Shown here: positions 1 through 64,000 of the stretch, piece by piece
Position numbering within the stretch: position 1 is the first letter of the stretch
Layout: each line of letters begins with the position of its first letter
The notes under the pieces: model-generated
What the model was told of the DNA's origin: nothing
Seen by the model: the letters and a program-made list of their open reading frames with translations, nothing else
The model's database searches: none
Translations under genes and position numbers: made by a program
NCBI RefSeq assembly: GCF_044704955.1
Contig: NC_091995.1
Coordinates: 63,798,001 to 63,862,000, forward strand
Reading direction: 5' to 3'
DNA: 64,000 bases
Source: Pristiophorus japonicus
Lineage: Eukaryota

Positions 1-42
1 GGTTGGCGATTGCTCTCGGTCTGTTGCTGGCTTTCTTCTCCC
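1..42 (+). CDS. IgH leader (signal peptide) exon, 5' truncated by the window edge
   Basis: From base 3 it reads LAIALGLLLAFFS plus 1 nt, followed by a GTCAGT donor at 43. The intron ends TTTTACAG at 168, and phase-1 splicing is in frame with the V exon. Confidence 0.85.
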
Positions 43-168
43 GTCAGTAGCTTTTATTGCCCAATCTCTCACTTTTACATTCTCAGTGTTAGTCTCTCGC
101 TGGAATGTTACAGAGTCAGGATTCATTTCTCCAGGATTGATCCTCAGTGTTCTTGATTATTTTTACAG

Positions 169-473
169 ATGTCGAGTCAGATGTGGTGTTGACTCGGCCC
201 GATGCAGAGACCAGTATTCCCGAAGGTTCCCTGAGGCTGACCTGTAAAACCAGCGGCTTCGATCTCAGTAGCAGCTCCATGGTCTGGGTCCGCCAGGTTC
301 CCGGACAGGGGCTGGAGTGGCTGGTTAGCTGTGCCGCAACATGGCTCAAGGTTTATGCCCCAGCGATTCAAAGTCAATTTAATGCGTCCAAAGCCACTTC
401 AAATAACATCTTTGCGTTGGACATGAAGAACCTAAGAAGCGAAGACACCACCATCTATTACTGTACAAGGGAC
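169..473 (+). CDS. IGHV: Immunoglobulin heavy-chain VH segment (shark IgM-type), open frame
   Basis: DVVLTRP...[12 protein letters not shown]...[13 protein letters not shown]...[17 protein letters not shown]; both canonical Cys and the FR2 Trp are present; followed directly by an RSS. Confidence 0.95.
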
Positions 474-512
474 CACAGCGAGAGGAACAAGTGCTGGACC
501 CGTACAAGAACA
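474..512 (+). other. V 3' recombination signal sequence, 23-bp spacer
   Basis: Heptamer CACAGCG (474-480), 23-nt spacer (481-503), nonamer ACAAGAACA (504-512). Confidence 0.9.
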
Positions 513-915
513 GATCGAAGGGGAATTCAACAACTTACAACATAACCTGACGGTCAGTAATTGTCTCAAATGCAACATTGACGGCAGTGTTCAGAACAAG
601 ACCACAAATCGCTTCTTACAAAACTAACACAGATAATTCAAGGTGAAAATCTAACACACTAACCCATGTATTGAGTGGAGGATTTGCTTGTGCTCCTGTT
701 TAATGTTAACAGTGTCAGCATTTGCAGAGCTGGACATGTTGCTCGATTCACTGTACTTGGTACCTTTAGGGAGCTGTTTAAAACTGTCTTAATGTTCTAT
801 TGTGTTGTGTAAACTGTTAGCAAATTGTAAACTTGATCAGAAATTAATGTCTATTTGAAGTCAATATCTATTTGAAGTGAATGTTGAGAGTTAGCACTGA
901 GCAGAGAGTGAATGC

Positions 916-943
916 AATATTTGTGTGGATGCTTATCATTGTG
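916..943 (-). other. RSS upstream of J with a 12-bp spacer (D-type 5' RSS)
   Basis: On + strand: nonamer-like AATATTTGT (916-924), 12-nt spacer GTGGATGCTTAT, heptamer CATTGTG (937-943) abutting the J coding sequence. Nothing nonamer-like lies at 22/23 spacing (GAGTGAATG). Confidence 0.7.
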
Positions 944-996
944 AGACTGCTATTACGACTACTGGGGACAAGGGACCATGGTGACGGTGACTGCAG
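944..996 (+). CDS. IGHJ: JH segment (probably a germline-fused D-J)
   Basis: DCYYDYWGQGTMVTVTA with the WGxG motif; GTAAGG donor at 997. Confidence 0.93.
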
Positions 997-3900
997 GTAA
1001 GGAACATTCACTCATTCAGTAACTGTTGCATTTTTGTCTTTATTTTATATTTCTGTTTATGTTAATAATTATTTCGTTCACTAATACTTGGTTTCGATGG
1101 ATTCTCTATGGAGACTTTTCAATATTCCACGTAATTCTGCTACAAAGTGATTATAAAATTTAACTGTTTCTCCACGGAAAATGTTGTTGATGTGATTTGC
1201 TGTTTATCTGCTGACGAGACTGTGTGCTTGGTATATTTTAAATAGCCAACGGTTGTTGCACTGTTCGACGTTTCCTCAATGTTTAATCTCGGTGACCTCT
1301 GATTGCTGCATTTTTTCTGATCGAATGGCAAACATTGCGCATAAATGTTTAGCAAGAACATTGTTGGCACAAAACAGAAAGCTTAGCGCTCAGTAAATAA
1401 TCTTTAGAAATTTACCGTCTTTTTGTGAAAATTACATTGTCATCGACTGACCGAATGTTCCCGAATGCTTAGATGCAATACGTGAAGTGTTACTGTAATT
1501 AAGAACTGAAAAATTAACACATTTCCAGATGGAACGGATTGAAATTAATATTACAAACATTATTATAATGTAGTCATATCACCCATTATTACTAAAATAT
1601 GCTATATTATCAATATTTATGTATTTAACATGATCCGTCTAATCACAATTCTGCTGTCATTATTTTATAATTCTGTTGAATTCAATCATTAGTTATTTCA
1701 GTGTTAGGCGGATTCGCTGATTCTGTAATGAGACATTTTCCAAAAATACATTTGATTCTGCTGAAAGTGTTTATAGAATGAAGGGTCTGCTCCATGAAAG
1801 ATTCTGTCTAGGGATTCCACCCCTCAATGATGTGATTTAGTGTTGGTCTCCTGAGGAGAGTTTGTGCCTGTGTTAGTCAGAATTCCTAGAATATGTGAAA
1901 CTGTTTGGCGTTTCTACAATGTTTAATATCGTTGACAGCGGGCAGCAGCAGGTTTGTGATCGCATGCACACACGATAGTGTTTGAAACTGTTTGAAAGAA
2001 GATTGTAGGCAAAGAACAGGAAAGTTTTAGAAATCAGACACCATTGAAAGGTATTTCAACATAACAATTATTGAAGTGATAATTATATATTCAACTATTA
2101 TTCTATGCTTAAGCTGCTGATATTTACTGTGTGAAATGTAACTGTAATTACCAGCTACATTATTAACAAGTGTTCATGTTGTAGTTCAAATAAATTACTA
2201 TTAACCAATTGATTATAATGCAATTATATCTCCCAATGTTATAAAACTATGCTATAATATCAATGTCCATTTACTTAATATTCACCTTCCAATATCCTGC
2301 TCTACAGTGGGCTCCATTAAAGGGAGCGGAAACTGTTGGAGGTTGGATACAGTTATTAATTATGCCTGCAATTATTCCACTGACAGCATACTGATTCCAC
2401 CGCTGTGTTCAGTTTGATTAGAGTCTTCAATTACTTGCTACCTCCTGTTTACACAGATGAATGACATAGTTCATTTAGTTATAACTTAAAGCCGTGTTGC
2501 AAATGGCATTTTCTCAATTTTATATCGCTGCTGGGGTATGAAATCCTTACTGTGCAGCGAAATGTGTTATTCCTTCAATATTATGTATTGTTTGGTAGCG
2601 AGAGAATTATCACTAAACTATTCTAAAACAGTTTGCAAGATCAAAGACTGAGAGACAGGCGTCGCTGGCAGTCAAATAATTGTTCATGTGATTATATTTA
2701 AATTCAAAGCATGTTCAGTCTGCAAATGGCTGGAGTCACACAAATAATCCATTGAAATTCAAGCAGTTTAATTTCCTTAGAAAAGGTTCATGTTATTTTC
2801 TATTTAAAACAACATTCTATCTCCAAAGCGCTGATGCATACGGGAGAGGACGGTAGACAAAGCCCAGATCACATCTGAGAGTTATGCTTAACTCTTATTA
2901 ATACTAAATTGATGAACAAAGTCTCTCCTCCATTTGCTCATTCAGCTTCAGTGCCGCAGATAGTCTCAATGAATTGTTATCTTCCAGTTTTACACTAACC
3001 ATTCTGGAAACTATTTTCAAGAAGTAGCAGAATATATGTAATAATTAATTTGTGGGCATTGTGTGAATAAAGGAAGTATTTGTGTTATTAAATAGCGGAG
3101 GCTCTGCTACTGACTGCAAACTGCACGAGTGGGTTTTAATAAATAAAACCTTTTTTGGTGTGTTAAGATTGAGGAGAATATTTCAGTTCGAGAGTCAGCT
3201 TTAGTAAACAAGCGGTTTACAGCCACTCGGAGTAGTGATCCCGCCCAGAAATTGAACTTTTTAAAATAGTCCTCTCCTCAATCCATCATGTGAAATGTAC
3301 GCTGAGAATAGATGGAGGTTATGCTATAGCAGAAACATGCAGAGTACAAAAAAGGTGTCGGTAGAGAGCGGGACAGTATTAGAACTGCGTGATTATTGTC
3401 AATTGTTCAAATGCAATTCGATTTAAGTAAAAATAATGTGTTTTCTGATTGTATTTATGTATTAATATGGTGTTTAATATTTTAATATTGATGACTTGTT
3501 ATGGTAAGTTAAGTAAACCTTAATATATCACAAGTTACCAGGCAGAAAAAGGTTTTAAAATTATTATTAATTAATTGTATTAGTAAGACTGAAATTCAAG
3601 TACATTAATTTAATTTCAAAATTCCATGTTCGTGTGCTTCGGAGGAGGGAGTGCCAACAGGCACTCAGTTTATTTTCAATAATCAACTAACATGAACATT
3701 AACTTAGAATGGAAAATCAGTTCTATTTCATTAGACATAAATTATCTCTTGCAATTGCGTTGCATACTGGTCAGTATTAGATATTGCACCATCTCAAGGG
3801 TTAGAGAGAATGTTAAATTAATTCCTAAATTAATTTAGAAAACAATGCATTTATAACTTGGCCGTGCTGAGTTCGATAAGATGTCGCTGCAGATGTTAAT

Positions 3901-4609
3901 GAATCAACTTCATGTTTTGCCTCGATGATTTTACAGGTTATATTTACTGATGAAGATATATCAAATCAGTGGATGATCAGGTTTCACAGTAAATGTCTCC
4001 TGGATTGTGATATTCTTACTCTGTCACTGAGTCCCATGTGACGGGCAGCAAATTTCCGTGGAATGTGAATTATTTCCAGATAATTGTTTTCAGGGAAATT
4101 ATTTTTTACACGGTTTACACGATTGTCGACGGAGAGGGAGAAATGGCTAGATGTTGAATTGGTTCTCAAATCGTTATCAGGTTAATTGCAAAGAGTCCGT
4201 ACAGTTGAGGTAATTGCAAATTGACTAGAAATGAATTAGAAATCAAACAGCTTCATTGAAATTAACAGATTGAACAGATCTCTCTGCCTGGAGCACCATT
4301 GTTGCACCGTTTGTGTTTATTCTGTCTCTGTGCGCCTGCTCATTGTGGGAGAATCAGGAGTCATCCTGACTGTTTGTAAACCTTCTGGGTTGTGATCCTG
4401 TATTGCGCGGAGTGTCATTTGACTCTGTTATTTAAGATATGAGAAACATGAATGATTGACTTTAAGGGTGAGGAGTCGCCTCAGAAATTAGCTCAGTAAC
4501 CCAGATTGAGACATTTAAAAAGAGCAGTTAGTTCAGCAACACCACGGGGAGAATGTAGAATGAGCTTCAATTAGTTTCTAACCCATGCTTTAACTGTCTT
4601 GCGAGTGGT

Positions 4610-5100
4610 TGATATGACAGTGAAGAGGGAGCTTTACTCTGCATCTAACCGGTGATTTATCTTATCTGGCAATGTTTGATGGGACATTGCAGAGGGAGCT
4701 TTACTCAGTATTTAACCTCTCATTTACAAGGACGTGGAGCTTAATTGGGACCTTCAATATAGATTGATCTTCTATTTCATCAGCACTATAGCTAAGCTTG
4801 TACGCTTTAATGGGACAATGTATGGGACGCTTTTCTTTGTGTATAATTATGCTTAATCTAACTGGTAAATTTGATAACGCATTATATGGGGAGACATTTC
4901 ATAGCACATCTCCACCATACTCGAACTGGCAATGTTCGAGGGGACAGTATGGATAACGTATTACTCTGTGTTCAACCCTTGCTATATCTGCCCTGACCCA
5001 CACGGCAGCGTAGCGGGAACTTTGCTCTATCTTTTCCATGTTGTATCTGATCTGACAGTGCTTGTCAGGCAGTGTTCAAGGAACCGTTATCTGCGTCTAT
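4610..5100 (+). repeat. Degenerate copies of a dispersed ~66-bp minisatellite family (GAGGGAGCTTTACTCTGTATCTAACC core)
   Basis: The core recurs at ~4625, 4692 and in decayed form to ~5100. The same family occurs at 22870-23170, 39995-40225 and 44180-44380. Confidence 0.65.
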
Positions 5101-5769
5101 CAGATAAACTGTGAGTGCAGGAGCCAGATAAACAATAAATCGTCCCATTGCCCAGATTAAACAATGCACATTCATTGAAAGTTACATTCTTTCTGAAAAA
5201 TTCCCAATTTTCAAAGTTAGTAATGTTTCAACATTTTGAGCATCAGACTATTACTGGACGTGATTGGACGGATCCTCAGCTCACTTTCAGAGCAAACAGC
5301 TTCAGGAAGTAATTAACGCTCCAGAAAGCATCGCTTGTTCTGAGCTGTTGAGAGGATGCAAGTTATTTTCACAATTTAAATGGAGAATGTCGAGACTCCC
5401 GCTTCAATTAACCGTCATGGGGACCTCATGTTTAAAACCATTATTTTGTCCAATTCTTCCAGGTAAACCTTGAATGCAGGGACAAACTCGTCACAACACA
5501 AAGCACACAGTACCTGAGCTGCAATTCTGTGAAATATTTAAAGTGATAGAGGCAACCTGCAATAAGTCGTAATTTGCAATGACCGTTAAGCATTTATAAC
5601 AGCATCCGATTGAATGAGTTGCATCAGATTTATAACATCCCTTTACTTTAAATATCCTCTTTCATTATAATGAACAATAAAAGTAGATCAGGTAGTGGTG
5701 TCCAAAATATGAAGCGATTCCTTCCATTAAATCAAGAAGAACTATTCCCACTGACTCGTGTGGAATGAT

Positions 5770-6570
5770 AGCATCTCACAGCATTGAAAGAGGCCATTCG
5801 GCCATCGCACCTGTGCCGGCTCTGAAAGAGCTGTCCAAGTTAGTCCAACGCCCCAGGGTTTTCCTTGTAAACGTGCAAATGTGTCCTCCTGAAGTATATG
5901 ACGAGCTGCCTGGTGCATTCCTGAAATTAGCAACCCTCTGTGTGAAAAAATCACCCCAATTTCCCCTTTTGATCTTTTGCCAATTATTTTAAATCTGTGA
6001 CCTTTGGTTAACCACCTACCTTCCAGCGGAAACAGTTTCTCCCTCCTTGTTCTATCAAAACGTTACATAATGTTGAATATCTCTCCTAGGTCTCATCTTA
6101 ACCTCCGCTCTAAGGAGAACATCCGAGCTTCTCCAATCTCGCCACATAACTGAAAACCCCATCCCTGGTATCATCCTGGTAAAAGCCTCCCCTATACAGT
6201 CTCCATGGGGTTGACATCCTTCCTAATTTGTGTTGCCAGAATTGTACACAATACTCCAGCTGAGGCCTTACCCGTGATTTACAAAGGTTTAGCATAACCG
6301 CCTTGTTTTTGTAGTCAATGTCCCTATTTACAAAGTCAAGTATCCCATACTCTTTCATAACAGCCTTTATCAGCTTGCCCTGTCACCTTCAAAGATTTGT
6401 GAATATGGACATCCAGATAATTTTTTTTGTAACCCGTCGAAAGAGTTACAAATATTTAGATTATACTGCCCCGCTATGTTCCACCCAAAGTGGAGCGCTT
6501 CTCAATTATCCCCATCGAATTGCACCTGCCATGTGCCGGCCCATGTCACTGGTCTGTCTGTCTCCTCATG
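5770..6570 (-). mobile_element. CR1-type LINE 3' fragment
   Basis: ORF 6110-6358(-) GILDFVNRDIDYKNKAVMLNLCKSRVRPQLEYCVQFW matches the CR1 ORF2 C-terminal region. Confidence 0.85.
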
Positions 6571-7448
6571 AATTGTGTTATTATCCTGCTCACTATTGGT
6601 TACGTTGCCAGGATCTGCATCATCTTCGCAGTTCGAATTTGTACTCCCGATACCCAAGTCCAGGTAAGTTTTATATAGCGAGAACAACAATGGAAAACGA
6701 AATGGGACATTTACGGAGAAACTTCCAATTATGCGGATTTCGGAATGGGATTTAATTCGCATTATTAATTAAGTGGGAGGGAGGAGGAAACTCAAGAGAC
6801 GTCCATTCAAGAGAATGGGTTGTAGCGCTGATCACAATGCGCTGAAAGGCATTGCTCTCCCTCAAATGCTGAGAACGAAAGGGAGAGATTCGACTCAATC
6901 TCCATTCATCTACAGCTTCAATCTTAGAAACTTGATTGTGGAAATGTCCCCTGTGGAATTCTGTGATAGTCAAGTTTTGAGGGTTTTTTGCTAATTCACT
7001 AAGCAGGAATTCCGCTGTTACTTTTGAAGTGCATTAACTGTTGTTTTGTAGGGATATGCCGCAGTCAATGTGCAAAGAGCAAATTTCACCAAACTGCAAT
7101 TAAATGAAGGACCAGAAGTGGTGCTGATTGAGAAATAAATGCTGGCCGAAACAGCAGGAACAGGTCTCTGCTCTTCTATTGTATGATGCAATGAAGGATT
7201 CTTTATTGAGGAGATGTGTAAAGATTCTTGTTGTGTAATGAAATAGAGCTTGGAGATCGAGAGGTTTGATCCTGACCAGGGCATCGACAGGTGCTTATGA
7301 TGGAATTGACAGAAGCTCAAATGCCCGTTAATCTTTGATGGGAAAATGGTGGAATTAGTTTATTCTGCAGTTAAATTTTGAGTTGTGTAGTTCTTTTATA
7401 AGCAAGGATTGCAGAGTCTAACTTGTTTAAGGGGCCATACTTTTCCAG

Positions 7449-7745
7449 TAACACCGTCTTCTCCCACCCTGTACACTCTGCTCCCCTGTGGACAACCCAG
7501 CACCGAAGGCTCGGTCACGTACGGCTGTTTGGTGATTGACTACTCCCACGAAATCACCAACTTTTCCTGGAGGAAAGATAAAGAGCTGATCACCACTGGA
7601 TTGAAGACCTACCCGTCAGTGCTCAACAAGAAGGGAACCTACACTTTGAGCAGCCAGCTTACCATCACGGAGTCAGAGGTGGGGATCAGCACAATCTACT
7701 TTGAGGTTCGACGTGGTGGGTCTGTCTGGGTCATCACTATGTCAG
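7449..7745 (+). pseudogene. IGHM: IgM CH1 exon with second domain Cys replaced by Phe
   Basis: TTTTCCAG acceptor; TPSSPTLY...YGCL...SW...[31 protein letters not shown]...IYFEVRRG (shark C-mu1). TTT at 7700-7702 sits where TGT is expected. GTTAGT donor at 7746. Confidence 0.92.
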
Positions 7746-7799
7746 GTTAGTGATGTGGGATACAGGGCAAACTGTGATAATGTGAGAAGGTATCGTCAA

Positions 7800-9400
7800 A
7801 TTGTATAGAAACTTGGTTAAACCACACTTAGAGTAATGTGTACAGTCTGGTCTCCATATCACATTAGAGTACTGAATACAGTTCCGCCTCCATTTGACAC
7901 TTGGAATACTGTGCAGAGTTCTGGTTTCCATATCACACTTAGAGTACTGCACAGTTCTTGTCTCTATATCAAACTTAGAATACTGTGCAGCGTTCTGCCC
8001 TCTATATCACACTTAGAATACTGCACAGTTCTGCTCTCCATATCACATTTAGAATAGTGCACAGTTCGGGTTTCCATATTATACATAGAATAATCTGAAT
8101 ACTTAGAGTCCCCATATCACAATTAGAGTACTGAGTACAGTTCTGGTCTCCATATCACAATTAGAATACTGTGCACAGTTCTGGTTTCCATATCATACTT
8201 AGAATATTCTGAACAGTTCCGATCTCCATATCATACTGAGAATACTGTGCAAAGTTCGATTTCCATATCACACTTAGAATACTGAGTACAGTTCCGGTCT
8301 CCATATCATATTAGAATATTCTGTCCAGTTATGATCCCCATATCACACTAAGAGTACTGTGTACAGTTCTGGTCTCCATATCACATTTAGAGTAATGCAT
8401 ACAGTTCTGATCTCCATATCACACTGAGAGTACTGTGTACAGTTCAGGTCTCCATATCATACTTAGAATATTCTGCGCAGTTATGGTCCCCATAGCACAC
8501 TTGTAGAACTGCGTACAGTTCCGGTCTCCATATCACAATTAGAATGCTGTGCAAAGTTCTGGTTTCCATATCATACTTAGAATACTCTGCACAGCTCCGG
8601 TCTCCATATCACACTTAGAATATTCTGCGCAGTTATGGTCTCCATATCACACTTAGAGTACTGAGTAGAGTTCAGGTCTCCATATCATTTTAGAATATTC
8701 TGCGCAGTTATGGTCCCCATATCACACTTAGAGTACTGAATACAGTTCCGGTTTCCATATCATACTTAGAATACTCTTCACAGTTATGGTCCCCATATCA
8801 CACTTAGAGTACTGTGTATAGTTTTGATCTCCATCTCATATTTAGAATACCGTGTACAATTTTTGTCATCATATCACACTTAGAGTATTATGTACCGTTC
8901 TGGTCTCCAAATCACACTTAGAGTAATGTATACAGTTCTGATCTCCATATCACACTGAGAATACTGTGTACAGTTCTGCTCTCTATATCACACTTAGATT
9001 ACTGTGCACAGTTCTGGTCTCCTTATCATCCTTAGAATACTGTGCATCGTTCTGGTCCCTATATCACACTTAGAGTACTGAATACAGTTCCGTTCTCCAT
9101 ATGACACTTACAATACTGTGCACAGTTCTGGTTTCCATATCACATTTAGAATACCGCACATTTCTTGTCTCTATATCACACTTAGAATATTGTGTAAAGC
9201 TTGGTCTCCATATCACACTTAGAATACGGTGTACAATTCTAGTCTCCAGCACATACTTAGAATACGGTATACAGTTTTGGTCTCCATATCACACTTAGAA
9301 TACTGTGTAAAGTTCCGGTCCCTATATCACACTTAGTATATTATGCACAGTTCTGGTCTCCATATTAGATTTAGAATACTGTGCACAGTACTGCTCTCTT
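7800..9400 (+). repeat. 38-bp minisatellite (~40 copies) derived from a CR1 ORF2 segment
   Basis: Unit CTCCATATCACACTTAGAATACTGTGCACAGTTCTGGT. The array starts in LYRNLVKPHLE*CVQ.WSPY-like CR1 sequence and units translate as HLEYC... Confidence 0.9.
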
Positions 9401-9522
9401 TAAATGTTAGGTTAGTATTATTCTGCAAGCAAAGAACCTGTAAAAATATAAGGACACTTTGCATTTTTTAATCATTTATTTTGCAATCACTGTCAATAAT
9501 ATGTCTTCTCTTGAATATCCAG

Positions 9523-9834
9523 AACCGGACATCGTTCCTCCAACTGTTCTCCTCACGCTGAGTTCCACTGAACAAATCACCAGCAGCAGATATGCAAGCG
9601 CCGTGTGTTCAATCACCGATTTTCGGCCAAAGTCACTGACCATGAATTGGTTGAATTGTGGACAATTTCTGGATTCGGGCTTCGTCACCTCGCCCGTATT
9701 TGAGGTGAACGGGAACTTCTCGGTGGTCGGTTGGCTGACAGTCCCTGCCGGGGACTGGTTCACCGGCTCGGTCTACACCTGCCAGGTCACTCATGAAGGG
9801 GTCACACAAAGCCATAGCTTCACCAGATCTCAGG
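9523..9834 (+). CDS. IGHM: IgM CH2 exon (frame intact)
   Basis: [39 protein letters not shown]...[20 protein letters not shown]; AG at 9521-9522, GTAAGA donor at 9835. Confidence 0.92.
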
Positions 9835-9964
9835 GTAAGAGACACAATCCCGAGAGTTTCCAGACCATTCTGAGCGCTGATCTCAGTCAGGACTTTAATT
9901 GGAATTAGTAAAAAGCACAGAACTTTTCATAATTTCCAATCATGCAGTTTGTGTATTCTTGCGA

Positions 9965-10370
9965 ACAAACTTGACTTTTTACAACGCCTTTAGCGACCTC
10001 AAACTGATCCAAAGCGCTTGCCAGCTAATAAATTAAGTGGGGAAATGTGGTCACAGTTGTAATGTACAATGTGCGGCAGTCAATTTGTGCACAGCAAGCT
10101 CCCACAAACAGCAGTGTGATAATGTCCAGATTTTTTTTGTTTAGTGCTGTTTTTTGAGGGATAAATAATCTCAGGACACCCGAGAGAAGTCCTATGCGTT
10201 TCTTTGAAATAGTTCCAGGGGATCTTTTACGTCCACCTGAGAGGCCAGATGGATCCGTGGTTTAACACCTGATCTGAAAACCGGCACCTCCGATAGTGCA
10301 CCATCCCCCCAGTTTGTGATCAAGTGTCTGGAGGAAGACTTCAAACCACGATCTTCTGGTTGAAGATTCC
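9965..10370 (-). mobile_element. Deu-domain SINE (SacSINE1/AmnSINE1-like)
   Basis: Contains CACAGCAAGCTCCCACAAACAGCA...GGGATCTTTTACGTCCACCTGAGAGG...GGCACCTCCGA; homologous to the copy at 61110-61530. Confidence 0.75.
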
Positions 10371-10529
10371 TCGTTGTTCAGGATTTAATAACATCGCCAA
10401 AGAAGCTGTCCCCCTGCTCTGATTTCAGGCAATTAGTGAAGTATCCTTAGTCTCAGGATTATCCTGATTGGCTGATCATATACGGAGTGGCAGTAGGAGT
10501 CTGGAACCCTTTACTTTTAACTGTCCAGG

Positions 10530-11070
10530 AACACACTGCTAGAATGGGCATCTACCCTATTCAGAGCACTGAGCCCACTTCTGGGCTCCCCCCTCAGGAA
10601 GGATATACTGGCCTTGGAGACGGTAAAGTGCAGGTTTACCCGAACGATACCGAGGCTAAAAAAGTAAACTGATGAGAAGACGAGTATAGAACATTAAGAG
10701 CTGATCCAAGTAAGGTGTTTAACTTGATAAATGGAGTTGATCGACTAGATATAGAAAACATATTTCCTTTGGTGGGAGAATCCAGAACAAGTAGCATAAC
10801 CTTAAAATTAGAGCGAGGCCGTGCAGAGGGGATGCCACGAAGGATTTATTCACAGGACTAATCGAACAAGTTTTGATTTCCCTCCCCAAAATCTGCTGAT
10901 CCTGGATTTCATTTGAAGATTTGAAAACTGAGAATGAGATATTTTTGTTAGGCAAGATTATCAAGGGCTACTGAACCTAGGCGGGAGGATGGTGTTGAGT
11001 GTAGATCAGCCATGATCTAACTGGATGGCGGGACAGGATGGATGGGCTGAATTACCTCCTCCTGTTACAA
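10530..11070 (+). mobile_element. CR1-type LINE 3' fragment
   Basis: Decayed WAP.LRKDILALE motif and a CR1-like 3' UTR (GATCAGCCATGATCT...GATGGGCTGAAT...CTCCTCCTGTT). Confidence 0.75.
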
Positions 11071-11747
11071 TGTTGCTATTAATGCCCTGAGGTCGTATTT
11101 CATTCTAATTCTCTCTCGCCAGACATGATAAATGCTCAGTAATGACAGAAACTGAAAAACTACCTCACACCATTACAAATAATACCCCAGCACAAAAGAT
11201 CCCTTGGAACACCATTCTGCCAGCATTGCACTTCTCCTCTGACGGGGGCTGTGACTGGTTCCTTCACATTTTCACAGCAACAAAAATCTCAGCAAGAGAG
11301 CAGAAAATTAACTTGGTTACCTGTTGCCCCATAAATCCTGAAATGCATTTGACACTGGTTTTGAGCCAGTGAAATGTTGGTGTAGTGCTTTTCACCTTCA
11401 GGCTATTCGGGCTTCAGCTATTAGAACCAGCGGAGATGCGCTTGGGTGCGAGGGTCTGTAGACGGACGTAATGGAGCAAGAGATTTCAGAAAGAGCGCTA
11501 TTCAGTGCCCAACACAATTGCTTCACAGCCCATTACAGGTGGCTCTGGCTGCAAATACACAGGAAATGTTACGCATCTTCCTGAATCGTTGCCAATTCGT
11601 GGCCATTACAATAACGACGGTGGTTAAGCAACAGTGAGAGGTTGATATTTCAAAAGTGATTTATTCCCCTTGAAAGAGTTATGGCTAAATACTGGTGTCC
11701 TGATTCTGAAGATGCACCTTCTCCTGACTTTCATTCCTGTTTCGCAG

Positions 11748-12135
11748 AAGATGGCGCATGTGGCGATTCAAAAATCACTCTTCGCCCACCGTCACTGGAA
11801 CAGGTCTTATTGGAGGCGACGGTGACCTTAACCTGCGTCGTGTCTGACGCTCCTTATGGACTCACCGTGTCCTGGACCCGAGAAAAGGAGGCTTTGAAAT
11901 CAGAGATTACCGTCCAACCCAGACAGAATCCCAACAGCGTGATCAGCAACTTAAACATCTCAACACAAGACTGGCTGAGTGGGGATAAGTTCTACTGCGT
12001 GGTGATCCATCAGGATATGCCGACTCCTATCAAACATCTCAACACAAGACTGGCTGAGTGGGGATAAGTTCTACTGCGTGGTGAGCCATCAGGATATGCC
12101 GACTCCTATCAGAGATTCCATCCACAAGAAAAAGG
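11748..12135 (+). pseudogene. IGHM: IgM CH3 exon frameshifted by a 79-bp tandem duplication
   Basis: [34 protein letters not shown]...[20 protein letters not shown]. 11953-12031 is repeated at 12032-12110, giving a stop at 12065-12067. The normal GTGAG donor is at 12136. Confidence 0.93.
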
Positions 12136-12579
12136 GTGAGCGGGGAGATTGTAACAACACTCTGACTATATCCGGTACATGTGCAAGGGCCATTTCATTA
12201 CATAAAGTGTTTAATGTGCTACTCTGATCATTCAGGTTGGTAATTTCACGAAGTCAGCACTCTGGGACCTGTTTATGCATTTAAGGGGAAGCTGGATAAG
12301 TCCATGAGCGACTAAGGAATAGAAAGGGATGTTATTAGGATTAGATGAAGTGAGTCAGGAGGAGGCTTGTGTGGAGCATAAACTATGGCATAGACCAGTT
12401 GGCCAAATCTCCTCGTTCTCTGCAGTACATTCTATGTAATTTTCCAGTTCAACCCTTCAAGATTTCAGAGAGAAAGATTATATTCCCTCTACTGCGGGAT
12501 GGAAAACCAGAGATGCTTAAAAGAGAAAAAGGAAAAGTGTTAAAATTCAACGCATTTCTCTCACATGTAACCACCGAAA

Positions 12580-12985
12580 ATTAGCTGAATTTAAATGGGT
12601 TAGGCGAGTTGGGGGCGGGGGGCTCATAGGCCACCCGGGAGAACGGGAGGACTGGAAGCCGAGTGAGGAGGTCTCGGATCGCGGGGGTGTGGGTTAGGCA
12701 GGGATCCTGGATGCAGGATTTAGGAGTAATGCCAATTACCACCTGGGTGCAGTACTCCCCGCCTCGCTATAACTGCAGAGATTTACACAGTGTGTCAAAC
12801 CACACCAGCGACAGTTAAACATCAAATGGAAGTTAAAGTAGAGGATTCCAGCCTCATTTAAATATATTATTCAAATATAATATTACACCCGGAAGTGGGC
12901 ATGATGAGGTCGAGATTCCGATTTTTCCAATTTAACCACGCCCTCGCCCCCAACCCGCCCGCTTTATTGGGTTAAAATTCTCCCA
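12580..12985. mobile_element. Probable MITE-like GC-rich short element
   Basis: GC-rich block in an AT-rich intron with loosely complementary ends (GAATTTAA..GGGGGCGGG / CCCGCCC..GGGTTAAAATTC). Confidence 0.4.
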
Positions 12986-13036
12986 TTGTCTCTGGAACAG
13001 TCCAGTTCATTGGCCTTTGTTGTAACTGTTCTACAG

Positions 13037-13424
13037 CGAAACATCCATGGGAACCGGCCGTGTCTGTCCTCCTACTCTCGGCAGAAGAAGTCTCCGCTCA
13101 GAGCTTGGTCAGCCTCACCTGCTTAGTGGGAGGTTTCTCTCACCGAGACATCTTCATCAAGTGGACCGTCAATGGCAAGCCGGTTGAATCCCACAACTAC
13201 AAGAACACCGAGGCGATGGCGGAGATCGGCAGCAGATCCTTCTTCATATACAGCCTGCTAGCCATTGCAGCCAAGGAGTGGGCCAGCGGCGCTTCCTACT
13301 CCTGTGTGGTCGGGCATGAAGCAATCCCCTTAAAGATCATCAACAGAACCGTCAATAAATCCAGCGGTAAACCAGTTTTGACAACATTTCGCTTGTTCTG
13401 ATAGACACCGTCAATTCATGTTAA
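13037..13424 (+). pseudogene. IGHM: IgM CH4 exon plus secretory tailpiece (tail frameshifted)
   Basis: [30 protein letters not shown]...WTVNG...[32 protein letters not shown]; internal membrane-form donor G|GTAAA at 13367. Restoring 1 nt after CCA (13374) gives [16 protein letters not shown]. Confidence 0.93.
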
Positions 13425-13464
13425 TAAGAATTTTCGATTGCTTTTCAGTTCTTAAATCAAAATC

Positions 13465-13470
13465 AATAAA
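13465..13470 (+). terminator. Secretory-form polyadenylation signal
   Basis: AATAAA ~40 nt after the tailpiece stop. Confidence 0.7.
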
Positions 13471-13829
13471 AGGCTTTTCTTCCAATCGTGAGTGAAACAA
13501 ACAGCCGCTCAATTAATTGTGTTTCACATTTTTCCCAGTGTGAGGGCTGTTTATCTGAAGTAGGGTGTTTGCGGATCTCGGGCTCAAGCCTTATACAGCC
13601 AGCACTCCCAGTTCAGATACACCATGGGTTACGGACAGGGTGAAGCTCTCTCATTGCAGTATTCATGAAAGTAACTTCAGCAAATGTCCTCTCTTTTCCA
13701 TAATCGCAGCACATATAGATCTCCGAGTCCCTATTTATCGGCTTTTCCATCCCGAATTCAGAATTGAAGTCAGTTTGATATTGCCGCATAGCAGCCACTG
13801 GCAACTGAAGTGAGGGCCGCACACGGACT

Positions 13830-15360
13830 ATACCCTACTCCCCGCCACAGAGAGGTGAAAGAATAATTGTTAACCGACTTTAGTCCCACTCCCCCGCCAG
13901 AGAGAGATGAAAAGATAATTGTTAACCCAAGCTAGTTCTACTTCCCATCCAGCGAGAGCTGAAAGTGTAATTGGTAGTCCACTTTAGTCCCACTTCCCAT
14001 CCAGCGAGAGCTGAAAGTGTAATTTATAGTCCAATTTAGTTCCACTTCCCATCCAGCGAGAGCTGAAAGTGTAATTGGTAGTCCACTTTAGTCCCAATTC
14101 CCAACCAGAGAGAGGGGAAATGGTAATTGTTAACCAACTTTCGACCCAATCCCCCGCCAGAGAGAGATGAAAGTGTAATTGTTAACCGACTTTAGTCCCA
14201 CTCCCCCTAGAGAGAGGTGAAAGTGTAATTGTTAAGCGACTTTAAACCCACTCTTCCAGTAGAGAGAGTGGAAAGGGCAATTGCTAATGCAATTTAGAAG
14301 CACACCCCCCAGAGAGAGGTGAAAGCATAATTGTTAATCCAATTTAGTCCCACTTCCCATCCACAGAGAGGGGAAAGGGTAATTTTTAAGCGACTTTAAT
14401 CCCAATCTTCCAGTAGAGAGAGGTGAAAGGGTAATTGCTAAACGACTTTAGTCCCATTTCCCCGCCACAGAGAGGTGAAAGGGTAATTGTTAACCTACTT
14501 TATTGCCAACCCCTCCCCCCAAGAGAGAGGTGAAAGGGTAATAGTTAATCAAATATGGTCCCACTCCCCCCACCACAGAGAGGTGAAAGGGTAATAGTTT
14601 ACTAACATTAGTCCCACTCCCCCACCACACAGAGGGGAAAGGGTAATTGTTAACCTACTTTAGTCCCACTCCCCCCGAGAGAGGGGAAAGGGTAATTGTA
14701 AACATAATTTAGTCCCATTCCCCCCAGCAGAGAGAGATTAAAGGGTAATTATTAATTCTCTGTACCTACACAATCCCCAGCAGGGAGAGAGTAAAGGTTA
14801 AATATTAACTCACTGTAATTCCCCACTCCCTCAGCAGAGAGAGAGCAAATGTTAATTATTAATTCACTATGCCTCTCCACTCCCCCAGCAGAGAGAGAGG
14901 AAAGGGTAATTATTAACTCACTCTACCTCCCCACTCCCCCAGTAGGGAGAGAGTAAAGGTTAATTATTAACTCACTTTACCTCCCAACTCCCCCAGCAGG
15001 GTGAGATAAAGGTTAATTATTAACTCACTGTACACCCCCCCCCCACCACTTCCCCAGCAGAGAGAGTGTAAAGGGTAATAATTAACCCACTGTACCTCCC
15101 CATTCCCCCAGCAGGGAGAGTAAAGGATAATTATTAACTCACTGCACCTCCACACTCCCCCAGCTGTGAGTGAATAAAGGGTAATTATTAACTCACTGTA
15201 CCTCCCCACTCCCCCAGCTGGGAGTGAATAAAGGGTAATTATTAACTCACTGTACCTCCCCACTCCCCCAGCTGGGAGTGAATAAAGGGTAATTATTAAC
15301 TCACTGTACCTCCCCACTCCCCCAGCAGTGAGAGTGTAAAGGATAATTATAAACTCATTA
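13830..15360 (+). repeat. C-rich minisatellite, 52-bp units grading into 54-bp units
   Basis: CCACTCCCCC..AGAGAGAGGTGAAAGGGTAATTGTTAA units. The 18-aa repeat in ORF 14967-15317(-) gives the 54-bp period. Confidence 0.9.
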
Positions 15361-15759
15361 TACCTCTCTCACCCACCAGCGAGAGGGGAAAGGGCAATGT
15401 GTAAACAATGTAACCCCCACTTGCCCTCCCGCAGGTAGATTGGAAGTGAGCCACTCACTTGTATGGACTAAGTTGCCATCAGTACAATGTTAGATTCTAA
15501 ACAATGGACTGAAGATTTTTAACTTGCCACATGAGTATTATATTCTGAAATAACTAGTTATTCCATGTAATATTTTTAAATAGGGTTGGGGTGAAACTGC
15601 CACAGTTAACTGTAAACTAACATATTGAATTCTAATGGGCCATATCTAAACTGGTGATTGAATCCTCTGTGGGATTCTTACAGTTGTGTCACTGACGTTT
15701 CTGAGGCCCATGGGTTGAATTGTTGCATTCCTTCAGCTGATGTCACATTGCGCCTCACA

Positions 15760-16530
15760 AAGAACACATTTACACAGAGCAGGGAGAATAAATGTGAAAG
15801 TGATTTTGTGTGTGTTCACATGTAAGTGTATCGATGATTTTGTGTAAGTGTGTGTGTTTTTCTGTATGTGCACAATTACACATAAACACACATAGACTGA
15901 CAGAAAAAAAGACACATATTAACACTCTGACACATAATATTACACATAACCAGAATATAATGAAAACCATCATTGTCAAATCCAGTTATTGTTACACTCT
16001 GAAACTTTGAACAATTACAGTAATACACATCAATCCAAACACACACTTAAACAAAACACACTTACACACACAAAAACACAGACATTAATCCACACATAAA
16101 CTTACACAAAACACACTTACACACATTTACACACACATAAACACACACATAAACACACACATGAATATACATACACACAAGGATACACATACAATTACAC
16201 ATAAGCACACATATGAACACACTTGCACACGAACATTCACACACACACAAACATACACACACACACCAACACACAAACCCTTACACGTGAACATGCTTAC
16301 ACATAAACGTACAGGCACTCACCTGCACCAAATTGCACACTCACAATTACAGATAAACACACGTACTCTTACACAAAACACACACAAAGACTTACATACA
16401 CATACACAATCTCATAAATGCACACGCGCACAAACTGACACATCAATACACACATTTACACATAAACACACGCACACAGACAAAAACACACACACACTTA
16501 GATAAAACCACATATCAACACCCTGACAGG
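15760..16530 (+). repeat. Degenerate (CA)n/(TG)n low-complexity tract
   Basis: ACAC-rich sequence producing spurious His/Thr and Cys/Val ORFs. Confidence 0.9.
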
Positions 16531-17236
16531 GACACACCAACAGGGACTAATCCAGAACAAGAGACAGTCATACATTCACATTAACACTAAAGAGCACAAA
16601 CAAAAGCGTCAGGCTATAGACGAATGTAGAATAAAAATGCAGTTTTTGGATGGACAAAGTATCCAACGCTTCGCCTGAATAAATAATTCCTGATAGCATA
16701 ATATCTCACATTTCACTATTCTGCCCTTATACATACACTGGGTCAATGTAGTTGTTGCAAACTGTTACAAGTTAATTATGGTCAGAACATTGTCATAGCA
16801 AACAAATAAACAAGGTTATAACTCACAACTGATCTCTTACATAGCCCCTTTGACAGGCTCCAAATATGTAACTACCTTAACCTACCGGTAAAATAATCGA
16901 TATCCAGCTGTAAACCTTCCTCGATATTTCATCATATTATTCCAGAATGATAGATCGTGGCAAAGTCATCCAAAATCAATTCGCATCTGACCTTGTAGAC
17001 AAACTATTATATTTTCGAAAACGGACTATAGGAGTATCATAAAGCAAGAGCGTCTGTGGAGTGAGGAACAGAGAGAGATTGTGGAGAGTGATTACCTTAA
17101 CACAAGATATACATTGAAAATTAAATTAGAGAAGAAACTAATACATTAAGGGAAAGAAAAGTGAATATAAAATAATAGTATGATACCCGGGATCAATAAA
17201 CGATCTGAATATATTTCCTTCTCTCGATCCCCGTAG

Positions 17237-17363
17237 ATTCCTCAGACCACATCTGGAATGAAGACGATGAGGGCGACAGTGGCAACATCTGGACAACCGC
17301 TTCCACATTCATCATCTGTTCTTGCTGAACATTTCCTCCAGCGCTGCCGTCACTCTGGTGAAG
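17237..17363 (+). pseudogene. IGHM: IgM TM1 exon with a 1-nt deletion
   Basis: DSSDHIWNEDDEGDSGNIWTTASTFII, then frameshift at ~17316; the other frame gives FLLNISSSAAVTLVK. 127 nt versus 128 nt in the paralog at 45080-45207. AG/GT boundaries intact. Confidence 0.92.
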
Positions 17364-17503
17364 GTGGGAAGATTCAAGCGGCTGACATGTCTATCTGACT
17401 GAAGCGGTTTGACCAATCTCTGGAAGTTTTATTGATTAAAACACTGAAATAAATGCCCCCGACCACTAAAACTCCGCTTCATTCTTTTATTCCTCTTTTA
17501 CAG

Positions 17504-17512
17504 CTCAAGTGA
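17504..17512 (+). CDS. IGHM: IgM TM2 exon coding part (LK*)
   Basis: Polypyrimidine tract + CAG|CTC AAG TGA; AATAAA at 17566 and 17614. Confidence 0.8.
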   Translation, partial: LK

Positions 17513-17859
17513 TGGTCTGAATTTCGGCCGCTCCGGATTTTCCTCATCTGTGTATCATCTTTAAAAATAAATTATATCCTCCTGGTGATTATCAGAGTAA
17601 AATGCCTTCAGTTAATAAATCCGAATTGGTAGCTGAGAAATATATAACCGGGATTTCCGTCTTTCTGCTTGAAATGTGTGTGATAATTGTGGCTGTAATA
17701 TAAATGTATCTCAGAGTTTCAACGTGCATTGGTATATTTCATGTGTAAATATGTAACTTTTCACACTCTTATTCACAATTGTTCCCTTCACATTATGCTG
17801 CGCCCCTGTTCTCTCTCACTGGTATCTGTCACAGCTGTACAGATAGCTGGCAGCCCCGA

Positions 17860-20800
17860 CATAAGAACATAAGACATAGGAGCAGGAGTAGACCTTATGG
17901 ACACTCGAGTCTGCTCGGCCATTCAATACGATCAGGGCTGATCATCATCCTCAACTCCACTTTCCCGCCTGATACACATATCCCTTGGTTCCCCTAGATT
18001 TCAAAAATCTGTCTATTTGAGCCTTAACTATATCCAGAGACTCAGCATCCACAGCCTTCTGGGGTGCAGAATTGCAAAGGTTCACAACTATTGTGTATGC
18101 ATGCCTGTTTACTGTGTGATGTATGTAACACAGTTATGCAACACTGAATGTACCCTTGCACTCTAGATGCTGGTTTAACTAATGTGACTAATGATATGAA
18201 TGCAGGTGTCAGTAAGGTTAAGAACAAGTTTATTATGCTTAACATTATTGATAGAGATTGTGAAATGCCGAAGGTAACCATGTCTGTTGAAACCAGGACA
18301 CCCAAAAGTGATGCAAATGCTAGAATGTATAATGCAGGCTCGACTATATATGATCAGAGCCAAGGTGTCATGTATACTGGTAGGACACTGCCAAAGGACA
18401 TTGGGTCCGACAGGGACCATGCCAATGGAATCCCCCTGTGAGAGACCTCCAGTTCCAGCAGGCTACCTAACCATGTAGCCTGGACCTTTGGAACGAATGT
18501 GATGCCCCTGGCAGGACACACACACAGGCAGTGGGAGGAGACCCACTACAGGGACAGTGGTCACTGGGCAGCCCAGCCACCACCAATGGCAACCTGCACC
18601 AGATCAGCCCTACAGCCCCTGGCCAACAGGTCGAACAACAGGAGCATGAGGACAATACCCTCCAGCTTCCCTGGCAAACCCTGGGATGCCTGGCCCTCAT
18701 CCCAGTTGGTGGACAAGGAGCCCACCCTGTCTTGTGGCCCTGCCCACCACCGCACAACTACACACATCACAGCGTATACAAACCACCCACTATAGCCGTG
18801 GCTACCTCCTCGAGGGATCCCACAACAGTGACACCCGCTTGGTTTGTGTGTGAGGGAGGGGAAACGTATGAGGCCAGCCTCAAGCACAGGCGTCACACCT
18901 GGCAACCACACAACCCTCACCACAGCCTCCCATAGCGCACCACTGACCACCTCCCCTCGTCATGACAATAAGGATATGAAAAATGCTCAGGGGGGAGTAT
19001 TGTTGTGTATGCATGCCTGTTTACTTTGTGATGTGTGTAACACTGTTATGCAACACTGAATGTACCCTTACACTGTACACACATTGCCTATACACCAGAG
19101 GGTGCTGCTGCTGGAGGCCTAAGGGTTGCCTGCACACGGCAGTTAACCCACTATGAAAGGGAACTCACAGCTTGTTGTCATCACTCAGGACCTGCAAATA
19201 AAGGACTACAGGTCAGCACAGTTTAATTATCATTCCCTGCCTCGTGGAGTCATTACTAAAGGTGCACACAAAAACTACAACTGGCGATGGGAATACGAGG
19301 TCACGAACTATATGCTCAACATGTCTAACCTCAGCAACTTTCAGCAATTTACAGAGGGGGGAAGATTGGGACGCTTTTGTGCATAGATTGGAACACTTCT
19401 TGATCGCCAACGACCTGGACGGGGCACACCGGCTACACTACCGAACAAACGCAGGGCCATCCTGCATAGCAATTGCATGCGCACCATCTACGGTCTCGTC
19501 AGGGACTTACTAGCCCCGGAGAAGACAACCACCAAGAGCTATGAGTAACTTGTAACAATCATACAGGAACAACTAAAACCGAAATAAAGCATCCTCACAG
19601 TCAGGCACCGTTCCACACTTACCAGCAACCTGAGGGCCTAGCAATTGCCAAGTACGCTTCACACTTAAAAAGACTAGCTGCACCATGTGATTTTGGCGAC
19701 CACCTTAATGAAGCACTAAGGGGCATATTTTTCATCGGAATCGACCACGAAGGCCTCCTACAGAAATTGCTCTCGGCTGACATCACGGTCACCCTGCAGA
19801 AAGCATTTCAAGTGAGCCAGGCCTACATGGTTTTGGCCAGCGACTCCAGGCGAATACTGACCCAGGACTGTAAACCGGCGAGTGCAGTGCATCACATGGA
19901 TACTTCTAAAGGCAGAAATGCTGCCCTGCGTCCCGCAACCCTGAGTCCGCCACATGGGGCAAACCGGATAGGCCCGTGCTGGCGCTGTGGAGGAAGCCAC
20001 AGGGCCCATCAGTGGCAGTACAAAGATTATGCATGCAAAGGCTGCAAAGGGAAAGTGCACCTTCAGAGAATGTGCAGAAAAGGCTGTACTCACCGCGTCT
20101 GTGATCAGTTGGCTGATCACCGAGGCTCTGACACAGACGAAGATGAAGCTGCTCAAACCCCTGGAAGAGTATGGAATCTTTACCTGCTCCACCAGAAGTT
20201 CTCGGTGGATGATGGAAGTGGACATTGATGGGGTCCCAGTCTCCATAGAGATCGACACAGGGACGAGCCAATCTGTGATGAGCCAAATGATCTTGGAAAA
20301 AATTTGGATGAATCCCTCCACTCGACCAAATCTGTCTCCTGTCTCGGCAAAGCTGCTCACCGACAGCAAAGGTAAAATCCAAATCGTTGGCAGTGTAGAC
20401 GTCCAGGTCTCTCAGGGCGGCATGTTGAAGAAACTCACCCTGTGGATCGTAGCCAGCGACGGTCCCACGCTGCTGGGCAGGAATTGGTTGAACCGGTTCA
20501 CATGAGGCGAAGTGGCCCTGTGGAAGAAAAGACCACCAGAGCCATCCTGCAGGAAAGCCAGGAAATGGCTGCAGCACCAGCAGCACAAGGAAAAACACTT
20601 ATAATCAAAATGGCCGCCGCCATGCCACCAGTGAGCATGGAGGAGCATCACATGACAGCGAGCGGCCAATCGGATTTGAAGGCTCCCTTAAAGGAGACCG
20701 GTATCCAAAGAAATGTAAAGGGGAAGTTTCAACGGTTTGAGTCCACGGACTTTAAAACTAAAGATGCGATTAAAGGGTGCAAGTATGAAAATGTATGCAA

Positions 20801-22125
20801 TGTAACAATGAATTGTGATGCTGGTTTAACTAATGTGACTAATGATATGAATGCAGATGTCAGTAAGTTTAAAAACAAGTTTATTATGCTTAACAGTGAT
20901 GACAGAGATTATGAAATGCCCAATGTAACCATGCCTGTTGAAACCAGGACACCCAAAAGTGATGCAAATGCTAGAATGTATAATGCAGGCTCAACTATGT
21001 GTGATCAGAGCCAAGGTATCATGTATACTGGTAGGAGACTGCGAAAGGACATTGGGTCATACAGGGACCATGCGGATGCCAATGGAATCCGCCTGTGGCA
21101 GACCCCCAGTTCCAGCAGGCTACCTAACCATGTAGCCTGGACCTTTGGAACGAATGTGATGCCCCTGGCAGGACACACACACAGGCAGTGGGAGCAGACC
21201 CACTACAGGGACAGTGGTCACTGGGCAGCCCAGCCACCACTAATGGCAACCTGCACCAGACCAGCCCTACAGCCCCTGGCCAACAGGTCGAACAACAGGA
21301 GCATGAGGCCATACACTCCAGCTTCCCTGGCAAACCCTGTAATGACCTGATCCTCATCCCAGTTGGTGGACAAGGAGCCCACCCAGTCTTGTGGCCCTGC
21401 CCACCACCGCACAACTACACACATCACATCGTATACGCACTATCCACTGCTGCCGTGGTTACCTCCCCGAGTGATCCCACAACAGTGACACCCACTTGGT
21501 TTGTGTGTGAGAGAGGGGAAAAGGACGAGGCCAGCCTCAAGCACAGGCGTCACACCTGGCAACCACACAACCCTCACCACAGCCTCCCATAGCCCATGAC
21601 TGATCACCTCCCATGGTCATGACAATAAGAATATGAAACATGCTCAGCAGGAGTAATGTTGTGTGTGCATTCCTGTTTATTGTGTGATGTCTGTAACACT
21701 GAATATACCCTTAACCTGTACACACCTTGCCTGTACAGCAGAGGGTGCTGCTGCTGGAGACCTAAGGGCTGCCTGCATACGGCAGGTAACCCAGTATAAA
21801 AGGGAACTCATAGCTTGTTGTCGTCACTCAGGAGCTGCAAATAAAGGACTACAGGTCTGCACAGTTTAAGTATCATACCCTGCCTCGTGGAGTCATTACT
21901 AAAGGTGCCTACATATACTACAACAACCCTCTGAATGCAGAAATTCCTCCTCACCTCTGTCTGAAATTGCCGATGCTTTATCCTGAGAGAGTACCCTCTG
22001 GTTCGAGATTCTCCAGCAAGGGAAAACAGACCTCCAGCATTTACCCTGTCAATCCCCCTAAGAATCTTATGATGCAGTCAGATCATCTCTCATTATTCTA
22101 AACTCCAGAGAGTACAGGCCTAATC
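17860..22125 (-). mobile_element. CR1 3' fragment split by an LTR element (17860-18088 and 21923-22125)
   Basis: (CATAAGAA)n tail at ~17860. The two sides rejoin as AAAGGTTCACAAC|CCTCTGAATGCAGAAATTCCTCCTCA, homologous to the CR1 at 34820-34865. Confidence 0.85.
18089..21922 (+). mobile_element. Tandem (three-LTR) non-autonomous Gypsy-type LTR element, gag + protease only
   Basis: ACAAC TSD (18084-18088 / 21923-21927). Partial LTR 18089-~18160, LTRs 19001-19279 and 21657-21922 (TG...CA). PBS-like TGGCGATGGG at 19282, disrupted gag with CWRCGGSH knuckle, protease IDTGT, no RT/RH/IN. Confidence 0.9.
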
Positions 22126-22449
22126 CGCCAGTTTCGGTTCTCAATGTATCGCTCAGTTATATTCACTTTGTGCTAACTTTTTAAAACTACCTGCAAATTG
22201 TTTTCTGTGAAATTGTTAATAAATCTGGCATGACAAATGAAATAACTTGGACTTTGCTGTGTTCCTTTCTGCACGGCTACTCCACGCCGCTCCATTTTCC
22301 CTGTCACACTGTTTTATTTTCCTGAAAGATATTTTTTCCCCGTCCTGTCTGGATTGTGATTGAACCCAAGTCCCAATGGTGAAAGAGCCACTGCGCCACC
22401 CAGTGTCCCATCGAAATAAAGACACGTCCACCGGTGCCTTGTTACACCT

Positions 22450-22705
22450 GGGAGTCCCGAGGCCAAAACCGCCCCAAGTGGCGGAAGTGCATCGGAGAGG
22501 CCGCTGAGCACCTCGAGTCTCATCGCTGAGAGCATGAAGAAATCAAGCGGAAAGAGCATGTGGCAAACTTGTCCCACCTTCCTTACCCTCTTTGTCCAAC
22601 CTGTGACTGGGACTGTGGCTCTCGTGTTGGACTGTTCAGCCACCAAATAATTCAGTTCAGGAGTGCAACCAAGTCTTCCTCGATTCTGAGGGACTGCATA
22701 AGAAG
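22450..22705 (+). mobile_element. RTE-like LINE 3' end (also at 44530-44810 on - and 26420-26515 on +)
   Basis: C-terminal CPTCDWDCGSRVGLFSH zinc-finger-like motif typical of RTE ORF ends. Confidence 0.65.
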
Positions 22706-23479
22706 ATGTCCGGCCCCAGAGGCGGAATTACTGCCCAGCGACCAAGTACACCATGCAGTCTCCTCTAATATTATGGACTGTCACAGTCGCATGACAGGTT
22801 CTGTTAACGAGCAGGACGCTGCCGTGTACTGAGCTTGTCACAGTTCAGTACACGGCAGAGTATATCTCCCTGTACATTCTTCCACCACGCACTCCTAGGG
22901 CAGGTACAGCACAGGTTAGATACAGAGTAAAATTCCATCTACACTGTCCCATTAAACATTCCCACGGCAGGTACAGCACGGATTAGATAGAGAGAAAAAT
23001 TCCATCTACACTGTCCCATCAAACATTCCCAGGGCAGGTACATCACGGGTTAGATACAGAGTAAAGTTCCCGCTACATTGTCCCATCAAACGTTCCCAGG
23101 GCAGGGACAGCACGGGGTTAGATATAGAGTAAACCTGATTATACACTGTTCCATCAAAGACTCCCAGGGCCCGCATTCTGCCCGCATTTATTATTCAGCC
23201 TTCTCCGCCGGTGGGCTTGATGAGGGCAGGGTGAGTGATAGGCGGCAAAATCCAATTCTGATCTAATACCATTTTCGTTTTGACCAGGCCAAGTGTGCGA
23301 GTGGAGCCCTCCTCCCGGGGAAGGCACTTGTACATGATTTTTGGGTTTGGAATAGCATCTTTAAGTGACTCCCTAGTAAAAACGTTTTATACAGACCGAG
23401 GAGCAAAGTAACCACCTCCAATCCTGCTCTAATCTCAGCAACACCCATTAAACCTGACGCTCTGTCTCCTGTTTCTAGA

Positions 23480-23870
23480 TTACAGTTCTCCCTGTTCGGC
23501 TACATTCCATCTGATACTATCTCCCTGAACTCACTGATAATCACCCCAGGGATACTGTCTCCCTGCTCTGCGCCGTTCCCTGAGATACCATCTCCCTGAA
23601 GTCACTGATATTCACCCCGGGGATCCTGTCTCCCTGCTCTGGTACATTCCCTCCGATACCATCTCTCAGAACTCCATGATCATCACCCCGGGGATCCTGT
23701 CTCCCTGCTCTGCTACATTCCCTCTAATACCATCTCCCAGAACTCCCTGATCATCACCCCGGGGATCCTGTCTCCCTGCTCTGCTGCATTCCCTCTAATA
23801 CCATCTCCCTGAAGTCACTGATCATCACCCCGGGGATCCTGTCTCCCTGCTCTGCTACATTCCCTCTCTT
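23480..23870 (+). repeat. 71-bp minisatellite
   Basis: Unit CCCTGCTCTGCTACATTCCCTCTAATACCATCTCCC.GAACTC.CTGATCATCACCCCGGGGATCCTGTCT; expanded inverted paralog at 42470-43670. Confidence 0.9.
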
Positions 23871-24249
23871 GCTGCCTTGATGTCAAGGACAGTTACTTTG
23901 GGAACCCTGTCCTTCACCGTCTGAAATTTCGTTCGGAACCTCCCGATCACAGAACACCTCCCAAGGTTTCTTGCCAAACCCGAGTATCCTCCGGCATTTT
24001 CTTTCTTATGCCGCACTACTCTTCCTCTAAACCCATAGGGTCCAGGCCTGAGGCCTCCTGTAGTAGAATTGCACTTCGGGTTGACGGCAGAGAAGAATCA
24101 ATGGCTCTTCTGAAGGTGTTTGGAAGTAAGTTAGGAATGGATGGAGTTGGTGACTAAACTTTGTCTCTGCCCGATTCTATCTTCCGCCCCTCTGAGCTAG
24201 ATTGCCCTCAGCCACCATCACTGTTTCTCCCCGTCTCTGTCAAATCGTG

Positions 24250-24765
24250 GTGACATTACTAGTGACGTTTGTGTGACGTTGCCGGTGATGTTTGTGTGCT
24301 GTTACCGGTGATGTTTTTGTGCTGTTACCGGTGATGTTTTGTGACGTTACCGATGATGTTTGTGTGACGTTACCGGTGATGTTTTTGTGACGTTACCGAT
24401 GATGATTGTGTGGCGTTACCGGTGATGTTTGTGTGGCGTTACCGGTGATGTTTGTGAGATTTTACTGATGATGATTGTGTGACGTTACCGATGATGATTG
24501 TGTGGCGTTACCGGTGATGTTTTTGTGACGTTACCGATGATGTTTGTGTGACGTTACCGGTGATGTTTGTGAGATTTTACTGATGATGATTGTGTGACGT
24601 TACCGATGATGATTGTGTGGCGTTACCGGTGATGTTTGTGTGGCGTTACCGGTGATGTTTGTGAGATTTTACTGATGATGATTGTGTGACGTTACCGATG
24701 ATGATTGTGTGACGTTGCCGGTGATGTTTGTGTGATGTTAACGGCAATGTTTGTGTGACGTAACA
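24250..24765 (+). repeat. 23-bp minisatellite (GTGACGTTACCG.TGATGTTTGT)
   Basis: About 22 tandem units; shorter inverted paralog at 41660-41825. Confidence 0.9.
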
Positions 24766-24849
24766 TTCTGCCATTTATTTAAATAAAACAGCTCGATTGA
24801 GAAATGAATGACTTCAATGTCCATCTAAATAAAATAATACTGGGGGCAG

Positions 24850-26410
24850 CGAATTCTGTGGGCTCCGACAACATCCTGGCTGTCGTCCTGATAACTTGTG
24901 CTCCAGAATTCGCGCGCCTCTAGCCAAGCTGTTCCAGTACAGCTATAATCTGGCATCTACCCAATGTGGAAAACTGCCCAGGTATGTCCTGTCAACAAAA
25001 AGCAGGACAAATCCAATCCGGCCAGTTACCGCCCCATCAGTCTACTGTCAATCATCAGCAAGGTGATGATAGCACTGTTGACGACATCTTCCACGTGGCA
25101 TTTACTCACCAATAACCTGCTCACTGATGCCCAGTTTGTGTTCTGCCAGGACCACTCGGCCTCAGACCTCATTACAGCCTTGGTCCAAACATGGGCAAAA
25201 GACCTGAATGCCTGAGGTGAGGTGAGAGTGAATGTCCTCGACATGAAGGCAGTATTTGAATGAGTGTGGCATCAAGGAGGCCAAGTAAAATTGAAGTCAA
25301 TGGAAATCAGGGGGAAAACTCCACTGGCTGGAGTCATATCTAGCACAAAGGAAGATAGTTGCGATGGTTGCAGGCCAATTATCTCAGCCCCAGGACATCG
25401 CTTCAGGGGTTCCTCGGGGTAGTGGTCTAGTCCCAACCCTCTTCAGTTGCTTCATCAATGACTTTCCTTCCATCATAATTTCAGAAATGGGGATGTTCAC
25501 TGGCGACTGCACAGTGTTCACTTCCATTCGCAACTCCTCAGATAATGGAGCAGTCCATCCCCGCATACAGCAAGACCTGGCTGACATTCAGGTTTGGGCT
25601 GCTAAGTGGCAAATAAAATTCGTCCCAGACAAGTGCCAGGCAATGACTATCTCCAACAAGCGAGAGTCTAACCACCGCCCCGTATCATTCAGTGGCATTA
25701 CCATTGCCGAATGCCCCGCCATCAATATCCTGGGGGTCAGCATTGACTAGAAACTTAACTGGACCAGCCACATACACACTGTAGCAACAAGAGCAGGTCA
25801 GAGCCTGAGGATTTTGCGGCGAGTGTCTCACCTCCTGACTCCCCAAAGCCTTCCCACCATCTACAAGGCACAAGTCAAGAGTGTGAAGAACACTCTCCAC
25901 TTGCCTGGATTAGTGCAGCTTCCACAACACTCAAGAAACTCGACACCATCCAAGACAAAGCTGCCTGCTTGATTGGCGCCCCTTCCACAATATTAGACAT
26001 TAACCCCCTTCACCACCAGCATCCCGTGGATGCAGCGTGTACCATGTACAAGATGTACTGAAGCAACTTACCAAGGTTTCTTCTGCAGCACCTCCCAAAC
26101 CCGCAACCTCCAGCACCAAGAAGGACCAGGGCAGCAGGCGCATGGGAACACCATCACCTCCACATTGCCCTCCATCTCACACACCATCCTGATTCGGAAG
26201 CATATCGTCATTCCTGCATCGTCACTGGGTCAAAATCCCGGAAATCCCTCCCTAACAGCACTGTAGGTGCACCATCACCACACGGACTGCAGCGGTTCAA
26301 GAAGATGGCTACCCCACCATCTTCTCGAGGGGCAGTTAGAGCTGGACAATAAATGCTGGGCCTTGCCAGCAAAATGCACATTCCGTGAACGAACAAAAAA
26401 ATAAATAAAT
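24850..26410 (+). mobile_element. 5'-truncated non-LTR retrotransposon (CR1/L2-group RT), disrupted
   Basis: WKTAQVCPVNKKQDKSNPASYRPISLLSIISKVM, SGVPRGSGLVPTLF, degenerate FADD (FTGD); AATAAA and A-rich tail at ~26350-26410. Confidence 0.88.
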
Positions 26411-26820
26411 ATTGAATAAATCAAGCACGCCATGCACCCGTCCCTCCAACCCACCGTCTGCCCCACCTGTGACAAAGACTGTAATTGCCGCATTGGTCTC
26501 ATCAGTCATCTAAGAGAAGAAGAAATATTGAATAAATCAGTTTTGTTTCAAACACTCAGTATGTCCAATATTTGATTCCTGCATGATAGTAGGAGACTCA
26601 AGGATTCTTTGCTTAAGAATTCATAGCAACACATTGCTATAAAAACTAGTTGGTTTATTAGTAAGGTTTAACAATCAGAGTACACACAACCATTTCTTCC
26701 ACCAGGCTCACAACCAATTGCCTCATCGTGGATTGACCGATCCCAACTGGGAGGTTTGTCGTGAGTCTTGTGAACACCACGTGACTGGCTAAGTCGCTCC
26801 CAACTCAGCAGCTCTACAAC

Positions 26821-27106
26821 TATTTTTGGTGTAACTTTAAAACAAGTGACCCTTTTTTAAGGGCACAAAAAAACTAAAAATTAACTATTAAATATTGAAG
26901 GGAAATTTGTCAATCAAATTTAGTTCAAATTTGGTTCCCTGTTGAAATGACGCAGTGCATTCCCTCTGGTACCCACCTCTCACAGAAGGCCGCGAGCATA
27001 CTGGGGGGACACCTCGTGCTCCATCACCAGGGACACACTGGCACGAATGTTGCACTGAAAGAGAGGCAGGCAGTCAGGCTCAGTGACACCCTCGACCGCC
27101 CGCTGC
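26821..27106 (-). mobile_element. Tx1-like LINE 3' end inserted in the Gypsy 3' LTR
   Basis: Minus frame RQRAVEGVTEPDCLPLF...RASVSL.MEH resembles Tx1 ORF2 C-termini. Flanked by CTCAGCAGCTCTACAA (26804-26819) / CTCAACAGCTCAACAA (27107-27122), a TSD-like 14/16 match. Confidence 0.65.
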
Positions 27107-28776
27107 CTCAACAGCTCAACAAACCTGTGGGCATCCTCAGAGCTGCATGCATTACATTGCTTCCCCTTTTTTTTCGATGGAATGTATGGTACAATATTTC
27201 GGAAGATTACTTATCATGATTACAATATTACGAATTCGGCTGCTGAGCCTGAGTATCTTATTGCAAGATTTTAGCTTCCTCCTGTTCAGATTTCGAGTTA
27301 TGTGTCATTCTATGCCCATTTTCTACATTCTTATTTGACTCCGGAGACCGCCTTGGGGGAATTTGTGTTTTCAGGGCTTGTCGCCCAGGATTCCTGACCT
27401 CTACCTTCCTGTGTCTTTTTGAGTTTCCTTGGATCCCTTCCATCCATCCTCGTGTTCACTTTCTTCCGAATACCTTGATATTCACATATATCAATATCCT
27501 GTCTAGTTGGTTTTCCTTTCCTCATTGCTCTTCTCAACTGAGCACCAATTCCACATCCGCCTGCAGAAGATACAGGGCCTCTGAGAGATTATCCCACACC
27601 CGTAGAACCGCCTTCAGTCTGCTGCGTCTGAATTTGTAACCATTGTGTCTGTTAAAATGCTTGGACCTGTCAACCTGCTCTGATCATCGTCCAAGTCAGG
27701 TTCACAATTATCTCGTCGTGGTATCGAAGGTGCAGCACTCGCTAGCAACATTTGACCGACAAAACTGTTATATTCAGCAATTTTCACCAAGTACAGTTTG
27801 GTACCGCATACCCAAATAATTATACAATTGTCCCAATTGCGTGGACTTGGCCTTTTGGACAGAATGAAAACTCTGACCTAATCACCCTGCTGAAAGCATC
27901 ACTCTTTAGTACCGGAATGATAATGATGTTTCTGAATTGATTGTGCCTTCTCTACCTTATCAGACAAGTTTGGTTGCAATAAAGTGAGACACGTCCTCAG
28001 CCTACGCTTCATCAATAATTCAACAGATGTGTACCCTGTTACAGAATGAGTCATAGCCCTCTATTTGAAAAGAACATTCGCTAACCTGCGCGTCATGCTC
28101 ACCGATGCTCTAGTCTGTAGAACTTGTTTTTGCAAAGCCTCCTTTAACAATCCTGACTCGCCTTTTAGCTGCACCTTTCGAACCAGGATGATATGGTCCT
28201 ACTAATGTGTGTTCAATACCGTTGTGTCTGGCAAAACTCGTAAATTGCATGGACTGAAAATGAGGCCCATTATCTGACACCATTACTTCACGCAGCACAT
28301 GGCATGCAAAAATATCCCGTAATTCATCCAATGTAGGCTCTGAAGTCGTGGATGACCCCATATGATGTACCTCCAGCCACTTCGAATGGATATAGATTTG
28401 AATCGGAAAATTATCGCTGCCCCTCTCACAAAAATCAATATGTATTATTTGGAATAGTCTCATTGTCCAAGTCCATGTTTGCAGCAGCGTTTTAGCTGGC
28501 ATGGTCCTGCAGTATTGACAGAGTACACTTACTTACTAATAAATCTCAGTCTTTATCCAACCCAGGCCAATAAACAAACTTCAAGCCACCGCTTTTATGC
28601 TTATCATGAGCCAGTATGCTCATCGTGGAGTTCTGTCAAAATTTTGGCCCGTAGTGCACTGGGAATGACTACTCTCAGGCCCCATTTTAGACATCATTGC
28701 TCACATGACAATTTGTACCGATGATGATAAAAGGGCTTTAACCCCTCATCTACATGCGTCTGGTCATCATACCACC

Positions 28777-31293
28777 TGTAGTGTAAGTAGGCACCTTTAG
28801 TAATGACTCCACGAGGCAGGGTATGATACCTAAACTGTGTAGAACTGTGGTCATTTATTTCCAGTTCCTGAGTGAGGACAGAAAGCTGTGAGTTCCTTTT
28901 TATACTGGGTTATCTGCACTGTGCAGGTAATTCGTAGGTCTCCAGCAGCAGCACCCTTTGGTGTACAGGTAAGGTGTGTACATTAAAAGCGTGCATTCTG
29001 TGGCATAACAGTGTTACAGACATCACACAGTAAACAGGAGTGTATACACAATAATACGCCCCGCTAACCATTTTTCATATCCTTATTGTCATGATCAGGG
29101 GAGGTGATCTGTGGTGGGCTATGGTCGGTTGTGGTGAGAGTTGTGTGGTTGCCAGGTAGGACCACTGTGCTTGAGGCTGGCCTCGTCCGTTTGCCCTCCC
29201 TCAAACACAGACCACCTGGGTGTCACTCTTGTGGGAGCACGCAGTGGGAGGCGGCGGGGCGTAGCTATGGCAGCAGTGCTAGTGGGTATACACTGTGATG
29301 TGGGTAGTTGTGGGATGATGGGCAGGGCCACAAGACTGGGTGGGCTCCTTGTCCAACAATTGGGATGAGGGTCAGGTCATCCCGGTGTTTGCCAGGGAAG
29401 CTGAGGATATTGGGCTCATGCTCCTAGTGTTGGCCATGGTAGACAGGGGTTGTAGGGCAGGTCTGTGCAGGTTGTCATTGCTGTTGGCTGGGCTACCCAT
29501 TGACCACTGTCCCTGTAGTGGCTCTGCTCCCACTGACTGTGTGTGTGTCCTGCAAGGGGCATCACATTCGTTCCAAAGGTCCAGCCTACACGGGCAGGTA
29601 GCCTGCTTGACCTGAGGATCTCCCACAGGGAGATTCCATTGGCATCAGCATGGTCTCTGTAGGACCCAATGTCCTTTGGCAGTATCCTACCGGTATGCAT
29701 GACACCTTGGCTCTGATCACACATTGTCGATCCTGCATTGTACATTCTAGCATTTGCATCACTTTTTGGGTGTCCTGCTTTCAATAGACATAGTTACATT
29801 AGGCATTTCACATTCTCTATCATTATTATTAAGCATAATAAACTTGTTCTTAACCTTACTGACACCTGCATTCATCTCATTGGTCACATTAGTTAAACCA
29901 GCGTCACAATTCATGGTTACATGCATACATTTTCTTTCTTGCACCCTTTAATTGCATCTTTAGTTTTAAAGTCCGTCTACTGAAATAGTTGAAACTTCAC
30001 CTTTAAATGTTTTTGGTTACCGGTCTCCTTTAAGGAAGCCTTCAAATCTGATTGGTCGCTCGGTGTCACGTGATGCTCCTCCATGATCAGTCGTGATATG
30101 GCCGCGGCCATTTTGATTACAAGTTTTTCTCCTCGTGGTGCTGGTTTTGCAGCCATTTCCTGGCTTTCCTGCAGGTGTTCTGTGCTGGTCTTTTCTTCCA
30201 CAGCGCCACTTTGCCTGATGTGGATTGGTTCATCCAGTTCCTGCCCAGCAGTGTGCGATCATCGCCGGTTACAATCCACCGGGTGAGTTTGTTCAACACG
30301 CCACCGTGGGAGACCTGGATGTCTACGCTGCCAAGGATTTGGATTTTACCTTTGATATAGGTGAGCAGCTTCGACTGGACAGGAGACAGTTTTGGTCGAT
30401 TGGCAGGATTTATCCAAATTTTTTCAATGGTCATTTTGCTCATCGCAGAGTGGCTCACCCCTGTGTCGCTCTGCCTAGAAGCTGGGACCCCGGAGACGTT
30501 TACTTTAATCGCCCACGGAGAAATTTCGGTGGAGCAGTTATGAGTTCCATACTCTTCTTCCAGGGGTTAAGCAACTTCACCTTCCTCTGTGTCAGAGCCC
30601 CGGTGATCAGCCAACTCTTCAGAGATGCAGTGAGTAAAGCTTTTTCTGTACTTCCTTTGAAGGTGCCTTTTCTCTTTGCAAGCATAGTCTTTGTAGCGGC
30701 ACTGGTGGGACCTGTTATTTCCTCCCCAGCGCCAGCACGGAGCTAGCATGTTTGCCGCATGTGGCGGACTCAGGGTTGTGAGTGTTTCTGCCCTTAGATG
30801 TCTCAATGCGGTGCACTGCTCTCGTCGGTTTAGAGTCCCTTAATGCTTGATTTAGGTGGTCGCCAACGTCGCACGGTGCAGCCAGTTACCTTGAGTGTTC
30901 CAATCTTTCTATAAAAGCATCCCAATCTTCCCCATCCATAAATTGCTGAAAGATGCTGAGATTCGACATGCTGAGCTTGTGGTTCGTGACGTCATATCCC
31001 ATCCTCGTCGCCAGTTGCAGTGTATGGAGGCACCTTTAGTAATGACTCCACGAGGCAGGGTTTGATGCTTAAACTGTGTAGACCGGTAGTCCTTTACTTG
31101 CAGGTAATGAGTGAGGACAACAAGCTGTGAATTATTTTTATACTGGGTTCCCTGCAGTGTGCAGGTAACCCTTAGGTCTCCAGCAGCAGCACCCTTTGGT
31201 GTACAGATAAGGTGCGTACAGTATAATGGTACACTCAGTTTGGCATAACAGTGTTACAGACATCACACAGTAAACAGGCATGCATACACAAAA
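28777..31293 (-). mobile_element. Second copy of the gag-protease-only LTR family, nested in Gypsy pol
   Basis: LTRs 28777-29053 and 31016-31293; CCACC TSD (28772-28776 / 31294-31298); PBS ATCCCATCCTCGTCGCCA (30996-31013). The host frame rejoins as YEHTLQGW|YDD. Confidence 0.92.
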
Positions 31294-32999
31294 CCACCCT
31301 TGTAGAGTGTGCTCATAGGCCCGCCCGTAAAGTAGCACCTCTCTGTGTGTGCTCTGCAATAACAGAGGCAATGACTGAAAAGTCCTCATCAACGACATCT
31401 AGAGTGAAGATTGATTGTTTGCAGTCAATTTCTCATTTTTCGTGCATCCACCACTGCATTCTGCTTCGATACTCGATTTTTTCATTGTACTGAGACAATA
31501 AAATAGCCCATCTTTGCATCCTGGAAGTCGCCACAGATGGAATTTACGCCTTTGGGCTTAGGATAAAGAGTAACAGTGTGTGATGGGTTATGACCGTGAA
31601 TTTCGTCCCAAAGAAAACTGGTGAAACGTTTTTAATACAAAATATAATTGCCAAAGCCTCTTTCTCAATCTAGGCATCAATTTTTTCACTTTTGTTGAGC
31701 GTATGCGATGCAAAGGCAATTGATTTTTACTGCCCATCATTCATATCATCGCTGCTCCCTGCTCCCACATATACCTAGATGCTTCACGTATAGTCTTAGT
31801 TCATGAGTCAGATTATAATGGACGAGAAGTGCACTACTGCTTAAGCATCATTTGCGCTTGTCATATGCATTCTGTTGCACTTTGTTCCATATCCAATGCA
31901 TCCCTTTCTTTAATCAATAATGGAGTGGTGCAAGCTCCGTTGCTAGTCCAAGAAGAAATTGAGCATAATATTGGACCATGCCCAAAAAGGATCCTAATTC
32001 AGTAACGTTTTTCGGTTCCAGAGCCATCATGATACCTTGCGCTTTTGCCTTAACTGGTTGGAGACCACAATCCGAGATAAACTACCTCACGCTGTATGAA
32101 TGCACTATTCATCACCTTCAGATTGTGGTCATGGAACCGTCTGGATATTTTTAGGGTTTCCCTCTCTTTGCCGGTGGCCATCAACACACCACCTAGATTG
32201 CACAAACAGTCATTCATTCCCTATAAGATCTGATCCATGGTAGGTTGAAATATCTTTGGTGAGGATTGATAACATAGAACCACTTAGTGTATGAATATAA
32301 GCTTTTGAGTGTGTTGACTGTCAGGTACTGCTAACTCTCCTTCTCAACGTTGAGTTGAGCATAGGCTTGGGAGAGACCCAGTTTTCTGAATACTTTGGCT
32401 CCTGCCAGTTCTGCGTACACGTTCTGTGATATCGGTAAAGGGTTCATCATCAATTGCTCGATTCATGGTAATTTTATAATCCCCAGGGAGCCGTACCTTT
32501 TTGTCTGCCTTGGGAATCACAGCTAACGGGATGGCTCATTCACTCCTGTCAGTTTTCACTAAAATACCCACTTTTCTCCCATTTATCTAGCTCTCACTCA
32601 CCCTGTGATTTTAATGCATATGGGATCGGCCTTGGTCTACAAAAAATAGGTTTGACATCCGTGCAATGTATCCCATGATTTCCTCGTATGAGTCATCAAA
32701 CATATTAGTCTATTTATCCAGCAGAGTATCTAGCTGAGACTTAACTATCTCTGTACTACAGATGCTGTATCAATCCAAACTAAGCACTCTGAGACAATCA
32801 TATTTCACTATAATAATAGGTAAGCTTCCTTGTTGCCCCTGGTATTGTACTATATACTCTATTTATCCAATCTTCCGCAGTTTTTCCCATGAATATGTTT
32901 TCAACTCTGCTGAGCTCGCCTTTAGTGGTATGCCCCTGAAATTATTGTAATACACATCCTGACTCATTATTGAGCAATCAGCCACTGTATCCATTGTAT

Positions 33000-33135
33000 A
33001 AAAACAGAAAATGCTGGAAATCTCAACAGGTCATGCAGCATCTGTGGAGAGAAAGCAGAACAGGCCTGACCTGCTGAGATTTCCATCATTTTCTGTTTTT
33101 ATTACAGATTCCAGCATCTGCAGTATTTTGCTTTT
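33000..33135. mobile_element. Short palindromic repeat element inserted in the Gypsy protease region
   Basis: AAAACAGAAAATGCTGGAAATCTCAACAGGTCA ... TGACCTGCTGAGATTTCCATCATTTTCTGTTTT forms a long inverted repeat. Confidence 0.75.
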
Positions 33136-34594
33136 ATATTACTGTATCTATTGTGATCCATTAATTATTAATCAGTACCAACATTCTGAAATCCTGACAT
33201 AAGGAATAAACTACCTTGCCCTTAACTGCATATATACCAGAACCTACATTGTTCTGATTCGTTTACACCCAATGAAGCCTCTGATTATTGTTAGGCCTAT
33301 ACTTGGATATCCATGTGGCTGCAATGTATCGCCTTACTTGGCACCGGTAGCATCTTGCCCATTTGAACCGACACTGTTGTGCGGTATGGTTGCAATTACA
33401 CCTATGGAATCTATCAGTCTTGGTTTCTTAACTCTCCCTCCTTCTGGACCTCACCCTCATCTGCATTGGTACAGCCCGGTGACAGTGAACTGCTACTACT
33501 GCGGGTAATGGTTGAAATCCTTTAATATTTTTCACTGCCATCTCTGTGGAGGAAGCTATCTTCCAAGCTTTCTCAAAGGAGAGATCTTCTATACCTTGAT
33601 TGGTCATTGTATGTGGACTAACGGTTCATCCGTTAGTCCACATACAATGTATCTCGAAGAGCCCTAGTAGGAATCCTCCAAAAGTACAGTGTGGAAATAA
33701 TTTCCTTATGGCAACAATGTATTCACTGATGGATTAATCGGGTCTTTGGTTTCTCATTGTAAATATATAGCTCTCCGCTATTTCTAAAAGCTGAGGATCA
33801 AAATGATTCTCCAAAATCTGTAATATGTCTGAGAATGAAACATCCTTTTCCTTTCTCGGGGTGAACAAATTCACTAAGATATCATAATTCACTGCACCAT
33901 TCATGAATGACTGAATAGCCTTCATCTTCTTGTGTACTGCTTGATTCTTTATTTGCGAACTTTACATACCTGCTGGGACTTCATTGACATCATTAGCTCT
34001 AAAGCATATTAGCAATCTTTCACTGTATGTTCTAAACGGTTCCTTATTGCTGTCAACGGCTCCCAGATTACTGACATAACTTGCTTTCACATCCATATTG
34101 CCTTCTTAGCTTAATAGCTGTTAATCACTCTCTTTAGTCTTTAATTGCTTTTCAATTATTCTAATTGGTTTTCCAGAAGCTCTTTTGTTCTGTACTCACA
34201 AACAAAACTCGTAATGCCAGACTCCCATTGCGCAACCATGCTGCTGGTATGGCTTCTTGCTGTGTTCCACTTGCCCTTACCTACACATCAAAGGAAATTC
34301 CATCAAAATGTATTCATAAGGAAAGATCCATTCTCGTCGCCAGCTTGTAATGTATTTGTTTCATGGGTTCTTTGCGCAATAAACCATAGCAACACTTTGC
34401 TACGAAGAACTAACTGTTTTATTAACACAAAAGGTTCAACAATCACTGTACAAATTACCAGTTAATCATCCTAATCGTGGAAACCCCGAACCCAAATGGC
34501 TGGGGTTTTATACAATCTTGTGAACATGACGTGACTGGCTAAGGCACTCCCACACAACAGTTCTAACAATGTGTCACCATCCTCACAGGGGCAT

Positions 34595-37500
34595 ACATAG
34601 AAACATAGAAACATAGAAAATACGTGCAGGAGTAGGCCATTCTGCCCTTCGAACCTGCACCACCATTCAATATGATCATGACTGATCATGAAACTTCAGT
34701 ACCCCATTGCTGCTTTCTCTCCATGTCCCTTGATCCCTTTAGCCTTAAGAACCACATCTAACTCCCTCTTGAATATATCTACCGAACTGGCCTCAACAAT
34801 TTTATGTGGTAGAGTATTCCGCAGGTTCACAATTCTCAGAGTGAAGAAGTTTCTCCTCATCTCGGTCCTAAATGGCTTACACTTTATCCTGAGACTGTGA
34901 CCGCTGGTTCTGGATTTAACCCACATCGGGATGATTCTTCCTGCATCTAACCTCTCCAATCCTGACAGAATTTAACATGTTTCTATGAGATCGCCTCTCA
35001 TTCTTCGTATTTCCAGTGAATATAAGCCCAGTCGATCAAGTCTTTCTTAATACATCAGTCCTGCCATGCCAGGAATCAGTTTGGTGAACCTTCGCTGCAC
35101 TCCCTCAATAGCAAGAATGTCCTTCCTCAGATTAGGAGACCAAAACTGCATACAATACTCAAGGTATGACCTCAAGCAGGCCCTGTACAACAGCAGTAAG
35201 ACCTCCATGCTGCTATACTCAAATCTTCTCGCTATGAAGGCCAACATGCCATTTGCCGTCTTCACCACCTGCTGTACATGCATGCCAACTTTCAATGACT
35301 GATGTACTATGACACCCAGGTCTAGTTGCACTTCCCCTTTTCCTAATCTGCCGCCATTCAGAGAATATTCTGCCTTCCTGTTTGTGCAACCAAAATGGAT
35401 AACCTCACTTTTACCTACATTAGTCTGCATCTGCAATGCATTTGCCCACTCACCTAATCTGTCCAAGTCACCCTGTAGCCTCTTAGCATCCTCCTCACAG
35501 CTCACACTGCCACCCAGCTTATTATCATCTGCAAACCTGGAGATATTAGATTCAATTCCTTCGTCTAAATTATTGATGTATATTGTACAGAGCTGGGGTC
35601 CCAGCACTGAGCCCTGCGGCACTCCACTAGTCACTGCCTGCCATTCTGAAAAGGACCAGTTTATCCCGACTCTCTGCTTCCTGTCTGCCAACCAGATCTC
35701 TAGCCACATCAATACATTACCCCCAATACAATGTGCTTTGATTTTGCACACCAATATCTTGTGTGGGACCGTGTCAAAAGCCTTTTGAAAGTCCAAATAC
35801 ACCATATCCTGTGGTTCTCCCTTATCCACTCTACTAATTACATCCTCAAAAATTCCAGAAGATTGGACAAGCATGATTTCCCCTTCATAACTCCATGCTC
35901 ACTTGGACCGATCCTGTCACTGCTTTCCAAATGCGCTGCTATTTCATCCTTAAAAATTGATTCCGACATTTTCCCCACTACTGATGTCAGGCTAACCGGT
36001 TTATAATTACCGGCTTTCTCTCTCCCTCCCTTTTTAAATGTGGTGTTACATTAGCTACCCTCCAGTCCATAGGAACAGATCCAGAGTCGATAGACTTTTG
36101 GAAGTTGATCACCAATGCATCCATTATTTCTAGGGCCACTTCCTTGAGTACTCTGGGATGCAGACTATCAGGCCCCGGGGATTTAGCGACCTTCAATCCC
36201 ATCAATTTTCCTAACACAATTTCCCGCCTAATAAGGATATCCTTCAGTTCGTCCTTCTCACTGGACCCTCGGTCCCCTAGTATTTCCGGAAGGTTATTTG
36301 TGTCTTCCTTCGTGAAGACAGAACCAAATTATTTGTTCAATTGGTCTTCCTTTTCTTTGTTCCCCATTATATATTCACCTGAATCTGACTGCAAGAGACC
36401 TACGTTTGTCTTCAATAATCTTTTTCTCTTCATACATCTATAGAAGCTTTTGCAGTCAGTTTTTATGTTCCCGGCAAGCTACCTCTCGTACTCTATTTTC
36501 ACCCTCTTAATTAAAGCCTTTGTCCTTCTCTGCTGAATTTTAAATTGCTCCCAGTCCTCAGGTTTGTTGCTTTTTCTAGCCAATTTATATGCCACTTCCT
36601 TCGATTTAACACTATCATTAATTTCCCGTGTTAGCCACGGTTGAGTCACCTTCGCCGTTTTAATTTTACTCCAGACAGGGATGTACAATTACTGAAGTTC
36701 ATCCATGTAATCTTTAAATGTTTGCCATTGCCTATCCACCGTCAACCCTTTAAATATAATTTGCCAGTGTATTCCAGCCAATTCATGCTTCAAACCATCG
36801 AAGTTACCTTTCCTTAAGTTCAAGACCCTAGTTTTTGAATTAACTGTGTCACTCTCCATCTTAGTAAAGAATTCTACAATGTTATGGTCACTCTTCACCA
36901 AGGGGCCTCACACAACAAGATTGCTAATTAGTCCTTTCTCATTACACAACACCCAGTCTAGGATGGCCAGCTCCCTAGTTGGTTCCTCGCCATATTGGTC
37001 TAGAAAACCATCCCTAATACACTCCAGGAAATCCTCCTCCACCGTATTGCTACCAGTTTGGTTAGCCCAGTCAATATGTAAATTAAAGTCACCCATGATA
37101 ACTGCTGTACCTTTATTGCATGCATCCATAATTTCTTGTTCGATGCTGTCCCCAAACTTACTATTACTGTTTGGCGGCCTGTAATCAACTCCCACGAGCG
37201 TTTTCTGCCCCTTAGTATTCTGTTGCTCCACCCATACCGATTCCACATCATCCAAGCAAATGCCCTTTCTAACTATTGCATTAATTTCCTCTTTAACCAG
37301 CAATTCCACCGCGCCTCCTTTTCCTTTCTGTCTATTCTTCCACAATGCTGAATACCCCTGGGTGTTGTGTTCATTGCCTTGTTCACCCTGGAGCAACGTC
37401 TCCGTGATGCCAGCTACTTCATACCCATTAACTGCTATCTGCGCATTTAATCCATCCACCTTATTCCGAATACTCCTCGCATTGAGGAACAGCGCTTTCA

Positions 37501-39990
37501 GGCTTGTCTTTCTAAAACACTTTGCCCCTTTAGAAATTTGCTGTAATGTGGACCTTGTTGCTTTTTGCGTTAGGTTTCTCTGCCCTCCACTTTTACTTTT
37601 CTTCTTTCTATCTTTTGCTTCTAACCCATGCTACTTTTCTCTGTCTCCCTGCATAGGTTCCCATCCCCCTGCCATAACGTTTTCCAGTCCTCAGGTTTGC
37701 TGCTTTTTCTGGACAATTTATATGTCTCTTCCTTGGAGTTAACAATACCCCTAATCTCCCTTGTTATCCAGGGTTGAGCCATCTTCCCTGTTTTATTTTT
37801 ACGTTAGACAAGGATGTACAATTGTTGAAGTTCATCCATGTGATCTTTAAATGTCTGCCATTGCATATCCACCGTCAATCATTTAAGTGTCACTCGCCAG
37901 TCTATTCTAGCCAATTCACGTCTCATATACTCGAAGTTAGCTTACCAGGACCCTAGTCTCTGAATTAACTGTGTCATTCTTCATCTCAATGAAGAATTCG
38001 ATCATAGCGTGATCACTCTTCCCCAAGTGGCCTCGCACAGCAACATTGCGAATTAATCCTCTCTCATTCGACAACACCCAATCTAGGATGGCCAGCTCTC
38101 TATTTAGTTCCTCGACATATTGGTCTATAAAACCATCCCTTATACTCTCTAGGAAATCCTCCTCCACCGTACTGCTACGAGTTTGGTTAGCCCAATCTAT
38201 ATGTAGATTAAAGTCGCTCATGATAACTGCTGTACCTTTATTGCAAGCATTCTTAATTTCTTGTTTAGATGCTGTACCCAACCTCACTAATACTGTCTGG
38301 TGGTCTGTACGCAACTCCCACTGGCGTTTTCTGCCCTTTGATGTTCCGCAGCTTTACTCATGCAGATTCCACATCATTCGAGCTAATGTCCTTCCTTACT
38401 ATTGCGTTAATCTCCTCTTTAACCAGTAATGCTACCCCACCTCATTTTCCTTTCTGTCTCTCCTTCCTGAATATTGAATACCCCTGGGTGTTGAGTTCCC
38501 GGCCTTGGTCACCCTGCAGCCATGTTGCCGTAATCCAAATTACATCATATCCATTACCAGCTCTCTGCGAAGGTAATTCATCCACCTTATTATGAATGCT
38601 CCGCGCATTGAGAAACAGAGCCTTCTGGCTTATTTTTTTTAACACGTTGTCATTTTAGAATTATGTTGTAATGTGGCCCTTTTTGATTTTTGTCTTTGAT
38701 TTCTCTGCCATCCACTTTTACTGATCTACTTTCTACCTTTTGCTTCTGCCCCCATTTTCCTTCCCTCTGTCTCCATGCATAGATTCCCATCCCTCTGCCA
38801 TTTTACTTTTAACCTTTCCCAAAAATACTCCCAAACACTCCCCCTAGAACATCAATTCCAGTCCTGACCAGGTGCATAACGTTCAGTTTGTACTGGTCCC
38901 ACCTCCCCCAGAACCGGTTCCAATGTCCCAGGAATTTGAATCCCTCCCTCTTGCAACATTCCTCAAGCCACGTATTCATCTTAAGTATCCTTCTATTTCA
39001 ACTCTGACTAGCACGTGGCACTGGTAGCAATTTGAGATTACTAGCTTTGAAGTCCTACTATTTAATTTAAGTCCGTGCTCCCTATATTCAGCCTGTACGA
39101 CCTCATCCCGCTTTTTACCTATTATCCTTGATACCTATCTGCACTATGATAAGTGGCTTTTCACCTTCCCCCTCCAGAATGCCCTGCAGCAACTCCGAGA
39201 CATCCTGACCCTTGCACTACGGAGGCAACATACCAACCTGGAGTCTCTATTGTGGTCGCAGAAACGCCTATCTATTCCCTTTGCAATAGAATCCCCTACC
39301 ACTATAGCTCTCCCACTCTTTTTCCTGCCCTCCTGTGGAGCAGAGCCACGCATGGTGCCATGAACTTGGCTGCTGCTGCCTTCCCCTGATGAGCCAGCTC
39401 CCCCAACAGTACCCAAAGCAGTGTATCTGTTTTGGAGGGGTTGACTTCAGGAGATCCCTGCACTACCTTCCTTCCACTGCTCTTCCAGATGGTCATCCAT
39501 TCGCTATCTGCCTGTGTAACCTTTAGCTGCTGTGTGACAAACTCACTAAACGTGCTATTCATAACATCCTCAGAATCACAGATGCTCCAGAGGGAATCCA
39601 TGCGCAGCTCCAATGACGCATTGCGGTCTGACAGGAGCTTGAGCTGGACACACTTCCTGCACACATCGTAGTCAGGGACACTGGAAGTATCTCTGATTTC
39701 CCACATAGCACAGGAGGAGCATGACACGGGTCTAGGCTCTCCTGCCATGAGTAACCCTTAACTTTGGCAACAATGCCAAAGGTTTCTTACTGGTACGAAA
39801 AAGAAAAAGATAAAGAAGAAAAGAAAAAACTACTCACTCATCAACCAGCCAATCACTTACCCTCTTGGCTGACGCGTCACACATCTATTTCTTTTTACAT
39901 CTTTGTTTTAACTTCGGCCACGATCTCCCGACCTGCTGCTTCTCTTCCCGAACTCCGCGGCCTTTTATCAGGGCCTTGATCTCGCGAACT
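34595..39990 (-). mobile_element. Near full-length CR1 LINE (ORF1 + ORF2) with duplicated endonuclease region; disrupted
   Basis: ORF1 CSSCAMWE..CRKC finger and VVGDS esterase motif (39144-39748); APE motifs ITET/MGDFN (twice); RT YLDFQKAFD, SGVPQGSVLGP, FADD (35047-35874); (CATAGAAA)n tail. Confidence 0.95.
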
Positions 39991-39994
39991 ACTG

Positions 39995-40225
39995 CACAGG
40001 GAGTGTTAGATGGGACAGTGTAGAGGGAGCTTTACTATGTATCTAACCCATGCTGTACCTGCCCCTGGGAGTGTTTGATGGGAAAGTATAGAGGGAGCTT
40101 TACTCTCTATCTAACCCGTGCTGTACCTGCCCCGGAGCATTTCAGGGGGCAGTGTAGAGGGAGCTTTACTCTGTATCAAATCCATGCTGTTCCTGCCCTG
40201 GGAGTGTTTGATGGGAGAGTGCAGA
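39995..40225 (+). repeat. ~66-bp minisatellite (GGGACAGTGTAGAGGGAGCTTTACTCTGTATCTAACCC...)
   Basis: 3-4 tandem units lying between two divergently oriented CR1 elements. Confidence 0.85.
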
Positions 40226-40234
40226 GGAAGCTTG

Positions 40235-41497
40235 ACAAATCTTCTGCTTTTTTTTGAGGATGTAACTAGTAGTATGGACAAGGAAGACCCAGTGGATGTG
40301 GCGTTTTTGAACTTTCAAAAGGCTTTTGACAAGGTCCCACACAAGAGATTTGTGTGCAAAATCAAAACACATGGAATTGGGGGTGAAATTTTGACGTGGA
40401 TAGAGAACTGGTTGGCAGACAGGAAGTAGAGAGTCGGGATATACAGGTCCTTTTCAGAATGGCAGGCAGTGACTAGTTAAGTGCTGCAGGGCTCCGTGCT
40501 AGGACCCCAGCTCTATACAATATATATCCATGATTTAGAAGAAGGAATTGAGTGTAATATCTCCAAGTATGCAGATGACACTAAACTGGGTGACGGTGTG
40601 ATCTGTGACGGGGATGCTAAGAGGCTGCAGAGTGATATGGACAGGTTAGGTGAGTAGGCAAATGCATGGCAGATGCAGTATAATGTGGAAAAATTTGAGC
40701 TTATCCACTTTTGGGGCAAAAATGCGAAGACAGAATATTACCTAAATGGCGGCAGATTAGGAAAACGGGAGGTGTAATGAGACCTGGGTGCCATGGTTCA
40801 ACAGTTATTGAAAGTTGGCATACAGGTACAGCAGGCGGTGAAGAAGGCGAATGGAATGTTGGCCTTCATAACTAGGGAATTGAGTATAGGAGCAAGGAGG
40901 TCTTACTGCAGTTGTATAAGGCCTTGGTGCGGCCTCACCTGGAATATTGTGTCCAGTTTTCGTCTCCTAATCTGAGGAAGGACGTTATTGCTATTGAGGG
41001 AGTGCAGCGAAGCTTCACCAGACTGATTCCCGGGATGCCTGGACTGATATACGAGGAGAGACTGGATCAACTGGGCCTTTATACATGGAGTTTAGAAGGA
41101 TGAGAGGGGATCTCATAGAAACATATAAGATTCTGACGGGACGGGACAGGTTAGATGCGGGAAGAATGTTCTCGATGTTGGGGAAGTCCAGTACCAGGGG
41201 ACACAGTTTTAGGTTAATGGGTAGGCTATTTAGCACTGAGATGAAGAGAAACTTCTTCATTCAGAGAGTTGTTAACCTGTGGAATTCCCTGCCACAGAGT
41301 GTTGTTGATACCAGTTCATTTGATATATTCAAGAGGGAGTTAGATATGGCCCTTACGGCTAATGGGATCAAGTGGTTTGGAGAGAAATCAAGAAAGGGCT
41401 ATTTATGGAATGATTAGCCATGATCTTATTGAAGGGTGGTGCATGCTCGAGGGGCCGTATGGCCTACTCCTGCAACTATTTTTTTTCTATGTTTCTA
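40235..41497 (+). mobile_element. 5'-truncated CR1 LINE (RT to 3' end), disrupted
   Basis: FFEDVTSSMDKEDPVDVAFLNFQKAFDKVPH, YADD, LYKALVRPHLEYCVQF, RGDLIETYKIL; TTCTATGTTTCTA tail. Confidence 0.93.
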
Positions 41498-42469
41498 TTG
41501 GGAATGGTCCCATCTCCAATAAACCAAATCCTGGATCATTGGGAATGGTTCATCCTCCAATAAACGTCACTCTGGACGTGTATGGGGGAAGGGGAAGACG
41601 GGGTCAGCAGGGTGGATGGAAATGATGGGAATCTGGATCAAGCGAGTTGACAGTGAGCAAACATGGCCGGTAACATCACACAAACATCACTGCGGGCGTC
41701 ACACAAACATGGCCGTTGACGTCACAAAAACATGGCCGGAAACGTATTACAAATATCACCGGTGACGTCGTTCAAACAGCGCCTGTAACCTCACTAAAAA
41801 ATCACCGGTAAGGTGACACAAACAGGGCCGCCGGTTGCACCTGCAATGGATGACGCCACAATCCTTTCAGTCGGTCGGAGTACGGTGATTGGCTGTTTCG
41901 CCCATTGATTCAGGACCAGGGGGTCACGGGCCATCTCCGACCTTTGCTCAGCGCTGAAGTTTGCAGTTTGTGAAGTCTGTGACCGCTGACTCAGAGCTTT
42001 GGCCCTGCGGGTCAGTCCGGGACCTCTTCAAGATACTCCCCACTCCCTGAGAGCCGCCGAGCCTGGAGACAGGATAGAGTGACAGTGAGAAACAGCGATA
42101 GTGGCTGACGGCAATCTAGCTCAGAGGGGCGGGAGCGAGATTGGCGCAAAGACAGAGTTCAGTCATCAACTCCACACATTCCCAAATTCACTTGCAATCC
42201 CCTTCAGAAGCACCATTGATGCTTCCCTCCCGCAAACGGGAAGTGCTATTCCACTACGGGAGGCCTCAGGCCTGGAGCCCATTGGTTTCGAGGAAGAGCA
42301 GCGCGGCATCAGAATGAAAACGCCGGAGGATATTCGCGTGTGAGCAGAAACCTTGGTAGGCGTTGAATGGTCGGGAGGTTGTGAACGAAAGTTCAGCCGT
42401 TGAAGGACAGGTTTCCCAAAGTGCAGGGAAACAGGAAGACAATGTCAATGGCAGATTACTGCGCGATCT

Positions 42470-43670
42470 TCAGTGAGTTCAGGAAGATGGTATCAGAGGG
42501 AATGTAGCAGAGCAGGGAGACTAGATCCCAGGGTGATGTTCAGTGAGTTCACAGAGATGGTATCAAAGGGAATGTACCAGAGGAGGGAGACACGATCGCC
42601 GGGGTGATGTCCACTGAGATCAGGGAGATGGTATCAGAGGGAATGTATCAGAGCAAGGAGACAGGATCCCCGGGGTGATGTCCAATGAGATCAGGGAGAG
42701 GGTATCAGAGGGAAAGGAGCAGAGCAGGGGGACAGGATCCCTGGGGTGATGATCAGTGAGTTCAAGAAAATGGTATCAGAGGGAATGTAGCTGAGTAGGG
42801 AGACAGGATCTCCGGGATGATGATCAGTGAGTTCATGGCGATGGTATCAGAGGGAGAGCAGGGAGACAAAATCCCTGGGATGATAATCTGTGAGTTCATG
42901 GAGATGCTATCAGAGGGCGAGCAGGGAGACAGGATCCCCGGGAGGATGATCAGGGAGTCCAGGGAGATGGTATGAGAGGGAATGGCGCTGCGCAGGGAGA
43001 GAGGATCCCCGGGGAGATGATCAGTGAGTTCAGGAAAATGGTATCAGAGGGAGGGCAGGGAGACAGGATCCCCGGGGTGATGATCAGTGAGTTCAGGGAG
43101 ATGGTAACAGAGGGCATGTAGCAAAGCAGGGAGACGGGATTCCCGGATTGATGATCAATGAGTTCAGGGAGATGGTATCAGCGGGAATGTACCAGAGCAG
43201 GGAGACAGGATCCCCGGATTAATGATCAGGGAGTTCAGGGAGATGGTATCAGAGGGAATGTAGCAGAACAGGGAGACAGGATACCTGGCGTGATGATCGG
43301 TAAGTTTAGGGAGATGGTATCAGAGGGAGAGCAGGAAGACAGGATCCCTGGGGTAATGGTCAGTGAGTTCAGGTTAATGCTATCAGAGGGAATGGCGCAG
43401 AGCAAGGAGACAGGAACCCTGGGGTGATGTTCAGTGAGTTCATGGAGATCGTATCAGAGGGAGAGCAGAGTGACAGGATCCCGGGGTGGTGAGCAGTGAG
43501 TTCAGGAAGATGGTATCAGTGGGAATGATGCAGAGCAGGGAGAGAGGATCCCCGGGGTGAAGATCAGGAAGTTCAGGGAGTTGGTATCAGAGGGCGAGCA
43601 AGGAAACAGGATCCCTGGGGTGATGATCAGTGAGTTCCGGGAGATGGTTTCAGAGGGAATGTATCAGTAC
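42470..43670 (-). repeat. Expanded 71-bp minisatellite (with shorter variant units)
   Basis: GAGCAGGGAGACAGGATCCCCGGGGTGATGATCAGTGAGTTCAGGGAGATGGTATCAGAGGG units; reverse complement of 23480-23870. Confidence 0.9.
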
Positions 43671-45079
43671 AGAGAGAACTGTAATCTGGAAACAGGAGAC
43701 AGAGGGTCAGCGTTAATGGGCGTTGCTGAGATTATAGCAGGATTGGAGATGGTTACTTTGCTCCTTGGTCTGTTTAAAACGTTTCGACTCGGAAGTCCCT
43801 TAAAGAGTCTAATCCAAAACCAAAAATGATTGTACAAGTGCCTTCCCCGGGAGGAGGGCTCCAGTCGCACACTTGGCCTGGTCAAAACCGGAATGATATT
43901 AGATCAGAATTGGATTTTGCCCGCCTATCACTCACCCTGCCCCCATAGACCTACCGGCGGAGAAGGCTGAATAATAATCGCGGGCACACTGGGGCGGCTC
44001 CTCTAATCTCCCTGAAATGCTGTCTAAGAGCTGGAGCCACTCAGTGTGTTCAACTGGAAAATAGATAGAGTCGGTGCGTATGACAGAAAACGATCGACAG
44101 AGCGTGTCTGTGTCTGATAGGCACCGGGCTCTGGGAATAATTCCCCGGGATTGTGCTCACTGGTGAGTTTATGTCAGGTTTCTAACCCCTGTTGTACCTG
44201 CCCTGGGAATGTTTGATAGGATAGTGTAGAGGGAGCTTTACTCTGTATCTCACCCCGTGCTGTGCCTGCCCTGGGAGTGTTTGATGGCACAGTGTAAAGG
44301 GAGCTTTACTTTGTCTCTAACCTGTGCTGTACTTGCCCTGGGAGTATTTAGTGGGACAGTGTACAGGGAGATATACTCTGCTGTGTACTGAAAAGTACAA
44401 GCTGTGACGGAGCAGCGTCCTGATATTTAATAGAACCTATCATGTGACTGTGACAGAACATAATATTATAGGAGATTACATGGTGTCCTTGGTCGCTGCG
44501 CAGTAATTCCGCCTCTGGGGCCGGACATCATCATAGGCAGTCCCTCAGAATCGAGCAAGACTTGGTTGCATTCCTGGACTCAGTTCTTTGGTGGATGAAC
44601 AGTCCAACACGAGAGCCACAGACTCTGTCACAGGAGGGAGAGAGAGTCGTTGAGGGAAGCGGTGGATGGGACAGTTTTGCCGCACGCTCCTTCCGCTGCC
44701 TGCGCTTGATTTCTTCATGCTCTCGGCGATGAGACTCGAGGTGCTCAGCGCCTTCCCGGGTGCACTTCCTCCACTTAGGGCGATCTTAGGCCAGGGACTC
44801 CCAGGTGTAACAAGACAGCGTTAGAGGTGTCTTTAATCCGACGGGACACTGGGTGGCGCAGTGGCTCTTTCAACACTGGGACAACCCAGACAGGACGCGT
44901 GAAAAATATCTGTCGGGGAAATAAAACAGTGTGACAGGGGAAATGGAGCGGATAAAAGAATGAAGGGGAGGTTTGGTGGTCGGGGGGCATTTATCTCAGG
45001 GTTTTTGTCAACGAAACATCCAGAGATTTGTCAATCCGCTTCTTTCAGATTGACGTGTGAGCCGATTGAATCTTGTCAT

Positions 45080-45207
45080 CTTCACCAGAGTGACGGCAGC
45101 GCTGTAGGAAATGGTCAGGAAGAACAGGATGATGAATGTGAAAGCTGTTGTCCAGATGTTGCCTCTCTCGTCCTCATAGTCTTCATTCCAAATGTGGTCT
45201 GAGGAGT
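45080..45207 (-). pseudogene. IGHM: Orphan IgM TM1 exon: in frame, donor GT>AT, TM2 deleted
   Basis: DSSDHIWNEDYEDERGNIWTTAFTFIILFFLTISYSAAVTLVK; acceptor CCCCGTAG intact; the next bases are AT instead of GT. Confidence 0.92.
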
Positions 45208-45929
45208 CTACGGGGAAGTAGGGGAGAAAATATATTCAGATCGTTGATTAATCCCGGATATTATGCTTTTATTTTATATACGCGTTTCTTTCCCATAAGG
45301 TATTAGTTTGTTCCCTAATTTAACTTTCAATGTATATCTTGCGTTAAGTTAATCATTGTCAGCAATCTCTTTCTGTCCCTCACTCCACAGCCGCTCTTCC
45401 TTTATGATCCTCCTATAGTCCCTTTTGGAAAATATGATAGTATTTCTTCAGTGTTAGTGGCTAATTGATTTTGGACGACTTTGTCACGATCTATCATTCG
45501 GAAATAATATGATGAAACATCGAGGCAGGTTTACATCTGGATATCGATTAATTTACCGGTAAGTTAAGGTAGTTACTTATTTGGAGCCTGTCAAGGAGGC
45601 TATATAAGAGTTAAGTTTAGAGTCATAACCTTGTTTTTTTATTTGTTACGGCAATGTTCTGACCATAATTAACTTGTAACAGTTTGCAACAAGTATATTG
45701 ATCCAGTGTATGTGTGAGGCCAGAATATTGAAATATGAGACATTATGGTATCTGGAATTATTTATTCAGGCGAAGCGTTGGCTACTTTGTCCGTCCAAAA
45801 ACGGCATTTTAATTCGATTTTCGTCTGTAGCCTGACGTTTTTGTTTTGCTCTTTTTTGTTTATGTGAGTGTATGACTCTCTTATTCCGGATTAGTCCGTG
45901 TTTGTTTGTCCCTGTGATGTTTGGCTTTT

Positions 45930-46810
45930 TGAGTGCGTGTACTTGTAAGAATGTGTATGTTTGTGTAAATCTTTGCGTGTGTTTTGTGTAAGAGTGCACA
46001 TGTTTATATGCAAGTGCTTCTACTTATCTGTAATTGTGAGTGGGCGATTTGGTGTCGGGGAGTGCGGGTATGTTTATGTGTAAGCATGTTCAGGTCTAAG
46101 GGTTTGTGTGTTGAGATGTGTGTGAATGGTTGTGTGCAACTGTTTTCAAGAGTGTGCTTATGTGAAAGTATATGTGTATGGTTAAGTCTAAGTGTTTGTT
46201 TATGTTTAGGTGTAAGTGTGTGTGTGGATTTTGTGTAACAGTGTGTTTGCATGTAAGTTTTGTGTGTGTGTTTTGTGTCTGTGTGTGTTTGGATTTATAT
46301 GTGTGTTCATGCTTGAGTAAGTGTGTTCAGATGTGTTTTTCCCTCTACGTGTATGGATATGTCTCAGTGCATGTTTATGTTTAGGAGTAAGCATGTGTTT
46401 GTTTTTGTGTAACAGTGGCTTTGCAGGTAAGTTTGTTTGTGCGTGTTTTATGTAAGTATGTATTTGGATTGATGTGTGTGTTTATGTGTGTGTAAGTGTC
46501 TGTAAGTGTGTTTTGTTTAAGTGTGTGTGTGGATTGATGTGTGTGTTTGTGTGTGTGTGTGTTTTGTAAGTGTGTGTTTGGATTGACCTGTATGTTTGTG
46601 TGTGTGTGTGTGTGTTTTGTGTAAGTGCGTGTGCGGATTTATGTGTATATTTATGTGAGTGCAAGTGTGTGTGTGGATTGATGTGTGAGTTTAGGTGTGT
46701 GCAAGTATACGTAAGTGTCTTTTGTGTAAGTGTGTGTCTGGATTAATGTATGTGATTATGTGTATTTAAGTGTGTGTAAGTGTGCTTTATCTATGTGCGT
46801 ATGGCTTGGT
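45930..46810 (-). repeat. Degenerate (TG)n tract, paralog of 15760-16530
   Basis: TG-rich low complexity at the collinear position. Confidence 0.9.
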
Positions 46811-47897
46811 GTGTATTGTTACTATTGTTCAAAGTTTCAGAGAATAGCAATAACTGGATTTGAGAATGCTGGTTTTCATTATATTCTGCTTATGTATAAT
46901 ATTATGTGTCAGAGTTTTAATGTGTGTCTTTATATGTCAGTCTATGAGGGTTTATGTGTAATTGTGCACTTATACAAAAACATGCACACTTACACAAAAT
47001 CATCAAAACACTTACATATGAACACACACAAACTCACTTTCGCATGTATTCTCTCCTGCTCTTTGTAAATTTGTTCTGTGTGATGCGCAATGTGACGTCA
47101 GACGAAGGAATGCAACAATTCAACCAATGGGCCTAAGAAACGTCAGGGACACAACTGTGAGAATTCCGCAGAGGATTCAATCACCAGTTTAGCTATGGCC
47201 CATTAGAATTCAATATGTTAGTTTACAATTAACAGGGACAGATTCACCCTCAACCCTATTTAAAAATACTATATGGAATAAATAGTTATTTCAGAATTTA
47301 ATACACTTTAAAATTTGTGTGTTTGTGTGTGTGTGTGTTTTGTAAGTGTGTGTTTGGATTGACCTGTATGTTTGTGTGTGTGTGTGTGTGTTTTGTGTAA
47401 GTGCGTGTGCGGATTTATGTGTATATTTATGTGAGTGCAAGTGTGTGTGTGGATTGATGTGTGAGTTTAAAATCTTTAGACCATGGGTAAGAATCTCACA
47501 TTGTACTGATGGCAACTTACTCCATATAAAAGAGAGTGGTTCACTTCCCAACTCCCTGCGGGAGGGGCAGTGGGGGTTACATGAATTATACATTGCCCAT
47601 TCCCCTCTCGTTGGTGAGTGAGAGAGGTACAATGAGTTGATAATTATCCTTTACACTCTCTCTGCTGGGGTTGTGGAAGGTACACTGAGTTAATAATTGT
47701 CCTTTACTCTCTCTCTGCTGCTGGGGGAGTGGTGAGGTACTGTGAGTTAATAATTTCCCTTTACACTCTGCTGGTGGAGTGGGGAAGTACAGTCAGTAAA
47801 TAATTGCCGTTTACACTCTCTCTGCTGGGGGAGTGAGGAGATACAGTGAGTTAATGTTTACCCTTTACTCTCTGCTGGGGGAGTGAGGATGTACAGT

Positions 47898-50800
47898 GAT
47901 TGGTCAGCTCGGTACTGTGTGATCGGTCAGCCTCACACTGTGTGATCGGTCAACTCGGCACTGAGCGATCAGCCAGCTCGGCACTCCGCCATTGGTCAGC
48001 TCAGCGATCGGGCAGCTCGGCACTCCTCGATCGGTCAGATCGGCACTCCACAATCGGTCAGCTTTGCACTGTGTGATCGGTCAGCCCGGCACTGTGATTG
48101 GTCAGCTCAGTGCCGTGCTGACAAATCGCTGAGTAACGAGCTGACCGATGATGGAGAGCCGTGCTGACAGATCACACAGTGTTGAGCTGACCCATTCGTA
48201 ATGCCAAGCTGACCGATCATGGAATGCCAAGCTGACCAATCATGGAGTGTGGAGCTCACCGATCACTGAGCTGACCCATCGCCGAATGCCAAGCTGACCA
48301 ATCACAGAGTGCCGAGCTGATAGTTCGCACAGTGCCGAGCTGACCGATCAAACAGTGCAGAGCGGTCTGATTGTAAAATGCCTATTTGACAAATCACTGA
48401 GTAATAAGCTGACCGATGACAGAGTGCCGAGCTGACCGATCGGACAGTGCCAAGCTGAACGATCGCCGAGCTGACCGATTGCACAGTACTGAGCTGACCG
48501 ATCGTGGAATGCCGAGCTGACCAATCACACATGCCAAGCTGACCGATTACACAGTGCAAAGCTGACCAATCAAGGACTGCCGAGCTGCTCGATCGCCGAG
48601 CTGACCAGATTGCACAATGCGGAGCTGACCGATCAAACGATGCGGAGCGGACAGATTGCGGAATGTCGAGCTGACCGATCACAGTGCAAAGCTGACCGAT
48701 TGTGGAGTGCTGAGCTGTCCGATCACACAGTGCCGAGCTGATCAATGATGGAGTGCCGAGCTGAATGATCGCGGAGTGCTGAGCTGACCGATCGCGGATT
48801 GTTGAGCTGACGGATCGCAGAGTGCCGAGCTGATCAATCACTGAGTACTGAGCTGATCTATGACAGAATGCCGAGCTGACCGATCACACAGTGCTGAGCT
48901 GACCGATCGCCGAGCCAACCGATCGTAGAGTAGCGACCTGACCAATCACGGAATGATGAGCTGACCGATCACAGAGTGCCGAGCTGACTGATCACACAGT
49001 GCTGAGCTGACCGATGGAGGAGTGCAGAGCTGAGCAATTGACGAGTGTCAAGCTGACCAATCGCCGAGCTGACCGATGCTGAACTGCCGAGCTGACCGAA
49101 CCTGGAGTGCCGAGCTGCCCGATCACAGAGTGCCAAGCTGACTGATCACATAGTGCTGAGCTGACCAATCGTGGAGTGCCGAGTTGACCGATCAAGGACT
49201 GCCGAGCTCACCGATCGCTGAGCTGACCCATGCTGGAGTGCCGAGCTGACCGATCCTGGAGTGCCGAGCTGACCGATCACAGAGTGCCAAGCTGACTGAT
49301 CACGCACTGCTGAGCTGACCCATCGCAGAATGCCGAGCTGACTAATCACGGAGTGCCGAGCTGACCACTCGCAGAGTGCCGAGCTGATCGATCAAACCAT
49401 ACAGAGTGGACTGATTGTTGAGTGCCGAGCTGACAGTTCGCACATTGCCGAGCTGACCGCTCGCAGAGTGCCGAGCTCACCGATCGCAAAGTGCCATGCT
49501 GACCGATCACCAAGCTGACCGATCACACAGTGCTGAGCTGATAGTTCGCACAGTGCTGAGCTGACCGATCGTGGAGTGCCGAGCTGACCAATCGAGGAGT
49601 GCCGAACTGCTCGATCGCCGAGCTGACCAATGGTGGAATGCCGAGCTGACCGATCATACAGTGATGAGCTGACCGATCGCCGACTGCCGAGCTGACCAAT
49701 CACGGAGATCCGAGCTGACCGATCACACAGTCCAAAGCTAACCGATCGTGGAGTGCTGAGCTGCCCGATCGCTGAGCTGACCAATGGTGGAGTGCCAAGC
49801 AGACCAGTCACTCAGTGCCGAGCTGACCGATCACACAGTGTTAAGCTGACCGATCACACAGTACCGAGCTGACCGATCGCTGAGTACCAAGGTGACCAAT
49901 CACGGAGTGCCAAGCTGACTGAATGTGGAGTGCTGATTGACCAATCACACTGTGCCGAACTGACAGATCGCAGAGCTGAGCTGACCCATCGCGGAGTGCC
50001 GAACTGAACAATCGCTGAGTACTGACTGACCAATGACAGAATGCCGAGCTGACCTATCACACAGTGCCAAGCTGACCGATGGTGGAATGTAGAGCTGAGC
50101 AATTGAGGAGTGCCAAGCTGACCAATCGCCGAGCTGACCGATGCTGGAGTGCCGAGCTGACCGATCCTGGAGTGCCGAGCTGACCGATCACAGAGTGCCA
50201 AGCTGACCGATCACACAGTGCTGAGCTGACCGATCGCCGAGCTAACCGATCGCACAGTAGCGACCTGACCAATCGCGGAATGACGAGCTGACCGATCACA
50301 GAGTGCCGAGCTGACCGATCACACAGTGCTGAGCTGACCGATGGTGGAGTGCAGAGCTGAGCAATTGAGGAGTGTCAAGCTGACCAATCACCGAGCTGAC
50401 CGATGCTGGAGTGCCGAGCTGACCGATCCTGGAGTGCCAAGCTGACCGATCACACAGTGCTGAGCTGACCGATCGCCGAGCTAACCGATCGCACAGTAGC
50501 GACCTGACCAATCGCGGAATGACGAGCTGACCGATCACAGAGTGCCGAGCTGACCTATCACACAGTGCCGAGCTGACCGATGGTGGAATGCAGAGCTGAG
50601 CAATTGAGGAGTGCCAAGCTGACCAATCGCCGAGCTGACCGATGCTGGAGTGCCGAGCTGACCGATCCTGGAGTGCCGAGCTGACCGATCACAGAGTGCC
50701 AAGCTGACCGATCACACAGTGCTGAGCTGACCGATCGCCGAGCTAACCGATCGCACAGTAGCGACCTGACCAATCGCGGAATGACGAGCTGACCGATCAC

Positions 50801-53800
50801 AGAGTGCCGAGCTGACCGATCACACAGTGCTGAGCTGACCGATGGTGGAGTGCAGAGCTGAGCAATTGAGGAGTGTCAAGCTGACCAATCGCCGAGCTGA
50901 CCGATGCTGGAGTGCCGAGCTGACCGATCCTGGAGTGCCGAGCTGACCGATCCTGGAGTGCCAAGCTGACCGATCACACAGTGTTGAGCTGACCGATCGC
51001 CGAGCTAACCGATCGCACAGTAACGACCTGACCAATTGCGGAATGACGAGCTGACCGATCACAGTGTGCCGAGCTGACCGATCACACAGCGCTGAGCTGA
51101 CCGATGGTGGAGTGCAGAGCTGAGCAATTGAGGAGTGTCAAGCTGACCAATCGCCGAGCTGACCGATGCTGGAGTGCCGAGCTGACCGATCACACAGTGC
51201 TGAGCTGACCGATGGTGGAGTGCAGAGCTGAGCAATTGAGGCGTGTCAAGCTGACCAATCGCCGAGCTGACCGATGCTGGAGTGCCGAGCTGACCGATCC
51301 CGCAGTGCCGAGCTGACCGATCACAGAGTGCCAAGCTGACTGATCTCACAGTGCTGAGCTGACCAATCGTGGAGTGCCGAGTTGACCGATCAAGGACTGC
51401 CGAGCTTACCGATCGCTGAGCTGACCCATCGCGGAGTGCCGAGCTGACTAATCACGGAGTGCCGAGCTGATTACTCGCAGAGTGCCGAGCTGATCGATCA
51501 AACCATGCAGAGCAGACTGATTGTTGAGTACCGAGCTGACAGATCACACATTGCCTAGCTGACCGCTCACAGAGTGCCGAGCTGACCGATCGCAAAGTGC
51601 CAAGCTGACCGATCGCCAAGCTGACCAATCACACAGTGCTGAGCTGATAGTTCGCACAGTGCTGAGCTGATAGTTCGCACAGTGCTGAGCTGACCAATCG
51701 TGGAGTGCCAAGCTGACCAATCATGGAGTGCTGAGCTGACCAATCATGGAGTGCCAGGCTGACCAATCGCCAAGTTGACCAATCACACAGTGACGAGCTG
51801 ACCGATCACAAAGTGTTGAGCTGACGATCAAGTAGTGCCAAGCTGACCGATCATGAAATGCCAAGCTGAATAATCAAAGAATGCCGATCTCACTGACCGC
51901 TGAGCTGACCCATCGTGGAATGCCGAGCTGACCAATCACAGTTTGCCGAGCTGCTAGTTTGCACAGTGCCGAGCTGACCAATCACACTGTGCCGAGCTGA
52001 CCGATCGCCAAGCTGACCGATCACACAGCTGACCGATCACAGAATGGCGAGCTGACCGATCGTGGAGTACCGAGCTGATCGATCAAACCGTGCGGAGTGG
52101 ACTGATTGTTGAGTGCCGAGCTGACAGATCACAAAGTACCGAGCTGACACTCGCACAGTGCAGAGCTGACTAATCACGGAATGCTGACCTGACCAATCAC
52201 ACAGTGCTGAGCTGACCGATCGTGGATTGCCAAGCTGACCGATGGCGGAGTGCCACGCTGACTGATCACACAGTTCCGAGCTGTCAAATTGAACAGTGCC
52301 AAGCTAACCGATCACACAGTGCCGAGCTGACCGTTCATACAGTGGCGAGCTGACCGATCACACAGTGCCAAGCTGACCGATCACACAGTGCCGAGCTGAA
52401 CGATCACACAGTGCCGAGCTGCCCAATCGCACAGTGCCAAGCTGACTGATCACACAGTGCCGAGCTGCCCAATCACACAGTACCAACCTAACCAGTCACA
52501 CAGTGTTAAGCTGACCGATCACACAGTGCTGAGCTGACTTATTGCTGCGTACTGAGCTGACCGATCACAGAGTGCCGAGCTGCCCGAACATCGACCGCTG
52601 AGCTGACCGATCACAGAGTGCCAAGCTGACCGATCACACAGTGCTGAGCTGACCGATCGCCGAGCTAACCGATCGCACAGTAGCGACCTGACCAATCGCG
52701 GAATGACGAGCTGACCGATCACAGAATGCCGAGCTGACCGATCACACAGTGCTGAGCTGTCCGATGGTGGAGTGCAGAGCTGAGCAATTGAGGAGTGTCA
52801 AGCTGACCAATCGCCGAGCTGACCGATGCTGGAGTGCCGAGCTGACCGATCACACAGTGCTGAGCTGACCGATGGTGGAGTGCAGAGCTGAGCAATTGAG
52901 GAGTGTCAAGCTGACCAATCGCCGAGCTGACCGATGCTGGAGTGCCGAGCTGACCGATCCCGGAGTGCCGAGCTGACCGATCACGGAGTGCCAAGCTGAC
53001 TGATCTCACAGTGCTGAGCTGACCAATCGTGGAGTGCCGAGTTGACCGATCAAGGACTGCCGAGCTCACCGATCGCTGAGCTGACCCATCGCGGAGTGCC
53101 GAGCTGACTAACCACGGAGTGCCGAGCTGATTACTCGCAGAGTGCCGAGCTGATCGATCAAACCATGCAGAGCAGACTGATTGTTGAGTACCGAGCTGAC
53201 AGATCACACATTGCCGAGCTGACCGCTCACAGAGTGCCGAGCTGACCGATCGCAAAGTGCCAAGCTGACCGATCGCCAAGCTGACCAATCACACAGTGCT
53301 GAGCTGATAGTTCGCACAGTGCTGAGCTGACCAATCGTGGAGTGCCAAGCTGACCAATCATGGAGTGCCAGGCTGACCAATCGCCAAGTTGACCAATCAC
53401 ACAGTGACGATCTGACCGATCACACAGTGTTGAGCTGACCGATCACGTAGTGCCAAGCTGACCGATCATGAAATGCCAGCTGACCAATCAAGGAATGCCG
53501 AGCTCACTGACCGCTGAGCTGACCCATCGTGGAGTTCCGAGCTGACCAATCACAGTTTGCCGAGCTGCTAGTTTGCACAGTGCCGAGCTGACCAATCACA
53601 CTGTGCCGAGCTGACCGATCGCCAAGCTGACCGATCACACAGCTGACCGATCACAGAATGGCGAGCTGACCGATCGTGGAATACCGAGCTGATCGATCAA
53701 ACCGTGCGGAGTGGACTGATTGTTGAGTGCCGAGCTGACAGATCACACAGTACCGAGCTGACACTCGCACAGTGCAGAGCTGACTAATCACGGAATGCTG

Positions 53801-56800
53801 ACCTGACCAATCACACAGTGCTGAGCTGACCGATCGTGGATTGCCAAGCTGACCGATGGCGGAGTGCCACGCTGACTGATCACACAGTTCCGAGCTGTCA
53901 AATTGAACAGTGCCAAGCTAACCGATCACACAGTGCCGAGCTGACCGTTCATACAGTGGCGAGCTGACCGATCACACAGTGCCAAGCTGACCGATCACAC
54001 AGTGCCGAGCTGACCGATCACACAGTGCCGAGCTGCCCAATCGCACAGTGCCAAGCTGACTGATCACACAGTGCCGAGCTGCCCAATCACACAGTGCCAA
54101 CCTAACCAGTCACACAGTGTTAAGCTGACCGATCACACAGTGCTGAGCTGACTGATTGCTGCGTACTGAGCTGACCGATCACGGAGTGCCGAGCTGCCCG
54201 AACATGGACCGCTGAGCTGACCGATCACAGAGTGCCAAGCTGACCGATCACACAGTGCTGAGCTGACCGATCGCCGAGCTAACCGATCGCACAGTAGCGA
54301 CCTGACCAATCGCGGAATGATGAGCTGACCGATCACAGAGTGCCGAGCTGACCGATCACACAGTGCTGAGCTGACCGATGGTGGAGTGCAGAGCTGAGCA
54401 ATTGAGGAGTGTCAAGCTGACCAATCGCCGAGCTGACCGATGCTGGAGTGCCGAGCTGACCGATCCCGGAGTGCCGAGCTGACCGATCACGGAGTGCCAA
54501 GCTGACTGATCTCACAGTGCTGAGCTGACCAATCGTGGAGTGCCGAGTTGACCGATCAAGGACTGCTGAGCTCACCGATCGCTGAGCTGACCCATCGCGG
54601 AGTGCCGAGCTGACTAATCACGGAGTGCCGAGCTGATTACTCGCAGAGTGCCGAGGTGATCGATCAAACCATGCAGAGCAGACTGATTGTTGAGTACCGA
54701 GCTGACAGATCACACATTGCCGAGCTGACCGCTCACAGAGTGCCGAGCTGACCGATCGCAAAGTGCCAAGCTGACCGATCGCCAAGCTGACCAATCACAC
54801 AGTGCTGAGCTGATAGTTCGCACAGTGCTGAGCTGACCAATCGTGGAGTGCCAAGCTGACCAACCATGGAGTGCTGAGCTGACCAATCATGGAGTGCCAG
54901 GCTGACCAATCGCCAAGTTGACCAATCACACAGTAACGAGCTGACCGATCACATAGTGTTGAGCTGACCGATCACGTAGTGCTAAGCTGACCGATCATGA
55001 AATGCCAAGCTGACCAATCAAGGAATGCCGAGCTCACTGATCGCTGAGCTGACCCATCGTGGAGTGCCGAGCTGACCAATCACAGTTTGCCGAGCTGCTA
55101 GTTTGCACAGTGCCGAGATGACCAATCACACTGTGCCGAGCTGACCGATCGCCAAGCTGACCGATCACACAGCTGACCGATCACAGAATGGCGAGCTGAC
55201 CGATCGTGGAGTACCGAGCTGATCGATCAAACCGTGCGGAGTGGACTGATTGTTGAGTGCCGAGCTGACAGATCACACAGTACCGAGCTGACACTCGCAC
55301 AGTGCAGAGCTGACTAATCACGGAATGCTGAGCTGACCAATCACACAGTGCTGAGCTGACCGATGGCGGAGTGCCACGCTGACTGATCACACAGTTCCGA
55401 GCTGTCAAATTGAACAGTGCCAAGCTAACCGATCACACAGTGCCGAGCTGACCGTTCATACACTGGCGAGCTGACCGATCACACAGTGCCAAGCTGACCG
55501 ATCACACAGTGCCGAGCTGCCCAATCGCACAGTGCCAAGCTGACTGATCACACAGTGCCGAGCTGCCCAATCACACAGTGCCAACCTAACCAGTCACACA
55601 GTGTTAAGCTGACCGATCACACAGTGCTGAGCTGACTGATTGCTGCGTACTGAGCTGACCGATCACGGAGTGCCGAGCTGCCCGAACATGGACCGCTGAG
55701 CTGACTGATCACACTGTGCCGAGCTGACCAATCATGGAGTGCTGAGCTGAACGATCACCAGTGCCGAGCTGTCCAATTGCACAGTGCCAAGCGACCGATC
55801 AGTCAGTGCAGAGCTGACCGATCGCGGAGATCCGGGCTGACCAAAAGCACAGTGCCAAGCTGACCAATCGCAACGTGCCAAGCTAACCGATCGCGCTGTG
55901 CCGAGCTGACCGATTGCGGAGTGCCAAGCTGACTGATCGCCGAGCTGACGGATCACACAGTGCCGAGCTGACTGATCGTGCAGTGATGAGCTGACCGATC
56001 GCAGAGTGCAGAGCTAACCGATCACGGAGTACCGAGCTGACTGATCACACAGTGCCGAGCTGACTGATCACGCAACGTTGAGCTGACCAATCACACAGTG
56101 CTAAGCTGAGCGATCGTGGAGTGCCAAGCAGACCAATCAAGGAGTACTGAGCTCACCAATCGCCGAGTTAACCCATTGCGGAGTGGCGAGCTGACCGATC
56201 ACAGAATGCCGAGTTGACAATTCACACTGTGCCGAGCTGACCGATCATGGAATGCCGAGCTGCCGATCACACAGTGCTGAGCTGACTGCTCGCACACTGC
56301 CGAGCTCAGCGATCACACAGTGCCGAGCTGATCGATCACACAGTGTTAAGCTGACCGATCACACAGTGCCCAACAGACCGATTGCTGAGTAGTGAGTGAC
56401 CGATCATGGAGTGCCGAGCTGACCGATCGCACAGTGCCGAGCTGACCAATCGCACAGTGCCGAGCTGACCAATCACACAGTGCCGAGCTAATCAATCGGC
56501 GAGCTCACCGATTGCACAGTGCCAAGTTGACCGATTGCACAATACCGAGCTGACCAATCACGGAGTGCCGAGCTGACTGATCGAGGAGTGCCGAGCTGAC
56601 TGATTGCTGAGCTGACCGATGGCGGAGTGCCGAGCTGACCGACCACACATTGCCGAGCTGACCAATCACTGAGCTGAATGATGTGGAGTACTGAGCTGAC
56701 CCATCGCTAAGCTGACCGATTACACAGTGTTGAGCTGACCGATCATACAATGCTGAGCTGACCGATCGCTGTATACCGAGCTGACTGATCACACACTGCC

Positions 56801-57790
56801 GAGCTGACCAATGCAGAGTATTGAGCTGACCAATCACACAGTGCCGAGCTGCCCGATTGCACAGTGCCTAGCGGACTGATCATGGAGTGCCAAGTTGACT
56901 TATCGGCGAGCGGAGGGCCGAGCTGACCGATCCCACAATGCCTAGCTGACTGATCGCGGAGTCCCGAGTTGACCAATCACACAGTGCCGAGCTGACCGAT
57001 CACAGATGGCCGAGCTGACCGATCGTGGCGTGCTGAGTTGACCAATTGGCGAGCGGAGGGCCGAGCTGACCGACCACAGAATGCCGAGCTGACCGATCAC
57101 ACAGTGCCAAGCTGACCGATCTCTGAGTTGACCGATTGCAGAGTGCCAAGCTGACCGATCGGCAAGCTGAACGATCACTGAGTGCCGAGCTGAGCCATCA
57201 CACAGTGCCGAGCTGACCGATCGCACAGTGCCTAGCTGACCGATTGCAGAGTGCCGAGCTGACCGATCTCCAAGTTGACCGATTGCGGAGTGCCGAGCTG
57301 ACCGATCTCCGAGTTGACCGATCACGGAATGCCGAGCTGACCGATCTCCAAGTTGACCGATTGCGGAATGCCGAGCTGTCCATCCGCCAAGCTGACCAAT
57401 CGCAGAGTGCCAAGCTGACTGATTGTGAATTGCCGAGCCAACCGATTGCACCATGCTGAGCTGACCGATCACACAGTGCCGAGCTGACCGATCACACAGT
57501 GCTGAGCTGACCAATGACGGAGTGCCGAGCTGACCGATCACACAGTGCCGAGCTGACCGATGACGGAGTGCCAAGCTGACCGATCACACAGTGCCGAGCT
57601 GACCGATGACGGAGTGCCGAGCTGACCGATCACACAGTGCCGAGCTGACCGATTGCTGAGTACCGAGCTGACCAATCACGGAGTGCCGAGCTGACCGATC
57701 ACACAGTGCTGAGCTGACCGATTGCAGAGTACCGAGCTGACCGATCACGGAGTGCCGAGCTGACCGATCACACAGTGCTGAGCTGACTAA
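47898..57790. repeat. ~10-kb satellite of 23-bp (GCCGAGCTGACCGATCACACAGT) and 16-bp (GCCGAGCTGACCGATC) units with higher-order repeats
   Basis: Continuous tandem units; 47898-~48110 is inverted relative to the rest; ~262-bp and ~1.5-1.66-kb higher-order periodicities are visible. Confidence 0.97.
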
Positions 57791-59106
57791 ATGAGGCTCA
57801 AACTGAAAAGGACTTGGGACTCGCGCCGTGACTTTGGGCAGGCAGCACGGTTGCTCTATCCACTTCACACCCAGCTCACGTGGGATTTGGAGATCGGGCC
57901 TGTGATGGCCAATTCACCACAAAATTTACCCAAATAATACTCACTGATTTGGCCATACCATTAACTAGTTACACCCTCAACTCTCAGATTAAAGGTCTGG
58001 AGGCCCTCTGTTGACCAACTCTTAACTGTAATGGTGGACAATGGGCATTTATAGAGATTTCTTTACTTCAGTAAGTGTCAATCTTTCATAGTAATTTAAG
58101 TATGTCATTTAGTAATGCTACCTTAACAATCCATAATCAACAGTTGTAGGGGAGGTCGACAACCCACTCATTTTACCCAGAAGGAAAAGGGCTGTGCGAT
58201 CAGTCTGTGCTGTGAATTGAAACTGATAACAGTTTGACCTTGGCAGAGCAGTGATTGGACGGGGGAGGACACCGGGGGGACCCATGGTGAGACAGAGTCA
58301 GCCCGAAGCATGGGGCTTTCAAGCAATGGGAGAGCACTTGCTCGAAAACTGGGACTGACTCACAGCCATTATCGGACTATTGTCTTCCCCATGTTTACAC
58401 TATGGAAGGAAATGGCTGCAGGAGGCCAACCTTGAGTATGTTAGGAAAACTGAATTGAAGGATAATTATGCAGACATTTAGAAACCAGGGAACCCAAAAC
58501 AACCCAAGGGCCTATACAATGGCTACAGGAAGCCAATGCAATCAACACCCACTCAAACCTTGAGTAGGTTAACATCAGTGGAAAAAAACCCGCAATAATC
58601 TAAAACTGCTGCATTTTTTGAAATCACAAAGACCACCAATGAGAAGAATCAATTTCAGCAGGAGAGACGGACTGGATAATCTGGCTATAAAAAAAGGGTT
58701 TCTGACGTAGGGGGGTGGTGATTTTCCCTGCCCTCGTCATCCAACAACCACAACCAGCAAGATTCTCGACACTGAAGAAAAACCAGTGTCCGAAGACACC
58801 GAATATAGAAGAAACAAACCACCAAACTGCAGAAGGCACAGTAGTGAGTATAACCTCTGGTCCCCGGAACTCCCAACTCAGTTAGGCCAGGAAAGGTGGG
58901 AAGTTGGGCATTGTACTGCTAAACTTGTGTAAAGATTTTCGTTGTGTCCGTTTAGTGGGATTTAGGGGGATTGTTTTGTTGGAGTATTGCTGTTTGTAGA
59001 GATACACCTTCTCAAATTAATTGGAAGCCTAAAGTTCCTCTTGGAATCACCTTGTCTCAGTTCTATTAGATTACATCTCCTGATCGTGAGTCTTATGTCA
59101 GAACAG

Positions 59107-59460
59107 TGTAAGGGAAGCTAGGAGCGCCTCGAAAAGGCTCAACTGTGTGTCACAGGCTAGGGAAGAAGGGGTTAGGAGTGTTTGACACTCACAGGTGCCT
59201 CACAGGCTAGGCATAAGCTGTGGGGACGCACGAGTCTCAAAACCCCCTTCATAAGCTGTGGACACAGTCTCTCCAGGGGTGCTCTTGCAACACTCAGGGT
59301 ACCTCACAGGCCAGGCATAAGCTGTGAGGGCAGAAGCCCAGAGAGAGACACCCAAAGCACAACAACACTCCCTGAGAAAACCCCTTACACAGTGTATCAA
59401 TTAGGCTGCCTGTTAGATGAAGGCAGGAGACCAAAGTTGGAGTTTATAAACAGAAGTTGA
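59107..59460 (+). mobile_element. Possible LTR (U3-like) remnant
   Basis: Starts TGTAAG; internal direct repeats of CACAGGCTAGGCATAAGCTGTG-like sequence; TATAAA at 59445. No partner LTR seen. Confidence 0.35.
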
Positions 59461-59684
59461 GGTGCTTAGTGCTGCTGTACTGTGTTAAACCTGAGCAAAG
59501 TTCTTAGCCTAGAAATTCTTCCTTTTATTTGGTGGAAATGTGATGTGCTGGGAGAGGAGGAATGAGAAATTGAGGTTCCTAGCCTCCCATATGACTCCTG
59601 TGAGAACTTTTGATCGATGGGGGAGCACTTTTTTAACCAGCCCTTTCCATACATCACTTTTGAAGGGAACACTGGTGAGATCCT

Positions 59685-60323
59685 GGAGTTTAGCGGCGGC
59701 TGTAACCAATAGCGCCCCACTCCACTGCGCCGGCAACGATGGCATCATCACCATGCGCAGTGCCCCAGACTCTAACTTGGGTATCGGCCCCCTGAAGCTG
59801 AACTGGGTGATGGCAGCAACAGCTTCAGGGGCCGTGAACCATGCAGCCGGCTGCTCGTAGGGCGATAGTTACAGGGGAGGTGCATTGGTTTAAAAAATAA
59901 ATTGTCCAATGTTTTGTGGCGCCCCATGGGCGCTTTTAATGCGGGGTCTGTGCTGTGATCGGTCAGCCCGACCCTCTGCTTCAGTACCGAGCTGTTGGCA
60001 TGGCACCCCCGCTCCCTGGTGGTCCAGGGAGGCCCACTTTTATACTGCAGAGTTTGCGGCTTGGGCTTTCCCTTTATGAAGGGAAGAGCCCCTCCTATGT
60101 GGCAGAGCTACGCGACCCAGTGCGTAGCATTGCACCCTGCTCCATACACTCCGCCCCGCTAGCACCCCAGAAAGGAAGGGGAGCGTGTTATTTTGCGTTC
60201 CACTTCCTTTCGGGGGCGGTAACACCTATTTCTCATGAGAGGGGAGACTTCTACGCCTGGCACAAAGTCTCACGCCTCACGAGTGGTACCGCCCCCAAAC
60301 GAGGCGGGGCCCAATCTTTCCCC
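59685..60323. mobile_element. GC/CpG-rich MITE-like element (partial)
   Basis: Abrupt GC-rich block ending CCGCCCCCAAACGAGGCGGGGCCCAATCTTTCCCC; non-coding; contains satellite-unit-like motifs at 59954-59994. Confidence 0.45.
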
Positions 60324-61109
60324 ATATAACTTTACTCCTGCTGGTTTACACTGGAACACAACGCGGGGATTCACAAGCTGACTATTAGTAGCTGTGCCCA
60401 GGTGGACCAGGAAAATGGTCCAGATCCCGGGTCCGTTGGATCCCTTGATATTCCAGTCAGGGCCTGTGGATGGATCTTCTGCCTCCCTCCCAACCACATC
60501 AAGCAAGTCTGTCAGGGGGACTTCCTGGGCTTCCTCGAGAAATTCTTCCCTTTACACTCTTGAAAGGCCTCAATAAAAACGCAAGTCAATGGAGTCCTAT
60601 TGTAAATCCCTTTTTACGGCCTTCTGAAGGGTGGCTCCAGTGGGAACCAAATAATTAAAAAGAAAACATTTTTCTTCGCCCCATTTTGGGCCTTCAGAGG
60701 ACTGTGCTCCATCTTGATAGGAAAGATTGGCTTAGGTCATGATGGCCTCGGCTAATGTACTGTTGCAGGCACGAATCTTCCACCCCTTCTATGCAAATGA
60801 TCCCATCCCAGATTCTGGGATGAGTTCTTTTCCCTTGAGAGAGTGGGATGGGATTCCAATTCGTCACATTTACACCAGTGGGGTAGTGCTCCAGGTATTT
60901 CCAGACCCTAGTGCAGATGCTTAAACATTTCTCCCACCACCATTCAGCATCAGCATTCTAATGACCACATGTGTCTTTTTTGCCTTGTCCAGTGTTGTCT
61001 CTACTTGTCTCCCTCCATCTGCCATCTGGAAGAAGCATTTTTATATATTTGTTTTCACTTCATAGTAAATTTTTACTTAATTCTCCCAATTTTTCGTGGT
61101 AGTCCAATA

Positions 61110-61530
61110 AAGAAAGAAATACTTACATTTCTATAGCACCTTTCACGACCACAGAATGTCTCAAAGCGCTTTACAGCCAATGAAGTACTTTTGGAGTGTA
61201 TTCACGGTTGTAATGTGAGAAACCCGGCAGCCAATTTGCGCACAGCAAGCTCCCACAAACAGCAATGTGATAATGAACCAGATAAACTGTTTTTGTGACG
61301 TTGATTGAGGGATAAATATTGGCCAGGACACCGGGGGCAACTCCCCTGTGCTTCTTTGAAATAGTGCCGTGGGATCGTTTACGTCCATCTGAGAGAGCAG
61401 ATGGGACTCGGTTTAATGTCTCAGCTGAAAGACGGCGCCTCCAACAGTGCAGCGCTCCCTCAGCACTGCCCATCCAACAGTGCAGCACTCCCTTAGCACT
61501 ACACTGGAGTGTCAGCCTAGATTTACGTGC
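61110..61530 (-). mobile_element. Deu-domain SINE (SacSINE1/AmnSINE1-like), head truncated
   Basis: (AAAG)n tail; GCAGCCAATTTGCGCACAGCAAGCTCCCACAAACAGCAATGTGATAATGA and GGGATAAATATTGGCCAGGACACCGGGG; short internal duplication at 61441-61500. Confidence 0.8.
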
Positions 61531-64000
61531 TATGTTGCCACTGCTCTCATAGTTGCCTGTCTGATCTCCCAATGGTGCAAGTGTGCCCATTCTTCCTGCT
61601 AGTCTGACCACTATGGGTGTCATTTTTACTTTTGGCGCTAATATTAAACGGGCAATATTGGATCAGCCACCTGTTACACATTTCTCCCAATTTTAATTTC
61701 CATTGAAGTCATGTACCATCCTTAAACAAATGTTCTGCTGTTTAAGTTACTGAGGAGGGTCCTTTAATATGCACTTGCCAAGGTAATAATAAGATTGACA
61801 GCATGTCCAGTGCTGCCTAATCCAGTCAGCTAAAGGGCATGCGTAGGGTCCGTGGAGTCAAGGGGAAAGGTGATGTGGGCCACCAGGGTAGGACAAGGAG
61901 ATGCCTCGGAAACAACCATTCGACCCCATACCGAAATATTTTACCTTGAAAGCACAAAGTAAATCTAGAAACTCCGGCAGGGAATTCCCAGAACTCTGTC
62001 ATGTGCAGTTCATTGGATGCATGCTGAACACAACTGAATAAATATGTAATCATTCCTCTCGGAATGAACCCCGGCATTTTGTTTGCATTTTTACGGCCTT
62101 ATCAACTTGTGTTGCTAGCAATTTATGCATCTGTATTATTACTACAGTATTTATCTTTTAGCTCCTCTACCTCATTTAATGTCTTGCCTTCCAAAGATAA
62201 AGTGGCCTCCTTACTCCAGTGAGATTGTGAAACTCAGTCCCAATGACTGAGATATAGTTGGAGACATTTATAATACAATCCTGTTTTTGGCACTTGTGGG
62301 TTATTTTGGCACTAGTTTGGCTTGTTGAAGCCATCTCATATAAATGGTGCCTGAAAAGGGACGCTTGTTGCATTGATTGTTGTTTGGTGACCTTGGGGCA
62401 AGCCAGTGTCATCCTTATTGGTCCATCAAAAAGGCCCAATGGCTGAGAATCGGTCTCGATCGATAGCGCCTTCTGCACTCAATGCCATCCAATCTGACAA
62501 GATGTGTTCTCTCAATCAGCATCGACACCCATTGGGCGAGTGAACTGTTGATGTCACTGGTCACAAGGGCCGACCAATAACGATTTGATTAAAAGTGATA
62601 TTTGATTGGTCAACTCATGGTTAGAGTCCAGGTATAAAGCAGAGCTGTGGTCAGTGCAAGCTGGAGAGACAGTTAGTGTGGAGGTGATTGGTATGCTGGT
62701 TTGATGGTATTTGCGGTCTTCCTGAAGTTCTCTGGAGCTACACAAGAGAAAGAGCAAACTTTTAGTGAGTGGGCAATTATTTCTCAGTCCCTGCACTAAA
62801 TTGATGGTTTCCTTCTGTCTCCAGTTGGGACCCACAATGTTTCAGGGTTGAATCGGGAGCAGTTCCTGCCCTGGTGTTGTTTGGACTAGTTGCTGTTATC
62901 TTTTATTTACGGGTTGCAGGTTTGTTGGGTTTTCCCGGTCTGGGGTGGGCTCCTGGGCTTGGCTGCTCATTCCCTTCTGAGTTGGGGCAAGACTCTTTTG
63001 CATGTTCTTCGGCTGGGAGAGCAGTGCCACCGTCATTTCTGAGCTCGCTTCATTTAGTCTCCTCTCTATTTACTGACATTACCGGGTCCTCAAGGTATGT
63101 TCAGGGTAAGATCCTAACTGAGCTGATATTGTTTCCTTCTGCTGCAGATTAAATCTGACATTCACTGTAAAACTAGCAGATATCAAAGTGGTGCCAAAAT
63201 ATATTTGCCTTGGAAATGGGGTGTACCAAATGCCACCATGAGTTCTATGATAGAAGGAGGGGAATTGTACAATTCCGGTAAGTTATCGTTCTTTGCCCTC
63301 TGTCTCTGAAATCCAGCTGTTTGGGAGTTACATGGTTTAGTGGCCGAGTCTGGAGAAGGTTCAATCGGTGTCTGGGATGTTTAAGGTCTCCTGACTATTC
63401 TAAAGATCTCCTTTCTGGTAGTGGTGAGGATCTGAAGAGAATTGTGCATTTCTGTTGTGCCTTTCATTTTTTATTTGTCCCAAAGTGCCTTACAGCCAAT
63501 GCAATCATTTGGAAGCGGAGTCACTGTTGCAAGGTTGTGATGTGAGCCTGGAGATTAATCTCAGCCTAGATCTAGTGGATTGCTGCACATCATTCAACTG
63601 TTTCTAATCTTCTGGGCTTGGAGAGATGAACTGTATGGGGAATAGAATTCTAATTACTAATTCTCTCGGGAGCTGTGACAGTGGCTCCGGGTCACGGGCC
63701 TGGGGGTAGTTTAAGCCTCCAGTTCATCTGCTGGCCCTTAATGGGTTTGTTAAATTTGGTAGGTTTTTGGAACACAAGTTTGCAATCAGACATATCTTTT
63801 TCCTGAAGGTATTCCACCATTGAGTTCCTTCAATCAAACTGGGCCAAAGCGAATTAGAATGAGACCCATCAGTCTGCTGCTTTTGAACCCAATGTTGGCT
63901 GTTTAAGGCCCACTTGCTCCCTTGCCTCACTTGTGTCTGACGTTTGGAAAGCAAATCATGTGGAATTTTTGAAACGAAGTACAATTAATCTTTACATTTC

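What the first reader, a model, noticed from the sequence alone, without database searches (positions are those of the whole stretch)
474..996. D-less IgH cluster: V with 23-RSS faces a J with a 12-RSS (apparent germline-joined V-DJ)
Seen: the V 23-RSS ends at 512. I find no flanked D segment in 513-915. Next comes AATATTTGT-12 nt-CATTGTG directly on the J coding sequence, with no nonamer at 22/23 spacing. Established: unrearranged shark IgM clusters are V-D1-D2-J with a 22/23-RSS on J, 12-RSS on the D 5' sides and a few hundred bp between segments; germline-joined clusters occur in cartilaginous fish. Inference: a D 5' 12-RSS has been retained while D and J were fused in the germline (coding joint or hybrid joint). 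The first bases AGACTG may be the D remnant. This leaves a light-chain-like, one-step V-to-(D)J substrate that obeys the 12/23 rule and would give a short CDR3 with a single variable junction. The configuration is the reverse of the VD-J/VDJ pre-joined forms I recall being described.
Basis: partly seen in the sequence, partly recalled or inferred. Interest (0 to 1): 0.85.

Follow-up and report, generated by a model that had tools for sequence, protein, structure and literature searches.

The report
D-less shark IgM cluster, dead copy
This shark antibody (IgM) heavy-chain gene cluster has lost all of its D segments in inherited DNA, so its V and J could join in one step as in a light chain. The constant-region gene of this copy is broken in four places, so it is a dead example of a modest new variant of a known shark habit.

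Summary
The V exon (169-473) is followed by a 23-spaced signal (474-512). The J (944-996) is directly preceded by a 12-spaced signal (916-943). No nonamer lies at 21-24 spacing from the J heptamer. Nothing in 513-915 looks more like a flanked D than random intervals of the window do.

Independent contigs from the sample's reads tile 1-988 exactly, at single-copy depth. The layout is therefore inherited, not a lymphocyte rearrangement.

Other notes of this scan report that many IgM clusters of this genome are V-23/12-D-22/12-J and span about 920 nt. On that reading the 12-signal on J is the local norm. What is special here is that the last D unit, about 400 nt, is gone.

I could not separate loss by a germline D-to-J join from loss by a plain deletion. 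The J is only 3-5 nt longer than two sibling Js, and its first bases resemble a D core only weakly.

This copy is a pseudogene as assembled: a Cmu1 Cys-to-Phe change, a 79-bp duplication in Cmu3, and frameshifts in the secretory tail and in TM1.

The scan noted a second D-less cluster (524 nt) on another piece, and read this same stretch once more in an overlapping window.

The parts
1..42 (+). 3' part of the leader exon. The start codon lies before the window.
   Evidence: Open frame ending at a GTCAGT donor at 43. Leaders of shark VH homologues align upstream of the V exon.
169..473 (+). VH exon. It is open, with conserved Cys22, WVRQ and YYC. It carries an extra Cys in CDR2, and the conserved RFTASKD motif reads QFNASKA.
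   Evidence: Pfam V-set, E = 3.5e-08. It is 51-68% identical to VH of Chiloscyllium, Heterodontus and Mustelus.
474..512 (+). V 23-signal: CACAGCG, 23-nt spacer, ACAAGAACA
   Evidence: Its translation aligns with the read-through of the same signal in a Chiloscyllium VH ORF.
513..915 (.). V-J interval of 403 nt with no recognisable D or signal pair
   Evidence: D scan at chance level. Sibling contigs align well on 513-750 and poorly on 751-850 (table 2).
916..943 (+). J-side 12-signal: AATATTTGT, 12-nt spacer, CATTGTG
   Evidence: Top 1 of about 92,000 control positions. No nonamer at 21-24 spacing.
944..996 (+). JH coding segment of 53 nt, possibly with a few D-derived bases at its 5' end. 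It has an in-frame Cys codon at 948-950.
   Evidence: Translation DCYYDYWGQGTMVTVTA and the GT donor at 997. It is 3-5 nt longer than two sibling Js.
7449..7745 (+). Cmu1 exon. The second canonical Cys is replaced by Phe.
   Evidence: Pfam C1-set. The window's IYFEV aligns to IDCEV of a Mustelus heavy chain.
9523..9834 (+). Cmu2 exon, apparently intact
   Evidence: Pfam C1-set, E = 8e-14. Splice sites read.
11748..12135 (+). Cmu3 exon. A 79-bp tandem duplication (11953-12031 and 12032-12110, 78/79 identical) shifts the frame and gives a stop at 12065-12067.
   Evidence: Pfam C1-set.
13037..13424 (+). Cmu4 exon with secretory tail. The tail lies in another frame than the domain, which implies a 1-nt loss near 13369.
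   Evidence: Three-frame translation; Pfam C1-set, E = 4e-20.
17238..17365 (+). TM1 exon with an internal 1-nt frameshift and a stop. A short TM2 follows at about 17503-17511.
   Evidence: The N-terminal half and the membrane-spanning half lie in different frames.

Best explanation
This is a real, inherited shark IgM minilocus with no D segment: V with a 23-signal, a 403-nt spacer, then a 12-signal directly on J.

It most likely descends from the one-D cluster type reported as common in this genome (V-23/12-D-22/12-J). One unit of about 400 nt, made of an interval, the D and its signals, has been lost. The route I think most likely is a RAG-type D-to-J join in the germ line. Germline joins of that kind are already held to have produced the joined V-J light-chain genes of sharks, and the partly or fully joined heavy-chain clusters (VD-J, VD-DJ, VDJ) are read the same way. 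Such a join would leave the D's 5' 12-signal on a DJ with very few D bases.

The two remaining signals are 12/23-compatible and point the right way for deletion. V could therefore join J in one step by excising 470 bp, giving a CDR3 of about 10 residues with a single junction.

Shown: the layout, its presence at single-copy depth, the absence of a D, and the broken constant gene. Inferred: the descent from a one-D cluster, the RAG route, and the ability to recombine. Because Cmu1, Cmu3, the secretory tail and TM1 are all damaged, this copy cannot make a normal heavy chain and is a pseudogene.
For: - Layout and statistics.
- Exact contigs tile 1-988 at depth 9-12, like the flanks.
- The span from V signal to J end is 523 nt. 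The one-D clusters noted elsewhere in this genome span about 920 nt. Exactly one unit of about 400 nt is missing, as a signal-to-signal excision would give. The 403-nt interval fits the roughly 400-bp spacing of shark gene segments (PMC2435157).
- Two germline-joined VDJ paralogues appear in the same reads at single-copy depth: joints 464-to-963 and 469-to-956. Germline joining has therefore acted in this gene family.
- The J is 3-5 nt longer than two sibling Js. Its first bases match 6 of 8 to the GCTGG-type core in those VDJ paralogues.
- The spacer of this J signal matches only 4 of 11-12 positions in the flanks of the two sibling Js seen. That fits a signal of different origin.
- V-DDJ is a documented somatic intermediate in nurse shark (PMC2435157).
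- Constant-gene lesions.
Against: - No sibling sequence could be aligned. It is not shown that 513-943 is collinear with a V-D interval plus a D 5' signal.
- A multi-copy sibling contig aligns across 822-1082 (record 23). This fits better with the upstream flank belonging to J itself.
- The extra J bases are few, and their likeness to a D is within reach of chance.
- Paralogue depth drops at about 750-850, which could mark a deletion breakpoint.
- The claim that the one-D layout is common rests on unchecked notes of this scan.
- The two 1-nt frameshifts lie in short C runs and could be assembly errors.
Confidence: 0.5

Rival explanations
1. The D was lost by an ordinary deletion or by unequal crossing-over between the V-D and D-J intervals. 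The 12-signal is then the J's own, as in the one-D siblings. No D bases are present, and RAG was not involved in this last step.
For: - A sibling contig at multi-copy depth aligns continuously over 822-1082, across the signal and J (record 23).
- Paralogue depth is high on 513-750, lowest on 751-850 and intermediate on 851-950. This is what a hybrid interval would show (table 2).
- The J is close to full length with little extra.
- The remaining interval has the length of one interval.
Against: - The record 23 alignment is only about 80% alike (42 other letters and 12 gaps over 261 nt). Most of the likeness may lie in J and the intron.
- Two other sibling Js have unrelated upstream flanks.
- A deletion that happens to leave both signals intact and one clean interval length is less expected than a signal-guided excision.
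Confidence: 0.3
2. A degenerate D with decayed signals is still present in the interval. The best candidate is 715-748, flanked by AACAGTG and CACTGTA. The cluster would then be a decayed one-D pseudogene.
For: This candidate is the best-scoring D-like structure. Its coding part holds an AGCTGG motif, and it lies where paralogue depth falls.
Against: Its score of 22 is matched by 27% of random intervals. No nonamers lie at proper spacing. The V-to-J span is about 400 nt shorter than in the one-D clusters, so a unit is missing and has not merely decayed.
Confidence: 0.05
3. An assembly artefact: a collapse at a short shared sequence near 691-717 joined the V side of one interval to the J side of another.
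For: The two exact contigs that carry the layout overlap by only 27 nt, at 691-717. This is a branch point in the read graph.
Against: All four exact contigs have equal single-copy depth. Contig breaks of the same kind occur at 297-313 and 988-999. A second cluster with an almost identical span (524 nt) was noted on another piece. Long reads would span the whole 1-kb region.
Confidence: 0.05
4. A somatic V-DJ intermediate from lymphocytes in the sequenced tissue was captured by the assembly.
For: V-DDJ intermediates are frequent in shark thymocytes and occur in B cells (PMC2435157). The tissue of the sample is not known to me.
Against: The depth of the contigs that carry the layout equals that of the flanking unique contigs, and no alternative unrearranged form of this V was seen. 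One clone cannot reach that share. The dead constant gene and the diverged V fit an old inherited copy. A second such cluster exists.
Confidence: 0.03

Closest known systems
Germline-joined IgM heavy-chain clusters of cartilaginous fish (VD-J, VD-DJ, VDJ), attributed to RAG action in germ cells (PMC5192425, PMC3308330, PMC2193156)
   Same: It has the same gene family and the same minilocus architecture. Gene segments are missing from inherited DNA while the flanking signals stay clean. Joined VDJ paralogues are present in the same genome.
   Different: The forms described in those reviews all start from the V side or are complete. Here the V is still free with its 23-signal, and it is the D side that has gone. 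No recognisable D sequence remains, so a join is inferred and not shown.
Somatic V-DDJ ('2R') intermediates of nurse shark IgH miniloci (PMC2435157)
   Same: It has the same topology: a free V with its signal, one interval of about 400 bp, then a 12/23-compatible signal on a joined D-J unit.
   Different: Those intermediates arise in individual lymphocytes and carry both Ds with junctional bases. This layout is in the assembled genome at single-copy depth and shows at most a few D-like bases.
One-D clusters V-23/12-D-22/12-J of this same genome (notes s1-876492, s1-877203, s1-877846, s1-878245, s1-878450)
   Same: They also carry a 12-signal on J and a 23-signal on V. They are the presumed parent type.
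   Different: They keep one D and span about 920 nt. This cluster has none and spans 523 nt. I could not read their sequences.
Shark light-chain V-J-C clusters
   Same: They have two segments and two signals, need one joining step, and sit about 0.4-0.5 kb apart. An NS5 light-chain locus in nurse shark gives an 880-bp germline and a 490-bp joined PCR product (PMC2435157).
   Different: The segments here are VH and JH in front of four Cmu exons. This is a heavy-chain cluster that only works like a light-chain one.

Membership tests
Cartilaginous-fish IgM heavy-chain minilocus | VH exon with a 23-spaced signal at its 3' end | tested here: met
   Pfam V-set; homology to shark VH; signal at 474-512.
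Cartilaginous-fish IgM heavy-chain minilocus | JH with the WGQG motif and a splice donor, about 6-7 kb upstream of Cmu1 | tested here: met
   J at 944-996 with a donor at 997. Cmu1 starts at 7449, an intron of 6.45 kb against 6.3-6.8 kb in nurse shark (PMC2435157).
Cartilaginous-fish IgM heavy-chain minilocus | Four C1-set Cmu exons, a secretory tail and TM exons | tested here: met
   All are present. Four of them carry disabling changes.
Cartilaginous-fish IgM heavy-chain minilocus | Two D segments, each flanked by signals, between V and J | tested here: not met
   No D above chance in 513-915. The interval has the length of a single spacing.
Cartilaginous-fish IgM heavy-chain minilocus | 22/23-spaced signal on J. 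This is the canonical layout as I recall it from Kokubu et al. 1988; the paper is not held in the library. | tested here: not met
   12-spaced signal at 916-943 and no nonamer at 21-24 spacing.
Germline-joined shark Ig gene (RAG-mediated join in germ cells) | Present in germline or non-lymphoid DNA | tested here: inconclusive
   Single-copy depth in the assembly's own sample. The tissue is unknown, and no second individual was tested.
Germline-joined shark Ig gene (RAG-mediated join in germ cells) | Coding sequence of both partners recognisable on either side of the joint | tested here: inconclusive
   The J is 3-5 nt longer than two sibling Js, with a 6-of-8 likeness to a D-type core. This is too short to decide.
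Germline-joined shark Ig gene (RAG-mediated join in germ cells) | Flanks collinear with a split sibling, so that the joint can be reconstructed as in Lee et al. 2000 (PMC2193156) | not testable with these tools
The window holds only one cluster.
Light-chain-type V-J cluster | VL and JL segments followed by a single C exon | tested here: not met
   VH-type V, JH-type J and four Cmu exons.

The most novel reading that the evidence does not exclude
D-less clusters of this kind form a small living subfamily in this shark; a second one with an in-frame DJ was noted on another piece. They would make IgM heavy chains by a single V-to-J join. CDR3 would be largely germline-encoded, and a germline Cys in CDR2 would pair with a germline Cys at the start of J to form an inter-loop disulfide. 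The copy in this window would be a dead member of that subfamily.
Probability: 0.12. Interest if true: 0.7.

Novelty: new variant of a known kind. Interest (0 to 1): 0.4.

Why it matters
Sharks are the one vertebrate group in which antibody gene segments are known to have been recombined in the germ line. The reviews I could read list forms joined from the V side or joined completely.

A cluster in which the D side has gone while V stays free would extend that list. It would show a heavy-chain locus reduced to light-chain logic, with two segments, one 12/23 pair and one junction. Together with the one-D clusters of this genome, it suggests a stepwise series from two Ds to one to none.

For function the weight is small. 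This copy is a pseudogene, and nothing here shows that the type is used.

Tried and rejected
- **Sibling DNA.** No sibling cluster could be aligned.
- **Protein search.** The first homologous-protein run timed out. The second gave only three distant VH hits at 59-66% identity, none from this species.
- **Siblings inside the window.** BLAST of 1-1500 and of all Ig exons against the window found no second cluster.
- **Earlier findings by sequence.** The search on 513-943 came back blank.
- **Canonical signal spacers.** Kokubu 1988, Lee 2008 and Roux 1998 are not held. The papers I could read do not state the shark IgM spacers. The canonical 23-signal on J therefore rests on my recollection.
- **A signal joint left in the interval.** I inspected by eye for back-to-back heptamers, which D excision by its own two signals would leave. 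The best, at 749, matches 9 of 14 and has no nonamers.
- **A hybrid-joint signal swap.** This would keep the D, so it does not explain a D-less cluster.
- **Expression.** The species' other small runs hold next to none of the words of 1-1400. One run shows only a rearranged transcript-like contig of another cluster. That is no evidence either way.

Full report
**What is in the window.** The first 17.5 kb of the + strand hold one shark-type IgM heavy-chain minilocus, and it is the only one in the window.
- The end of the leader exon runs to 42. The V exon is 169-473 (Pfam V-set). It is 51-68% identical to VH of Chiloscyllium, Heterodontus and Mustelus.
- The V signal is CACAGCG, 23 nt, ACAAGAACA at 474-512.
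- A 403-nt interval follows (513-915).
- The J-side signal is AATATTTGT, 12 nt, CATTGTG at 916-943. J coding is 944-996, with a GT donor at 997.
- The constant exons are Cmu1 7449-7745, Cmu2 9523-9834, Cmu3 11748-12135, and Cmu4 with tail 13037-13424. All four are C1-set. TM1 is 17238-17365, followed by a short TM2.
- The J-to-Cmu1 intron of 6.45 kb and the roughly 400-bp segment spacing match what is described for nurse shark miniloci (PMC2435157).

**Check of the observation.**
- On a simple consensus score the J 12-signal reaches 13.5. Only one of about 92,000 control positions of the window reaches 13 or more, and the J signal sits exactly on the J coding end.
- At 21-24 spacing the best nonamer matches 3 of 9.
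- I scanned 513-915 for a D: a 5' 12-signal, 4-40 nt of coding, then a 3' signal with 11-13 or 22-24 spacing. The best candidate (715-748) scores 22. Control intervals of 403 nt average 20.96 (sd 1.42), and 27% score as high. There is no D above chance.

**Is it germline and real?** I laid Logan contigs from three runs of one sample on 1-1500. That sample may be the one the assembly was built from.
- Exact pieces cover 1-313, 297-717, 691-988 and 999-1207 at depth 9-12 in X1. The depth is equal across pieces.
- A somatic intermediate of one clone could not reach the depth of unique flanking DNA, so the layout is inherited.
- The weak spot is the 27-nt overlap at 691-717, where a collapse could in principle have joined two intervals. 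Breaks of the same kind occur at 297-313 and 988-999. A second cluster with a 524-nt span was noted elsewhere in the genome. I give the artefact 5%.

**What the siblings show.** The same call gives glimpses of paralogues.
- Two contigs at single-copy depth join V directly to J, with 33 and 15 other letters between (joints 464-to-963 and 469-to-956). These are germline-joined VDJ genes, so germline joining has acted in this family. Notes s1-877712 and s1-878997 report such genes independently.
- Two sibling Js have the canonical heptamer CACTGTG and 14 and 16 nt of coding before TGG (loose ends at 957 and 959). The J here has 19.
- In one of them the three bases at the place where a 12-spaced nonamer would end do not fit a nonamer. 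J signals of another spacing therefore probably also exist in this genome.
- One contig at multi-copy depth aligns across 822-1082, through the signal and J, at about 80% likeness (record 23).
- Paralogue depth is high on 513-750, lowest on 751-850 and intermediate on 851-950.

**What other notes of the scan add (unchecked leads).**
- Five notes describe clusters of this genome as V-23/12-D-22/12-J spanning about 920 nt, and call the type common.
- One note describes a D-D-J cluster.
- One describes another D-less cluster of 524 nt.
- The same stretch was also read in an overlapping window.

If these notes are right, the 12-signal on J is the local norm. The novelty of this cluster is then that the last D unit is missing: 523 nt against about 920 nt, which is one unit of about 400 nt.

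**How the D was lost.** Two routes fit the data.
- *(a) A RAG-type D-to-J join in germ cells.* It would use the D's 22-signal and the J's 12-signal. It removes exactly one interval and both inner signals, and leaves the D's 5' 12-signal on a DJ.
  - In favour: the clean loss of one unit; both outer signals intact; germline-joined paralogues in the same genome; a J that is 3-5 nt longer than its siblings; first bases that match 6 of 8 to the GCTGG-type core in the two VDJ paralogues; and a signal spacer unlike the flanks of the two sibling Js.
- *(b) A deletion or unequal crossing-over between the two intervals that keeps the J's own signal.*
  - In favour: record 23 bridges the signal and J; paralogue depth dips at 751-850; and the extra J bases are few.
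- Without sibling sequence I cannot decide. I put (a) at about 0.5 and (b) at about 0.3.
- Two other routes do not fit. A hybrid-joint signal swap would keep the D. Excision of the D by its own two signals would leave a signal joint, and I saw none.

**How it would work.** The two signals are 12/23-compatible and lie in deletional orientation. One cut-and-join would excise 470 bp and fuse V to J.
- From Cys (462-464) to Trp (963-965) the untrimmed product has about 10 residues. CDR3 would therefore be of ordinary length but with a single junction.
- A blunt join is out of frame, so trimming or added bases would be needed in the usual way.
- Both heptamers keep CAC. The nonamers match the consensus at 7 of 9 and 6 of 9.
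- All of this is inference. No recombination product was seen.

**This copy is dead as assembled.**
- In Cmu1 the second canonical Cys is Phe: the window's IYFEV aligns to IDCEV of a Mustelus chain.
- Cmu3 carries a 79-bp tandem duplication (78/79 identical) that shifts the frame into a stop at 12065.
- The secretory tail, [16 protein letters not shown], lies in a different frame from the Cmu4 domain.
- TM1 is split between two frames.
- The V is open, but the conserved RFTASKD reads QFNASKA.
- The two 1-nt losses lie in short C runs and could be assembly errors. The duplication and the Cys change are not of that kind.

**Comparison with what is known.** The reviews list VD-J, VD-DJ and VDJ as germline heavy-chain forms (PMC5192425, PMC3308330). 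RAG action in germ cells is the accepted origin (PMC2193156). V-DDJ is known as a somatic intermediate (PMC2435157).
- A free V facing a signal-bearing J or DJ in the germline is not among the forms named in the papers I could read. I could not read the primary horned-shark, nurse-shark or ratfish locus papers.
- I file it as a new variant of a known kind, and as a pseudogene copy of it. Interest is 0.4.

**Limits.**
- One protein search timed out.
- The species is coded, and I did not try to uncover it.

Noticed in passing
window 11953-12110: A 79-bp tandem duplication (78/79 identical) inside the Cmu3 exon shifts the frame and creates a stop at 12065-12067.
   Followed up: yes
window 327-350 and 948-950: The germline V has an extra Cys in CDR2 (VSCAATW), and J has an in-frame Cys codon in its 5' part (DCYYDY). 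A germline-encoded CDR2-CDR3 cysteine pair would recall the inter-loop disulfides of IgNAR and camelid VHH. Sibling CDR2s read YYYSPSSKYY instead.
   Followed up: partly
window 464-963 and 469-956 (joints): Contigs at single-copy depth join a related V directly to J, with 33 and 15 letters between. These are two germline-joined VDJ paralogues elsewhere in this genome.
   Followed up: partly
window 7823-9398: A 38-bp tandem array of about 42 copies (75% matches) fills most of the Cmu1-Cmu2 intron.
   Followed up: no
window 13840-15406 and 47616-47899; 16025-16500 and 46174-47450: The 52-54-bp array and the CA-rich tract downstream of Cmu4 recur in reverse complement at about 46-48 kb. This suggests the 3' flank of a second IgM cluster lying in the opposite orientation. 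No Ig exon of that cluster lies in the window.
   Followed up: no
window 47898-57790: A satellite of about 10 kb with a 23-bp unit (GCCGAGCTGACCGATCACACAGT and variants) and higher-order periods of 46, 62, 69 and 154 bp. The unit contains a heptamer-like CACAGTG and AGCT motifs.
   Followed up: no
window 18000-21600, 28100-30750, 35047-38600: Repeated retroelement pieces. There are gag/protease-like ORFs in two near-copies (18.1-18.9 kb and 20.4-21.6 kb, again at 29.3-30.7 kb), an integrase-like ORF at 28110-28502, and reverse-transcriptase and endonuclease-like LINE ORFs at 35-38.6 kb on the minus strand.
   Followed up: no
window 1035-1384 and 1655-2027: The two stretches of the J-Cmu1 intron are 66% alike over 378 nt. 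This looks like an old internal duplication.
   Followed up: no
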